Positions 1 through 64,000 of a stretch of DNA of 64,000 bases are shown here, in pieces. The stretch is from Phaeosaccion multiseriatum (Eukaryota; Protista; Ochrophyta, other classes): contig OZ218950.1 of NCBI GenBank assembly GCA_965112735.1, positions 6,076,001 to 6,140,000 of the forward strand. Reading direction: 5' to 3'. Below the pieces are notes generated by a model. The model did not search any database, was not told the DNA's origin, and was given only the letters and a program-made list of their open reading frames with translations. Within the stretch, counting starts at the first letter, position 1, and the number at the start of each line of letters is the position of its first letter. The position numbers and the translations under genes were made by a program.

Positions 1-586
1 GCAGAGCCAGCAGGGTCAGGGGGGGAAGATAGCTCTGGTAGCGGTGGCCCGAGCGCTGGACTTTGACAATGGTGAAGCCAGACAGACCACCCGGTCTCTC
101 TCTCTGAATGATTGGGGTGCCGGAAGCTCCACTGAAAGAAAGGACCTAACAGCAGAAGAATCGTCGGCGAACACTGCCCGTCCTCCTTCTCCTCCTCCTC
201 CACCTCCTGCAGCAGCACTGCTCCCTCCTCCTGTTGCAGGCACCAACAGTGCTGCTGCCGCCGCCGACGACCTTCTCTGTGTGATTCCGTGGTATCTCAG
301 CAACGATCTCTCTATCAACCCCTTGGCTCACAGCAGCTGCAACAACAACGAGCTTGACAACCACTTCCACAGGAAGCGAGGCCAAGAGGAGCTGGCACTG
401 CTGCCGGGAGAGGTCCTGGGGCCTGCGAGCAGCGGTGGGAAGCAGCGACCACAGCACCGAAGATATCTCCGCTTCGATGATGATGGCTCCGGCTGCTCAA
501 CTGCCGCCCTGTCGGGCCTCTCCTCGTCTGATAATGATGACGACGAGGAGGATGTGGAGCGCCTCATCGATGTCTTCTTTGCGTGA
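1..586 (+). CDS. 3' end of an unknown low-complexity protein (5'-partial), acidic C-terminus
   Basis: Frame open from position 2 to TGA at 584-586; Pro/Ala runs, ends DDDEEDVERLIDVFFA; followed by GA/GGGA microsatellite non-coding DNA. No family recognised. Confidence 0.55.
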   Translation, partial: QSQQGQGGKIALVAVARALDFDNGEARQTTRSLSLNDWGAGSSTERKDLTAEESSANTARPPSPPPPPPAAALLPPPVAGTNSAAAAADDLLCVIPWYLSNDLSINPLAHSSCNNNELDNHFHRKRGQEELALLPGEVLGPASSGGKQRPQHRRYLRFDDDGSGCSTAALSGLSSSDNDDDEEDVERLIDVFFA

Positions 587-1300
587 CGAAGGTATTTGTA
601 GTAGGCAGGGAGAGAGAGAGAGGGACATGGAGGGGGTGAGAGGTAGGGAGGGAGGAGACTTAGACAGAGACAGAGAGTGGGAGAGAGAGAGACGGAGAGA
701 GACGGAGAGAGACGGAGAGTGAGAAGAGGAGAAAGGGGGAGAGAGAGAGGGAGGGAGGGAGGGAGGGAGGGAGGGAGGGGAAGGGAGAGAGAGAGAAAGA
801 AGAGAGAGAGCGAGAGACAGAGAGCTTTGCTACTAGTATTGAGCTGCTTTGGTGGAGGACCGACGCACTCAGGCATGGCACGCCACTCCAAGCCAACAAA
901 ATCGCCTGACGGATGGCACTCCAAGGCAACAAGACCGCCTGACGGATGGACTTCGGAGAGGTAGATAAAAGGTGGTAAATGCAGCTTGGACTATAGTACT
1001 GGACTATTACTTGGTAGAGAGTCTAGATCGAAAGAGCAGCTTTATTATTTGGGCTAATTTTGACGCATACATGTACATTATATATATAGGTATATACATA
1101 CAAGAAATTTGGAAACTGTACAGTGAGTGCTGGAACATAGCCTCCCTGCTCCTGTCCGGGCGGGGAGAGTCAAACTCAGCCCCTTACTCACAGCACAGAG
1201 AGTCAAGGGGGGAGCGGTTGGCGATACAGCAGCAGCAGCCATCTGGGCATCGGCAGCAGCCGCACTGATGCACGTTCCATACCCACTGCGTCCTCCAACG

Positions 1301-1532
1301 CAGCTTAACGACCCACCTCACAGCCTAATGGAGCTTAACGACCCACCTCACAGCATAATGGAGCTTAACGACACACCTCACAGCATAATGGAGCTTAACG
1401 ACACACCTCACAGCATAATGGAGCTTAACGACACACCTCACAGCATAATGGAGCTTAACGACACACCTCACAGCATAATGGAGCTTAACGACACACCTCA
1501 CAGCATAATGGAGCTTAACGACACACCTCACA
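1301..1532. repeat. 30-bp tandem minisatellite (CAGCATAATGGAGCTTAACGACACACCTCA), ~7.7 copies
   Basis: Units at 1321, 1351, 1381, 1411, 1441, 1471, 1501 plus a partial unit at 1301; head-to-tail with no spacers; the 5' units carry substitutions. Confidence 0.95.
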
Positions 1533-1723
1533 ACAAAACAAACAAGCAGAGGAAGACTTGATCCAATCATCCTTCCAAAGCCAAGACCGTCAAGCATAAA
1601 CCACGCACGAACGAAACTGCCATAGCGCAGCTCTCAAGCACCTACTTGTCAAGCAAGCACTATCGTTTTACGATCGTAAATAACCACGTCACACATACTC
1701 ACACCCCACCCAATTCACACACC

Positions 1724-2151
1724 CCTCCCTCCCTCCCTCCCTACCTACCTACCTACCTACCTACATACCTCCCTCCCTCCCTCCCTCCCTCCCTCCCTCC
1801 CTCCCTCCCTACCTACCTACCTCCCTCCCTCCCTCCCTCCCTCCCTCCCTCCCTCCCTCCCTCCCTCCCTCCCTCCCTCCCTCCCTCCCTCCCTCCCTCC
1901 CTCCCTCCCTCCCTCCCTCCCTCCCTCTCTCCCACACACACCCCTCTTACAATCTGCCTCCATTCCTCTGTGGCGTCATGCATCCCGACCACGCTGTGTC
2001 AGTGTGCCAGTCACTCACTCACTCACTCACTCACTCACTCACTCACTCACTCACTCATTCACTCACTCACTCACTCACTCACTCACTCACTCACTCACTC
2101 ACTCACTCACTCACTCACTCACTCACTCACTCACTCACTCACTCACTCACT
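1724..2151. repeat. (CCCT/CCTA)n and (TCAC)n microsatellite blocks
   Basis: (CCCT)n ~1724-1927 and (TCAC)n ~2010-2151 directly visible. Confidence 0.95.
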
Positions 2152-2214
2152 AACACATGCACGGACTCAGTCACGCACTCAGCCAGTCAGTCACTCAGTC
2201 ACTCAGTCATTCCC

Positions 2215-5200
2215 TCATTGCACCACCACCGTCACCACGCCCCACACAATGTAGTACAAAGCCACCCCCACGCCCAGAGCGACCTTCCGCAGGCGAGGAG
2301 GAGAAGAAGGAGATGGAGGAGGAGAAGGAGAAGAAGAAGGAGAAGGAAGAGTACGTCGAGAAGTAGCCCCTCTCGCGCCACGGACCCGTTCGTACGCCCC
2401 TCCCCGCCACTCTCTCTTGTCGGTGTCCATCTCCGCTCTGGCTGAGTGTCTCTGCTCCGCCTTGAGTCTATTCTTCTCCTTCTTCTGCTCCACCCTGAAC
2501 CTCTTCTTCTCCTTCTCCCTGTCCCTCCTGTTCTGCTTCTCCTCCTCTTTGTCCCTCTTCTTCTCCTTCTTCTCCTCGGTCTGAAGCCCCTTCTTCTCCT
2601 CCTGCCCCGACTTCAATACGTGCCGCTTCTTCTTTTTCTCCTCCTCCTTGAGTCTCGTCTTCTCCTCCTCCTTCTTGTGCCGCTTCTTCTCCTCCTTCTC
2701 CTCGGCCTTAAGCCTCGTCTTCTCCTCCTTCTCCTTGGCCTTAATTCTCTTCTTCTCCTCCTTCTCCTTGGCCTTAATTCTCTTCTTCTCCTCCTTCTCC
2801 TTGGCCTTAAGTCTAATCTTCTCCTCTTTCTCCTTGGCCCGAAGCATATTCTTCTCCTCCTGTCCGGCCTTCAATGCTAGCCTCTTCTCCTCCCTCCACT
2901 CCCTCTTGAGCCTCTTCTTCTCCTCCCTCTCTGCCCGCCGCACAAACCCCCTCTCTGCTCTCGTAGTCTCCTCCTTCGCCATCTGTGTCTTTCCTCCAGA
3001 TGGTAATGCCTGTGCTCCTGCCGTTACGACTGCCGCCGAGCCCCCTGCTGCTCTTACCATGCCGGTTTTCCCTTGCCATATCGCCGCATTGTCTGCCTCC
3101 AGCACTCCTCTCGGCAGCAACAGGTCGGCATCATCACTACCATGGCTCCTCCCAGCTAGATCACCAACTGCTGCTCCTGCTGTATCACCAACTGTAGCAG
3201 CCTTGCCTCCTCCTAGCTTTGACTGTGAGAACTCTCGCTCCTCCTCGTCCCCCTCCTCCTCCTCCTCCTCCTCCTCCTCCTCCCTCTCCCCCCTCTCCGC
3301 CATCCCTGCTACTACCATCCCTGCCTCCTTCGCCCCCCCAAGAGCAGTGCTCGTGCGATTGCTCGTACGATTTCGCCCCTCCCTCACGTCCTCGCCCACC
3401 TGTGAGCGTGGAGTCCTGGCACCAAGCGCCGCCGCGGTCGCCGCCGTCGCCGTCGGATATCGAAGAAGCGGAGACAGAGACGGACGAGACGCGAAAGGCA
3501 CAAGAAGCCCATCATCGTGCACCACCGCTCCCCCTCCTCCACTGCCATCTGTGACTCCTCCTCGCCCCCCTCTCCCTCCTCCTCTCCTTCCTCCTCCTCG
3601 CTGCTGCTGCTTCTTCCTCACCCCCAGCACCACCCCGGTCTCGTGTAGGAGGCGGAGGGGTAAGCTCATCACGTTCATCACCCCCACACCTAGACCCATA
3701 CCCAGGTCCTTCGTCAACCCCCAGCCGCAGTAGAAGTAGCAGCCAGTCGTCGCCAGCACGCCGGCCGCTATCAACAACACCCACATGCCCTCCTTCTTCT
3801 TCGTCGTCTTTTTCAGCCGTCCTGCTTGTTGGGGTTGGGTGTCCACTGTCCGCCTCCGCCCCCCAAGAGCAGTAGCACAAACGCCCCCCCCCCGCCCCGC
3901 CCCCTGCGTCTTGCTACTGCTGCTGCGACTGTTGCTGCTGCTAGTGCTGCTGCTGTACCGCCAACTGCTGTACCACCAACTGCTGCACCACCAAATGCTG
4001 TACCACCAACTACTCCTGTTCATCCGCAGCCTTGGCCTCGGCTCCGCCACACGCCTCAGCCCCAGCAAGGCGTACAGCACTCGATGAAGCGGCGAGAATG
4101 GGTTGAAGTGCGGGCCCCACTGCGTTTGAAGGAGGGCCACAGTCACAAAGAAGAGACCTACCAACGCCCGAGCTGCTGCTGATGTACCACCAACTGCATC
4201 ACCGCCAATAAGGCAGTAAAAGGAGTAGCCCACCGAAGCGACAAGCGAGCTCTGCAGCGGCCAAGACACCCCACCCCTGAGGCTGCCAAGGCCGCGATTG
4301 AAGGGCAGGAAGGCGCCCCCGCACCCCGCAGCCACACCCACCAGCACAGGCCCCATCAGGGACAGGCCCAAGCGAAGAGCACCAGGAGTACCCGCCACCA
4401 TCCACTGCCATCCCCCTCCCCCTCCTCCTTCCATCCATCGCCACCCCCCTCCTCCTCCGAAACCGAACTTGGCGACGACGGCTTGGTTCACCATATCGCA
4501 CACGAAATTCGCTCTATACAGCTCCGCCAGCACCACCAGCACATGGTGTGAGACAGGCCACCGCATGAGACAACCCACACAGTCGTGATGAGACAGAGTG
4601 GCTGACAAGTGCAGCAGCAGCCAGCTCAGGCACACACAAGGCAGGACGAGGTCATTGGTAAGGAGAGTGGGCGGTTTGCCGAGGAGGAGAGGGGCCAGGA
4701 GGCCGCCTCCGAAGGCGGTGAGACACACCAATGTGATGCTCAGCAGACAGGACGGCTGCAGAGGCTCTGCCAGCTGTGATGCTGTCGCACCCGCCCGTAT
4801 TGTAGTGTGTGACCCTGCCCCTGCTGCTGTCGTGTGCGGTGGTGTTGGTGCTGCTGGTGGTGCTACTGGTAGCACTGCTGCTGCTGCTGCTGCTGGTGCC
4901 GTTGGTAGTACTGAGGACGAGGATGACGCCACCATGCTTGCACTGCCTCTACTACTGCTGCTGCTGCTGCCCTCTGTTACTCGTCTACTGCCATCTGTGA
5001 CTTGTCTGCCGCTGTCATCTGTGACTCCGAGGAGGTGCAGTCGGCCGCAGAGCCCAAGCTGCCGAACCTTCATGCACCCCATGAGGGCGAAAACGAACAA
5101 GCTCATCTCCGCCAGCCCCGTCCAGCTCCTCCTCTCCGCCCCTTCTTCTTCTCCTCCTCCCTCTCTCCCTCCTTCTCCTCCTCCCCATCCACTGTTATCT

Positions 5201-7814
5201 CCTCCTCCTCCTCCTCCTCCTCCTCCTAGACAAAGGAAGCTCTCTAGCGAGGGCCACACTCCCGAGGAGGCCAACTCCCACATGTCTGTAAACTGAACTT
5301 GAAACCGAAGCTCCCAAATCTCCAGCCAGGCTGCACGCTTGTCAGCGTGCAGGCACTGCCGAAGCAGATACCAACACCCAACCACGGACAGTGTGTGCTG
5401 CTGCAACCAAGCGAAGCATGGTCCTCCCTCCTCCTCCTCCTCCTCCTCCTCCTCCACCTCCTCCGCATCAACAGGATTCTCCTGTGGTGCGAAAAAGATT
5501 GCTCGCTTTGTACAGAGTGACGAGGATGAAGACGCTGATGAGCCCACGTGTCTTTGATCGCAGAAGACCGGCTTTGCTCTTCTCCTAGCGGTGGGGTTGG
5601 ACTTGCCCTCATTTCCGCTGCTGCTGCTGCTGCTGCTGCTCGAAAAAATCCCCCTTTCACCTTCAGCCTCAGCCTCAGCCTCAGAAGAAGAAGAAGAAAA
5701 GGCCGAGGAGGAGCGAGGGCGACTGTGAGAGGAGGCGGGGGGAGGCCCCACCCACCGCCGCTTCGCCTCGACCTCGGCCGTCTCGACCTTGACCGTTGCT
5801 TTCTTCTTCTCTCGTTGCTTCTCCTGTTCCTCTTCCTTCTCGTCTTCCTTCTCCTTCTTCAGCACGTGGTGGCAGCAGCGGTGCTGGACCGCTCCGTCTC
5901 CTCCTCCTCCTCCTCCTCCTCCTCCTCCTCCTCCTCCTCCTCCTCCTCCTCCTCCTCCTCCTCCTCCTCCTCCTCCTCCTCTCCCCACACCTCTCCCTCT
6001 CCCCCCCCCCATCCCTGTGACTGCGTACAGAGCGCGGTGGATGGGGTGGAAGGGGTTGTAACGGCGACCAAAGACCGTCTGAAGGAGCGCCACGGCCACA
6101 AAGAAGACCGCTATCAGCGCTCGTAGTGATGCCTCTCGGGCGGCGGCTGCTGCTGCTTCTACGGCTGGCGACGACGGTGCCCCCACCTCAACAACCACCT
6201 CACCAACTTGGTCGGCGAGGCCACTACCACCGAGATAGGAGCGATTGGCGAAGAGTGTGGCGAGTATAGAGCCGGTCCATCCACCCCCCCGATTGACTGC
6301 GAGGTGGTACAGGGTAGCGCCGGCCAAAGCGCTCTGGATGGACCAGGGGAGGCCGTCCCTGTGGCGTAGAGGGGAGGGGGGGGGGATGGCAATGGATGGT
6401 GCGTGGGAGGCACGGCGGAGTTAAGTGGGACATAAGTTGGGAACAAGCGAAACGATCATGGTGCATGCATGCGTGCGTGCGTGCGTGCGTGCGTGCGTGT
6501 GTGTGTGCATGGGTGGCGTATGGTATGGTAGGGACGGAGCCCGGGGGGGAGCTGGGGTCGAAGAGTAGAGCCAGGCGCGTTGGAGTGGCTTGGGTCGGTT
6601 GGGCTGGTCTGCTGCTTCCGTTCCACTTGTTATGCGGTATCGTACCGTCACATCGCACTGTACGAGTTGGTGGTACACTCTCACTTACCGGGAAGGCAAA
6701 GAAGGAAAGAAAGCCTTGAGCCCATACACTCACTCACTCACTCACTCACTCACTTACCGAGAGGCAAGGCCCTCTCACCCTCACTTACCCTCCCCCCTCC
6801 CACCACCGCACTGAAGTACCAACTGCTCACTACAACTTGGCGCTTACTCACCGGAGGGTCCTGAGCCCGATACTCGGCGGCATAAACATGCCGCCACACG
6901 CCGCCACCGCTCCGACAATGATGGGGCCGAACAGGCGCATCACCATCGCGTGCGTACCAGTATCCTCGCCATTGAGATAATCGCCACTGCCACTGACATG
7001 ATGATCGTCACTGGTCAGGCCCTGCTGGAGAGAGGGGTGGGCGGCTGCGAGGGCCACAAAGTTGCAGAGGACGTTGGCTCGATACGCTTCCATGAGCACA
7101 ACAAGCAGCTGGTGCAGCACGGGTAGGGCCAGTAGCTTGGGAAGCACGTCTCTTGTGTGGTTGAGGAGGAACCAACAGGCCTGAGGGAGAGAGAGTGAGA
7201 GGGCGGGAGAGAGAGGCGGGGAGGGGGGGGGGATAAAACTGAGCCATGTCGATGCATCTGGAAAGACAATTCCTGCCTGCATCTCAGAGCGTATTCGTCT
7301 GTGTAGCGCGTTGGTTGATATGTGCGTGTTGATGACTTTACCGACTCGCTTACCACGGTGGTGGGGAGAAGGAAGTCATTAGAGAGCACTGGGGGTGGCT
7401 CCCGGAGCAGCAGAGGAGCCAGGATCAGCCCCCCAAAGTTGGTGAAGAGGACCAAGCTAATACCCTCCGGCCAGCTCGATGGCCGCATGGCCCGCACCTA
7501 GATTCAGTAAGGTGGAGCCAAGATGAGGAGGGGAGAGGAAGGAGAGGGGCATGGAGAGTCAACCCGCCCAGCCGTTAAGAGAGGGGACCGGTGGGAGAGT
7601 TGCGAAAGGGAGAACTTAACTAATGTTCACTGCAACTACTTGTATCATCCCTCCTCTTGCCCTTCCTTACCCGCATGCCTCCCATGAGGCTCAAAACGAT
7701 CATCGATACCTCCTCGCCTCCACTCCACTGCATCCTCAGCACTCTGTCCACCCAGCCAAGGCCAGAGCCGTCGCAGCAAGCCCAAGAGAGGGAAAAGGCT
7801 TCAACTGAGCCCAT
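2215..7814 (-). CDS. Membrane protein with two tandem TRIC/TMEM38 cation-channel-like domains and a C-terminal Lys/Glu-rich coiled coil; exons 7814-7671, 7497-7354, 7180-6852, 6358-2215 (~1,586 aa)
   Basis: GT-AG splicing keeps the frame. Domain 1: FTNFGGLILAPLLLREPPPVLSNDFLLPTTV-ACWFLL...VLMEAYRANVLC...GPIIVGAVAACGGMF. Domain 2: LTAFGGGLLAPLLLGKPPTLLTNDLVLPCVCLSWLLL...VLAELYRANFVC...GPVLVGVAAGCGGAF. Both resemble the TMEM38 pattern FGGGILS.LLL.EPP...N......W and E..R. The long last exon may hide in-frame introns. Confidence 0.75.
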
Positions 7815-8120
7815 CCTTCCTGCTCTTTGCCGGTCAGGCTCTCCCTCTCTCAGGCTTTCTCCTCACTCAGCCCGACCATCTGCATAAAGAGGCAAGATCC
7901 CCTTAAAAGAAAAAAGCTCTTTTGGCGGCGGGTGTGCAGAGATAGATCACTTCATTCGACATCGATTGGTACAGCACTCTAGCATAGATTCAGAGTGCGG
8001 GCGTAGGCTGTCAGAGGGATCCCAAAAGGGGGGTTTAGCTAAGGATATACTATTGAAAAAAAAAAGAGGAGAGGGGGTAACGGAAGTTGGTGATACACAA
8101 AAACACACACATACACAGTG

Positions 8121-8253
<133 letters not shown>

Positions 8254-8412
8254 TACACACACAGTGGGCGGCGTGGGTAGGTCCCCCCCATGCATTGCCG
8301 GGGTCTACACACGTAATATCGGCAGACCCCCCCGCATTGAAAGGGGTCCACCCCACCCCAGAAAGAAAGAAAGGCCTACAGTAAAGAAAGGGGTTTGCTC
8401 ATGTCCTTGGTT

Positions 8413-8952
8413 TCGGCCCCGTGCACGCCTAGCGGCCTAGGCTCTAGGCCGCTAGGCCGCTCGGCCTTCGGCCGAAATAGGCCTAGGCCGGCGGCCTCCG
8501 GCCGCTCTAGGCCGCTCACTTTTCAGCCCTAGGCGGCCTATAGCCCGCCTCTAGGCAGCCTCCCAGTGACCGTGGGCGCGTGCGTGGTGCCGCCCAGCCA
8601 GTGGGTAGCAGCACACCTGTAGGCCTGCACTCCTCGTAGGGCCAGCGAGGCGGAAAGAGACAACACGAACCAGTCTACTCCTCACTTATCCCATGCAATA
8701 CATTTGCTTAAAACTGACGACACTTGGGCGGGTTCCGGGCCAGCCCAGGGGCATATGATCGAATATGATCAATATGAGCATATTCCCGCCCTGGACCTGC
8801 GCCTAGTTGGCGTCTGCCCTAGGCCGCGGGCCTCCGGCCCCCGCCTAGGCCGCCGCCTAGGCGGCCTATAAATAGGCCGAGGGCCTACGGCCCTCGCTAG
8901 GCCGGGCAATTTTCAAAAATAGGCCTAGGCCGCTAGGCGTGCATGGGGCCGA
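8413..8952. mobile_element. Non-autonomous TIR DNA transposon (MITE), 540 bp, 30-bp TIRs, 6-bp TSD TTGGTT
   Basis: Left end TCGGCCCCGTGCACGCCTAGCGGCCTAGGC (8413-8442) equals the reverse complement of 8923-8952 with one mismatch; TTGGTT flanks both sides (8407-8412, 8953-8958); more than 12 CTAGGC/GCCTAG subterminal motifs; no coding capacity. Confidence 0.85.
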
Positions 8953-10369
8953 TTGGTTGTTGTCATTCAGATGTCCGCAACTGAAGATTGGCAGTCCGCC
9001 ACTTTTGAGAGTCCGTCCGTTCGATGCCGCGATGAATTTTTCTTCAATTCGTGGGAAAATGCGAAAATGCGGAAAGTGCTCGGCGAAGAAAAACAGTGAC
9101 AACGAACAAAGGTGCCGCCCTTGCCAAGAGAGAGAGGGAGAGAGTAGAAATATAATATTATAAGCAACTCAAAGTGGAAAGAGGGGGGGGGGGTGTCCGC
9201 TTATTCTGGGATTATAGGAATATAAGCAAAACATTCACCTTTCCCGCCGGTGAAGATGGCCTGATTCTGAGTTTGGCCGTGATGCTGGGGTGCCTGCTGG
9301 CGTCTGTTGCGGTCGGAGGATCACCCCCTGCATGCAGTCCACGAAAAATGGGTGGGGGTGGGGCACGGAGGAGGGGAGGAGAGGAGCAGGATGTGTGGTC
9401 TTGATCCGCCTCGCTCCCCTCTCCTGTTTATTGGAGTAGCTAGCTAGCGAGGGAGGGAGGCAGCGAGCCGAAGGAAGGGACAGCAGCGAGCGAAAAGCGA
9501 AACAAAGGAACACACAAGTTCTATTTCAAGAAGCGATTGACTTGCTTCATCTCACTGGAAGATATCCTCCCTCCGAAGAACTGACTGACTGACTGACAGA
9601 CAGACTGACAGATAGACTGCCTGACTGATGAATGACTGACTGACGGCCTTACTGACTGACGGTCTGACTGACTGACGGACTGCCTGTCTGCCCGAAGGCG
9701 TCACGTTCTTCCGTCCAATCATCATATATTCGCGGTGCCCTCGCAGACCCATGTAGCAGGTCTTAGTCCGTCCATCCACTGCCATCCCTCCCTCACAGCT
9801 GCTGAGCACTACCTCCCATCCGCTGCCGTCGATCCATCGGGATGGCAGACGATGTCGTGGGTCCTAGCGTCATCCTGACAGCTCTTTCCATGCCCACATG
9901 GTATGCCCCAGTCAGGATGGGAGGAGAACAGCTCGGTATTGAATGCCCCGTGTGCCTCTGTATGCCCTCTATACCTGTGTGTAACTGTATGCCCAACGGC
10001 TGAGGTAAGCCACGCGAGCGAAGCACACCGGGACTGCCCACCCTACCCCACCCACATAGCGATGGCACCAGAGGGATGGATGGATGACCGGCCATCAATC
10101 ACACCTCGGCCTGACCCCCCTTCCCACTCCAAGGGACGACACAGGAGAGATGGGATGGATGGGCCTCACCGCACTCTGATCATTGGGAGGTCTGGTCATC
10201 GCCCCCCCCCATCCCGTCCCTGTCCGCGAAAAGTGCCGACACGGGTGCAGGAGCATCAGCAGCAACAGCAGCAGCAACAGCGTCAACATCAGCAACAGCA
10301 TCAGCAACAGCCTGCCCCGCCCTCCTCCACCGAGGCTCCACTCCTGGGCTGCGCGGCCATACCATGCTG

Positions 10370-10567
10370 CTATGTTGTGTTAGTACGCGGTCCGTTGCTT
10401 GCCTGCTTCATCGTGACCGGCGGCCCGAGGTAAGTGCCCACCCTAGGCATGCCCCCGGTGGGCTGCACGATCTCTACGAAGCGCACATTGTACTCCTCCG
10501 AGCTGAGGAGATGGCAGTGGATGGGGGGTGAGGGGAGAAGGAGGACGAGAAAGAGGAGGACAAGACC

Positions 10568-10607
<40 letters not shown>

Positions 10608-13301
10608 GCAAGGAGGAGAAAGAGGAGGAGGACAAAGAGAGATGAGTGAGTGACACGACTGGATACAGCCCAACTGACGGGCAGCCTTGCAAACTAACAA
10701 GCTGTGGACTACAAAATTATAGACTGTATGGGGGAGAGGAGGGGGGTGGAAGGTCTGAGGGCATGTCTGCCGCACGAGACAAACAAACACACTCACACAC
10801 ACCAGGGTACCCGACATGGATGCATGGAAACAAGGGTAGGTAGGCAGTGATGGTCTTATTTCTGTTCCACTTCACCTAATGTCGCGTCCGCTGTCATCGG
10901 GGAATTTGCCTCTGGTGCCTTTGTCCTCTTGGCTGTCATGACCATCATCGACTCGGCTTTCGTGCTTGACATCCTCACTGTACTGCTTGACATTCGCATT
11001 GTCCACTTGGTTGTAGTGCTTAAGCTCGCCCCTACCGAGGCGCACCTCGAGAAGGGCTGAGGGCTCCGCTCCGGCACTGATGGACACCACGTCACGCTCA
11101 CCCACCTGGGGTGTCGAAGGGGAGGGGGCAAAGGGGGGGAGAGGGGTAGCGGATGGCAGCGGATGGGGAGGGGGGCATGAGGGCATGAGGGGCGGTGGGA
11201 GGAAAGGAGGCAAGGAGAGGGGGGCAGGGTTCAGCAGCGGACTTGCATCTACCTTCCACATGGGCTCCCCGCTGCCGCCCTCGCCCGTCATTCTCTCAGC
11301 CTGTGGAGTAGGAGAGAAAGGAGGCGAACAGAGATGGGCAGACCGGCAGACAGGCAGGCAGGCAGGCAGGAAGGCAGGCAGGCAGGGAGGAGGGGAGGGA
11401 GGGAGGGAGGGAGGGAGAGAGGGAGGGAAGGACAGATGCTATGAACGAGGAAGGAGAAAACGAAGGAAGGAACGAAAATCGCTGGTCTGCCTTCAGCGCT
11501 GCAGAAGGAGCCGAGACAGAAGCATTCGCAACGGGGCATGTTCTCTCAATATCGACATCTATGCTTGATCGAGATGAATCAACTGAAACCGAAACAAGGA
11601 GCTCAATAAACTGAAACTGAAACTGAAACTGAAACTGAAACGCACCTCGGGCACGCTGCGAGCCGCCCTCAGGAAGCGGCCCTTGTTCTCGGCCACCTTA
11701 CGTTCCACCCAGAAGGGGCACCCCCACATGCGGGGACAGCGCCCTCCCCTGTATACGCAGAGAGAGGATGGAGAGGGGGACGAGGAGGAAGAGGGGACGT
11801 GGAGGTGGGAGAGAGAATAGAGGGCGTACAACGGCGATGAGGTGCGGGGAAAACAGCGACCTCCGTAAGTACGAGAGAGCGCGAGCAAGCGAAAGAGCCT
11901 GGGTCGGAGGGCGCCCTCTCCCGCACTCCCTGAGGAGGGGGGAGGCAGGGCTTGCACCGAGAGGGGGGATGGATGCATAACGCAGCGAGAAGAAGAAAGT
12001 ATGACAAGTGAATAAACGCCATTGACCACGACCATTGCTACATCATACCTGCACACGCAGTCCGTCTCGGCACTCCCTCCCGTGGCCAGCGCGTCGGTAA
12101 AGAGTGTGGCCAGTTCGTCGCCCTGCATCTCTCTGCAAGGAGAGGGAGGGGAGGGAGGAGGGAGGCAAGGGAGGGATGGAGGAAGGACGGTATGATCATC
12201 ATCATTGTTCGGTGGACTTTCCTGCAACTAGCCCACGAGTTTCGGTTTCCGAAGGGTCGAAAGAGCGGGAGAGGGGGGAGAGAGAGAAGGAGAGAGGGGG
12301 AGAGAGAGGGAGAGAGAGACAGAGAGAGACGGAGAGGGGAGAGGGTGGGAGCGAGAGCGAGAGAGAGAGGCAGAGAGAGGCGACAGAGACAGAAGAGGAT
12401 TGAGGCCCTCACCGAACAGCGCCTGCTTCGTCCGCCCTCTGGAGCTGCTTGAACTGCACCACGGGGTTTCCGTACAGCCTTTTGTATACCACTGCTGCCC
12501 CTCCTCCACAGGCCAGGCTGCGGTAGTGACGATGCCATGACAGGTGAGCGTTGGCTGGGAGAGACAGAATGCTCACACTTGTCGAGGGAAAAATATTCAT
12601 GCGAGCAAGCAAGGGATACAAATAAGGGGGCGAGGGAGCGAGCGAGCGAGTGAGTGAGCGAGAGAGACAGATAGACAGACACACACACAGAGAGAGAGAG
12701 AAGAGAGAGAGAAAGAGAGAGAGAGGAAGGGAGGGAGAAGTAGTTTGTCCGCTGCCCTTCTCCCTCACCGATACACTCGATCCTCTTCAAGGACGGTCGT
12801 CCTGAGAGGAAACCTCGCCCTCTTCCACGCCTCTGTCTGCTTGAAGGTATCGGCCTTGACTTCGACTAGTTGCTGCACCAGTGATTCGAAGAGGGTGGGC
12901 TGCGGGTGAGTTTCGTCCTTCTCTGCCGGCTCTGCTTCTCCGTCTACTGCTGGTCGGAGCTCCTCTGCTTTAGCTAGCGCGATTGCCTCTCCTGCTGCCA
13001 TAGCAGCGTTGTCGCACAGCAGCTGAAGCGAATCATCCCCATCAAGAGCATTTAACGTGATGAATTGAGGCCGTGAATGTTGTGATGAGTGTTGTGACGA
13101 TGAGTGAAGGCCGTGAGTGACGGATACATCCCTTCCTCTACTCCTTGTCAGTGATCCCGTCCGTGGGCTCAGAAGAGAGAAGGGATGGGCGGCGACTAGA
13201 AGCTGCAGCAATAAGAGCAGAAGCAAGAGCATGAGGAAGAGAGAAGAGCAAGAGCATGAGGAAGAGAGAAGAGGGGCCCAGATTTTGAGCATCTGCGGCA
13301 T
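10370..13301 (-). CDS. Divergent plant cysteine oxidase/2-aminoethanethiol dioxygenase (PCO/ADO) cupin-like protein with signal peptide + transit-like presequence; exons 13301-12769, 12577-12413, 12132-12049, 11748-11646, 11300-11253, 11105-10876, 10502-10370 (~431 aa)
   Basis: Seven exons join in frame through GT-AG sites. The spliced product contains EEDRVYRVSILSLPANAHLSWHRH...VVYKRLYG (cf. PCO F.IGIF.LP....IPLHxHP....SKLL.G), PSALLEV (cf. PCAVLDV) and C-terminal FVEIVQP...TYLGPPV (cf. L.EI..P...Y.GP.I). The N-terminal Leu run ends VAAHP-FSLLSPRT, followed by an S/T/R-rich stretch. Confidence 0.65.
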
Positions 13302-13388
13302 TTGGTGATACGTTTTGACGACGACGTCAGTGGCAGTTTGATTTTTTCTCTTTTACCTTTAATCGTAGCGTAGGAAAGGAGGAGAGGG

Positions 13389-16300
13389 ATGGTTCGCAGG
13401 GAAGGATCGGGGGAAGGGCGGGGAGGGGATGAGGGGGACCCGCTCTCACAACAGGAGAATCGTTCAGAGCGCTTCAAACATCTCCTGCAGCCCATTCGAG
13501 ACCTTGCGCAGAACTGGGATATTGACATCGCAACCTCGCTGGAGGACTACCTGGAGGACCTCGAGATGGTCACCATCAGTATAGAGGGGGGTGAGCAGGG
13601 GCTGAACTTCGCCGAGGCTGCCCTGGTCATACAGGGCTCCAGCGCGGTGTACAGCCGAAAGGTGGAGCACCTGTACGCCCTCGTCCTTCGGACCATCGAG
13701 CAGCTGTCGAGCGGCCGCTTTAATGCAGCGGCAGCTGCAGGTGAGGGTGGAGAGGATGACGGGGAAGGGGGCGGAGGAGGAGGTGGCGCCGGTAGCAGAG
13801 GGAAAGGGGTGGACCAGGAGACTGGGTTTCTGCTCCTCGACGACATGCTCAAGGAAGGAAACGACATCGATCTTGCTCCCTCTGCGACTGGTGGAGGTGG
13901 TGTGAGAGCGGCGGAGAGCAGTCGCGCCGCGAGGAGGAGGCAGCTCGGATTGAAGCCCATGTTCGCTGACAGTGGCAAGGCAGGTGGAGATGCAGGAGGA
14001 GAAGCAGCAGCAGGAGGAGGAGGAGGAGAGCCCATCAGTCGGCAGCCACTCTTTTTGATGGAGCAGGACCATGGAAATGCTTTCAAAATGGGCACTTGCG
14101 TTGTGCATCGGGTGAGTGAGAGCGACAGTGTTGGGTACGGGACTCTCCCCACCTCACGCTTTCCTTCATAGTACGATAGTCACCCGCCCACCCACCCACC
14201 TCCCTGCGGCACAACCGTGGACAATACTCCCTCTCACTTACCCGATCACCCACGCATGTGACCCATCTCTCTTCCTGCTCTCCTCGTCGTCCTTCATCCC
14301 TTCTCCCCTCTCCTCCCTCGTCGCTCCTCCACAGTCGGGGGCTTTGATGCTGGACGGGGGACCTCTTCTCTCGGCCACAGCCCTACCACAGGGCGACACA
14401 GAGGACGGCATCGGAGGAAGCCGCGGCGGCGCGGATGGGTGGGCGGGAGTAGGAGGCGAGCGAGCGCCTGCAGGCAAGGGTGATTATGATGATGATGATG
14501 ATGATGATGATGTAGGCGACAATGGTGGAGACGCCTTCGACTTCGGTTATGGGGATGAAGGAGGAGGAGGAGGTGGGGGGGAGGAGGAAGGAGAGACGAT
14601 GGTGCAGGTGGGTGAAGACATGGATCAGGGCGGGCAGGTAGAGGACGAGGGGACTGCGGCAAACGGGGGGGGGTATAGCCTTCGCCACAGGGGAGCACAG
14701 CACCAGCAGCAGGCGGAGGAGGAGGGACAGGAGGAGCTAGAGAAAGAGGAGCCTGACCCGTGGGAAGCTTTGGATCCTCACGACGACGGGGGCGTCCCGC
14801 CCAAACCGTTCCGGCAGGGCCGGACCTTCCGACTGCCGCTGTCACTCAGGAAGACCACTGCCACGAGCCGATCCGCCAAGGTGGGGAGCAAGGGGAAGAA
14901 GGCAGCAGATGGGGCGGCAGTAGTCCCTAACAGAGCCGAAGTCGATTGGTTGGCGAGAGAGATGGGCGAGACTGAGGATGGGGCACTGCGGCTGAGGACA
15001 GGGCTGGGGAGTCTGTGCTACTCTGAGTTTGCCTACATTCAGAGAGCAAATCGCCTGAGACTAAGTCGGCACAAGCGGCAGCAACGGAGGAGAGAGGAGG
15101 CGGAGGCAGGCATGAAGGCGCGCACCGGGACGCGCTATGAACAACAGCTGGTGATACAGCAGCAGCAACAACAGGACCAAGGCAGAGGAGGCGCTGTAGA
15201 CTACTACTGCGACGAGGGTGATGAAGACGGGGAGGATGAGGGTGGGTACGGTATGGACTATGGTGCCGGGGGGTTCGCTGGCGACGAAGATGATGATGAG
15301 GACGAGGGGGAGGACGGATATGGATATGGCGGATACGACGGTGGGGGCAACGAGGATGGAGCGGGTTACGCAGGTTAGTTTGTACCTTTGGCGGCATGGG
15401 GAAAGGGATTGGAAGACTGAGTTTGACTGCTCATTCGGAGGTAGCGCGAGGCAACCCCACATCACATCATTCAGTGTAGGCCTGGCGCCTCTATCTGGTG
15501 CCCCGTCTCTCGAACCCTCTGTCGAAGCCAAGCCGAAAGCAAGCATACGTTGTATTGATGACTTTGCGTCGCGTTCTTTCCACCCACGGTGCTCGTCTTC
15601 CTCTTTCTCTGTCTGCAGCTTTGCCCCTCTCACCTCTCTCTCCTTCCTCTCTCCCCTCTCCCTCCCCCATGCCCCTCCTCTCCTCTCCTGGCAACACCAC
15701 CACCAACAACAAGGAGGAGGAGAGCACGGAGGCTACGACAACAACAGCGGCATTGGCCCCATGTCCCTCGAGCACGCCTTTCTCGACGCCCCGCAGACGT
15801 ACGAAGACCTGTGCCGTAGCCACATTGAGGCCTACATGAGAGGGGCAGAGCTCTTTGCCCAGGAGACCAAGCTGAGTCTGCGCGTGTCGGCGTGGCAGCA
15901 GAGGCTCGAGCCCCTCATGGAGCAGCAGGAGAATAGAGACCCCTTCGATATTCACAGGTATCCTCAATCTACGAAGTCTTGTCTGTCGGTCTGTCTGTAG
16001 TTTCAGGTTCAGCTTCTCTTGTGGCTGCTCATCGCTGTCCTCTCCCCCTCTCTCCTCTCGCGTCTGATGGAAATGCGCACGCGGGCCCTTCCTCCCTCCT
16101 ACACCCTTCCGGTCCACCGCTCCACCTGCACTCCCCTCTCTTTCCCTCTCTGTCTTCACCCTGGACCCAACATCCTTCTCTGTCCCCTACACCCTACACC
16201 CTCTTGTCTTCTATCTACCCTACCCTACACACTACGCTCTACATCCTACATTATGCCCTACACACTATACCTTCGACCCTATGCCCAAAATACCCTGCCC

Positions 16301-17279
16301 TACACACAATATCCTACACCCTATTCTCACCTTTCCCTCTGCATATACCCTACCTGATGCCCTACACTCTATACCTTCTACCCTATACCCTATACCCTAT
16401 ACCCTGCCCTACCTTATGCCCTATACACTACACCCTGCCAAGGTACGGCGAGCACATCATCACGCGTATTGCAGACTCTCTCGAGCCCGACGTCCGAGAC
16501 AAGGTAAGAGCAGGCGGGGCAAGTGAGGCTACGCGAGCAAACATTCTTCCTCCTCCTACGGCAACTACTCTACCCTTACCACTACGACTACACTTCCCTT
16601 TATACCCTCGCCTCCCCTCCCTCCCGTCATGGACGTGAATGGAATCGACCCCCAAACAATCAACTCTCCTCTCAACAGGTGGATCAGCTCCGCTCCTCCG
16701 AGGGCTCCGGCGAGGCATCCAAGGCCCTAAAGGGGGTGGTTTCCGCATCCGAGGTGGTGGTGCCCTTCGCGCAGGTGGTAGCGGGCAAGGAGCGATTCGA
16801 CATTTGCCGCATGTTCTTGGCGTCACTGCAGTTGGTAAGTGTGGCAGTGGCAGTGGCAGTACATGTATGGCGTTCAGTTTCAGTTTAGTGACATCGATGA
16901 TAGTACAGTGTCAACCATATCCATATAATATCGATAGGGAATCGAGCTGGTCTCTTCTTTGCTGGTTCCTTCGCTCATAGCCCCCTCTCTCCCCTGCCCT
17001 GTCCCTCTGTCTCCCTCCCTCCCTCTCTCTCCCCCCCTCCCCTACTCTCTCTCTCTCCCTCTCCCCTCCCCCCCTCTCTCTCCCTCTGCCGCCCCGTCCC
17101 ACCAGGCCAACAACGGCAACTTGTCTCTCCACCACGGCGCTGATGCCTCTCAGCAGCTGTTGCGTCCCTTTGAGCTCGAGCTGGCATCTGTCAAGGGGGT
17201 GCGCAACATCAGCAGCTCCTACCTTGCACCTTCCGTTCAGGGGGCAGCAGCAGCAGTTGGTGATACAGCTGTGGAGTAG
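13389..17279 (+). CDS. NCAPH2: Condensin-II complex kleisin subunit H2 (CAP-H2); exons 13389-14111, 14335-15373, 15714-15957, 16443-16503, 16679-16834, 17106-17279
   Basis: N-terminal RFKHLLQPIRDLAQNWDIDIA..LEDYL and LNFAEAALVIQGS..VYSRKVEHLY; middle DPWEALDPH..KPF; TYEDLCRSHI..W..RLEP; C-terminal DICRMFLASLQLANNGNL, all characteristic of CAP-H2. Confidence 0.95.
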
Positions 17280-18166
17280 GGGGAGTCAATTTGAGAGATT
17301 GGCGACTCGACTTCATTGTGTCAATCACGTGTGCGAGCAAGCGAAAATGTAACGCACTGGGTCACAAGTGGCAGCAGCAGCAGCACAGCCCTGCAGCATT
17401 TGGCGATACAAGTGGTTGTTGCTTTTGACTCTGGGATGGGAGATGAGGTGTCGTGTAGTGTGTGAGTGATCTGCGTGAACAAACGAATAAACACCAGAAC
17501 GGCAGCAAGGAGGGACGGTGTCGCCACGGCGGCGGAGAGAGACAAAAAGAAGAATAAACACTCACCTCCAAGACACCTAATGTTACCAAAGACTTTGTGG
17601 GCGGTATTGCACTCCCCTTGCCCACCCCTACCTGGCAAGCGTAACAAAAATAACTCAACTCGGCGGTGGAGGCACTTTAGGGGGGGTGGAGGGCCCTCTG
17701 GGCTGCAAGACACCCTTACGTAAGACCCGCATGGCCCTTCCCTAAGGAACAGGAGTTTCAGTTTGTTAGACCTCCACACGCTGCAGGGCCACAGAACTGA
17801 ACTTGATAGAGGTTGCAGGAGACAACGATGCCGGCATTCGACTTGTCTCGACGAGGGCAACACGACGCGCATGTTCAAACTCGCCAAAACAGTAGTTTGG
17901 GGTGGAAAGGGGGGTGTGTCTCTAAAACGGAGGTGTCTTGGATGTAAGTATATTTTAATTATAATAATTACTTCGAAGTAAAATTTAAACTGAAAATACG
18001 AAACAAATGTCTGGACTAATAATGGAACAATGGTGATGAACCTCCGACTAACAACAGGTGAAGAAGGTAGGGTGATACTAGGAGAGTACCCATCAAATCG
18101 ATACAATATCAATACATATCTATCTGTCTGTCTATAAATCAACCAAGACACGCGGGGAATCAATAA

Positions 18167-20893
18167 TTAAAACATAATACCGCCGTGCATGGTCACAAAG
18201 CTGCTGGAGGGGGAGAAGGCGTCTTCAGCTGCCATCGACAGCAACGACTCTTCCCTGGACAATGTCAGGGTGCTGCCACCACCCCTCGAGACCATGAGTT
18301 GTGTGTTCATGTCCCTGTCTCTCGACATGGGCATCATGGGGGGGGGCATTTCACTCGCACTCGACGACAGTAGCAGACTGCGCGTGCGCTGCTGTTGCTC
18401 AAAGTCGATTCCCAACTGCTCCTCTTCCTCCTCCTCCTCCTCCTCCTCCTGTACGAGCTCCTCGTCCTCCCTCTCCAACCTGACCCACGCCGCCTCGTCC
18501 TCCTCCTCCTCCTCCTCCATCTCCGCCCCCACCTGCTCTTCCTCCTCCGCCTCGTCCTCCTCGTCGTCGTCTTCCTGCTCAAAGTCAACAAGCCCAGTGT
18601 AGTCTTCCTCATCCTCCGACTCGTCACCGCCTCCACCCCCACCCCCGCCCCTTCCCCTCGTGAGATCGAATCCGAGCAGTTCCTCTGTGAACAGCTGAGT
18701 AAAGTCGTGTTTGCTGCCCCTCTTGCTCCCCAACACTGCGTTGCAGGGTTCCTTGGCGCCCCAAACGGCGGGTTTCTCCGTGAACTTGGCGTCGAAATTT
18801 CCCACCGCAACTGTCACCTCCTCCTGCCCCCCCTCCCCCCCCTGCTGCTGCGCCTGTTGCTGCTGCTGCTGCTGGAGCAACGTTTGCTGAGGCAGCAGCG
18901 GCGGGGTGAGGCTGCGGCTCTTGGCATCCTTCCAGTTCAGCACCCCGTCGAAGAACGAGCTCCTCTGAACCTCCCTCCAGCTTGTCATTCGCTTGCCCGT
19001 GCGCACTTGCAGCAACTGAGCAATGAGCTGCTTGGCCTCCTTGTCCACCGCCTTGCCGCGGTACGAGTACTCGCCCGCCATAATGAGCGCAGCGGTAGAG
19101 TCCACCCTCCTCCCTCCGGAGCCCCTCGCACCACCTCTCGCCGCAGTCGCCAGAGCCGCAGCAGTCGCCGCAGACATGGGCATGCCTTGGGGGCGCCAGA
19201 ACGGACTGTGGCCCATGTACAATTCAAACACAAAGCACCCAAACTGCCAAAAGTCGGCATCCAAGCCGTAGCCCCTGCCTGTAAACACCTCGGGGGCCAA
19301 GTACACTTTCGTACCGCACATGGTGAAGGTTCTCTCCGGATCGGGCTCCAACTTGCGCTTTGCTGCGACGGCGGCGGCCGCAGCTCCTGCTGCCCCTCCT
19401 TTGGTGCCCCACTTGCCCCCCTCCGAGGAGGCCGACGAGGAGGAGGAGTTTAAGGAGTAGTCCGCGCTGCTGCTATTGTCCGGCCTCTTGAGGCGCTTGG
19501 CAAGGCCCAAGTCGCCCAGCTTCACGTGTCCATAGGCGTCCACCAGCACATTCTCGGGCTTAATATCGCGGTGCAGAATCTTGTGCTTGTGTAAATGCTG
19601 CAGGCCCAGCGCCACCTCTGCGGCGTAGAAGGCAATGGCTTTGCGGTCCAGCAGCTGCTGCGTGCCTAGGCCAGCGCTGCTTGCCTTCTTTGCAGCAGCT
19701 GCTGCTGCTGCTGCCCCCGCCCTGCCCCCCCCCCTTGCCAGTGCTGCCCTTCTCGCCTCTGCTGCTGCCTCTAATGCTGCTGCTGCCTCTGCAGCCGCCC
19801 CCGTCCTCCGCCCCCGCCGCAGCAGCTCAAACATGTCCCCCCCGGCGCAGAACTCAAAGCCATAATATAGGAAGCCTCCCTCTCGAAAGGCCGTGCGCAG
19901 CGAAACGACAAAGTCGCTCCTGGGCAGGGCGCCGAGCACGTTGCGCTCGTTGATGAGCACCTTGGGCTTGTACTTGTGCAGGAGCTTAATCTCCTTCATG
20001 GCGAGGAGCTCCACCTCCTCCTCCTTGCCCTCCTTCTCACTCTTCTGCTTGATCTTTCGGCTCACCAGCAGCACACGCCCGAAATTCCCCTGCCCAATCA
20101 CCGAGTGCAGCTTAAAGTCGTCCACCGTCACCCGCCTCCTCGCGGCGAGCATCAGCGCCGCCACCCACCGCTGCTTCTCCACCGCCGTGCTTGCCGCCAA
20201 GGTGATAGTACGCGAGCCGCTGCTGCCGCTGCTGCTGCTGCCGTCACCCCCTGCCTTCCCCCCCGTCTTACCCCCCTCTGCCCCGGCAGGAAGCTTAATG
20301 GAGAAGGCGTGTCGCCCCCTCTGCGACTGGCCGGGCTCCTCGCTAATGACGGTCCCGGGCTTGCCGAGATCAAAGACGGAGGTCCAGCCCACGCGGTGGT
20401 TGCTGGACCTGCTGCTGGTGCCATCAACACTGCTGCTGCTCTTGCCGCTAGAACTGCTATTGATGGACCTCGTGGAGTGTGAGGTCAAGGCCGTCATGCT
20501 GCTGTAGCTGCTGACCATGGTGGTGCGGCTCTCGTGGTTGCGGTTGTGGGAGTGGGACAGAGGTCGACCGCTGCTGCTGCCCCCCGCGTCGAGATACAGC
20601 TGCTTCATGGCGTCGTGAGAAATGTCGGCCGGGCCAAAGGTGGGCTCCTTCCACACCAGCAGCACGGCGCCCCTCAGCTCGTAGTAGTGCAGTTTCTGAG
20701 CCTCGCTCTTCCACATGCCCGTGTATCGCGCCTTGCGCATCAAAAACCCCAGTCGCGCGGGCCGCAAGCTCGCCAGAACAGTGTCGGCTTCTCGTGGCGT
20801 GGCGGACGCCGCAGCGGCCATGGCCTTGGGGTTAGATGGTGGCTGCCCTGGCCGTGGCCGACGGCGACTGCCGCTGCTGGTGAGACTTGCCAT
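18167..20893 (-). CDS. PH-domain AGC-family Ser/Thr kinase (Akt/PKB-like), apparently intronless, acidic C-tail (~908 aa)
   Basis: PH: GFLMRK...YYELRGAVL...ITLAASTAVEKQRWVAAL. Kinase: DFKLHSVIGQGNFGRV, AMK, HRDIKPEN, KLGDLGLAK, TMCGTKVYLAPE, DFWQFG. AGC C-tail NFDAKFT. First ATG at 20893 (the ORF track extends to an upstream GTG). Confidence 0.9.
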   Translation of the reverse strand: MASLTSSGSRRRPRPGQPPSNPKAMAAAASATPREADTVLASLRPARLGFLMRKARYTGMWKSEAQKLHYYELRGAVLLVWKEPTFGPADISHDAMKQLYLDAGGSSSGRPLSHSHNRNHESRTTMVSSYSSMTALTSHSTRSINSSSSGKSSSSVDGTSSRSSNHRVGWTSVFDLGKPGTVISEEPGQSQRGRHAFSIKLPAGAEGGKTGGKAGGDGSSSSGSSGSRTITLAASTAVEKQRWVAALMLAARRRVTVDDFKLHSVIGQGNFGRVLLVSRKIKQKSEKEGKEEEVELLAMKEIKLLHKYKPKVLINERNVLGALPRSDFVVSLRTAFREGGFLYYGFEFCAGGDMFELLRRGRRTGAAAEAAAALEAAAEARRAALARGGGRAGAAAAAAAAKKASSAGLGTQQLLDRKAIAFYAAEVALGLQHLHKHKILHRDIKPENVLVDAYGHVKLGDLGLAKRLKRPDNSSSADYSLNSSSSSASSEGGKWGTKGGAAGAAAAAVAAKRKLEPDPERTFTMCGTKVYLAPEVFTGRGYGLDADFWQFGCFVFELYMGHSPFWRPQGMPMSAATAAALATAARGGARGSGGRRVDSTAALIMAGEYSYRGKAVDKEAKQLIAQLLQVRTGKRMTSWREVQRSSFFDGVLNWKDAKSRSLTPPLLPQQTLLQQQQQQQAQQQGGEGGQEEVTVAVGNFDAKFTEKPAVWGAKEPCNAVLGSKRGSKHDFTQLFTEELLGFDLTRGRGGGGGGGGDESEDEEDYTGLVDFEQEDDDEEDEAEEEEQVGAEMEEEEEEDEAAWVRLEREDEELVQEEEEEEEEEEQLGIDFEQQQRTRSLLLSSSASEMPPPMMPMSRDRDMNTQLMVSRGGGSTLTLSREESLLSMAAEDAFSPSSSFVTMHGGIMF

Positions 20894-22299
20894 GGCGTTG
20901 CAGTTTCTATTGCCTCCTCTGCGGTTTGTTGCTCTCCCCCTTTCAAACGCCAATTTTCTGATCGGTGTGCTGCGGCTGTTACTTCCTGCCACTCCTGCGG
21001 CTTCTTCTGCTGCTGCTGGCTGCTGCTGCTGCTCCTTCTCCTCCTTCTAGTGTTCCCAAGCTGCTGGGGGTTGTGCTGACGGCCTCCCTTTATAATCTAT
21101 TTCCTCTCTGCTGTTACCGTCTCCTCCTTGTGCTCGTCACATGGGTGCTCAAAAAATTCGGCGTTTAGGAGCTCCGTACACGAGCCCGGGCCGCAAAAGC
21201 ATATGGGTGCAATTTCTGCGTACGTTTTTCTCTCACCCGTGCGTCAGAGTAGAGTAGTATGTGCTATATGCTGGAGAGGGGAGAATTGATGAGAGTTAAG
21301 TATTGGCAGGGCAGAAAGATGAATTGACAAATTGGCACTGCCGGAGGGGCAGGTACTTGTATGTGGGGATGGGGGGGAGCGGGCTGTGTGGGCAGTTAAT
21401 GGTTAAATCGATGTCGACACTGGATATCGATCTCTATATCGCCGTTACTTCCCCCCTCCTCTTCTAACATGGTGTAGCTAATAAGACGCTTTCCCACAAC
21501 CCGTGCAAGTACGACGCTAGTCTCCAGAGAGGGAGATATCCCAACAAGCTATGTGCGGATAGGTAAAAGGGGTTTCGACAAAGTGCCGTGCTTGTGAAGG
21601 CTTCGGTGCCCGTATTGTCGAGTATTGGTAGAGAGTCATAAGTAGCCTTCGTCAGTCTCGAAGAACCCCCAGGTTTCCGGCTGCTCGTATTAAACCCCCA
21701 AGCATAGCTAAGATGTCGCAGCTGATGCGCAACAAGCTGACACCGGCGGTGGCAGCTGATGGTTGGCCGGCCGGCCGTAGCAGGTAGCAGGTAGTAAGAA
21801 AGAAAGAAAGAAAAGGCAAAAAGAAATCGGTAGCCGGAAATGGAAGGCTCTGCACCAGGAGCTCCCAAGTAAGGTTGATGTCGAGGATGGTGAGGCTAAA
21901 AATTAGGATACTCTGTACTGAGTCGACCCACCCGGGTGCGAGGGAGGGGTGAGGGGTGAGGGACGGGAAGACCACACTACAGACGCGGGGCAGCCAGCAG
22001 GCGCAGGACAAGACGGGCGTGGAGGGGGCATCAGCCAAGACTGCGGCATCATCTCTGACTCAGGCACAGGGCTCCTCCCTACTCCAGCGATGCATTTGCT
22101 AGATACAGTCTATTAGTAGAAGATTAATGAAAAAAAATTAGTCACCCCCCCCCCTGCTGTACAATCCATACAAAAATACAAAAATACAAAAAATGTCCTC
22201 GTCCGGCGGCGATTTGTCACCGCGGACTATTATGTAGCGCACTCTGAAACCCCATGCCCCTCTCCCCTCTTTGTATCAAAACTCCCCCTCCCCTCCTCT

Positions 22300-23280
22300 T
22301 CACTTGGAGGCGGTCTTTCGAGCCCTATCGGTGTCCTTGTCCGCCTCTGGGGGGGCCTGCTTGGTCCTACGTGAAGGCCGCACCACGGCTTCCGGCTTGG
22401 GGATGTCGAGGAGAGTCTTAACTCCCTTGACCATGACATAGCTGTGGTCGTAGTCCGGCGCCCAGTAGTTGTGTCCACCAGGGCCGTGAACTTGCACACC
22501 GCACAGCACGGCGTAGTCCTCCTTCTCGCTGTCCACGGTGTTCTGCAGGTAGCGCTCGATCTGCTTCACAATGACGTCCTTGGCGAGCTTGGTGAGCTCC
22601 GCCAGGTCCTCGCCGCCCTTGCCCTTCTTGGCATTGAGCGCCTCGATGAGCATGGCCGACAGAGCCGTCATCTCAAGGTCGGGGTCGCTGCAGAAGAAAC
22701 GAGCGAATGACAAGAGGGGGGAATGTGAGCAGGCATGAATCCCGTAGTACAGCCCTCCACTTGACACCTTGCCTCTCTCTCTGCCCCGTCCACCGCGCCC
22801 CTCTCTCGCACTCACCTCGTCTCGAGCTTTGGCACGTCCAGTGGCGTCTTGCCCTCGCACTTGCTCAGCTGCCCGTGCAGCCCCGCCAGAGCGCCGCACG
22901 CCTTGGAGTGGGACTTCATGTGCTCCCTCTCGCAAGTCCCGAGCTCCCCCTTGGCCCCGATGCCGATGTGCGGGGCGAAGAAGTACACGTACTTGGGCCG
23001 GGAGCCCTCGGGCCCGGTGGTGGGAGCGTGCGCGTGCATAGCGCCGAAGGCCGTGTTGCCCGCGAAGCAGAGCCCGCCCAGGCCCCTCATGGAGAAGGGC
23101 TCCCCGAGCTCCTCCTTGACGAGCCTCACCAAAGTAGTGCAGATCTCGTCGCGGCAGACGCCCACGCAAGGGATGCACGTGTTGTGGGCAAAGCCGTGCG
23201 TCCTGAGGGCTGCGGCGGCCAGTTTTACGAACTTGGCCTCCTGTATGGGTAACGAGACGGGGGAAGCAACAAAAGTCAGT

Positions 23281-23318
<38 letters not shown>

Positions 23319-23730
23319 CGGCGGCAAACAGACGAACGGAGCGGGCAGTATCTTTTTTTCGTCCCCCCCCCTCTTTTCAAGGCCAGCTCGACCTACCTCA
23401 AACGCATGGCCGAAGTGCTCCGCAACCTGGTCGTGGAAGCCCGCCGGTGTGCGTTCGAAGCTGAAGGCCCTTTGCAAGAACTCCATCTGCCAATCCCCAT
23501 CAGGCAGGAGCAGTAAAAAAGACGGGGTGGGGTGGAAGGGTGGGTAAGCAGGCGCGGGAGCAAAACGGAGTATGAAGAGAGCAGGAAAGAAAAGGTAGAG
23601 GGTGGCACCAATAGGCCGCAAAGAGGGGCCACCGGCACCACCGCAGCGCTGTGTGCATCCTCACCTTTTTCATCACATCCTTGCTCATCGTCCACGCCGT
23701 CGTCCTCTCCGTCGCCATTGCAGGTGCCAT
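22300..23730 (-). CDS. LCIB/LCIC-family (theta-class) carbonic anhydrase, copy 1, 5' type A; exons 23730-23665, 23486-23397, 23240-22816, 22687-22300 (322 aa)
   Basis: GVCRDE, GLGGL.F.G..AFGA..AHAP, YVYFFAPHIGIG..GELG, ACGAL, YAVLCGVQVHGP match the LCIB family; Zn ligands Cys-His-Cys are intact; three GT-AG introns keep the frame. Confidence 0.92.
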
Positions 23731-24472
23731 TGTCTGTTTACAGCCGGTCTAGTAGCCAGAGCTTCGTTAGGGTGGAAAGGAAAGGGGGAGGAGGGTGGCG
23801 AAGAAAAGCTAGTATGTTAAAGATGTTTGTGAGTGGAGAGTTGTGTGTAAAAGGGGGGGTGTGGAGGCGTTGTCAGGTGTGTAGGCGATGTCAGGTGGAT
23901 TGAGGGGGGGAGAGGAATAAAATAAATAAACCCCCCGCCTTCCGGGCCCCGGGCCCTCCACGAGAGCAAGCAGCAACTTCCAATTTCCGTTTTTCCCGCG
24001 AAATGTCAGAGACTTCAACTGGAATGAAGGCGGTGGCTGTGTTTCACCCGCCTCGCTGACAGCGCATAGGAGGGCAAAAGGGACGGGCAGACAGCACTCC
24101 AGACGCGGGACAACACGCGCAGGACAAGACGGGCGTGGGGGCGGCATCAGCCAAGACTGCGGCGGTTCATGCCTTCGAGGAGTTCCGGCAGCAGCCCTCC
24201 TACACGTTCGGCCGGTATAGCAGGGATGAAGGGGAGAGTTCTTCCCTCCGAGCTGTTAACTTGATATGATATAGTCTATTAGTCTAAAATATTATCCCTT
24301 CTACTCGCTCTGTAATTATACAAATGAGTCCCCCCCCTTCAACTGCTGTACAATCCTTACAAAAATGTCCTCGTCCGGCGGCGATTTGTCACCGCGGACT
24401 ATTATGTAGCGCACTCTGAAACCCCATGCCCCTCTCCCCTCTTTGTATCAAAACTCCCTCTCCCCCTCCTCT

Positions 24473-25453
24473 TCACTTGGAGGCGGTCTTTCGAGCCCTG
24501 TCGGTGTCCTTGTCCGCCTCTGGGGGGGCCTGCTTGGTCCTGCGTGAAGGCCGCACCACGGCTTCCGGCTTGGGGATGTCGAGGAGAGTCTTGACTCCCT
24601 TGACCATGACATAGCTGTGGTCGTAGTCCGGCGCCCAGTAGTTGTGTCCACCAGGGCCGTGAACTTGCACACCGCACAGCACGGCGTAGTCCTCCTTCTC
24701 GCTGTCCACGGTGTTCTGCAGGTAGCGCTCGATCTGCTTCACAATGACGTCCTTGGCGAGCTTGGTGAGCTCCGCCAGGTCCTCGCCGCCCTTGCCCTTC
24801 TTGGCATTGAGCGCCTCGATGAGCATGGCCGACAGAGCCGTCATCTCAAGGTCGGGGTCGCTGCAGAAGAAACGAGCGAATGACAAGAGGGGGGAATGTG
24901 AGCAGGCATGAATCCCGTAGTACAGCCCTCCACTTGACACCTTGCCTCTCTCTCTGCCCCGTCCACCGCGCCCCTCTCTCGCACTCACCTCGTCTCGAGC
25001 TTTGGCACGTCCAGTGGCGTCTTGCCCTCGCACTTGCTCAGCTGCCCGTGCAGCCCCGCCAGAGCGCCGCACGCCTTGGAGTGGGACTTCATGTGCTCCC
25101 TCTCGCAAGTCCCGAGCTCCCCCTTGGCCCCGATGCCGATGTGCGGGGCGAAGAAGTACACGTACTTGGGCCGGGAGCCCTCGGGCCCGGTGGTGGGAGC
25201 GTGCGCGTGCATAGCGCCGAAGGCCGTGTTGCCCGCGAAGCAGAGCCCGCCCAGGCCCCTCATGGAGAAGGGCTCCCCGAGCTCCTCCTTGACGAGCCTC
25301 ACCAAAGTAGTGCAGATCTCGTCGCGGCAGACGCCCACGCAAGGGATGCACGTGTTGTGGGCAAAGCCGTGCGTCCTGAGGGCTGCGGCGGCCAGTTTTA
25401 CGAACTTGGCCTCCTGTATGGGTAACGAGACGGGGGAAGCAACAAAAGTCAGT

Positions 25454-25491
<38 letters not shown>

Positions 25492-25903
25492 CGGCGGCAA
25501 ACAGACGAACGGAGCGGGCAGTATCTTTTTTTCGTCCCCCCCCCTCTTTTCAAGGCCAGCTCGACCTACCTCAAACGCATGGCCGAAGTGCTCCGCAACC
25601 TGGTCGTGGAAGCCCGCCGGTGTGCGTTCGAAGCTGAAGGCCCTTTGCAAGAACTCCATCTGCCAATCCCCATCAGGCAGGAGCAGTAAAAAAGACGGGG
25701 TGGGGTGGAAGGGTGGGTAAGCAGGCGCGGGAGCAAAACGGAGTATGAAGAGAGCAGGAAAGAAAAGGTAGAGGGTGGCACCAATAGGCCGCAAAGAGGG
25801 GCCACCGGCACCACCGCAGCGCTGTGTGCATCCTCACCTTTTTCATCACATCCTTGCTCATCGTCCACGCCGTCGTCCTCTCCGTCGCCATTGCAGGTGC
25901 CAT
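24473..25903 (-). CDS. LCIB-family theta-carbonic anhydrase, copy 2, 5' type A
   Basis: Near-identical to copy 1 at +2173 bp; same four-exon structure. Confidence 0.92.
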
Positions 25904-26645
25904 TGTCTGTTTACAGCCGGTCTAGTAGCCAGAGCTTCGTTAGGGTGGAAAGGAAAGGGGGGAGGAGGGTGGCGAAGAAAAGCTAGTATGTTAAAGATGT
26001 TTGTGAGTGGAGAGTTGTGTGTAAAAGGGGGGGTGTGGAGGCGTTGTCAGGTGTGTAGGCGATGTCAGGTGGATTGAGGGGGGGAGAGGAATAAAATAAA
26101 TAAACCCCCCGCCTTCCGGGCCCCGGGCCCTCCACGAGAGCAAGCAGCAACTTCCAATTTCCGTTTTTCCCGCGAAATGTCAGAGACTTCAACTGGAATG
26201 AAGGCGGTGGCTGTGTTTCACCCGCCTCGCTGACAGCGCATAGGAGGGCAAAAGGGACGGGCAGACAGCACTCCAGACGCGGGACAACACGCGCAGGACA
26301 AGACGGGCGTGGGGGCGGCATCAGCCAAGACTGCGGCGGTTCATGCCTTCGAGGAGTTCCGGCAGCAGCCCTCCTACACGTTCGGCCGGTATAGCAGGGA
26401 TGAAGGGGAGAGTTCTTCCCTCCGAGCTGTTAACTTGATATGATATAGTCTATTAGTCTAAAATATTATCCCTTCTACTCGCTCTGTAATTATACAAATG
26501 AGTCCCCCCCCTTCAACTGCTGTACAATCCTTACAAAAATGTCCTCGTCCGGCGGCGATTTGTCACCGCGGACTATTATGTAGCGCACTCTGAAACCCCA
26601 TGCCCCTCTCCCCTCTTTGTATCAAAACTCCCTCTCCCCTCCTCT

Positions 26646-27626
26646 TCACTTGGAGGCGGTCTTTCGAGCCCTGTCGGTGTCCTTGTCCGCCTCTGGGGGG
26701 GCCTGCTTGGTCCTGCGTGAAGGCCGCACCACGGCTTCCGGCTTGGGGATGTCGAGGAGAGTCTTGACTCCCTTGACCATGACATAGCTGTGGTCGTAGT
26801 CCGGCGCCCAGTAGTTGTGTCCACCAGGGCCGTGAACTTGCACACCGCACAGCACGGCGTAGTCCTCCTTCTCGCTGTCCACGGTGTTCTGCAGGTAGCG
26901 CTCGATCTGCTTCACAATGACGTCCTTGGCGAGCTTGGTGAGCTCCGCCAGGTCCTCGCCGCCCTTGCCCTTCTTGGCATTGAGCGCCTCGATGAGCATG
27001 GCCGACAGAGCCGTCATCTCAAGGTCGGGGTCGCTGCAGAAGAAACGAGCGAATGACAAGAGGGGGGAATGTGAGCAGGCATGAATCCCGTAGTACAGCC
27101 CTCCACTTGACACCTTGCCTCTCTCTCTGCCCCGTCCACCGCGCCCCTCTCTCGCACTCACCTCGTCTCGAGCTTTGGCACGTCCAGTGGCGTCTTGCCC
27201 TCGCACTTGCTCAGCTGCCCGTGCAGCCCCGCCAGAGCGCCGCACGCCTTGGAGTGGGACTTCATGTGCTCCCTCTCGCAAGTCCCGAGCTCCCCCTTGG
27301 CCCCGATGCCGATGTGCGGGGCGAAGAAGTACACGTACTTGGGCCGGGAGCCCTCGGGCCCGGTGGTGGGAGCGTGCGCGTGCATAGCGCCGAAGGCCGT
27401 GTTGCCCGCGAAGCAGAGCCCGCCCAGGCCCCTCATGGAGAAGGGCTCCCCGAGCTCCTCCTTGACGAGCCTCACCAAAGTAGTGCAGATCTCGTCGCGG
27501 CAGACGCCCACGCAAGGGATGCACGTGTTGTGGGCAAAGCCGTGCGTCCTGAGGGCTGCGGCGGCCAGTTTTACGAACTTGGCCTCCTGTATGGGTAACG
27601 AGACGGGGGAAGCAACAAAAGTCAGT

Positions 27627-27663
<37 letters not shown>

Positions 27664-28104
27664 GCGGCGGCAAGCAGACGAACGGAGCGGGCAGTATCTT
27701 TTTTTCGTCCCCCCCCCCTCTTTTCAAGGCGAGCTCGACCCACCTCAAACGCATGGCCGAAGTGCTCCGCAACCTGGTCGTGGAAGCCCGCCGGTGTGCG
27801 TTCGAAGCTGAAAGCCCTTTGCAAGAACTCCATCTGCCAAATCCAATCAGGTAGGCGCAGTAAAAAAGACGCGGTGGGGTGGAAGGGTTGGTGAGCGGGC
27901 GCGGGAACAAAACGGCAGATGTAGGGAGCAGGAAAGGAAGGGTAGAAGGGGGACAAAAAGGCCGCAAGGGTAGCGGCGGATAGAGGGGCGACGGCCGGGC
28001 GGGCAGCACAGCAGCGCTGTGCGCATCCTCACCTTTTTCATCACATCCTTGCTCATCATCGTCGTCCACGCCGTCGTCCTCTCCGTCGCCATTGCAGGTG
28101 CCAT
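26646..28104 (-). CDS. LCIB-family theta-carbonic anhydrase, copy 3, 5' type B
   Basis: Same exons 2-4; exon 1 reads MAPAMATERTTAWTTMMSKDVMKK; intron 1 and upstream region differ from type A. Confidence 0.92.
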
Positions 28105-29025
28105 TGTCTGTTTACAGCTGGTGTAGCAGTAGCCAGAGCTTCTTTAGGGTGGAAGGGAAGTGGTGGAGGAGAGTACGCAGAAAAGCTGGCGGCTCAAAGG
28201 TGGTTGTGAGTGAGGAGTGTGAGGAAAAGGGGAGGGTGGAGGCGATGTCAGGTGGAGAGTGGAGGCGGGAGAGAGGAACACAAAAAGTACTTCGAAGTCA
28301 ATGAACCCCCCGCTCTCCACGAGAGCCAGCACACACCACACCACAGCATCCAAGGCAGTGTCCAGTTTCAGCGCGCTGTGCGGCTTTTAACGCGCCGATT
28401 TTTACTGCAATGGAAAGGCATATGGAAGGCTCTCTGCACCCAGACCTCCCCTTCCCCCCCTCCGGATGTCGAGGATGCTGAGGCTTTTGTGACACTCATG
28501 TACGAGTCGACCTACCCGCCGACGAATGAAGATGGTGCGGTGCGTTTCACCCCCCCCCTTCCTGAATCCCTTCCTCGTCGCTGAGAGCGGACAAGAGCGC
28601 ACAAGGGGCTCGGCGCTAATGAGGAGGGACGGGTAGACAGCACTGCAGACGCGGGACAGCAGGCGCAGGACAAGACGGGCGTGGGGGGGGCATCAGCCAA
28701 GACTGCGGCGGTTGATGCCTACTACTAGTACTACGAGGAGTTCAGGCAGCAGGGCTCCCACGTACGGCCGGTAGTACAGGGATTGAGGGGAGAGCTACTT
28801 GATATAGTCTATTAGTCTAAAATGTTATCCCTTTCTACTCGCTCTGCATGTATAAAAATGAGTCTCTTTCCCCCCTCCCTTCAACTGCTGTACAATCCTT
28901 ACAAAAATGTCCTCGTCCGGCGGCGATTTGTCACCTCGGACTATTGTATGTAGCGCATATGTAGCGCACTCTGAAACCGTCTCCCCTCTCTCCTCTTTGT
29001 ATCAAAACTCCCTCTCTCCTCCTCT

Positions 29026-30455
29026 TCACTTGGAGGCGGTCTTTCGAGCCCTGTCGGTGTCCTTGTCCGCCTCTGGGGGGGCCTGCTTGGTCCTGCGTGA
29101 AGGCCGCACCACGGCTTCCGGCTTGGGGATGTCGAGGAGAGTCTTAACTCCCTTGACCATGACATAGCTGTGGTCGTAGTCCGGCGCCCAGTAGTTGTGT
29201 CCACCAGGGCCGTGAACTTGCACACCGCACAGCACGGCGTAGTCCTCCTTCTCGCTGTCCACGGTGTTCTGCAGGTAGCGCTCGATCTGCTTCACAATAA
29301 CGTCCTTGGCGAGCTTGGTGAGCTCCGCCAGGTCCTCGCCGCCCTTGCCCTTCTTGGCGTTGAGCGCCTCGATGAGCATGGCCGACAGAGCCGTCATCTC
29401 AAGGTCGGGGTCGCTGCAGAAGAAACGAGCGAATGGAGGGAAAGGGGGACAAGAGGGGGGAATGTGAGCAGGCATGAATACCGTAGCCACTTGACTCCTT
29501 GCCTCTCTCTCTGCCCCATCCACCGCGCCCCTCTCTCGCACTCACCTCGTCTCGAGCTTTGGCACGTTCAGTGGCGTCTTGCCCTCGCACTTACTCAGCT
29601 GCCCGTGCAGCCCCGCCAGAGCGCCGCACGCCTTGGAGTGGGACTTCATGTGCTCCCTCTCGCAAGTCCCGAGCTCCCCCTTGGCCCCGATGCCGATGTG
29701 CGGGGCGAAGAAGTACACGTACTTGGGCCGGGAGCCCTCGGGCCCGGTGGTGGGAGCGTGCGCGTGCATAGCGCCGAAGGCCGTGTTGCCCGCGAAGCAG
29801 AGCCCGCCCAGGCCCCTCATGGAGAAGGGCTCCCCGAGCTCCTCCTTGACGAGCCTCACCAAAGTAGTGCAGATCTCGTCGCGGCAGACGCCCACGCAAG
29901 GGATGCACGTGTTGTGTGCAAAGCCGTGCGTCCTGAGGGCTGCGGCGGCGAGTTTTACGAACTTGGCCTCCTGTATGGGTAACGAGACGGGGGAAGCAAC
30001 AAAAGTCAGTAGTAGCAGCAGCAGCCAGCAGCAGCAGCAGTAGCGGCGGCAAACAGACGAACGGAGCGGGCAGTATCTTTTTTTTGTCCCCCCCCCTCTT
30101 TTCAAGGCCAGCTCGACCTACCTCAAACGCATGGCCGAAGTGCTCTGCAACCTGGTCGTGGAAGCCCGCCGGTGTGCGTTCGAAGCTGAAGGCCCTTTGC
30201 AAGAACTCCATCTGCCAATCCCCATCAGGTAGGCGCAGTAAAAAAGACGGGGGGAGGTGGAAGGGTGGGTAAGCAGGCGCGGGAGCAAAACGGAGTATGA
30301 AGAGAGCAGGAAAGAAAAGGTAGAGGGTGGCACCAATAGGCCGCAAAGAGGGGCCACCGGCACCACCGCAGCGCTGTGTGCATCCTCACCTTTTTCATCA
30401 CATCCTTGCTCATCGTCCACGCCGTCGTCCTCTCCGTCGCCATTGCAGGTGCCAT
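29026..30455 (-). CDS. LCIB-family theta-carbonic anhydrase, copy 4, 5' type A (variant intron 3; PLNV instead of PLDV)
   Basis: Same four-exon structure, intact frame and motifs. Confidence 0.92.
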
Positions 30456-31246
30456 TGTCTGTTTACAGCCGGTCTAGTAGCCAGAGCTTCGTTAGGGTGG
30501 AAAGGAAAGGGGGGAGGAGGGTGGCGAAGAAAAGCTAGTATGTTAAAGATGTTTGTGAGTGGAGAGTATAGTGTAAAAAGGGGAGTGTGGAGGCGTTGTC
30601 AGGTGTGTATATAGGCGATGTCAGGGTGGATTGAGGGGGGGAGCGGAATAAAATAAATAAACCCCCCGCCTTCCGGGCCCCGGGCCCTCCACGAGAGCAA
30701 GCAGCAACTTCCAATTTCCATTTTTCCCGCGAAATTGTCAGAGACTTCAACTGGAATGCAGGCGCTGGCTGTGTTTCACCCGCCGCCCCTCCTGCCTCGC
30801 TGACAGCGCACAGGAGGGCAAAAGGGGTACGGGGCTAATGAGGAGGGACGGGCAGACAACACTCCAGACGCGGGACAGCACGCGCAGGACAAGACGGGCG
30901 TGGGGGCGGCATCAGCCAAGACTGCGGCGGTTCATGCCTTCGAGGAGTTCCGGCAGCAGCCCTCCTACACGTTCGGCCGGTATAGCAGGGATGAAGGGGA
31001 GAGTTCTTCCCTCCGAGCTGTTAACTTGATATGATATAGTCTATTAGTCTAAAATGTTATCCCTTCTACTCGCTCTGCATGTATAAAAATGAGTCTCTTT
31101 CCCCCCTCCCTTCAACTGCTGTACAATCCTTACAAAAATGTCCTCGTCCGGCGGCGATTTGTCACCTCGGACTATTGTATGTAGCGCACTCTAAAACCCC
31201 ATGCCCCTCTCCCCTCTTTGTATCAAAACTCCCTCTCCCCTCCTCT

Positions 31247-32233
31247 TCACTTGGAGGCGGTCTTTCGAGCCCTGTCGGTGTCCTTGTCCGCCTCTGGGGG
31301 GGCCTGTTTGGTCCTACGTGAAGGCCGCACCACGGCTTCCGGCTTGGGGATGTCGAGGAGAGTCTTGACTCCCTTGACCATGACATAGCTGTGGTCGTAG
31401 TCCGGCGCCCAGTAGTTGTGTCCACCAGGGCCGTGAACTTGCACACCGCACAGCACGGCGTAGTCCTCCTTCTCGCTGTCCACGGTGTTCTGCAGGTAGC
31501 GCTCGATCTGCTTCACAATGACGTCCTTGGCGAGCTTGGTGAGCTCCGCCAGGTCCTCGCCGCCCTTGCCCTTCTTGGCATTGAGCGCCTCGATGAGCAT
31601 GGCCGACAGAGCCGTCATCTCAAGGTCGGGGTCGCTGCAGAAGAAACGAGCGAATGACAAGAGGGGGGAATGTGAGCAGGCATGAATCCCGTAGTACAGC
31701 CCTCCACTTGACACCTTGCCTCTCTCTCTGCCCCGTCCACCGCGCCCCTCTCTCGCACTCACCTCGTCTCGAGCTTTGGCACGTCCAGTGGCGTCTTGCC
31801 CTCGCACTTGCTCAGCTGCCCGTGCAGCCCCGCCAGAGCGCCGCACGCCTTGGAGTGGGACTTCATGTGCTCCCTCTCGCAAGTCCCGAGCTCCCCCTTG
31901 GCCCCGATGCCGATGTGCGGGGCGAAGAAGTACACGTACTTGGGCCGGGAGCCCTCGGGCCCGGTGGTGGGAGCGTGCGCGTGCATAGCGCCGAAGGCCG
32001 TGTTGCCCGCGAAGCAGAGCCCGCCCAGGCCCCTCATGGAGAAGGGCTCCCCGAGCTCCTCCTTGACGAGCCTCACCAAAGTAGTGCAGATCTCGTCGCG
32101 GCAGACGCCCACGCAAGGGATGCACGTGTTGTGTGCAAAGCCGTGCGTCCTGAGGGCTGCGGCGGCCAGTTTTACGAACTTGGCCTCCTGTATGGGTAAC
32201 GAGACGGGGGAAGCAACAGAAGTCAGTAGTAGT

Positions 32234-32279
<46 letters not shown>

Positions 32280-32713
32280 GCGGCGGCAAACAGACGAACG
32301 GAGCGGGCAGTATCTTTTTTTCGTCCCCCCCCCCTCTTTTCAAGGCCAGCTCGACCTACCTCAAACGCATGGCCGAAGTGCTCTGCAACCTGGTCGTGGA
32401 AGCCCGCCGGTGTGCGTTCGAAGCTGAAAGCCCTTTGCAAGAACTCCATCTGCCAAATCCAATCAGGTAGGCGCAGTAAAAAAGACGCGGTGGGGTGGAA
32501 GGGTTGGTGAGCGGGCGTGGGAACAAAACGGCAGATGTAGGGAGCAGGAAAGGAAGGGTAGACCAACAGGCCGCAAGGGTAGCGGCGGATAGAGGGGCGA
32601 CGGCCGGGCGGGCAGCACAGCAGCGCTGTGCGCATCCTCACCTTTTTCATCACATCCTTGCTCATCATCGTCGTCCACGCCGTCGTCCTCTCCGTCGCCA
32701 TTGCAGGTGCCAT
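31247..32713 (-). CDS. LCIB-family theta-carbonic anhydrase, copy 5, 5' type B
   Basis: Same four-exon structure, intact frame and motifs. Confidence 0.92.
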
Positions 32714-33531
32714 TGTCTGTTTACAGCTGGTGTAGTAGTAGCCAGAGCTTCTTTAGGGTGGAAGGGAAGTGGTGGAGGAGAGTACCGCAGAAAAGCTGGC
32801 GGCTCAAAGGTGGTTGTGAGTGAGGAGTGTGAGGAAAAGGGGAGGGTGGAGGCGATGTCAGGTGGAGAGTGGAGGCGGGAGAGAGGAACACAAAAAGTAC
32901 TTCGAAGTCAATGAACCCCCCGCTCTCCACGAGAGCCAGCACAGCATCCAAGGCAGTGTCCAGTTTCAGCGCGCTGTGCGGCTTTTAACGCGCCGATCTT
33001 GTGTGACACTCATGTACGAGTCGACCTACCCGCCGACGAATGAAGATGGTGCGGTGCGTTTCACCCCCCCCCCTTCCTGAATCCCTTCCTCGTCGCTGAG
33101 AGCGGACAAGAGCGCACAAGGGGCTCGGGGCTAATGAGGAGGGACGGGTAGACAGCACTGCAGACGCGGGACAGCAGGCGCAGGACAAGACGGGCGTGGG
33201 GGGGGGCATCAGCCAAGACTGCGGCGGTTGATGCCTACTACTAGTTCTACGAGGAGTTCAGGCAGCAGGGCTCCCACGTACGGCCGGTAGTACAGGGATT
33301 GAGGGGAGAGCTACTTGATATAGTCTATTAGTCGAAAATGTTGTCCCTTTCTACTCGCTCTGCATGTATAAAAATGAGTCTCTTTCCCCCCACCCTTCAA
33401 CTGCTGTACAATCCTTACAAAAATGTCCTCGTCCGGCGGCGATTTGTCACCTCGGACTATTGTATGTAGCGCACTCTAAAACCCCATGCCCCTCTCCCCT
33501 CTTTGTATCAAAACTCCCTCTCCCCTCCTCT

Positions 33532-34522
33532 TCACTTGGAGGCGGTCTTTCGAGCCCTATCGGTGTCCTTGTCCGCCTCTGGTGGGGCCTGCTTGGTCCT
33601 GCGTGAAGGCCGCACCACGGCTTCCGGCTTGGGGATGTCGAGGAGAGTCTTGACTCCCTTGACCATGACATAGCTGTGGTCGTAGTCCGGCGCCCAGTAG
33701 TTGTGTCCACCAGGGCCGTGAACTTGCACACCGCACAGCACGGCGTAGTCCTCCTTCTCGCTGTCCACGGTGTTCTGCAGGTAGCGCTCGATCTGCTTCA
33801 CAATGACGTCCTTGGCGAGCTTGGTGAGCTCCGCCAGGTCCTCGCCGCCCTTGCCCTTCTTGGCGTTGAGCGCCTCGATGAGCATGGCCGACAGAGCCGT
33901 CATCTCAAGGTCGGGGTCGCTGCAGAAGAAACGAGCGAATGGAGGGAAAGGGGGACAAGAGGGGGGAATGTGAGCAGGCATGAATCCCGTAGCCACTTGA
34001 CTCCTTGCCTCTCTCTCTGCCCCATCCACCGCGCCCCTCTCTCGCACTCACCTCGTCTCGAGCTTTGGCACGTCCAGTGGCGTCTTGCCCTCGCACTTGC
34101 TCAGCTGCCCGTGCAGCCCCGCCAGAGCGCCGCACGCCTTGGAGTGGGACTTCATGTGCTCCCTCTCGCAAGTCCCGAGCTCCCCCTTGGCCCCGATGCC
34201 GATGTGCGGGGCGAAGAAGTACACGTACTTGGGCCGGGAGCCCTCGGGCCCGGTGGTGGGAGCGTGCGCGTGCATAGCGCCGAAGGCCGTGTTGCCCGCG
34301 AAGCAGAGCCCGCCCAGGCCCCTCATGGAGAAGGGCTCCCCGAGCTCCTCCTTGACGAGCCTCACCAAAGTAGTGCAGATCTCGTCGCGGCAGACGCCCA
34401 CGCAAGGGATGCACGTGTTGTGTGCAAAGCCGTGCGTCCTGAGGGCTGCGGCGGCGAGTTTTACGAACTTGGCCTCCTGTATGGGTAACGAGACGGGGGA
34501 AGCAACAGAAGTCAGAAGTAGT

Positions 34523-34556
<34 letters not shown>

Positions 34557-34966
34557 GCGGCAAGCAGACGAACGGAGCGGGCAGTATTTTTTTTCGTCCC
34601 CCCCCCCTCTTTTCAAGGCCAGCTCGACCTACCTCAAACGCATGGCCGAAGTGCTCTGCAACCTGGTCGTGGAAGCCCGCCGGTGTGCGTTCAAAGCTGA
34701 AAGCCCTTTGCAAGAACTCCATCTGCCAATCCCCATCAGGCAGGAGCAGTAAAAAAGACGGGGTGGGGTGGAAGGGTGGGTAAGCAGGCGCGGGAGCAAA
34801 ACGGAGTATGAAGAGAGCAGGAAAGAAAAGGTAGAGGGTGGCACCAATAGGCCGCAAAGAGGGGCCACCGGCACCACCGCAGCGCTGTGTGCATCCTCAC
34901 CTTTTTCATCACATCCTTGCTCATCGTCCACGCCGTCGTCCTCTCCGTCGCCATTGCAGGTGCCAT
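33532..34966 (-). CDS. LCIB-family theta-carbonic anhydrase, copy 6, 5' type A (variant intron 3)
   Basis: Same four-exon structure, intact frame and motifs. Confidence 0.92.
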
Positions 34967-35718
34967 TGTCTGTTTACAGCCGGTCTAGTAGCCAGAGCTT
35001 CGTTAGGGTGGAAAGGAAAGGGGGGAGGAGGGTGGCGAAGAAAAGCTAGTATGTTAAAGATGTTTGTGAGTGGAGAGTTGTGTGTAAAAGGGGGAGTGTG
35101 GAGGCGTTGTCAGGTGTGTAGGCGATGTCAGGTGGATTGAGGGGGGGAGAGGAATAAAATAAATAAACCCCCCGCCTTCCGGGCCCCGGGCCCTCCACGA
35201 GAGCAAGCAGCAACTTCCAATTTCCGTTTTTCCCGCGAAATGTCAGAGACTTCAACTGGAATGAAGGCGGTGGCTGTGTTTCACCCGCCTCGCTGACAGC
35301 GCATAGGAGGGCAAAAGGGACGGGCAGACAGCACTCCAGACGCGGGACAACACGCGCAGGACAAGACGGGCGTGGGGGCGGCATCAGCCAAGACTGCGGC
35401 GGTTCATGCCTTCGAGGAGTTCCGGCAGCAGCCCTCCTACACGTTCGGCCGGTATAGCAGGGATGAAGGGGAGAGTTCTTCCCTCCGAGCTGTTAACTTG
35501 ATATGATATAGTCTATTAGTCTAAAATGTTATCCCTTCTACTCGCTCTGCATGTATAAAAATGAGTCTCTTTCCCCCCTCCCTTCAACTGCTGTACAATC
35601 CTTACAAAAATGTCCTCGTCCGGCGGCGATTTGTCACCTCGGACTATTGTATGTAGCGCACTCTAAAACCCCATGCCCCTCTCCCCTCTTTGTATCAAAA
35701 CTCCCTCTCCCCTCCTCT

Positions 35719-36703
35719 TCACTTGGAGGCGGTCTTTCGAGCCCTGTCGGTGTCCTTGTCCGCCTCTGGGGGGGCCTGTTTGGTCCTACGTGAAGGCCGC
35801 ACCACGGCTTCCGGCTTGGGGATGTCGAGGAGAGTCTTGACTCCCTTGACCATGACATAGCTGTGGTCGTAGTCCGGCGCCCAGTAGTTGTGTCCACCAG
35901 GGCCGTGAACTTGCACACCGCACAGCACGGCGTAGTCCTCCTTCTCGCTGTCCACGGTGTTCTGCAGGTAGCGCTCGATCTGCTTCACAATGACGTCCTT
36001 GGCGAGCTTGGTGAGCTCCGCCAGGTCCTCGCCGCCCTTGCCCTTCTTGGCATTGAGCGCCTCGATGAGCATGGCCGACAGAGCCGTCATCTCAAGGTCG
36101 GGGTCGCTGCAGAAGAAACGAGCGAATGACAAGAGGGGGAATGTGAGCAGGCATGAATCCCGTAGTACAGCCCTCCACTTGACACCTTGCCTCTCTCTCT
36201 GCCCCGTCCACCGCGCCCCTCTCTCGCACTCACCTCGTCTCGAGCTTTGGCACGTCCAGTGGCGTCTTGCCCTCGCACTTGCTCAGCTGCCCGTGCAGCC
36301 CCGCCAGAGCGCCGCACGCCTTGGAGTGGGACTTCATGTGCTCCCTCTCGCAAGTCCCGAGCTCCCCCTTGGCCCCGATGCCGATGTGCGGGGCGAAGAA
36401 GTACACGTACTTGGGCCGGGAGCCCTCGGGCCCGGTGGTGGGAGCGTGCGCGTGCATAGCGCCGAAGGCCGTGTTGCCCGCGAAGCAGAGCCCGCCCAGG
36501 CCCCTCATGGAGAAGGGCTCCCCGAGCTCCTCCTTGACGAGCCTCACCAAAGTAGTGCAGATCTCGTCGCGGCAGACGCCCACGCAAGGGATGATGCACG
36601 TGTTGTGGGCAAAAGCCGTGCGTCCTGAGGGCTGCGGGCGGCCAGTTTTACGAACTTGGCCTCCTGTATGGGTAACGAGACGGGGGAAGCAACAAAAGTC
36701 AGT

Positions 36704-36740
<37 letters not shown>

Positions 36741-37181
36741 GCGGCGGCAAGCAGACGAACGGAGCGGGCAGTATCTTTTTTTCGTCCCCCCCCCCTCTTT
36801 TCAAGGCGAGCTCGACCCACCTCAAACGCATGGCCGAAGTGCTCCGCAACCTGGTCGTGGAAGCCCGCCGGTGTGCGTTCGAAGCTGAAAGCCCTTTGCA
36901 AGAACTCCATCTGCCAAATCCAATCAGGTAGGCGCAGTAAAAAAGACGCGGTGGGGTGGAAGGGTTGGTGAGCGGGCGCGGGAACAAAACGGCAGATGTA
37001 GGGAGCAGGAAAGGAAGGGTAGAAGGGGGACAAAAAGGCCGCAAGGGTAGCGGCGGATAGAGGGGCGACGGCCGGGCGGGCAGCACAGCAGCGCTGTGCG
37101 CATCCTCACCTTTTTCATCACATCCTTGCTTATCATCGTCGTCCACGCCGTCGTCCTCTCCGTCGCCATTGCAGGTGCCAT
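35719..37181 (-). pseudogene. LCIB-family theta-carbonic anhydrase, copy 7, 5' type B, frameshifted in exon 3 (pseudogene or consensus error)
   Basis: Relative to the other copies there are three insertions at ~36590-36640 (+ATG, +A, +G; net +5 nt), giving a premature stop at 36544; otherwise near-identical. Confidence 0.6.
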
Positions 37182-37912
37182 TGTCTGTTTACAGCTGGTG
37201 TAGCAGTAGCCAGAGCTTCTTTAGGGTGGAAGGGAAGTGGTGGAGGAGAGTACGCAGAAAAGCTGGCGGCTCAAAGGTGGTTGTGAGTGAGGAGTGTGAG
37301 GAAAAGGGGAGGGTGGAGGCGATGTCAGGTGGAGAGTGGAGGCGGGAGAGAGGAACACAAAAAGTACTTCGAAGTCAATGAACCCCCCGCTCTCCACGAG
37401 AGCCAGCACAGCATCCAAGGCAGTGTCCAGTTTCAGCGCGCTGTGCGGCTTTTAACGCGCCGATTTTTACTGCAATGGAAAGGCATATGGAAGGCTCTCT
37501 GCACCCAGACCTCCCCTTCCCCCCCTCCGGATGTCGAGGATGCTGAGGCTTTTGTGACACTCATGTACGAGTCGACCTACCCGCCGACGAATGAAGATGG
37601 TGCGGTGCGTTTCACCCCCCCCCTTCCTGAATCCCTTCCTCGTCGCTGAGAGCGGACAAGAGTGCACAAGGGGCTCGGGGCTAACGAGGAGGGACGGGTA
37701 GACAGCACTGCAGACGCGGGACAGCAGGCGGTGGCAGCTGATGGTTGGCCGGCTGGCCGGTCGGCCGGTAGCAGGTCAAGGCGGCCTTGCCCCCCCAAGT
37801 GGCACGCCGACTGGCGCTGGTGGTAGCAGGTAGCACGTCAGGGGTCGAGCATCATGTAGGAAGAAGGATATCCTCCAGACAGGCATAGCACAGTATGCGT
37901 GTGTGGGAGGGG

Positions 37913-37917
<5 letters not shown>

Positions 37918-37981
<64 letters not shown>

Positions 37982-38068
37982 GTGTGTGTTGTGTTTGTGT
38001 GTGTATGTGTGTGTGCGTGCGTGTGTGTGTGCGTGTGTGTGCGTGTGTGTGTCTGCGTGCGTGTGCGT
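37918..38068. repeat. (GT)n microsatellite next to the array's right boundary
   Basis: Directly visible. Confidence 0.9.
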
Positions 38069-38669
38069 GGGGATAAATACTTGTAATATGTGGTGTATAA
38101 GAACGAAACTACCCGCCGTTCAAGAAAAATAGCCCGCCCGCAGGGCACCCTTTTTTATCTGGGTCCTTTTCCGGCACGCGATAAGAACGGCGCTAATAAG
38201 AGGGTGGGTCGGTCGGGTGGGTCGGTGGGTGTGCAAGTGAGTGTGTCATTGAGTGTGTCAGCGGCATCTGAACAGGGCAATGGCGACCCGGGAATGGGTG
38301 GGGTGGGTGCATGGGGAGGATGGCAGTGGACGAAGCCACGGTCCCTCACGACAGAACACTGAGAAGAAGCGAATAAAGGCCTTGCTTTCGCCTCGATGCT
38401 TCGTTTCTTTTCCTTTCTCTTCGTTGATTGAGAAGCACCACTTTCTTGCCGCTCTGTACATGGCTGTACAGCGCCGATCTGTAGCGTCGATGAACCGTCG
38501 CTGTCTTCTCCTTCTCCTCTTGTCTCGTCTTACTCTATTCTATGCCTGTAGAGAGAAGGGGCACCAAGCTCTATGGTAGAAAGCGAATGACATTATTTTA
38601 TCGCCTGATGAGGGTTTCTGTCTTGAGATGCACGGAAGGCTGACCGCTCCACAGGTCACGCCCTTTTAC

Positions 38670-39028
38670 TCACATCCCTGGAGGGAAGTTGGACACCTGT
38701 GCCATTTCTGACACGGTCAGCCCCCCCGTCTCATAGGAGATCTTCAGCTTCAGCATGAGGGGCTTCTGGCCGTGCTGAGCGTTGGTCAGGTTCATGGCCT
38801 GAAGCAGTACAGAGGGAGAGGGAAGGGGGGTGTGGAGTGTTTCAGGGAGAGCAGAGCAGGGGTGTCGTGCGATGATGGGCAGGGACAAAGTGCACAAATT
38901 CCTTGTCCTCAGTCAGCAGAAGAACATGTGGGACGGAGATCTCCTCAAGTTGCTCTCGCGCCCCACCTCCTCCTTCGAGAACGTGCGTGCGAGAACGGCA
39001 TGCCTCCACTTGTTCTTCCTCTTCCTCC

Positions 39029-39069
<41 letters not shown>

Positions 39070-42000
39070 CTGCTCTACGCTGTCCTGACTGTTGGCGGGA
39101 ACAGAGGTGGCCGAGGCGGGCTGCATGGCCATGGTCAGGTACTTGGGCACAGCCACCTGAGGCGCGCAGTTGGTGATACATCAGAAGCAGCAGCAGCAGC
39201 AGTTGGCGATACAGCAGCAGCGGCCGGAGGGGAGGGGGCATCCACTCACTCACTCACTCACTCACTCACTCACTCAACCCCCTCCCTACCTCACTCACCC
39301 CCTCCATCCCTCCCTCCACTGCTCAATCAGGTCGAAATACCTCATCACCAACCAGACCCACCCCGACCCGAGGCAGTTCCCCTACTACAATCACCTCCTC
39401 ACCTGAAACACAAGGGAGGTAACGCTGGACCCTCCCGAGTTGCTAAAGATGCACCGTACACAGGTGAGAGCCGGATTGGTCTCTGGGTCGGGCTTGGAGG
39501 CCTCCATATCTACTCGGAAACCGTTTTTCTCAAACGCCGTAAAACGGGTAGGGGCAGAGGCAGGGGTAGCCATTCTGCTGTCGCTGCTGTTGCTGGAGGT
39601 GAGAGGGGGCGCCGCTGCTTGAGCAAAGGGGTCTTCAAGTACGGTCGCTACTACAGGCTGCTGTACCACCAACTCCGGTGCTCCTCCTCCCCCTCCTCCA
39701 CCTCCTCCTCCTCCTGCTGCTGCTGCTCCTATTGATGGTGTGGGCATGCCGGAAAAGATATCTGCGAGCATGTCGGGCGGTGATGGTGTCACACCACCGC
39801 CGCCGCTTGCCGGGGTGGAGAGCATGTCCGCTAACCCGCCCCCCCCTCCCCCTCCTCCTCCCCCTCCTAAGCTTCCCAAACCTCCTTCTAAGCCACCTGC
39901 TGCTGCTGCTGCTGGTGGTGCTGGTGGTTGGGTCCCCCCCCCCCCAAACAAGTCATCCAAGTCCAGCAGATCCGGTGCCGGCGCAGCCCCCCCCCCCATC
40001 TCGGTGTGTGCGTGTCCATTCTCCTGCCCTCCGTCCCCTTCTCCTCCTCCTCTCTCTCTCCTCTGTCTCCTCGGGCTCAGACTACTTGCCGCACTCCCAC
40101 CTCCCCCTCCTCCCCCGGTGCTACCAAGCCCGGCAATAAACCTCGCCCGCTTCGTTTTGAGCATCTCCTCATCCATCACTGGCATCTTGGAGAGAGCCTC
40201 CTTCCTCTGTGCCTCCCACTGGGGCAGCAACAGGTTGGCGTACTCGCACGATCGTTGTTGCAGCTCTAGTGACATGCTGTCTTGGAACGACTCCAGCAGC
40301 TCCGCCACGCGGGCTGTTTCACCAACTGCTGATGATGATGGTGACGCGGCGGCAGCAGCACTGACCTTGGCCAAGGCAGTCAGCGCGTAGCTCCTCATGG
40401 ACACTGTCGCCCCATGATGCCTCACAAGCACACTCTCAAGCAAGTCCACCACTTGGCTGGCCGGCACCGCTTCCTGGGCCGGTTGTACTTCACCAGACGA
40501 GTCGGTCGTCGACAGCTCCTTGCTATCATTGCCCAAACCGGCCGCAATGGACGCGTTGGGGCCTAGCGCTGCGGCAGGGAGCATGAGTAAGTCCGCGTAT
40601 TCCCCAATCGACCACATGGCAACATAGACCAGGCCCGCCTGAGTCGTTTTGGTCGAGAATGGGAGGCAGGAGAGGGAAGGGGAGGGGTGAGAGGAAGGGA
40701 GGGAGGTAGAAGGAAGGAGGTCTCTGAGGTGTGTGGCCAAGTCCGTCTTTAACAGCGAACGAACAAGTAATGCCACTCGACAAGAGCGCGAAGGGAAGAG
40801 AGTAGCAAGGGAAGAAGGGCACAGGGAGGACACAGGTGCGCCCACATCCACATCCACACGCACACGCGCACACTTACACACGCAGCACACACACACACAC
40901 ACACACAGGACGCACACATTCACGCACACACACCCACCCACCCACCTACCCGTTGACATACTACACCCACCCACCTTGGCGTTGACGAGGTCCGTGCTGA
41001 GCATGCGAAAGAGCTTATGCACTACCTGTGCGTGGTACTCCTCGCACTGACTAATGTAAATTATGGTGGCCGAAGCAATGCCGGCATCTGTGAAGTCCCC
41101 GGCGATGCTCAACATGGATAGGAGGGAGTCGATTCGCCATCTGTTGTCGGGTGAATAGCGCTCTACAGAGGCCATGATGTGGTCGCACAGATGGCTCTTG
41201 TGGTCAGGCACGGCCACTGCAAGGTAGTTGAGCAGCTCTCTGATGGAGCAGGGGGAGGGGGGAGGGAATGGGGGAGGGAATGGATGAGAGAGGGGGGGAC
41301 GGAGGGATGGACGGAGAGGGAGGGACGGAGGGAGTGGGGAGGGGCGGAGAAAGATAAACACGGAAAAGAGATGTAAGAGGGATCGAGGAAGAGAGAGAGG
41401 TGTAGGATTCCATAGATGCCCGCACTACACAATACGAGTGTCACTGAAGAAGGGGCTTAAGCACGGCGTGGGTGTGGGGGGAACCACACAGACATAATCA
41501 CACCACACATGTGCAGACACACACACGTAATGTTACGTACCTGGTGAGGGGCACGACATTGGTCTCGTCCATGAGCTGATAGATAAGCTCCAGGGCCCTC
41601 TGGCGGATGGACACGTCGGGGTCTTTGAGACACACCTTACGTTACAGAGAAAGTCAGAGTTGGCGTTAGGGTGGGGGTCAGAGTGAGGGTCAGAGTGAGG
41701 GTCAGGGTCAGGGTGAGAAGTCAGGGCGAGGATGAGAGTGAGGGGCCTTGAGACATACGCAGAGGGTCCTTGAGACAGAGGCATGTGCCGTGATGATGGT
41801 CTGGTAGGGAGGGTAAGGCCTAAGAAATGTAGTGAGACACAGCTGGCAGCCAGGGCAAGACCTAATGAACTGCAACTGTTGGGGAGACACAGCTGTCAGG
41901 CAGGATAAGAACTGCAACTACAAGTGAGACACAGCGTACCGTGACGATGGTCTGGCGGTGTCTTTGCACCGTGCTGCGGTCGTCGGACACAACGTTGTTC

Positions 42001-44107
42001 AGCACTTTGAGGGCCACCTGTAGGGGAGGGGAGGGGTTGGGCAGTTGGTGATACAGTTGGTGACAGGTGGAGGCTAAGATAGGCAGACAGCTTACGGGTA
42101 CCCATTCACTCACTCATTCGTTCAATCAATCATTCGCTCCCTTACTCTCTCCCTCCCTCCTCCCTCCCCTCCCTTCCTTCCTCCCTCCCTCCCCCTCTCT
42201 CCCCTCCCTCCCTCCCACTCACGTATCGAATGTTGTTGTCCCGATTGAGCAAGAACTTGCCGAGAATGTTGATAGCCACCACCCTTAGCCCCGCCTCCGC
42301 CTCAATGCTCATGATGGTCTGCACACACTCGTACAGGATGGCGTTGCCGGCGTTCCTCGCTGTCTCTGTGGTAGTCGCCACCTGTGAATGTGAATAAAGA
42401 GGACACAGGTAAAAAGTGGAAGGGGAGAGAGAGGGGGGATAAGAGTCACACACACACGCACCCATACGCACGCACCCACCCACAACTGACTCTGTGCCCA
42501 ATTCACTGACTTACTAACCTTGGCGAGCACGTCGTTCATCTGCTCGGAGGCGGCGTCGTTGCCGTGGCCGAGGTAGCGCAGCAGCTTCAGCACCTTCACC
42601 TGAGGGGGGGGGGGGGGGGGTTGGAGGGGTGGTGCCCGTTGGAGGCGTAAGGACAGGGCAGGGTAGAGTAGAGGTATATGGGGAGGGCAGGGTAGAGTAG
42701 AGGTGTATGGGTAGGGCAGGGTAGAGGTGTATGGGCAGGGCAGGGTAGAGGTGTATGGGCAGAGTAATTTGGGGCAGGGTAGAGGTATAGTATTGGCAGA
42801 GAGAGAGGAAAGGGGATGGGCAGGGGCAGGGAGGAGGTCTATGGGTAGGGCAGGGCTGGGTAGAGGTGTATGGGCACGGCAGGGTTGAGGTGTATGGGCA
42901 GGGCAGAGCAGAGGTGAATGGGCGAAGCATAGCAGGCAGAGGTGTATGGGCAGGGCATAGCAAGATAGAGGTGTATACTGGCAGGGTAAGGGAGAAAGGG
43001 GTTGGGTTGACATATTACCTGCAGGAAGGGGTTGGTGACTCCTGCCACATCGAGCTCGGCGTTGTAGCCCACGCTCAGAAGGCTCCTGATGGGGACGGCA
43101 GTGGATGGTGAGGGGGGGATGGCAGTGGATGGCATTACGACAGAGATGATCGGGGGCACCGGGGGCACGCAGGGAGTGTGTGGTAGCTGGGGGGGGGGGA
43201 TGGAAGAGAAGAGAAGAGGGAGAGAGAGGAGCAGAGAGAGAGAAGGAAGACAAGACAAAGAAAGCCATCCCTCCCACTGACTTAATATCAAGTCTTAACT
43301 CGCGCCACTTCCCTTCACTCTCACTGACTTCAAAAACTCGTCTCGTCTTCCTGACCCCACTTACCTCATGATGCGCACAAGCGAAGGCACCACTCTGTCG
43401 AAGAGCAGTACGTTGCTAGGACGGTCCATCTCCACCACGGAGATAATGAGCTGCACGCCAGTGAGCAGCACGGCTTGGTTCTCGTCCTTGAGGAGACTCA
43501 CGACTCGGTCAGTGAAGTCCTCGATGTGCTCGGGGATGGCACGGAGGATTCGGATGGCGCACAGAGCCGCCTGGTGGGGTGCGTGGGTAGGGGAGGGGGG
43601 TGGCGGGAGTGAGAGAGTGAGAGAGTGAGAGAGTGAGGGAGTGACTGAGTGAGTGAGTGCCATTGCCTGGCCGACTGACAGTGAGTGATTGAGTGAGTGT
43701 GGGATTTCTCTCTATCATTCTTCCTTCCTTCCCTCCTTCCTTCCTCCCTTCCTTTCCCCGTTTCTTCCCCTTCCTTCCCTCCTTCCTTCCTCCCTTCCTT
43801 TCCCCGTTTCTTCCCTACCTCTCTCCCTCCTTCCCTCCTTCCTCCCTTCTCTCTCCCTCCCATCCCTCCCTCCCTCCCTCCCTGGCTGACCTTCTTCCTG
43901 ATGTAGGGATGGTTACTCCTCAAGTGGCGGTCTACATCCATCATGAGATCTCTAGCAATGTCCGGCGTGGCGAGGTTGCCGGTGGCGGCAAGGGCGAGCC
44001 CAACAATGAAGGGGTTTTTATTGTTCAAGTCCACCTGGGGAGGAAGGGGGGGTGGGCAGTTTGAGTTTGAGGGGTGGGGGAGGCCATGTTGGTCCAATAG
44101 TCCAACA

Positions 44108-44144
<37 letters not shown>

Positions 44145-45114
44145 GAGGTTCAGCTTCAGTTTCAGTGTCTTGACCTCGATTGATCCACATCGACATCGTT
44201 ACGTTCCAGAGTGCACACGAATGAATGCTTCCCCTTCATCAGCAGTAGCTGGTGTGTGGCGAGGTTGGTGATACAGCAAGTAGTACAACAGTTGACGATA
44301 GCGTATTGCGTACAGAGATTGTACTCAAATCCTGTGCGTGTACCTTTAGGCTGTTGGTGGAGAGCATGAGCACCTCTGTGTTCTCCGTGAGGAGGAGCAT
44401 GAGGCCGAGATAGCCGATGCGCTTGTCCGTGAATACGGGGGAGGTAATGAGCTTGATGCATTCAATCTGACCAAAGTGAGACGGGTAGCCTTTGGAGTAA
44501 GGAGGTTGGAGAGAAAGGGAGGGAGGGGGTGAGAGAAACAAGAGAGAGTGTGTGAGAGAGAGAGGGAGAGAGAGTGACGGAGCCAGGGAGGGAGAGGGAG
44601 GGAGGGAGGGAGGGAGGAGCGAGTGCAACGATGAAGACGCGCTATGCATGCGGCTCACACGTCCTTGCCGTGCGGGTGTGTGCCCGCGTGAGTGAAATTT
44701 CCATCCTCTTGTCGCAGCCCTCTCTCTCTCTCTGTGCATGTGTTGTGCTTCCTCAACACAAAGTAGAGAGTCTTACCCCAGAAGCTTAACTCGCTCCCCC
44801 CCTTCCCTCGCCCTCAGACATCTTGAGGAGGGGAAGGGGCGAGGGGGGGAGAGGAGGAAGCACACCATCATTTGCCCTACCGCAGCGCAGTGCCAGCAGC
44901 AGCTTATTCAACATGGCACCTTCCACACCTTCCGCACCGTACCTAGCATGTGTATGAAGAGCAGCTTGGCCACGTTTCTGTTCCTGAAGGCTGTGTCGTC
45001 CTCCTTAAAGGCCGTCCTGATGAGGGCGCACTCCTGTGCCACGATGGCCCTCTCCTCCGCGGCTGTGCGACATGCCCGCACGGCCCGGATCAGCTCTCGT
45101 AGACGCTGGGACAT
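38670..45114 (-). CDS. AP1G1: AP-1 adaptor complex gamma subunit (gamma-adaptin); exons 45114-44943, 44489-44344, 44034-43891, 43570-43365, 43085-43019, 42599-42519, 42381-42223, 42017-41940, 41635-41541, 41239-40975, 40638-39403, 39156-39070, 38798-38670
   Basis: [96 protein letters not shown], a DLLDLDDL clathrin-box-like hinge, and ear domain FQVAVPK...NFP. Confidence 0.96.
42655..42985. repeat. Degenerate ~19-24-bp minisatellite (GGGCAGGGTAGAGGTGTAT) in gamma-adaptin intron 5
   Basis: Repeated GTAGAGGTGTATGGGCAGGGCAGG units. Confidence 0.8.
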
Positions 45115-45951
45115 GGGGCCAGTAGCGGTCTGTGCGATGGTCCTCTATATATCCTTGCCCTACGACTGAGGTTCTCTCTGGTGCTCTCTCCTCCCCTCTC
45201 TCCTGCTTGTGATTCCTTCGTCCGTCCCCTCTGCCAGCAGCAGCAGCGGCGCTCGGAACCTACACCAGAGCCACAAGCAGATCAGCAGATGCTTTTGCCC
45301 CCTTCCTACTTGTGTTGTTGAAATGATTGTCTCTCACCCGACAGGAGCACCCAAAGCACATCCACTGCCATCGGGTGCCTCCACGCTTTTGTTCCCTCAT
45401 AACTGCCTCACCTAACCCCTTCCTAACAACAGCACCGGAGAAGAAGAGGAAGCAATCGATAGAAGTAACCGGAGCCCCCACGGGGCACCTACTCGCCACC
45501 GACGCCGCGTGTGCGTGTTTGTTTCGGGATTCCTTCGGGTACTTATATTTCCCTCCTTGCCCTCAACATCAACCAACTCTACTTTTGCAGTCCCCGCGCT
45601 GCTTACTCGAAGGGTGGTACACAGAGGGAAGCGAGTGTGAGGGCCAAAGCGCCTCGGGAGCGAGGTAAGGAGGGTCCGATGGATATCACGCCTTCTGTGC
45701 AACTTCAACCGTGGTACTCCAAAGGGAAGCAAGGAACGCGAAGAGGGGAGCCGCCTGGCGTGACATGCATGTTCTTTCGTCGCATCTGCTCTGTTCCCCC
45801 CTTCCTGCTGGGTCATCCCTTTGGTGTCTCTTGCTAGACGCCTCATTCTCCTTCTGCTCTCTACTTCTCCCCCTCCTTCCTCCCGATTTCCTCCCCCTCT
45901 CCTCCCCATCTCCCCTTGCACTATACCACGGCACAAACCTCACGTTCCAGC

Positions 45952-47116
45952 ATGCTGCGAGCAGCGGCAATTGGCGGCAGGAGCGGGGTGCGGAGTCATG
46001 CGAGCCGCTTGGTCTACCACAGGCTACAGCTGGCCGCGGACAGGAGCACTAGCAGCAGCAGTCTTCGTCCGTGGCGTGCTCTAGTGGCGGCAATAAGACC
46101 ACCAAGCATCAGAGATGGGGCGAGGATGAGAAGCAGCAGCAGCAGAGGGGGGGGGGTGAGCACCGGCGCTGGCAGGTGCTTCTTCTCATCTCCGACAGAG
46201 TCGGGTCCGGACTCTGCCACAGCGGTACGTGAGTGCATGTACTGTGCACGTATGCGGCGGCGGCTCCTAGCCCACGGCTTGTCCTCTCCCCGTAAAGGTG
46301 GAAGGGCGTCCTTTCCCCCCTACCTGCTATGGCTTATCCCGGCTCCGCCCCCCCTCTACCTCTTCCTTCCTTCCTTCCTTTCTGCCTTCCTTCCTTCCGA
46401 CTCACCCACCCACCCACGCATCCACGCACCCACACGGCACCATGTCATTTCTGTATGTCGCTGACTGTAGGGGGCGGTAGAGGGGGGAGACAAGACGGGA
46501 TGGGCCCCAAAGGACGAGGAGCAGCTCAAGAAGATGGCGGAGCAGTCCCTCCTCCTGGAGCTGAACATGAGGTGAGTGTGTGTGCGTCTCTTGTCTACAC
46601 CATCCATCCATAGTAAAGCAGTAAAGCGAGCCATCACTAAGTCAATGGACTTGCTCGTTTGGCTATCTCTCACCCCTTTCTCTCTCGCTCTGTCGGTGAC
46701 TCCTCCTCCGTCTGGACACTCCCCGAAGCAATCAAAAGAACCCAACTCGAAGTATCAACACCTCACAGTCCCTTTCGTACATGCACCAACCCCACCGAGT
46801 GAATCACCAACGCGCCACCCTTTCACCCCACCAAACCAACAACAGGCAGCAAAAGGTGTACCGCGCGGTGGTGGAGTGGTTCCTCACCAACATGCCCACC
46901 ACTTACTTCAGGCAGTGCAACGAAGAGGTAGGTGGGAAGGAGGGGGAGTGCGTGAGTGCGTGAGTGCGTGAGGGCGGATTTTGACAGGCTGGGTTAGTAG
47001 GTGGTTCCGTTGCAAGAGAACGGAGTGATTGACGCACCACGCAAACACTCGGCATCGATCGCAAGAAGGGTACTTGTGCGTATGTATGGGTGTGTGCGTG
47101 TGTGTGTGTGAGTGGG

Positions 47117-47185
<69 letters not shown>

Positions 47186-48540
47186 GTGTGTGTGTGAGTG
47201 TGTGTGTGTGCCTGTGAAGAGAGAGCCCCTCTGTCAGCGTGGCCCCTCTCGACCCCTCCTGTTGACCCCTCCCTCTTCCCCTCCCCACTCAGGTGCGGCT
47301 CCAGCATCTGCAGGCCATCACCACCATGGTCAACCCCTCTTTCTTCGAGAAGGAAGTAGGTGAGTTGGTGGTACGGTACAGTGCAGTACATGCAGTGTGC
47401 ATCAGTGGCATCGGTTCCTATTTTGCCGTGTATTTGGCTCCTCCTCCCCCTCCCTCCCTTCCTCCCCTCCTCTGGCAGCCCCCCCCCCCCCACTCCGCCG
47501 AATCCTACTCCTGCCTTGACGTGCTCAACATGTAAATCTCCTACAAAGCAGTAACCCCCACCCCCTCCCCAACAACAATGACGACCACACACCCAAACAA
47601 CAGCCCCTCCTGCTCCCGGGGGGGAAGACGTGCCCTTACGTCATGTTGCGCTTCAATTTGACCGCGAGACCCCCGAGGGCTCTGAGATCACCTTCGTCCA
47701 GCCGGGAGGGCTGAACCTAGAGATGCTTGATCAACTCCCTCCTGCCGATGGCAACCTACGCAACGTCAAGGTAAGCATATTGGAAGGAAGGATGGATGGA
47801 TGGATGGATGGATGGATGGATGGATGGATGGGTGAGGGAAGAGAAAAGGAGATAGAGGGAGGGACGGAGGTCGGGATTGAGTGAGTAAGTGAATGACCTC
47901 CCTCCCTCCCTCCCTCCCTCCCTCCCTCCCTCCCTCCCTCCCTCCCTCTCTCCCTCCCTCCCTCCCTCCCTCCCTCCCTCTCTCCCTCCCTCCCTCCCTC
48001 CCTCCCTCCCTCCCTCCCTCCCTCCCTCCCTCCCTCCCTCCCTCCCTCCCTCCCTCCCTCCCTCCCTCTCTCCCTCCCTCCCTCTCTCCCTCCCTCCCTC
48101 CCTCCCTCCCTCCCTCTCTCCCTCCCTCTCTCTCGCCCTCCCTCCCTCTTTCTCTCCCCTCCCCCCCGAACCCTCCCCCCCTCCCCCCCCGCTCTCCTTG
48201 AACAGGTGTTCATGAGCAAGGACCGCAGCCTCGCCATCAACGTCTTCACCTACAAAGAAGCATGCACGGTCCAGCCACACCGCGACGCCCCTCCCTCCCC
48301 GCATGACCAACACGACCACCACCCGCCTGCCTACCTGGCTCAGCGAGCCAAGCTCGAGGGGTACGCACGTGCGATTCAGAATGGGGAGTATGAGGGCGAC
48401 GCCAGACACCCCCCTGCAAGTAAGTCAGTGAAGAGTTAGGTTCGGGGTTACGTAATTGTGGCCCATATGCTTTGCCCCAATGCCTAGTGGCTTTCCCCCC
48501 CGCTTCTTCCTCACGCTGTGCCTACACCCCCTCACCTCTC

Positions 48541-48592
<52 letters not shown>

Positions 48593-49617
48593 CCCCCGGT
48601 TGGAGCCGGATGCTTTGGGAGAGTACTTGGAGAGGTGCGACATCATGACCCTTCTCTCCATATGCCTCTAATCCCTCCCCCCCACATGCCTACCTCCATA
48701 GATGTGACATTCCCTCGTGCGAAATGCATGGCGACCGTTCTCCCCATATGCCTCTAATCCCTCCTCCCCATATGCCTCCTCCCCTTATGCCTCTAATCCC
48801 TCCTCCCCTTATGCCTCTAATCCCTCCTCCCCATATGCCTCTAATGCCTCCTCCCCATACGCCTCTATAGACGTGACATTCCTACTTGTCTTACGTGCCT
48901 TACGTGTCTCACCCAAAACCCATGTGTCTCTACTCCCCCTTTGCCCATATGCCTCCAATCCCTCCCCTCCATATGCCTCCATCATGTAGGTGCGATGTGT
49001 CTTACGTGTCTACCTCTCACCGGCGGCGCTTCCTCATGCAAAGGGAGCTCTACGACAAAGTGCAGGGAGGGGATGGGGTGGCAGTGAACGTTGAGCAGTA
49101 CGACGGTAAGTCAGTGAAAGGGGGGGAGGGGATTAGAGGCATATGGAGATGGGGACCTGAAAGCAGTAACGGCGATAAGTCAATGAGTGAGTCAGTGTAG
49201 TGGGGGCGGGGGAGAAGAGGCCAATGGTTGTCAATCAAGAGCTCGATGCCGAGTATCCTTCGCCCAAAGGACAGCTTCGCTATGGCGCATTAGCAATCAA
49301 GTTAGCGGGTCGCCCCTTTCGGCAGCCAGGATTAATTTTCTCTACTGAAACTGAGACTGAAATTAAGCCCTTGGCGGGTAACTCCTTATTGACGCTCTCC
49401 GCCCTCTGCTACCACCGGCCCCTCTGCTCTCTCTTATCGTCAACTGTGAATCATTTTGTGAATCACCAACGTCAAGGTATGGACTCGGAGGTGGGGTCTG
49501 CAGGGGAGGTGCAGCAGAGCATGAAGAGCAGGTGCCAGCCCACCTGGGTCACCTGCGCATTGGCAAATACGCTGCCCAAGGTGGCTCTCCAGCAGGTGCG
49601 TGAGTGTGTATGTGCGG

Positions 49618-49685
<68 letters not shown>

Positions 49686-49689
49686 GCGG

Positions 49690-49732
<43 letters not shown>

Positions 49733-49733
49733 G

Positions 49734-49768
<35 letters not shown>

Positions 49769-50110
49769 GGTGGGTGGGTGAATGTGCGCGTTTGTGTCTG
49801 TGTGCGTGCGTGCGTGGGTGGGTGGGTGCTTGAGTTCGTGGATATGTGGGTGGATGGGTGCATGCGTGCGTGCGTGGGTGGGTGCGCGCGTGTGTTTTCG
49901 GGTGGGTGAGTGGGTGCGTGCTATGTGGTACCCATGCGTGCGTGCGAGCGTCGGTGGGTGGTTGCATGGGTGGGTGGGTGCGTGCGTGCGTGCGTGCGTG
50001 GGTGGAACTGCTACTACTCTCCAAGGACATCGACGCTGATCTCACCCGTCCATTCCATCAATCTCTCTCGCCCCCCTTTCTTCACATCACTCATCCTCGA
50101 ATAAAATCAA

Positions 50111-50156
<46 letters not shown>

Positions 50157-51953
50157 TATGGATATGCATATACCAATACCACTACACCCCCACCCCTACT
50201 TACCCTTCTCCGTACCCCACCCTGCTCCAACTTGAACTTGCGTATTAGGCGCTATGGCTGCTGCCCTCCAAAGATATGGACATTATCAGAGCGCATCTAG
50301 ACGTGGTGGAGGATCCCGGGAATGGGTGGGTCACCATGCTACGCGTGTTGGTGCTCCCGAAGGGCGTCGCCAGCGGAGGGGAGCCCAGCGAGACGGAGAA
50401 GCTTTGGAACACGTAAGGGAGGAGCAGGAGGAGGGAGATGGCAGTGGAAGGGAGGAGAGATCGAGCGACTCCCTGACTGGCTGACACCACGAACCAAACT
50501 TCAACTTACACACACACACATACACACTCACACTCACACACTCACACTCACTCTCACACACGGACACACACACACACATACACTCACACACTCACACTCA
50601 CACACACACACACACACGCGCACACACACACGCACACACACACACACGCACACACACACACACAACACACGCACACACACACACACACACACACAGGCCG
50701 GAGCTGTGGGACCCCATCGTGAAGGACTTGAAGCGGCTCAAGTGGGTGGACAACTTTGTAATCAACATGGCCATCCACACGCACCCCTCGCTGGGGCTTG
50801 ATCAATGCGAGGTGATCAATACGCTGTCCAACATGATGTACGGTGTGCTGCACTCGGAGAATCCTTGGGCCTTTACACGCTCGCAGGTAAGGGTTTATGG
50901 CGCCCAATGTTCCTACGAAGATGTCATCAATGCCAGGCGTATATCAGTGAATCACCAACTGCTGTGTACTGCATTGCTTCCTCCAATAACCGAAAGCGTT
51001 TTGTGTTTGCATTTGCATGTTTGTTGTACACTGAATTCGATGGGATGGGATGGGATGGATGGTAGCTCGTGGAGTGGCTGGAGAACCCGCGTTACCTGCA
51101 CAGCACCAAGGCCATCAGCAACCTCTTCATGGCCAAGTTCGACCCTCACCACCCCATGCCGGAGGGGGAGGTGCAAGCCAGGGCACAGGAGATTCGCTCG
51201 CTCATGAAGGGGTGAGGGAGGGAGGGAGGGAGGGAGGGAGGGAGGGAGGAAGGGAGGGAGGGAGGGGAGGGAGGGAGGGAGGGAGGGGACATCACACTGA
51301 CACCTAGCACCTGACAGCGGATACCTGACACCTGCTACCTGATACCTGACACCTGCTACCCTCCCTTCCCCTCCCCATAGGACCATCGAGCTGCACCAGG
51401 CGCATCAGTTCTTTTCTGCCATGCTCACGGGCGTGTTGAGTACCTTCCGCACCAACCTCTACATGCCTGAGAGGTACGATACATATATTCGATAATTCGA
51501 TAAATTACTCGATATTCGGCTTTCTACATCGCATTCCCGATGAGTGAGCCTTCGATATCGAACTCATGGCCTGATCGACAAGCCATCATCGACAATCCTT
51601 GACACAAATATTGACACTCGGTTCTGTAACTGTATCTGTAACTGTATGTGACACCAGGTACGCTTTGGCGCTGCGCATCGACCCGAAAATCCTTCTCACG
51701 GAGGAGGGGCTAAAGACCAAGGAGGTGAGGGATGGCAGTGGATGGTCGCCAGGGGATGGGCAAAACATGACTTACAGCCCCCTCCCCTCCCCTCCCCTCC
51801 CTCTCTCCCTCCCTTCACAACGACAGGTCCCCTTCGGAACATTCTTCGTGCACGGAAGGCGCTTCTCCGGCTTCCACAACCGCTTCCGAGACATCGCAAG
51901 AGGAGGGCTGCGCCTCGTCACTCCGGCCACAAGAGAGCAAGTCGCCATCGAAG

Positions 51954-51993
<40 letters not shown>

Positions 51994-54900
51994 GAGGCAG
52001 GGAGGGGTGACAGGGTGAGACAGGGAGGCAGTGAGCCAGGGAGACAGGCTCGAGGCTCCATACTGACGACTGCCGGGGCGTATAGCTGCAGGGCTGGCTA
52101 CACTCACTCACCCCACTCACCCCTCCAACTTGCCTTTCCCTTGCCAACGCCTCTGAATGCCTCCTATCGTGCCTCCGTAAGCCTCTCAAGACGCCTCCAA
52201 AGGCCTCTCCGAATGCCCTTCCGTATGCCCCCAAATGCCTGCCTCTCTCGGAAAGCCCCTCTGAATTCCTCTGGATGCTTCTCATACAGCGGCTCCCACC
52301 CAATCCGTCTCCGAAGTAATGCCTCATCTCATTTCGTCCCTCTTCCCTTTCCTCAAACAAAACCAACAAGTCCCGAGTGTTCGACGAAGCGTACGGCCTG
52401 AGCTACGCACAGCAGCTCAAGAACAAGGACATCCCGGAGGGGGGCGCCAAGGCCGTGGTGCTCATCGACAATGTTGACAACACCGACAAGGGAAAGAGTC
52501 ACTGCAAGAGGAAGGTTGGTGACAGTGGCTTGTCAATCCGTGTAGTATGTCAATGGATGGGTGAAGGGGGAAGAGCCACGGCAAGGGGTAAGGCTGTGCG
52601 GGAGGCTTCAGGTTGCAGTTCCTTAAATCCCCTTGCAATAAATGCGTGTGTGTGTGCGTGTGTGTGTGTGCGTGGTGTGTGTGTGTGTGCGTGCGGCGTT
52701 CCTCTACTCCTCTAACAATCACAGACCGTCAAGGCCTTCACCGACTCCCTGCTGGACCTCATTGTGGACACACCGGAGACGCGCCACTTCATTGTTGACC
52801 TCTTGGGCAAGGAGGAGCTTGTGTACCTCGGGCCAGACGAGCAGGTCAGTCAGTCAGGGAGGGAGGGAGGGAGGGAGGGAGGGGGGGAGGGAGGGAGGGA
52901 GGGATGGGGGGAGGGAGGGAGGGAGGGAGGCAGGGAGGGAGGGAGGGAGGTAGGGAGGGAGGGAGGGAGGGAGGGAGGGAGGGGTGAGGAAGGAAGGAAG
53001 GAAGAAAAGAAGGAAGAAAAGAAGGAAGGAAGGAAGGAAGGAAGGAAGGAAGGAAGGGAGGGAGGGAGGGAGGGACGGAGGGATTGATGGAGGGGGCGAG
53101 GGGCTGGAATGGGGGAGGGGTGCTGACACCAGGTACCGGCTTGCTTGCTGGCTGACTGCCTGTGGCGGGCGAGCTAACTGACTGACTTAACGGACTCCCT
53201 CCTCCCTCCATTTCCCCCCTCAAGGTCATCCCCGACGACATCAACTGGATTGTCAACAGGGCGGCGCAAAGAGGGTACCCCATCCCCACTGCTTTTATGA
53301 GCTCCAAGCCCGACGCAGGCATCAATCATAAAGAGTTTGGGGTCACCTCCGAAGGGGTCTTTGTGTTCTTGGATGAAGCGCTCAAGTCGAGAGGCATCGA
53401 CCCGAGTCAGGAGGGGAGCGAGGTCCGTTTCTGAGAGTGGGGGGGGGAGGGGGCAGGCGAAGGGGGAGGGGAGAGGGGAGGGGAGGGGAGGGAAGGGAGG
53501 GGAGGAGAGGGGAAGGGAAGGGGGAGGGGAGCAAGAACGACAGGGGGTGGAGAGAGAGGGAGACAAAAAGAGCTCACTCACACACACACACACACACACA
53601 CACTGCCGTACTCAGGCCGTGACTGTGAAGATCACGGGAGGGCCCGACGGAGACGTGGCGGGCAACATCATCAAGGTGAGTGCGTGCGTGAGTGCGAGGA
53701 AGATTGGAGACTTACCGAGTCCTTCCCGTTCTTATATCTTACGTACCCCATCATCATCTCTCTCTTCTCACCCTCCTTCCGTCCCTCCTTCCCTCCTTCC
53801 CTCCTCCCTCCCTCCCTCCCTCCCTCCCTCCCTCCGCCTCCCTCTCTCCCTCCCTCCGTCCCTCCTTCCCTCCTTCCCTCCTTCCCTCCTTCCCCCCTTC
53901 CCTCCCTCCCTCCCTCCCTCCCTCCGTCCCTCTCTCCCTCCCTCCCTCCCTCCCTCCGTCCCTCTCTCCCTCCCTCCCTCCGTCCCTCTCTCCCTCCCTC
54001 CCTCCCTCCCTCCCTCCCTCCCTCCCTCCCTCCGTCCCTCTCTCCCTCCCTCCCTCCCTCCGTCCCTCTCTCCCTCCCTCCTTCCCTCCTTCCCTCCCTC
54101 CCTCCCTCCCTCCCTCCCCCTCTCCGAATGGTCAGATCATGCACCGCGAATACGGGTCCCGCGTGAAGATCGTCGGAGTGGCGGATGGCACCGGATGTGC
54201 AGAGGACCCCGGGGGGCTGGATCTAGACGAGCTCCTGCACCTCGTGCACAAGGTACACAGGGAGGATATGTATATTTAAGGCTGACGTAAGGGAGGATAT
54301 GTATATTTAAGGCTGACGGAAGATTCCTAACCCCCCACTGACACGCACGCGCACGCCCACCTGCACACACGCACACACACGCGCGCACACACACACGCGC
54401 GCACACACACACGCGCACTCACACACTGTTCCCCTGGATTAGGCCGCTCCCATCGCGGCGTTCAGCCGCTCCAAGCTCGGTCCAGAGGGGAAGCTGCACA
54501 CCTGTGATAATGAAGAGGGCATCAATGCACGCAACTCTATGCACAACAGGTGAGAGAGAGAGAGAGAGAGGGAGAGAGAGAGGGAGAGAGAGAGGGAGAG
54601 AGAGAGAGAGAGGGACAAAGAGAGAGAGGGAGAGACAGAGCGAGAGAGGCTAATAGAGACAACGAGAAGAGAGAGAAAAGCGAGAAATGGAGATGTTGAG
54701 TGTAGAGTTCTACTATACACCAGCTGAAAACTGAAAACTGCAACTCCACAAAACTGAAATTGCAGGGTCAAGGCAGACGCCTTCGTACCGGCCGGAGGAA
54801 GGCCCGCCACGGTCAATGAGAGCAACTACACCGACTTCCTGGGGGAGGATGGCAAGCCCAGTAGGTGAGGGGAGGGAAGGGGAGGGAGGAGAGGGAGTGG

Positions 54901-55987
54901 GGGGTGGGGGGTGGGGGTGGACTCTGACCCCGTCCCACCCTGCTCTTACTCTTGCGATGTTTTCTCGCGCACACACTGGAACAACACATTGCCCAACCCA
55001 CACCCACACCCACACCCACACCCACACCCGCACCCACACCCACACACCCACACCCACACCCACACCCACACACCCACACCGACACTCACGCGCACACACA
55101 CCCGCATACCCACCCACCCACCCACAACCCACACACACCCACACACCCACACCCGCACCCACACCTACACCTACACCCACACCCACAGCCGCACCCACAG
55201 CCGCACCCACACCCGCATTCACACCCGCACCCCTCTATGCCTCCAATCTCCCTCCCTGCTTATATGCCGCTATATCCCCCAACAGTCCGCTCATCGTGGA
55301 GGGCGCGAACCTGTTCATCACTCCCGGTGCTCGCCAACTGTTGCACGATGAGGCAGGGGTGTTGATTGTGAAGGACAGCAGCGCGAACAAGTGTGGGGTG
55401 ATTTGCTCCAGCTTTGAGATTATCAGTTCCATGCTCATGGACGGGGACGAGTTCACAGAGAACAAGGTAAGAATGGGATGGCAGTGGATGGATAGGGTAG
55501 GGGTGCGGATGGTAGTGGATGGGATAGGGGTGAGGACGGGATGGCAGTGGAGGGGGGCGAGTTCAAGGAGAACAAGGTAGGAGAGAGAGAGGTTGGGATG
55601 GTAGTGGATGGTAGTGGATGGTAGTGGATGGTAGTGGATGGTAGTGGGTGGTAGTGGATGGTAGTGGGTGGTAGTGGATGGGGCAGGGGGGGGGGGATGA
55701 GTGAGGACGGAGGAGAGGGGTGATTGTGTGTGTATGTGTGCGTGTCTGTGTGTGTATGAGTATGTGTGTGTGTGCGTGCGTGTGTTATGTACGCCTGTGT
55801 CGATGTGCGTTCGTGCATGCGTGTGTAGGTACGGGTGTGTGTGTTTATTGGCGTTTTGTGTGCCCTTACATGTGCCCTGACCTGGGGTTTCCAGGACGAG
55901 ATCGTGGAGGACGTGCTGACAAGGCTCAGAGTCGTGGCCAGGAGAGAGGCAAGACTCCTCTTCAGGCTCAAGGAGGTGAGGAGAAGG

Positions 55988-56026
<39 letters not shown>

Positions 56027-57743
56027 AGGGAGGGAGGAGGAGGGAGACATAGGTCTAACTGCTTGCCTTGCCGGTCGATCCGGTCGCTGCTGACCCATCT
56101 CTACCCGCCTTCTCTCTTCTTGTACCTCCCCCGTCCCTCTGATGTCATATGTTGTCATCTGACGGGCCCATGTGGTGTCATCATCATCATCATCATCATC
56201 ATCATCAACATCATCTGACCAACGACAATAGAACTACGAAGGAACTCTTCCCCACTTCAGCGAGGAGATTAGCAACTGCATCAACCGCTTGACCGATGCT
56301 CTGCTTGCCCTGCTGGACCAAGCGGCCGCAGACCCTGAGCAGGCGGAGAAGGTGAGGGAGGGAGGGGAGGCGGAGGCGGAGGAGGAGGAGGAGGAGGAGG
56401 AGGAGGAGGAGGAGGAGGAGGAGGAGGAGGAGGAGGAAGAGGAGGACGAGGAGGAGGAGGAGGACGAGGAGGAGGAGGAGGAGGAGGAGGAGGAGGAGGA
56501 GGAGAGAGACGAAAAGGAACCTGACACGCACCTCCTCTTCCTTCCTTCACTTGCGTGGCGCTGCTCCTTTGCTGCTCTCCCTTTCTCTCTCTCACCCTCC
56601 CTCTCGTTCTCTCTGTGCCTTTCTCTCTCCACTCTCTCTGTCTCCCCCTCTACCCCTCTCCCTCCCTCTCTGTTGCCTCCCTTTTAACAGTCCGACGAGT
56701 ATAGCGCCCTCCTCATGCCCTTCTTCAGGGAGCACCTGCCCGGCAAGGTAGTGGACATGGCCTTCGACCGCATACCGCACAGGTCAGTGGGCTGGGGAGA
56801 AGGGAGATGGGGGATCGGTCGATTGCGATAGTCAGAGGAGGGAGGCATGAAAGAGGCAGACATGAGAGAGAGAGACATGTGAGAGAGGCGTGAGATGTAC
56901 ATGAGGGATAGAGAGAGAGAGAAAGGGAGAGAGAGAGAGAGAAAGGGATAGAGAGAGAGAATGGGAGAGAGAGAGGTGCATGGGGGATGGGCACGCAGCG
57001 CAGCAGAGGGGGAGGGACGTGGTGATGTTGATGCTGATGCGTACCGCAGCAGAGGGTAGTCGTTGTGTGTTGGCTTGGGAGGAAAGGGATTGGCTGGTAG
57101 TCACACGAGAGAGGGAGAGGGAAAGTGAGGTGCTGGTGTTGGTGTTGATGTCTACCGCAAAGGTCTCAGTCGGCTTGATCAGTGAGCTTGGAGAGGAAGG
57201 TGTTGATGTTGAAGTTGAAGGTGAAGTTATAGTTGACGTTGTTCGGTGGTGAGCGGTCCCTGACGCTGACTCCCTCTTCCAATACCCCGACCGCGGTCCC
57301 ACTGCTGTATCACTGCTGTTTCACCTTACCAACTGCTGCTGCTGCTGGTGTTGCTTGGGCTTGATGCATCTCAGGATTCCTGCTCAGTACGTGCGGAACG
57401 CCCTCGCCTCGTGCGTGGCTAGTCACATTGTGTATACAGAAGGTGTGCCCTTCATTAACGCCCAGGTACGAGGGGTCAGAGAGAGGGAGAGGGAGGTATA
57501 GAGATAGACAGAGAGGTAGATAGAGAGAGAGACAAATAACATTAGAGGAAGAGATAGAGGGATCTGGGGACAGAGATAGCGAGAGAGATAGAGAGAGAGA
57601 GAAAGAGAGATAGGGAGAGATGACAGTCGACCATTGGTAGAGGGGGGGGGGGGGGTGTTCCTTGCCTTGTCCTGCCGTACTCTGTGTCGACTGTGGCGGT
57701 ACGCTTCTCAAATGCTTGAGGGAAGCGCATCTATTATCATCGC

Positions 57744-57777
<34 letters not shown>

Positions 57778-58075
57778 CTCTCGTTCTCTCTGTATCTGTC
57801 GATCTGTCTGTCTCTCTATCTCTCTGTCTGTTTGTATGCCTTACTCTCTGTCCTCCTTACCCTTGCTTGCCTAATGTCCCCTCCCTCCGTGTTACCCTCG
57901 TTAGCCGGACTCTACGCTGGCGGCCTTTGCGCTGGACTACGTGCGCAAGGAAGGGGATGTCAAGGCGCTGATGCGCTCCATTGAAGGGTGTCAGGACGTG
58001 CCCGAGGGGGACAGGAAGAAGGTCATGGGCATCCTCCGGGGGGGCGGGGTGCGCTCCATTATGGAGGTGTACTGA
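45952..58075 (+). CDS. GDH2: Large NAD-specific glutamate dehydrogenase (yeast GDH2-type) with probable mitochondrial presequence; 28 exons starting at 45952, 46471, 46846, 47293, 47604, 48206, 48592, 48990, 49477, 50249, 50697, 51066, 51381, 51658, 51827, 52371, 52725, 53225, 53616, 54136, 54443, 54766, 55286, 55895, 56232, 56691, 57376, 57905
   Basis: [105 protein letters not shown]; N-terminus [19 protein letters not shown] is R/S-rich and acid-poor; frame is continuous across GT-AG introns to TGA 58073-58075. Confidence 0.93.
48655..48982. repeat. ~22-24-bp minisatellite (TATGCCTCTAATCCCTCCTCCCC) in GDH intron 7
   Basis: About eight degenerate copies visible. Confidence 0.85.
55597..55681. 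repeat. 10-bp tandem repeat (GATGGTAGTG)n in GDH intron 23
   Basis: About eight copies visible. Confidence 0.9.
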
Positions 58076-58224
58076 GGGAGAGAGCGAGTGATTCCGTATC
58101 TTAGTGAGTGAGTGAGTGAGTGAGTGGGTGAGTGAGTGAGTGAGTGAGTGAGTGAGTGTAGTGGGACCGACGTGGAGGCTATGTGTGTGCTGATCGGACG
58201 ATGGAGTCAAGGGGTGGACTTGCA

Positions 58225-58322
58225 TTGGGTTGAGCTGGGTTGGGTTGGGTTGAGCTGGGTTGGGTTGGGTTGGGTTGAGCTGGGTTGGGTTGGGTTGAGC
58301 TGGGTTGGGTTGGGTTGGGTTG
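58225..58322. repeat. (GGGTT)n-based repeat with periodic GAGCT interruptions downstream of GDH
   Basis: Directly visible. Confidence 0.85.
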
Positions 58323-59093
58323 GATGGTGGGTGATGGGGCGTGGATTGGTAAGAAAGGAGAGAGGACGTGGTGGAGAGGAGCCCATTCGTTGGCTCTGAT
58401 GGGTGGAGGAAAGGCTCAAAGGCCAGCATGCGACAGGGATAAGGAGAGAGAGAGGGGGGTGGGGATGGTGATGATGAGAGAGAGGGAGAGAGAGCGAAAA
58501 GAATGGGAGAGAGAGAGGGAGAGAGAGAGAGAGGGAGAACATAATGAGTGAGAAGGAGAGCACAGGATGTAAATACTTGCATGATCTTACCATTAAAACC
58601 CTATAGGAAACACGAATCCCCCCCGTACAGGAAACACTGGTATCACCCACACAGTGGTGAAGCAATCGAGCACGTCGTTCATTTTCAGAGTTACGCAAGG
58701 AAGGAAATGTATGAATTGTGGTTGGTTATAGCTGCCTGCACCTGCAGACGAGTTTTATTATTATTTTTGTTTTTGCACACTGAGAGTGTAGAGAACCCCT
58801 CCCCCCCCCTCCTCTCCCTACCCACACAAAAATTGGGTACTGCCTCTAAAAACCGATAGTAACTAGTCGTTTATGAGGTGTGTGTGTATGTGTGTGTGAA
58901 TGAGAGAGAGGGGGTAGGGGAGAGAGAGAGAGGGGGAGAGAGAGAGACTAAAGTAAAAAAAGCTCAAGTTCGAGTAAGTACGTACGTACGTAATGGAAGT
59001 GACGTGAAGCCGTGAGAGTGCTCGACATGTACCTATAGCAATAGCAAGACCACATCAACATTCGTAACATCATAAAGGCAACACACTAAGTCA

Positions 59094-59951
59094 TTAAGGA
59101 ACCACCCCCACACTAACTAAGGCTGTCTTCTTTAGCTCTTTCAGCCCTGTGATAATGTTGATGGCCTCCCCCTCGTTCGGGGCCGTCACATTGACTGTCC
59201 TTCCGGAGAAGACGAGGGAGAAGGAGCGAGCCACAGCCTCAGGGGTGCAGAAGCGCGAGGCGGTGGTGAGGTTAGAAGCAGGGACGATCTCTTGCATTGT
59301 GGCGATGGGCAGGGGCTCCTGTTCGAGGGAGGGGGGGGGGCGGAGGGAGGGAGGGGGGGAGGGAGGAGGGGGGAGTGGGAGGGAGGGAGGGAGGGAGGGG
59401 GGAGGGAGGAGGGCGAGTGGGGGAGAGGGGAAGGGGGCTTAAACAAAATAACACGTTACTCCGTCCGTCCCGGTATGACTCCACCCACCCACCCGCAGCG
59501 GTAGACCACCAACCCACTCACGTACTCACCTGCACGCTTTTGAAGAAGGAGGTCTTTCGCGTGTGTCCGTCTACGTTGGGCTCATTCCACCCCACTGACT
59601 TATTCCCCTCATCGTAGAACAGGCGGCGAGAAGCGGGCTTGCCGGACTTGCTGTATTTGGTGACTATAACGCCTTTGTCCATCTGTGAGTGGGTTAGAGG
59701 TATACGGAGAGGGGGAAGGAAAGGGGGAGGGAGGGAGGGAGGGAGGGAGAGAGGGGAGGAGAAGAAAGACGAGAGAGAAGGTGAGAAAAAAGAGAGAAGG
59801 AGAGAATAAGAGACAGGAAGGAAGAGAGAGAGGAAGATGAGAGAGAGGGAGAGAGGTTACAGATGAAGAGAGAAGAAGGAAATTTGATTGATCAAGAGAG
59901 AGAGACTGACACGCCTTCCACCCCACCACTTCCCTCAACAACTCGGAGACA

Positions 59952-59984
<33 letters not shown>

Positions 59985-60729
59985 CTCTATCTATATTTCT
60001 ATCTATATTTCCATCTATCCATCTATCTATCGACCAATCTATCAATCCGTCTTTCTCCTTTCTCTCCATGTATCGTATCTATCAATCTCTATGCCCATGC
60101 ATACGCGTTCTATCTGCTACGAGCAGTACAGGAAGCAGGAGGAGCTACGCCACGCTGACGCGGTGAAGCACTTAATCCCCTTCTTCCTTCTTCATCACCA
60201 TCCACCATCCACCCGTCTTGTGTGTTGTAAGCATTCAATCATCCACCCCTCTGTGGTGAAGCACTCAATCATCAATCATCCACCCCTCTGTGGTGAAGCA
60301 CTCAATCATCAATCATCCACCCCTCCGTGGTGAAGCACTCAATCATCGATCATCCACCCCTCTGTGGTGAAGCACTCAAACCTCGTCCTTCTTCATCACC
60401 ATCCACCATCCACTACCATCCTCTCTCCATCCCTCCCTACCTTCTTGATGAAGGCCTTGACGTCAAACCTCTTCTCGGGAGACAGCGTCGCACTAGAGGG
60501 AACTCGCGTAGAGGCCGCTGCCGTCCCCTTCTTCACCCCGTCAGCCGACTTCCTCCCTTCCCTTGCCTTGTCCTTCTTGGCCTTGGACCTGGCCTTGGCT
60601 GCCGCCCCCCCCACTCCCGCCCCCATGCCCACACCCACGCTGGCCATAGCTGCTGCCGAGGTCTGCTGTCCCTCCTCTACGGTTGAAAGCCCCATCGAGC
60701 GCACGGATCCGACTCTCACATCGGATTGC

Positions 60730-60771
<42 letters not shown>

Positions 60772-61173
60772 GTGTGTTGTGTGGTGTGTGTATGTGTGTT
60801 TGTGTATTGTGTTCGTTAAGGGAGGGAGCACGATGTGGATGAATGGATGGATGGATGGATGGATGGATAGATGGATGAGGAGTATGTGTGTGTGTGGTGG
60901 TGGCGACGGGGCGGGGGGCAATGAGTTGGGACGTTACGAGAGGGGAGGACGGCGTGGGGTTATGAAAGGTGAGAGAGGGGAGGAGGGGGGGGGGTGATGT
61001 AAGGTGATAGGGGGGGGACAGGTGGAGGTGTTGGAAGATATGGGAAGTATGTGGCGTTTCTTCGTGGCCTTGATGCTTGGGTGGGTGGGCAATACACTGT
61101 ACGGGCACTTGCGTGGGGTGTGGGGGTGCTCTTTCGCCTTCCTCTCACGTTATATAGAGAGAGGGAGAGGAAA

Positions 61174-61206
<33 letters not shown>

Positions 61207-61243
61207 GGGAGGGAGAGGGAGAGGAACAGAGAGAGAGAGAGCC

Positions 61244-61277
<34 letters not shown>

Positions 61278-61322
61278 AGAGGAACAGAGAGAGAGAGAGG
61301 GAGAGAGAGAGGGAGGGAGAGG

Positions 61323-61368
<46 letters not shown>

Positions 61369-62274
61369 GAGAGAGAGAGAGAGCCAGAGAGAGAGAGAGA
61401 GAGGAGAGAGACACCGAGACGCAGAGCGAGAGAAAGAGAGGGAGCGAGCGAGAGAGGAGCACAGCCCAATACGAAGCATACATGCACACATTGCAGCCCT
61501 TATGGGCTAGTCTCCCACAATATGGGCTCCCACTCGCAACCCCAAACCATGACATGAACGACAGGGCCTACCTTCACTTCATCCTTCACCCACTCCTCTT
61601 CAGCATGTATGGGCTCATTGGCCGATGAGCCTGCTGCTGGTACCGCCGTCCCCCAATCCGCTCTCTTCTACACTCCGATCAGTCCAAAGGACAGACAAGA
61701 GAGAGGGTAGCACCCCAGCAGTAGCAGCAGCCAGCGGAAGAAATTCATCAAATGGGCAGTGCAGTGCGGGTATGGGAAGATGGAAGGGTAGAGAGGAAAA
61801 TGAAGGGTGTTAGGTCGTCGAGGATCGAGGTTGCTCAACGTTTCCCCAAAGAGGGGGTCAAGGTCCCCAGACCTCGCCAAGAGACTAATCGATGCAATGC
61901 CTGCTTGCTGCTTTACCTTCTCTCCCCCCTGCCCATCTCTCTTCACTCCAAGCCCATTTCTCCTGCCAGACCTCGCCCATTCCCGCCCATTCCCGCCCCT
62001 TCCTCCTGCCTCGACCTCAGTCCAGGGATAGGAGAAGTCGTGGTAGGGCGGTAGGGCGATAGAGTAGCACGCTGCCCTAACCTAACATGTCCTCGTCATC
62101 ATACTCTCCGCTTGTTCCAAAACGTATCCTTCCACGCCCTCTCCTCCTCCTCACCTCACTACCCACCGCAGATTGCGGGCTGAAGCCTGGTTTTGGTAGG
62201 TCGAGCTGCGAGTCGGCTTCGTAGTCGTGGTCTTCATCGTCCTGGATGTTCCCAAACAGCCCACAGCAAGCCAT
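59094..62274 (-). CDS. Small protein with N-terminal Cys-Cys (possible palmitoylation) and a C-terminal PH-fold domain; exons 62274-62155, 61667-61572, 60728-60441, 59682-59530, 59318-59094 (~293 aa)
   Basis: All junctions are phase-0 GT-AG. The spliced C-half FIKKMDKGVIVTKYSKSGKPASRRLFYD...VGW...MQEIV...RSFSLVFSGRTVNVTAPNEGEAINIITGLKEL fits a PLC/Num1-type PH pattern. Starts MACCGLFG. Exons 1-2 are less certain. Confidence 0.7.
60225..60380. repeat. ~36-bp minisatellite (CCACCCCTCTGTGGTGAAGCACTCAATCATCAATCA), ~4 copies, intronic
   Basis: Directly visible. Confidence 0.85.
61156..61445. repeat. (GA)n-rich microsatellite, intronic
   Basis: Directly visible. Confidence 0.9.
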
Positions 62275-62904
62275 CGTGCGAACAAGGGCACGGTTTGCTC
62301 GGCCTCTGAGGAAGAATTTCTCCTTGTTTGAAATCGATCCTTTTTTATTCCCCTCCTCGCTGCTCTTGTGCCGCACTTCACAGAGTAGCAGCACTCATAT
62401 AACAAGTGTTTATTTCCTTCCTCTCAAAAAGATCTAGTTGATCTTGGTGCAAGGGGCAAGGGGGGGGGGGCGGTTTGAATTTCAGTTTGAGACCATAATC
62501 TGCAACTGAAACTAAATTCGACCCTTCGATGCGGCCGCCGAGGGTGGGGTCAGGACAAATGCAATAAAAAAAAAAAAATTTGATGCACGCCGCAGCCAAC
62601 TCTCGATTCTTTGGCCAACTTAACAATTTCCGTACTACTTCCTGCTCGATCTTTGTCTGGATAATAAGAAAATGAAAAGGGAAAAAAGAGTGCCCTCTGG
62701 TTCGGCCGGTTGTGAACCGCCGAACAAGCGGGGGAGAGGAAGGAACGAAGGAGAGGAATCATCAAATATCACTGCTTACATGTACAATAAATCAGTCGGC
62801 CATTTTCTTCCAGAGCAGCTGCGGCCCAGCAGCAGCCACATGGACAACACCAGCGTCACAGATGGCAGCAGACCAGTCTATCGACCACCGTCAGGCCCGG
62901 ACAC

Positions 62905-63832
62905 TCACAAGCCTATCGAGTTTCGTATCCGCCGGAACGTTCGCCGCAGCCCCCACCCCTCAACTCTCTTCCCCTGCTCCCCCCCGGGCTGCGCTTCCCC
63001 TTTGTCCGCTCCTGCCTCTCCTCCAATTGCTCCCCTCTGTACATCGCGGGCGTGGATTCCACTCCCCTCGCCGCTTACTCTCGCCCCTGCAGAGGAGGAG
63101 GGGGACACCGGAGCCGTTGCGCTTTCCTGCAGCCCCTTCCCCCCCCCCTCCTTGCGCAAGGCCAACGCCGCCGCCGCCGCCTCCGCCTTGTCCTTCTCCT
63201 CCCTCTGTGCGTCCCCCCAGGCCTTTGCTATGGCCTTCTCCTCCACCTGCCTCGCCACATGACTCTTCTTCTTGAACCATTTGATGAGCGGACCGGACAC
63301 GCGTATGGCAATGTCCGGGGCTCTGCGGGGGGGTGGGGGTGTTGGTGATACATGTGCGAGGGGGCGATAAAGACACCAAGCGGGGCGTGGGTTGGGTTGG
63401 TTGGTAACAGAAGGGGGCGGCGTGGGTGGGTGGGCGGACGGGCGGGCGAGGTAAGACGGGTGCAAGAGGGGTTGTGGGGGAGAACAGATGCCTTTTCTAA
63501 AGGAAAGCATCTCCAGCTCCAGCCCTAACCCAGCGCTTAACACCGCCACTCATTCACAACTCAAGTCGGGACGTCGACCGCTAGCTGTGATAAAGCGATG
63601 CGACCATTTGATGCGACCAGTACTCAGTACTGGCATTGTCATCTACCCATCTCCTTCTTAAGTCCTACTTCGCCTTCGCCTACTCATGTACTACTACTCA
63701 CAAGCCGGCCAACACGTTGATGACGATCTCCTTCTTGTAGTCCGTGTACTTGTCGGGCTCGAGAGCGTTGGCCTTCCACATAGACGTGTCCACACACGAA
63801 CCCATGCTCAAAACGTTCATATTGTTGCCAAT
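62905..63832 (-). CDS. 3' exons of an unknown protein continuing beyond the window (exons 63832-63702, 63322-62905)
   Basis: CACAG|ATTGGC acceptor, TT|GTGAGT donor and GCAG|AGCC acceptor join in frame: IGNNMNVLSMGSCVDTSMWKANALEPDKYTDYKKEIVINVLAGLAPDIAIRVSGPLIKWFKKK...; family not recognised. Confidence 0.6.
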
Positions 63833-64000
63833 CTGTGAGAGCACAGTTGAGGGAGGGAGGAGATGATGGGAAAGCACGCCCATGAAAGTCAAGTCAACAC
63901 GACAGGAAGACCGTGTGGTTGTGTTTATTGTCTCTTTTGTTATTTTCTCGCCGCCACGTTCGCCCGCACACACGCACACACGCACGTAGACACAAAGACA

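Follow-up and report, generated by a model that had tools for sequence, protein, structure and literature searches.

A Tandem Array of Near-Identical LCIB/Theta-Carbonic Anhydrase Genes with a Predicted Cytosolic Product in Phaeosaccion multiseriatum

To our knowledge, LCIB/theta-carbonic anhydrases (theta-CA) have been studied almost solely as plastid proteins. The window analyzed here, a 64,000-nucleotide stretch of the Phaeosaccion multiseriatum genome, contains an array of genes of this family, which raises the question of what enzyme is encoded, where in the cell it would work, and what its many near-identical copies could be for. The preferred reading, with a probability of about 0.5, is a recent tandem amplification of one theta-class zinc CA gene whose product would be a cytosolic CO2/bicarbonate converter serving plastid carbon.

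Structure of the Array

The array occupies positions 22300–37181 of the minus strand. The repeat unit lengths (2173–2380 bp, n = 7), the exon sizes (66 or 72, 90, 425, and 388 bp), and the GT..AG introns confirmed the seven head-to-tail four-exon genes of the original prediction. Identity between adjacent units was 90–97.5% over 2–4.6 kb, which excludes chance similarity. Two classes of 5′ regions were distinguished, and copies 1–7 belong successively to A, A, B, A, B, A, and B; copies 1–6 encode 322 or 324 aa.

Class A includes copy 1 (22300..23730; exons 23665–23730, 23397–23486, 22816–23240, and 22300–22687; intact, 322 aa), copy 2 (24473..25903; exons 25838–25903, 25570–25659, 24989–25413, and 24473–24860; intact), copy 4 (29026..30455; exons 30390–30455, 30122–30211, 29546–29970, and 29026–29413; with the substitution D187N), and copy 6 (33532..34966; exons 34901–34966, 34633–34722, 34052–34476, and 33532–33919; intact), all on the minus strand. 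Class B, on the same strand, includes copy 3 (26646..28104; exons 28033–28104, 27744–27833, 27162–27586, and 26646–27033; intact, 324 aa), copy 5 (31247..32713; exons 32642–32713, 32360–32449, 31763–32187, and 31247–31634; intact), and copy 7 (35719..37181; exons 37110–37181, 36821–36910, 36234–36663, and 35719–36106; M15I, frameshifted as assembled). Copy 4 has a private 11-bp insertion in the 3′-UTR, present also in the RNA-like run X5 described below, and the spacer upstream of copy 5 has an 84-bp deletion whose junction was found in three DNA runs.

The left flank (21840..22299, unstranded) is homologous to the distal spacer, although diverged from it; the amplified unit thus consists of spacer, gene, and upstream region, with redundant ends. 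The array is bounded by a short direct repeat (left copy 21745..21790, right copy 37727..37775, both unstranded; 33 bp at 97%, ~55 bp with gaps), which is part of a dispersed multi-copy element.

The expectation of seven intact genes held for copies 1–6 and was rejected for the sequence as assembled, in which exon 3 of copy 7 is 430 bp long and its reading frame is broken. The frame is disturbed within 36590..36637 (minus strand) by insertions of +3, +1, and +1 at ~36590, 36611, and 36636. These were not found in the contigs of three DNA runs or of the RNA-like run and are probably assembly consensus errors. A true pseudogene is judged unlikely because the three indels lie within 47 bp of an exon without any substitution and are absent from all contigs. 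Since the contigs lose minor variants (the 35779/35788 alleles of copies 5 and 7 are likewise missing from the DNA contigs), this absence falls short of proving copy 7 intact.

Family Assignment and Conserved Residues

Database searches were run per exon, and the joined protein was used in local scripts. The PF18599 profile matched exon 3 (115 bits, E 3e-33) and exon 4 (42 bits, E 1e-10) well above the curated cut-off of 25, in agreement with the predicted LCIB/theta-CA identity. Sequence matches in the PDB were LCIB, LCIC, and PtLCIB4, the top one being Chlamydomonas LCIB (E 1.6e-16). A structural model of exon 3 alone (pLDDT 78) was most similar to PtLCIB4 (5b5y; TM 0.70, E 4e-7), which indicates a predicted beta-CA-like LCIB fold.

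The CRDE, PHI, and ACG motifs are intact in the copies. The proposed Cys-His-Cys zinc ligands, C81, H143, and C167 (in copy 2, minus strand, codons 25327–25329, 25141–25143, and 25069–25071), align with the LCIB/LCIC motifs and are kept in homologues. D83 (25321–25323) is the conserved Asp after the first Cys, and H123 (25201–25203) and R157 (25099–25101) match His162 and Arg194 of LCIB, a correspondence resting on the numbering in PMC5876011 and an inferred offset of 49 that fits both residues. Each of C81, D83, E84, H123, H143, R157, and C167 is conserved in 97–100% of the homologue alignments covering it, and the protein satisfies 19/19 invariant columns of a 30-sequence alignment.

With the exception of one near-identical environmental copy, database relatives are less than 45% identical to the window protein. 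In the tree, it falls outside a deeply separated 27-row clade, which is taken to be diatom-like; named diatom sequences, among them TpthetaCA4, were not part of the tree. The Phaeodactylum proteins PtLCIB3/PtLCIB4 and Pt43233 have the zinc ligands in common with the window protein. The His at which the mutation H88A reduces the match score is retained too, at an overall identity of ~27%.

Transcripts and Predicted Location of the Product

Contigs of run X5 cover the exons, skip intron 3 exactly (36106–36234), and include the class A 5′-UTR. X5 comes from a different sample and is listed as "DNA?", its RNA nature being inferred from the exon-only coverage and the splice joint; it is a single RNA-like run, represented by contigs only. 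With X5 taken as RNA, the array genes give spliced transcripts.

The first 45 aa have a maximum 9-residue hydropathy of 0.19 and no hydrophobic leader. Stops in frame precede the ATG in all copies. In an RNA-like contig, the class A 5′-UTR (34967..35067, minus strand) runs directly into exon 1, and 7 codons before the ATG it contains a stop in the same frame; since this stop lies inside the transcribed region, an N-terminal extension is excluded, and a hidden upstream leader exon was rejected for class A. Regarding such an exon in class B, an in-frame upstream stop is present there too.

Because no leader peptide was found, the product is most likely cytosolic; as predicted from the sequence, it is very probably a soluble 35-kDa protein of that compartment. 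The comparison with stromal LCIB or with lumenal theta-CA drawn in the original prediction is thus unsupported, as there is neither a plastid transit peptide of the LCIB/LCIC kind nor, in the first 45 aa, the signal peptide with plastid/thylakoid targeting of the thylakoid-lumenal Pt43233. Chlamydomonas LCIB is a 448-aa stromal protein that forms a heteromer with LCIC (PMC5876011, PMC10096703), whereas the window protein has 322 aa, no transit peptide, and seven near-identical gene copies; common to it and the Chlamydomonas LCIB/LCIC group (LCIB-E) are CRDE, PHI, ACG, and the His162/Arg194 counterparts.

A known parallel combines a PF18599 domain with the lack of a targeting leader, as in TpthetaCA4 of Thalassiosira pseudonana, which is cytosolic and for which conversion of incoming CO2 to bicarbonate or pH buffering has been proposed (10.1101/2025.06.11.659125); a near-identical tandem array is not described for it in the literature consulted. 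By this analogy, a role of the array product in carbon acquisition is somewhat favored. The enzyme would hydrate CO2 diffusing in or leaking from the plastid, and the bicarbonate so formed would supply plastid bicarbonate uptake.

The same enzyme in the same location might instead serve cytosolic pH buffering, or provide bicarbonate for carboxylases under high CO2 or acid, and not carbon concentration. TpthetaCA4 abundance is 3.6-fold lower at low CO2/high pH and rises at high CO2/low pH, with buffering among the readings offered (10.1101/2025.06.11.659125), hornwort LCIB shows no CO2 regulation (PMC8075897), and members of the PF18599 family also occur on bacterial-type contigs. Counter-evidence is indirect: the TpthetaCA4 preprint still favors cytosolic CO2 capture (10.1101/2025.06.11.659125). 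We consider the buffering role unlikely. The theta-CA-centred carbon-capture strategy of the original prediction stays a hypothesis, given that this cytosolic diatom theta-CA declines under low CO2.

Variation, Selection, and Homogenization

The proteins are nearly identical, as had been predicted, and the 6-bp (2-aa) indel in exon 1, D187N in copy 4, and M15I in copy 7 are the only amino acid differences. Among the copies, 13 synonymous and 2 non-synonymous sites were found (P 3e-7; P 3e-5 with transitions alone allowed), and pN/pS against an environmental relative was 0.014/0.116; these values support purifying selection on the array copies.

The claim that spacers and introns differ more holds between the classes for the upstream region (300 bp, 32% different) and intron 1 (14.5%) and fails for introns 2 (4%) and 3 (1%), which are no more different than within one class. 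Copies 2 and 3 differ at 26/177 positions of intron 1 and 0/128 of intron 3 (contrast P 3e-7), and a minimum of 11 recombination events was estimated among the copies (Rm 11). Both results agree with the predicted unequal crossover or conversion and support homogenization of the 3′ part of the gene by these processes. As in concerted evolution, the head-to-tail copies are more alike than expected from their age and contain mosaic tracts. Homogenization via unequal crossover and conversion is shared with rDNA and histone gene arrays, whereas here it breaks off abruptly at intron 1, so that two 5′ classes persist in a higher-order repeat. An old duplication may have formed the original A and B neighbors, which diverged in the upstream region and in intron 1; unequal crossover would then have multiplied this pair to the present succession of copies, with conversion and purifying selection holding exon 2 onward nearly identical.

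The class A upstream region (23731..24030, minus strand, above copy 1; likewise above copies 2, 4, and 6) and the class B region (28105..28404, minus strand, above copy 3; likewise above copies 5 and 7; ~32% diverged from class A) have a short motif in common. CACCTGACA is present at about −150 twice upstream of copies 1, 2, and 6 (in copy 1 at 23871 and 23889) and once in class B (28246). Within 450 bp upstream, neither CO2-responsive elements of the diatom kind nor EEC-type motifs of Chlamydomonas were detected.

The array is expressed (X5) and homogenized, and extra copies would increase the enzyme level, the benefit of which we infer. Pure dosage is too simple, as the 5′ regions fall into two diverged classes, of which class A alone was seen in RNA. 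Neither class B 5′ ends nor the 3′-UTR type of copies 5–7 was seen among the X5 contigs, so perhaps some copies add nothing to dosage. Copy number might even be nearly neutral, produced by a genome prone to amplification, with just one class A copy or a few of them functional and the others kept alike by conversion. Besides the missing class B 5′ ends, the bounding direct repeats and redundant spacer sequence fit this scenario, and conversion from selected copies can produce synonymous excess in every copy. Against it, all copies but one are intact and copy 7 probably is too, the A and B versions of exon 1 are distinguished by the in-frame 6-bp indel alone amid 15–32% diverged DNA, and a further close paralogue class, confirmed by reads, is transcribed as well. 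A neutral origin of the copy number appears quite unlikely.

Catalytic Competence and Support for Copy Number

The window protein is likely to be catalytically active as a CA. It is improbable that it is a poorly active or partner-dependent protein like Chlamydomonas LCIB, amplified for low specific activity or for a bulk structural or barrier role. LCIB reportedly complements CA mutants, which counts against this explanation. The Arg of CRDE is shared with Chlamydomonas LCIB and LCIC, which have the full motif yet are inactive in vitro as recombinant proteins (PMC5876011), and PtLCIB4 has Ser47 at this place. However, Arg after the first Cys is the family majority (133/180), short bacterial-type members included, and the exon-3 model best matches the active PtLCIB4, although the LCIB crystals are partly disordered.

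An assembly artefact, in which the true copies are fewer or two haplotypes were placed one after the other, is very improbable: copies 1 and 2 are ~99.5% alike, copy 7 has apparent consensus errors, and no contig spans the whole array, but read errors cannot cause the synonymous bias, DNA contigs of three runs include class- and copy-specific sequences and junctions (class A and B spacers, the copy-5 junction, copy-4 variants, and the joint of B to the next unit), and the read-depth check, made on contig depths that carry a warning that they do not equal copy numbers, gave in X3 the assembly's predicted scaling of ~1 (copy-specific, 51–56), 2 (99, 120), 3 (167), and 4 (218), with a poor fit in X4.

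Comparison with Other Loci and Significance

No tandem LCIB arrays were found at the two nearest eukaryote-like loci or at three Closterium loci, a metagenome scan gave only single, distant matches, all on short contigs, and a literature search found no description of LCIB or CA tandem arrays. Among neighboring genes, condensin H2 has its best named hit in Nannochloropsis oceanica (60%), and a kinase search was blank; from these searches the lineage is probably ochrophyte. Near-identical multi-copy LCIB does occur elsewhere, as nine LCIB-like proteins from three Closterium strains fall into a single 90%-identity cluster; these belong to another tree branch than the window protein, and at the three loci checked a single copy was present within 10 kb on each side. 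Near-identical CA duplicates also have a precedent in the Chlamydomonas CAH4/CAH5 pair, one residue apart (PMC5876011). The enzyme family and the homogenization mechanism are already known, and it is the arrangement that is unusual.

A more far-reaching and doubtful proposal is a cytosolic theta-CA system tuned by copy number and promoter, in which ~11 near-identical genes at two loci, with two promoter classes that alternate and respond to different conditions, would belong to an uncharacterized family branch and provide the principal trap for cytosolic CO2 in an ochrophyte CCM not yet described. How the cytosol as a compartment contributes to the CCM has yet to be settled. The A/B structure amounts to a natural experiment: the same protein is encoded downstream of two diverged 5′ regions that have CACCTGACA in common, so that regulation by CO2 or light can be tested directly. 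The low identity to relatives makes the window protein a new enzyme for testing activity among CRDE-type members. A strongly selected, transcribed, multi-copy, and leaderless LCIB/theta-CA points to a large cytosolic CA demand in Phaeosaccion multiseriatum.

Structure of the Gene Array and Its Surroundings

According to the self-comparison of the window, seven repeat units extend from ~22185 to 37730, each containing one minus-strand LCIB/theta-carbonic anhydrase (theta-CA) gene whose four exons are separated by GT..AG introns. The proteins predicted for copies 1–6 are 322 or 324 aa in length. Comparison of the copies recovered the same amino acid differences as the original prediction: exon 1 varies by a 2-aa indel, copy 4 carries D187N, and copy 7 carries M15I. 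That all seven copies are intact was not confirmed, since exon 3 of copy 7 as assembled contains three previously missed insertions (~36590, 36611, and 36636) that break the frame. These insertions are present in none of the contigs of any run; this absence, with the caveat that contigs lose minor variants, and the clustering of the insertions point to a consensus error. Residues 291–322 of every copy (exon 4) form an invariant basic low-complexity C-terminal tail past the Pfam domain.

The array is adjoined by an intronless minus-strand protein kinase gene (18167–20992, 941 aa; Pkinase, E 1.5e-40), whose product has a PH-like N-terminal stretch, judged by eye, and an acidic tail; a homologue search with this kinase returned no proteins. 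The right-hand bound is a minus-strand adaptin gene, apparently AP-1 gamma (38800–44740; PF01602). In addition, the window contains a plus-strand gene of the condensin II subunit CAP-H2 (13389–17300; PF06278; best named match Nannochloropsis oceanica, 60%), a minus-strand 1370-aa ORF (2215–6327) with two similar membrane-rich halves, a long lysine/glutamate repeat and no Pfam match, and a plus-strand many-intron gene (47700–59300) whose ORF fragments resemble, by eye, NAD-specific glutamate dehydrogenase.

Two 5' Classes and Recombination between Copies

Two 5' classes can be distinguished among the copies, A (copies 1, 2, 4, and 6) and B (copies 3, 5, and 7), which differ by 32% in the upstream 300 bp and by 14.5% in intron 1. 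From exon 2 onward, A–B differences are no greater than those within a class, so that the greater divergence originally ascribed to spacers and introns applies to the upstream 300 bp and intron 1 and not to the region that follows. Between copy 2 (A) and copy 3 (B), 26 of the 177 intron-1 sites differ, whereas exon 3, intron 3, and exon 4 are identical (intron 1 versus intron 3, P 3e-7). The informative sites require at least 11 recombination events, and dimers are ~97% alike. These observations bear out the proposed homogenisation among copies and indicate that an old A–B pair was multiplied into the array, the 3' part of the units, including non-coding intron 3, being homogenised. At its bounds the array carries a short direct repeat as well as redundant spacer sequence, which fits a putative origin by unequal crossover.

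The sequence CACCTGACA, found at approximately −150 in all seven copies and twice in copies 1, 2, and 6, can be regarded only as a candidate control element. A dispersed repeat element lies at both array ends (37727–37850 and 21745–21790); it shows numerous loose ends and a high summed depth in the DNA runs and is present in the RNA-like run too. A ~90-bp core is kept in all spacers and both flanks (21958–22047; e.g., spacer 35316–35444); this core also matches, with 12 differences, a 958-nt contig from the RNA-like run and therefore occurs elsewhere in the genome as well.

Read Evidence and Transcripts

All read evidence comes from assembled contigs and can show only that a sequence is present. 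In three DNA-like runs from a single sample, spacers of both classes were recovered, along with the deletion junction of copy 5, the copy-4 variants, and a joint that leads out of a B copy into the following unit. In run X3, copy-specific pieces had contig depths of 51–56 and variants shared by two copies had depths of 99 and 120; the B upstream region stood at 167, the A spacer at 218, and the shared exon 3 at 574. Contig depths are no copy number, but these values are consistent with four copies of class A, three of class B, and about four more elsewhere; run X4 agrees poorly with this. Reads over 36420–36479 and 35953–35989 carry alleles found in none of the seven copies and thus show a further close paralogue class beyond the array. 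The changes in this class, which is transcribed, include N243S and K235Q, and it has alleles in common with L001, a near-identical environmental gene from another sample.

Run X5, from another sample with the same species label, is listed as 'DNA?' and behaves as RNA, judging by exon cover, an exact intron-3 splice joint, loose ends consistent with the exon 2–3 junction, and a class A exon 1 that follows directly on 100 nt of 5' UTR. Its 3' UTRs are of the copy-4 and copy 1–3 types, and the outside paralogue class is also present. No class B 5' UTR was found in the X5 contigs, an absence that is suggestive but not conclusive.

Enzyme Family and Comparison with Known Systems

The LCIB/theta-CA assignment agreed with profile PF18599, which matched exon 3 and exon 4 each above the Pfam cut-off; profile and database searches and folding were run exon by exon, the joined protein being used in local scripts alone. 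Relatives with solved structures are LCIB, LCIC, and PtLCIB3/4-type proteins, and the predicted exon-3 model aligned to PtLCIB4 with TM 0.70. The zinc ligands C81, H143, and C167 are kept, as anticipated, together with the conserved D83, E84, H123, and R157. With a numbering offset inferred from the alignment, H123 and R157 align with His162 and Arg194 of LCIB, residues named in a review (PMC5876011). Position 82 is Arg in the array protein, LCIB/LCIC, and most homologues, whereas PtLCIB4 has Ser. In a quick tree of 145 domain rows, the array protein forms a long branch within a group of five rows (SH-aLRT 99) whose other members are unnamed proteins with at most 44% identity to it; the closest of them is encoded in single copy on a eukaryote-type contig.

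Neither the enzyme family nor concerted evolution is new; the leaderless product, the seven-fold array, and the two 5' classes together set this case apart. A literature search, with most subscription papers outside its coverage, found no published near-identical LCIB/theta-CA array. Closterium also has near-identical multi-copy LCIB proteins, which, unlike the array, are not in tandem at the loci checked. The three Closterium assemblies each contain several LCIB-like proteins of at least 90% identity, with a single copy inside the 10 kb flanks.

Location and Proposed Role

Plastid import in ochrophytes, to which the host probably belongs, needs a signal peptide. Since hydropathy analysis found no hydrophobic stretch at the N-terminus of the array protein, and an in-frame stop lies shortly upstream of the start in all seven copies (for class A, this stop falls within the transcribed UTR), the protein is most likely cytosolic. 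TpthetaCA4 offers a parallel: this cytosolic theta-CA has been proposed to turn incoming CO2 into bicarbonate (10.1101/2025.06.11.659125). The abundance of TpthetaCA4 is higher at high CO2/low pH (10.1101/2025.06.11.659125), so the cytosolic enzyme could also serve buffering, a tentative alternative.

Variable coding sites in the array are 13 synonymous versus 2 non-synonymous (P 3e-7); against L001, pS is 0.116 and pN 0.014, and the L001 introns are 10–26% diverged. Amplification of the gene may have been neutral, although this appears somewhat less probable than buffering. Because recombinant LCIB and LCIC showed no activity (PMC5876011), catalysis by the array protein is likely but not assured; that it is a weak or partner-dependent enzyme seems improbable. 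An artefactual array, set beside the spacers and joints recovered in the DNA-like runs, is very improbable. The favoured reading, to which we assign a probability of about 0.5 as a whole, is that the array protein would act as a cytosolic CO2 trap supplying plastid bicarbonate uptake, its gene having been amplified for dosage.
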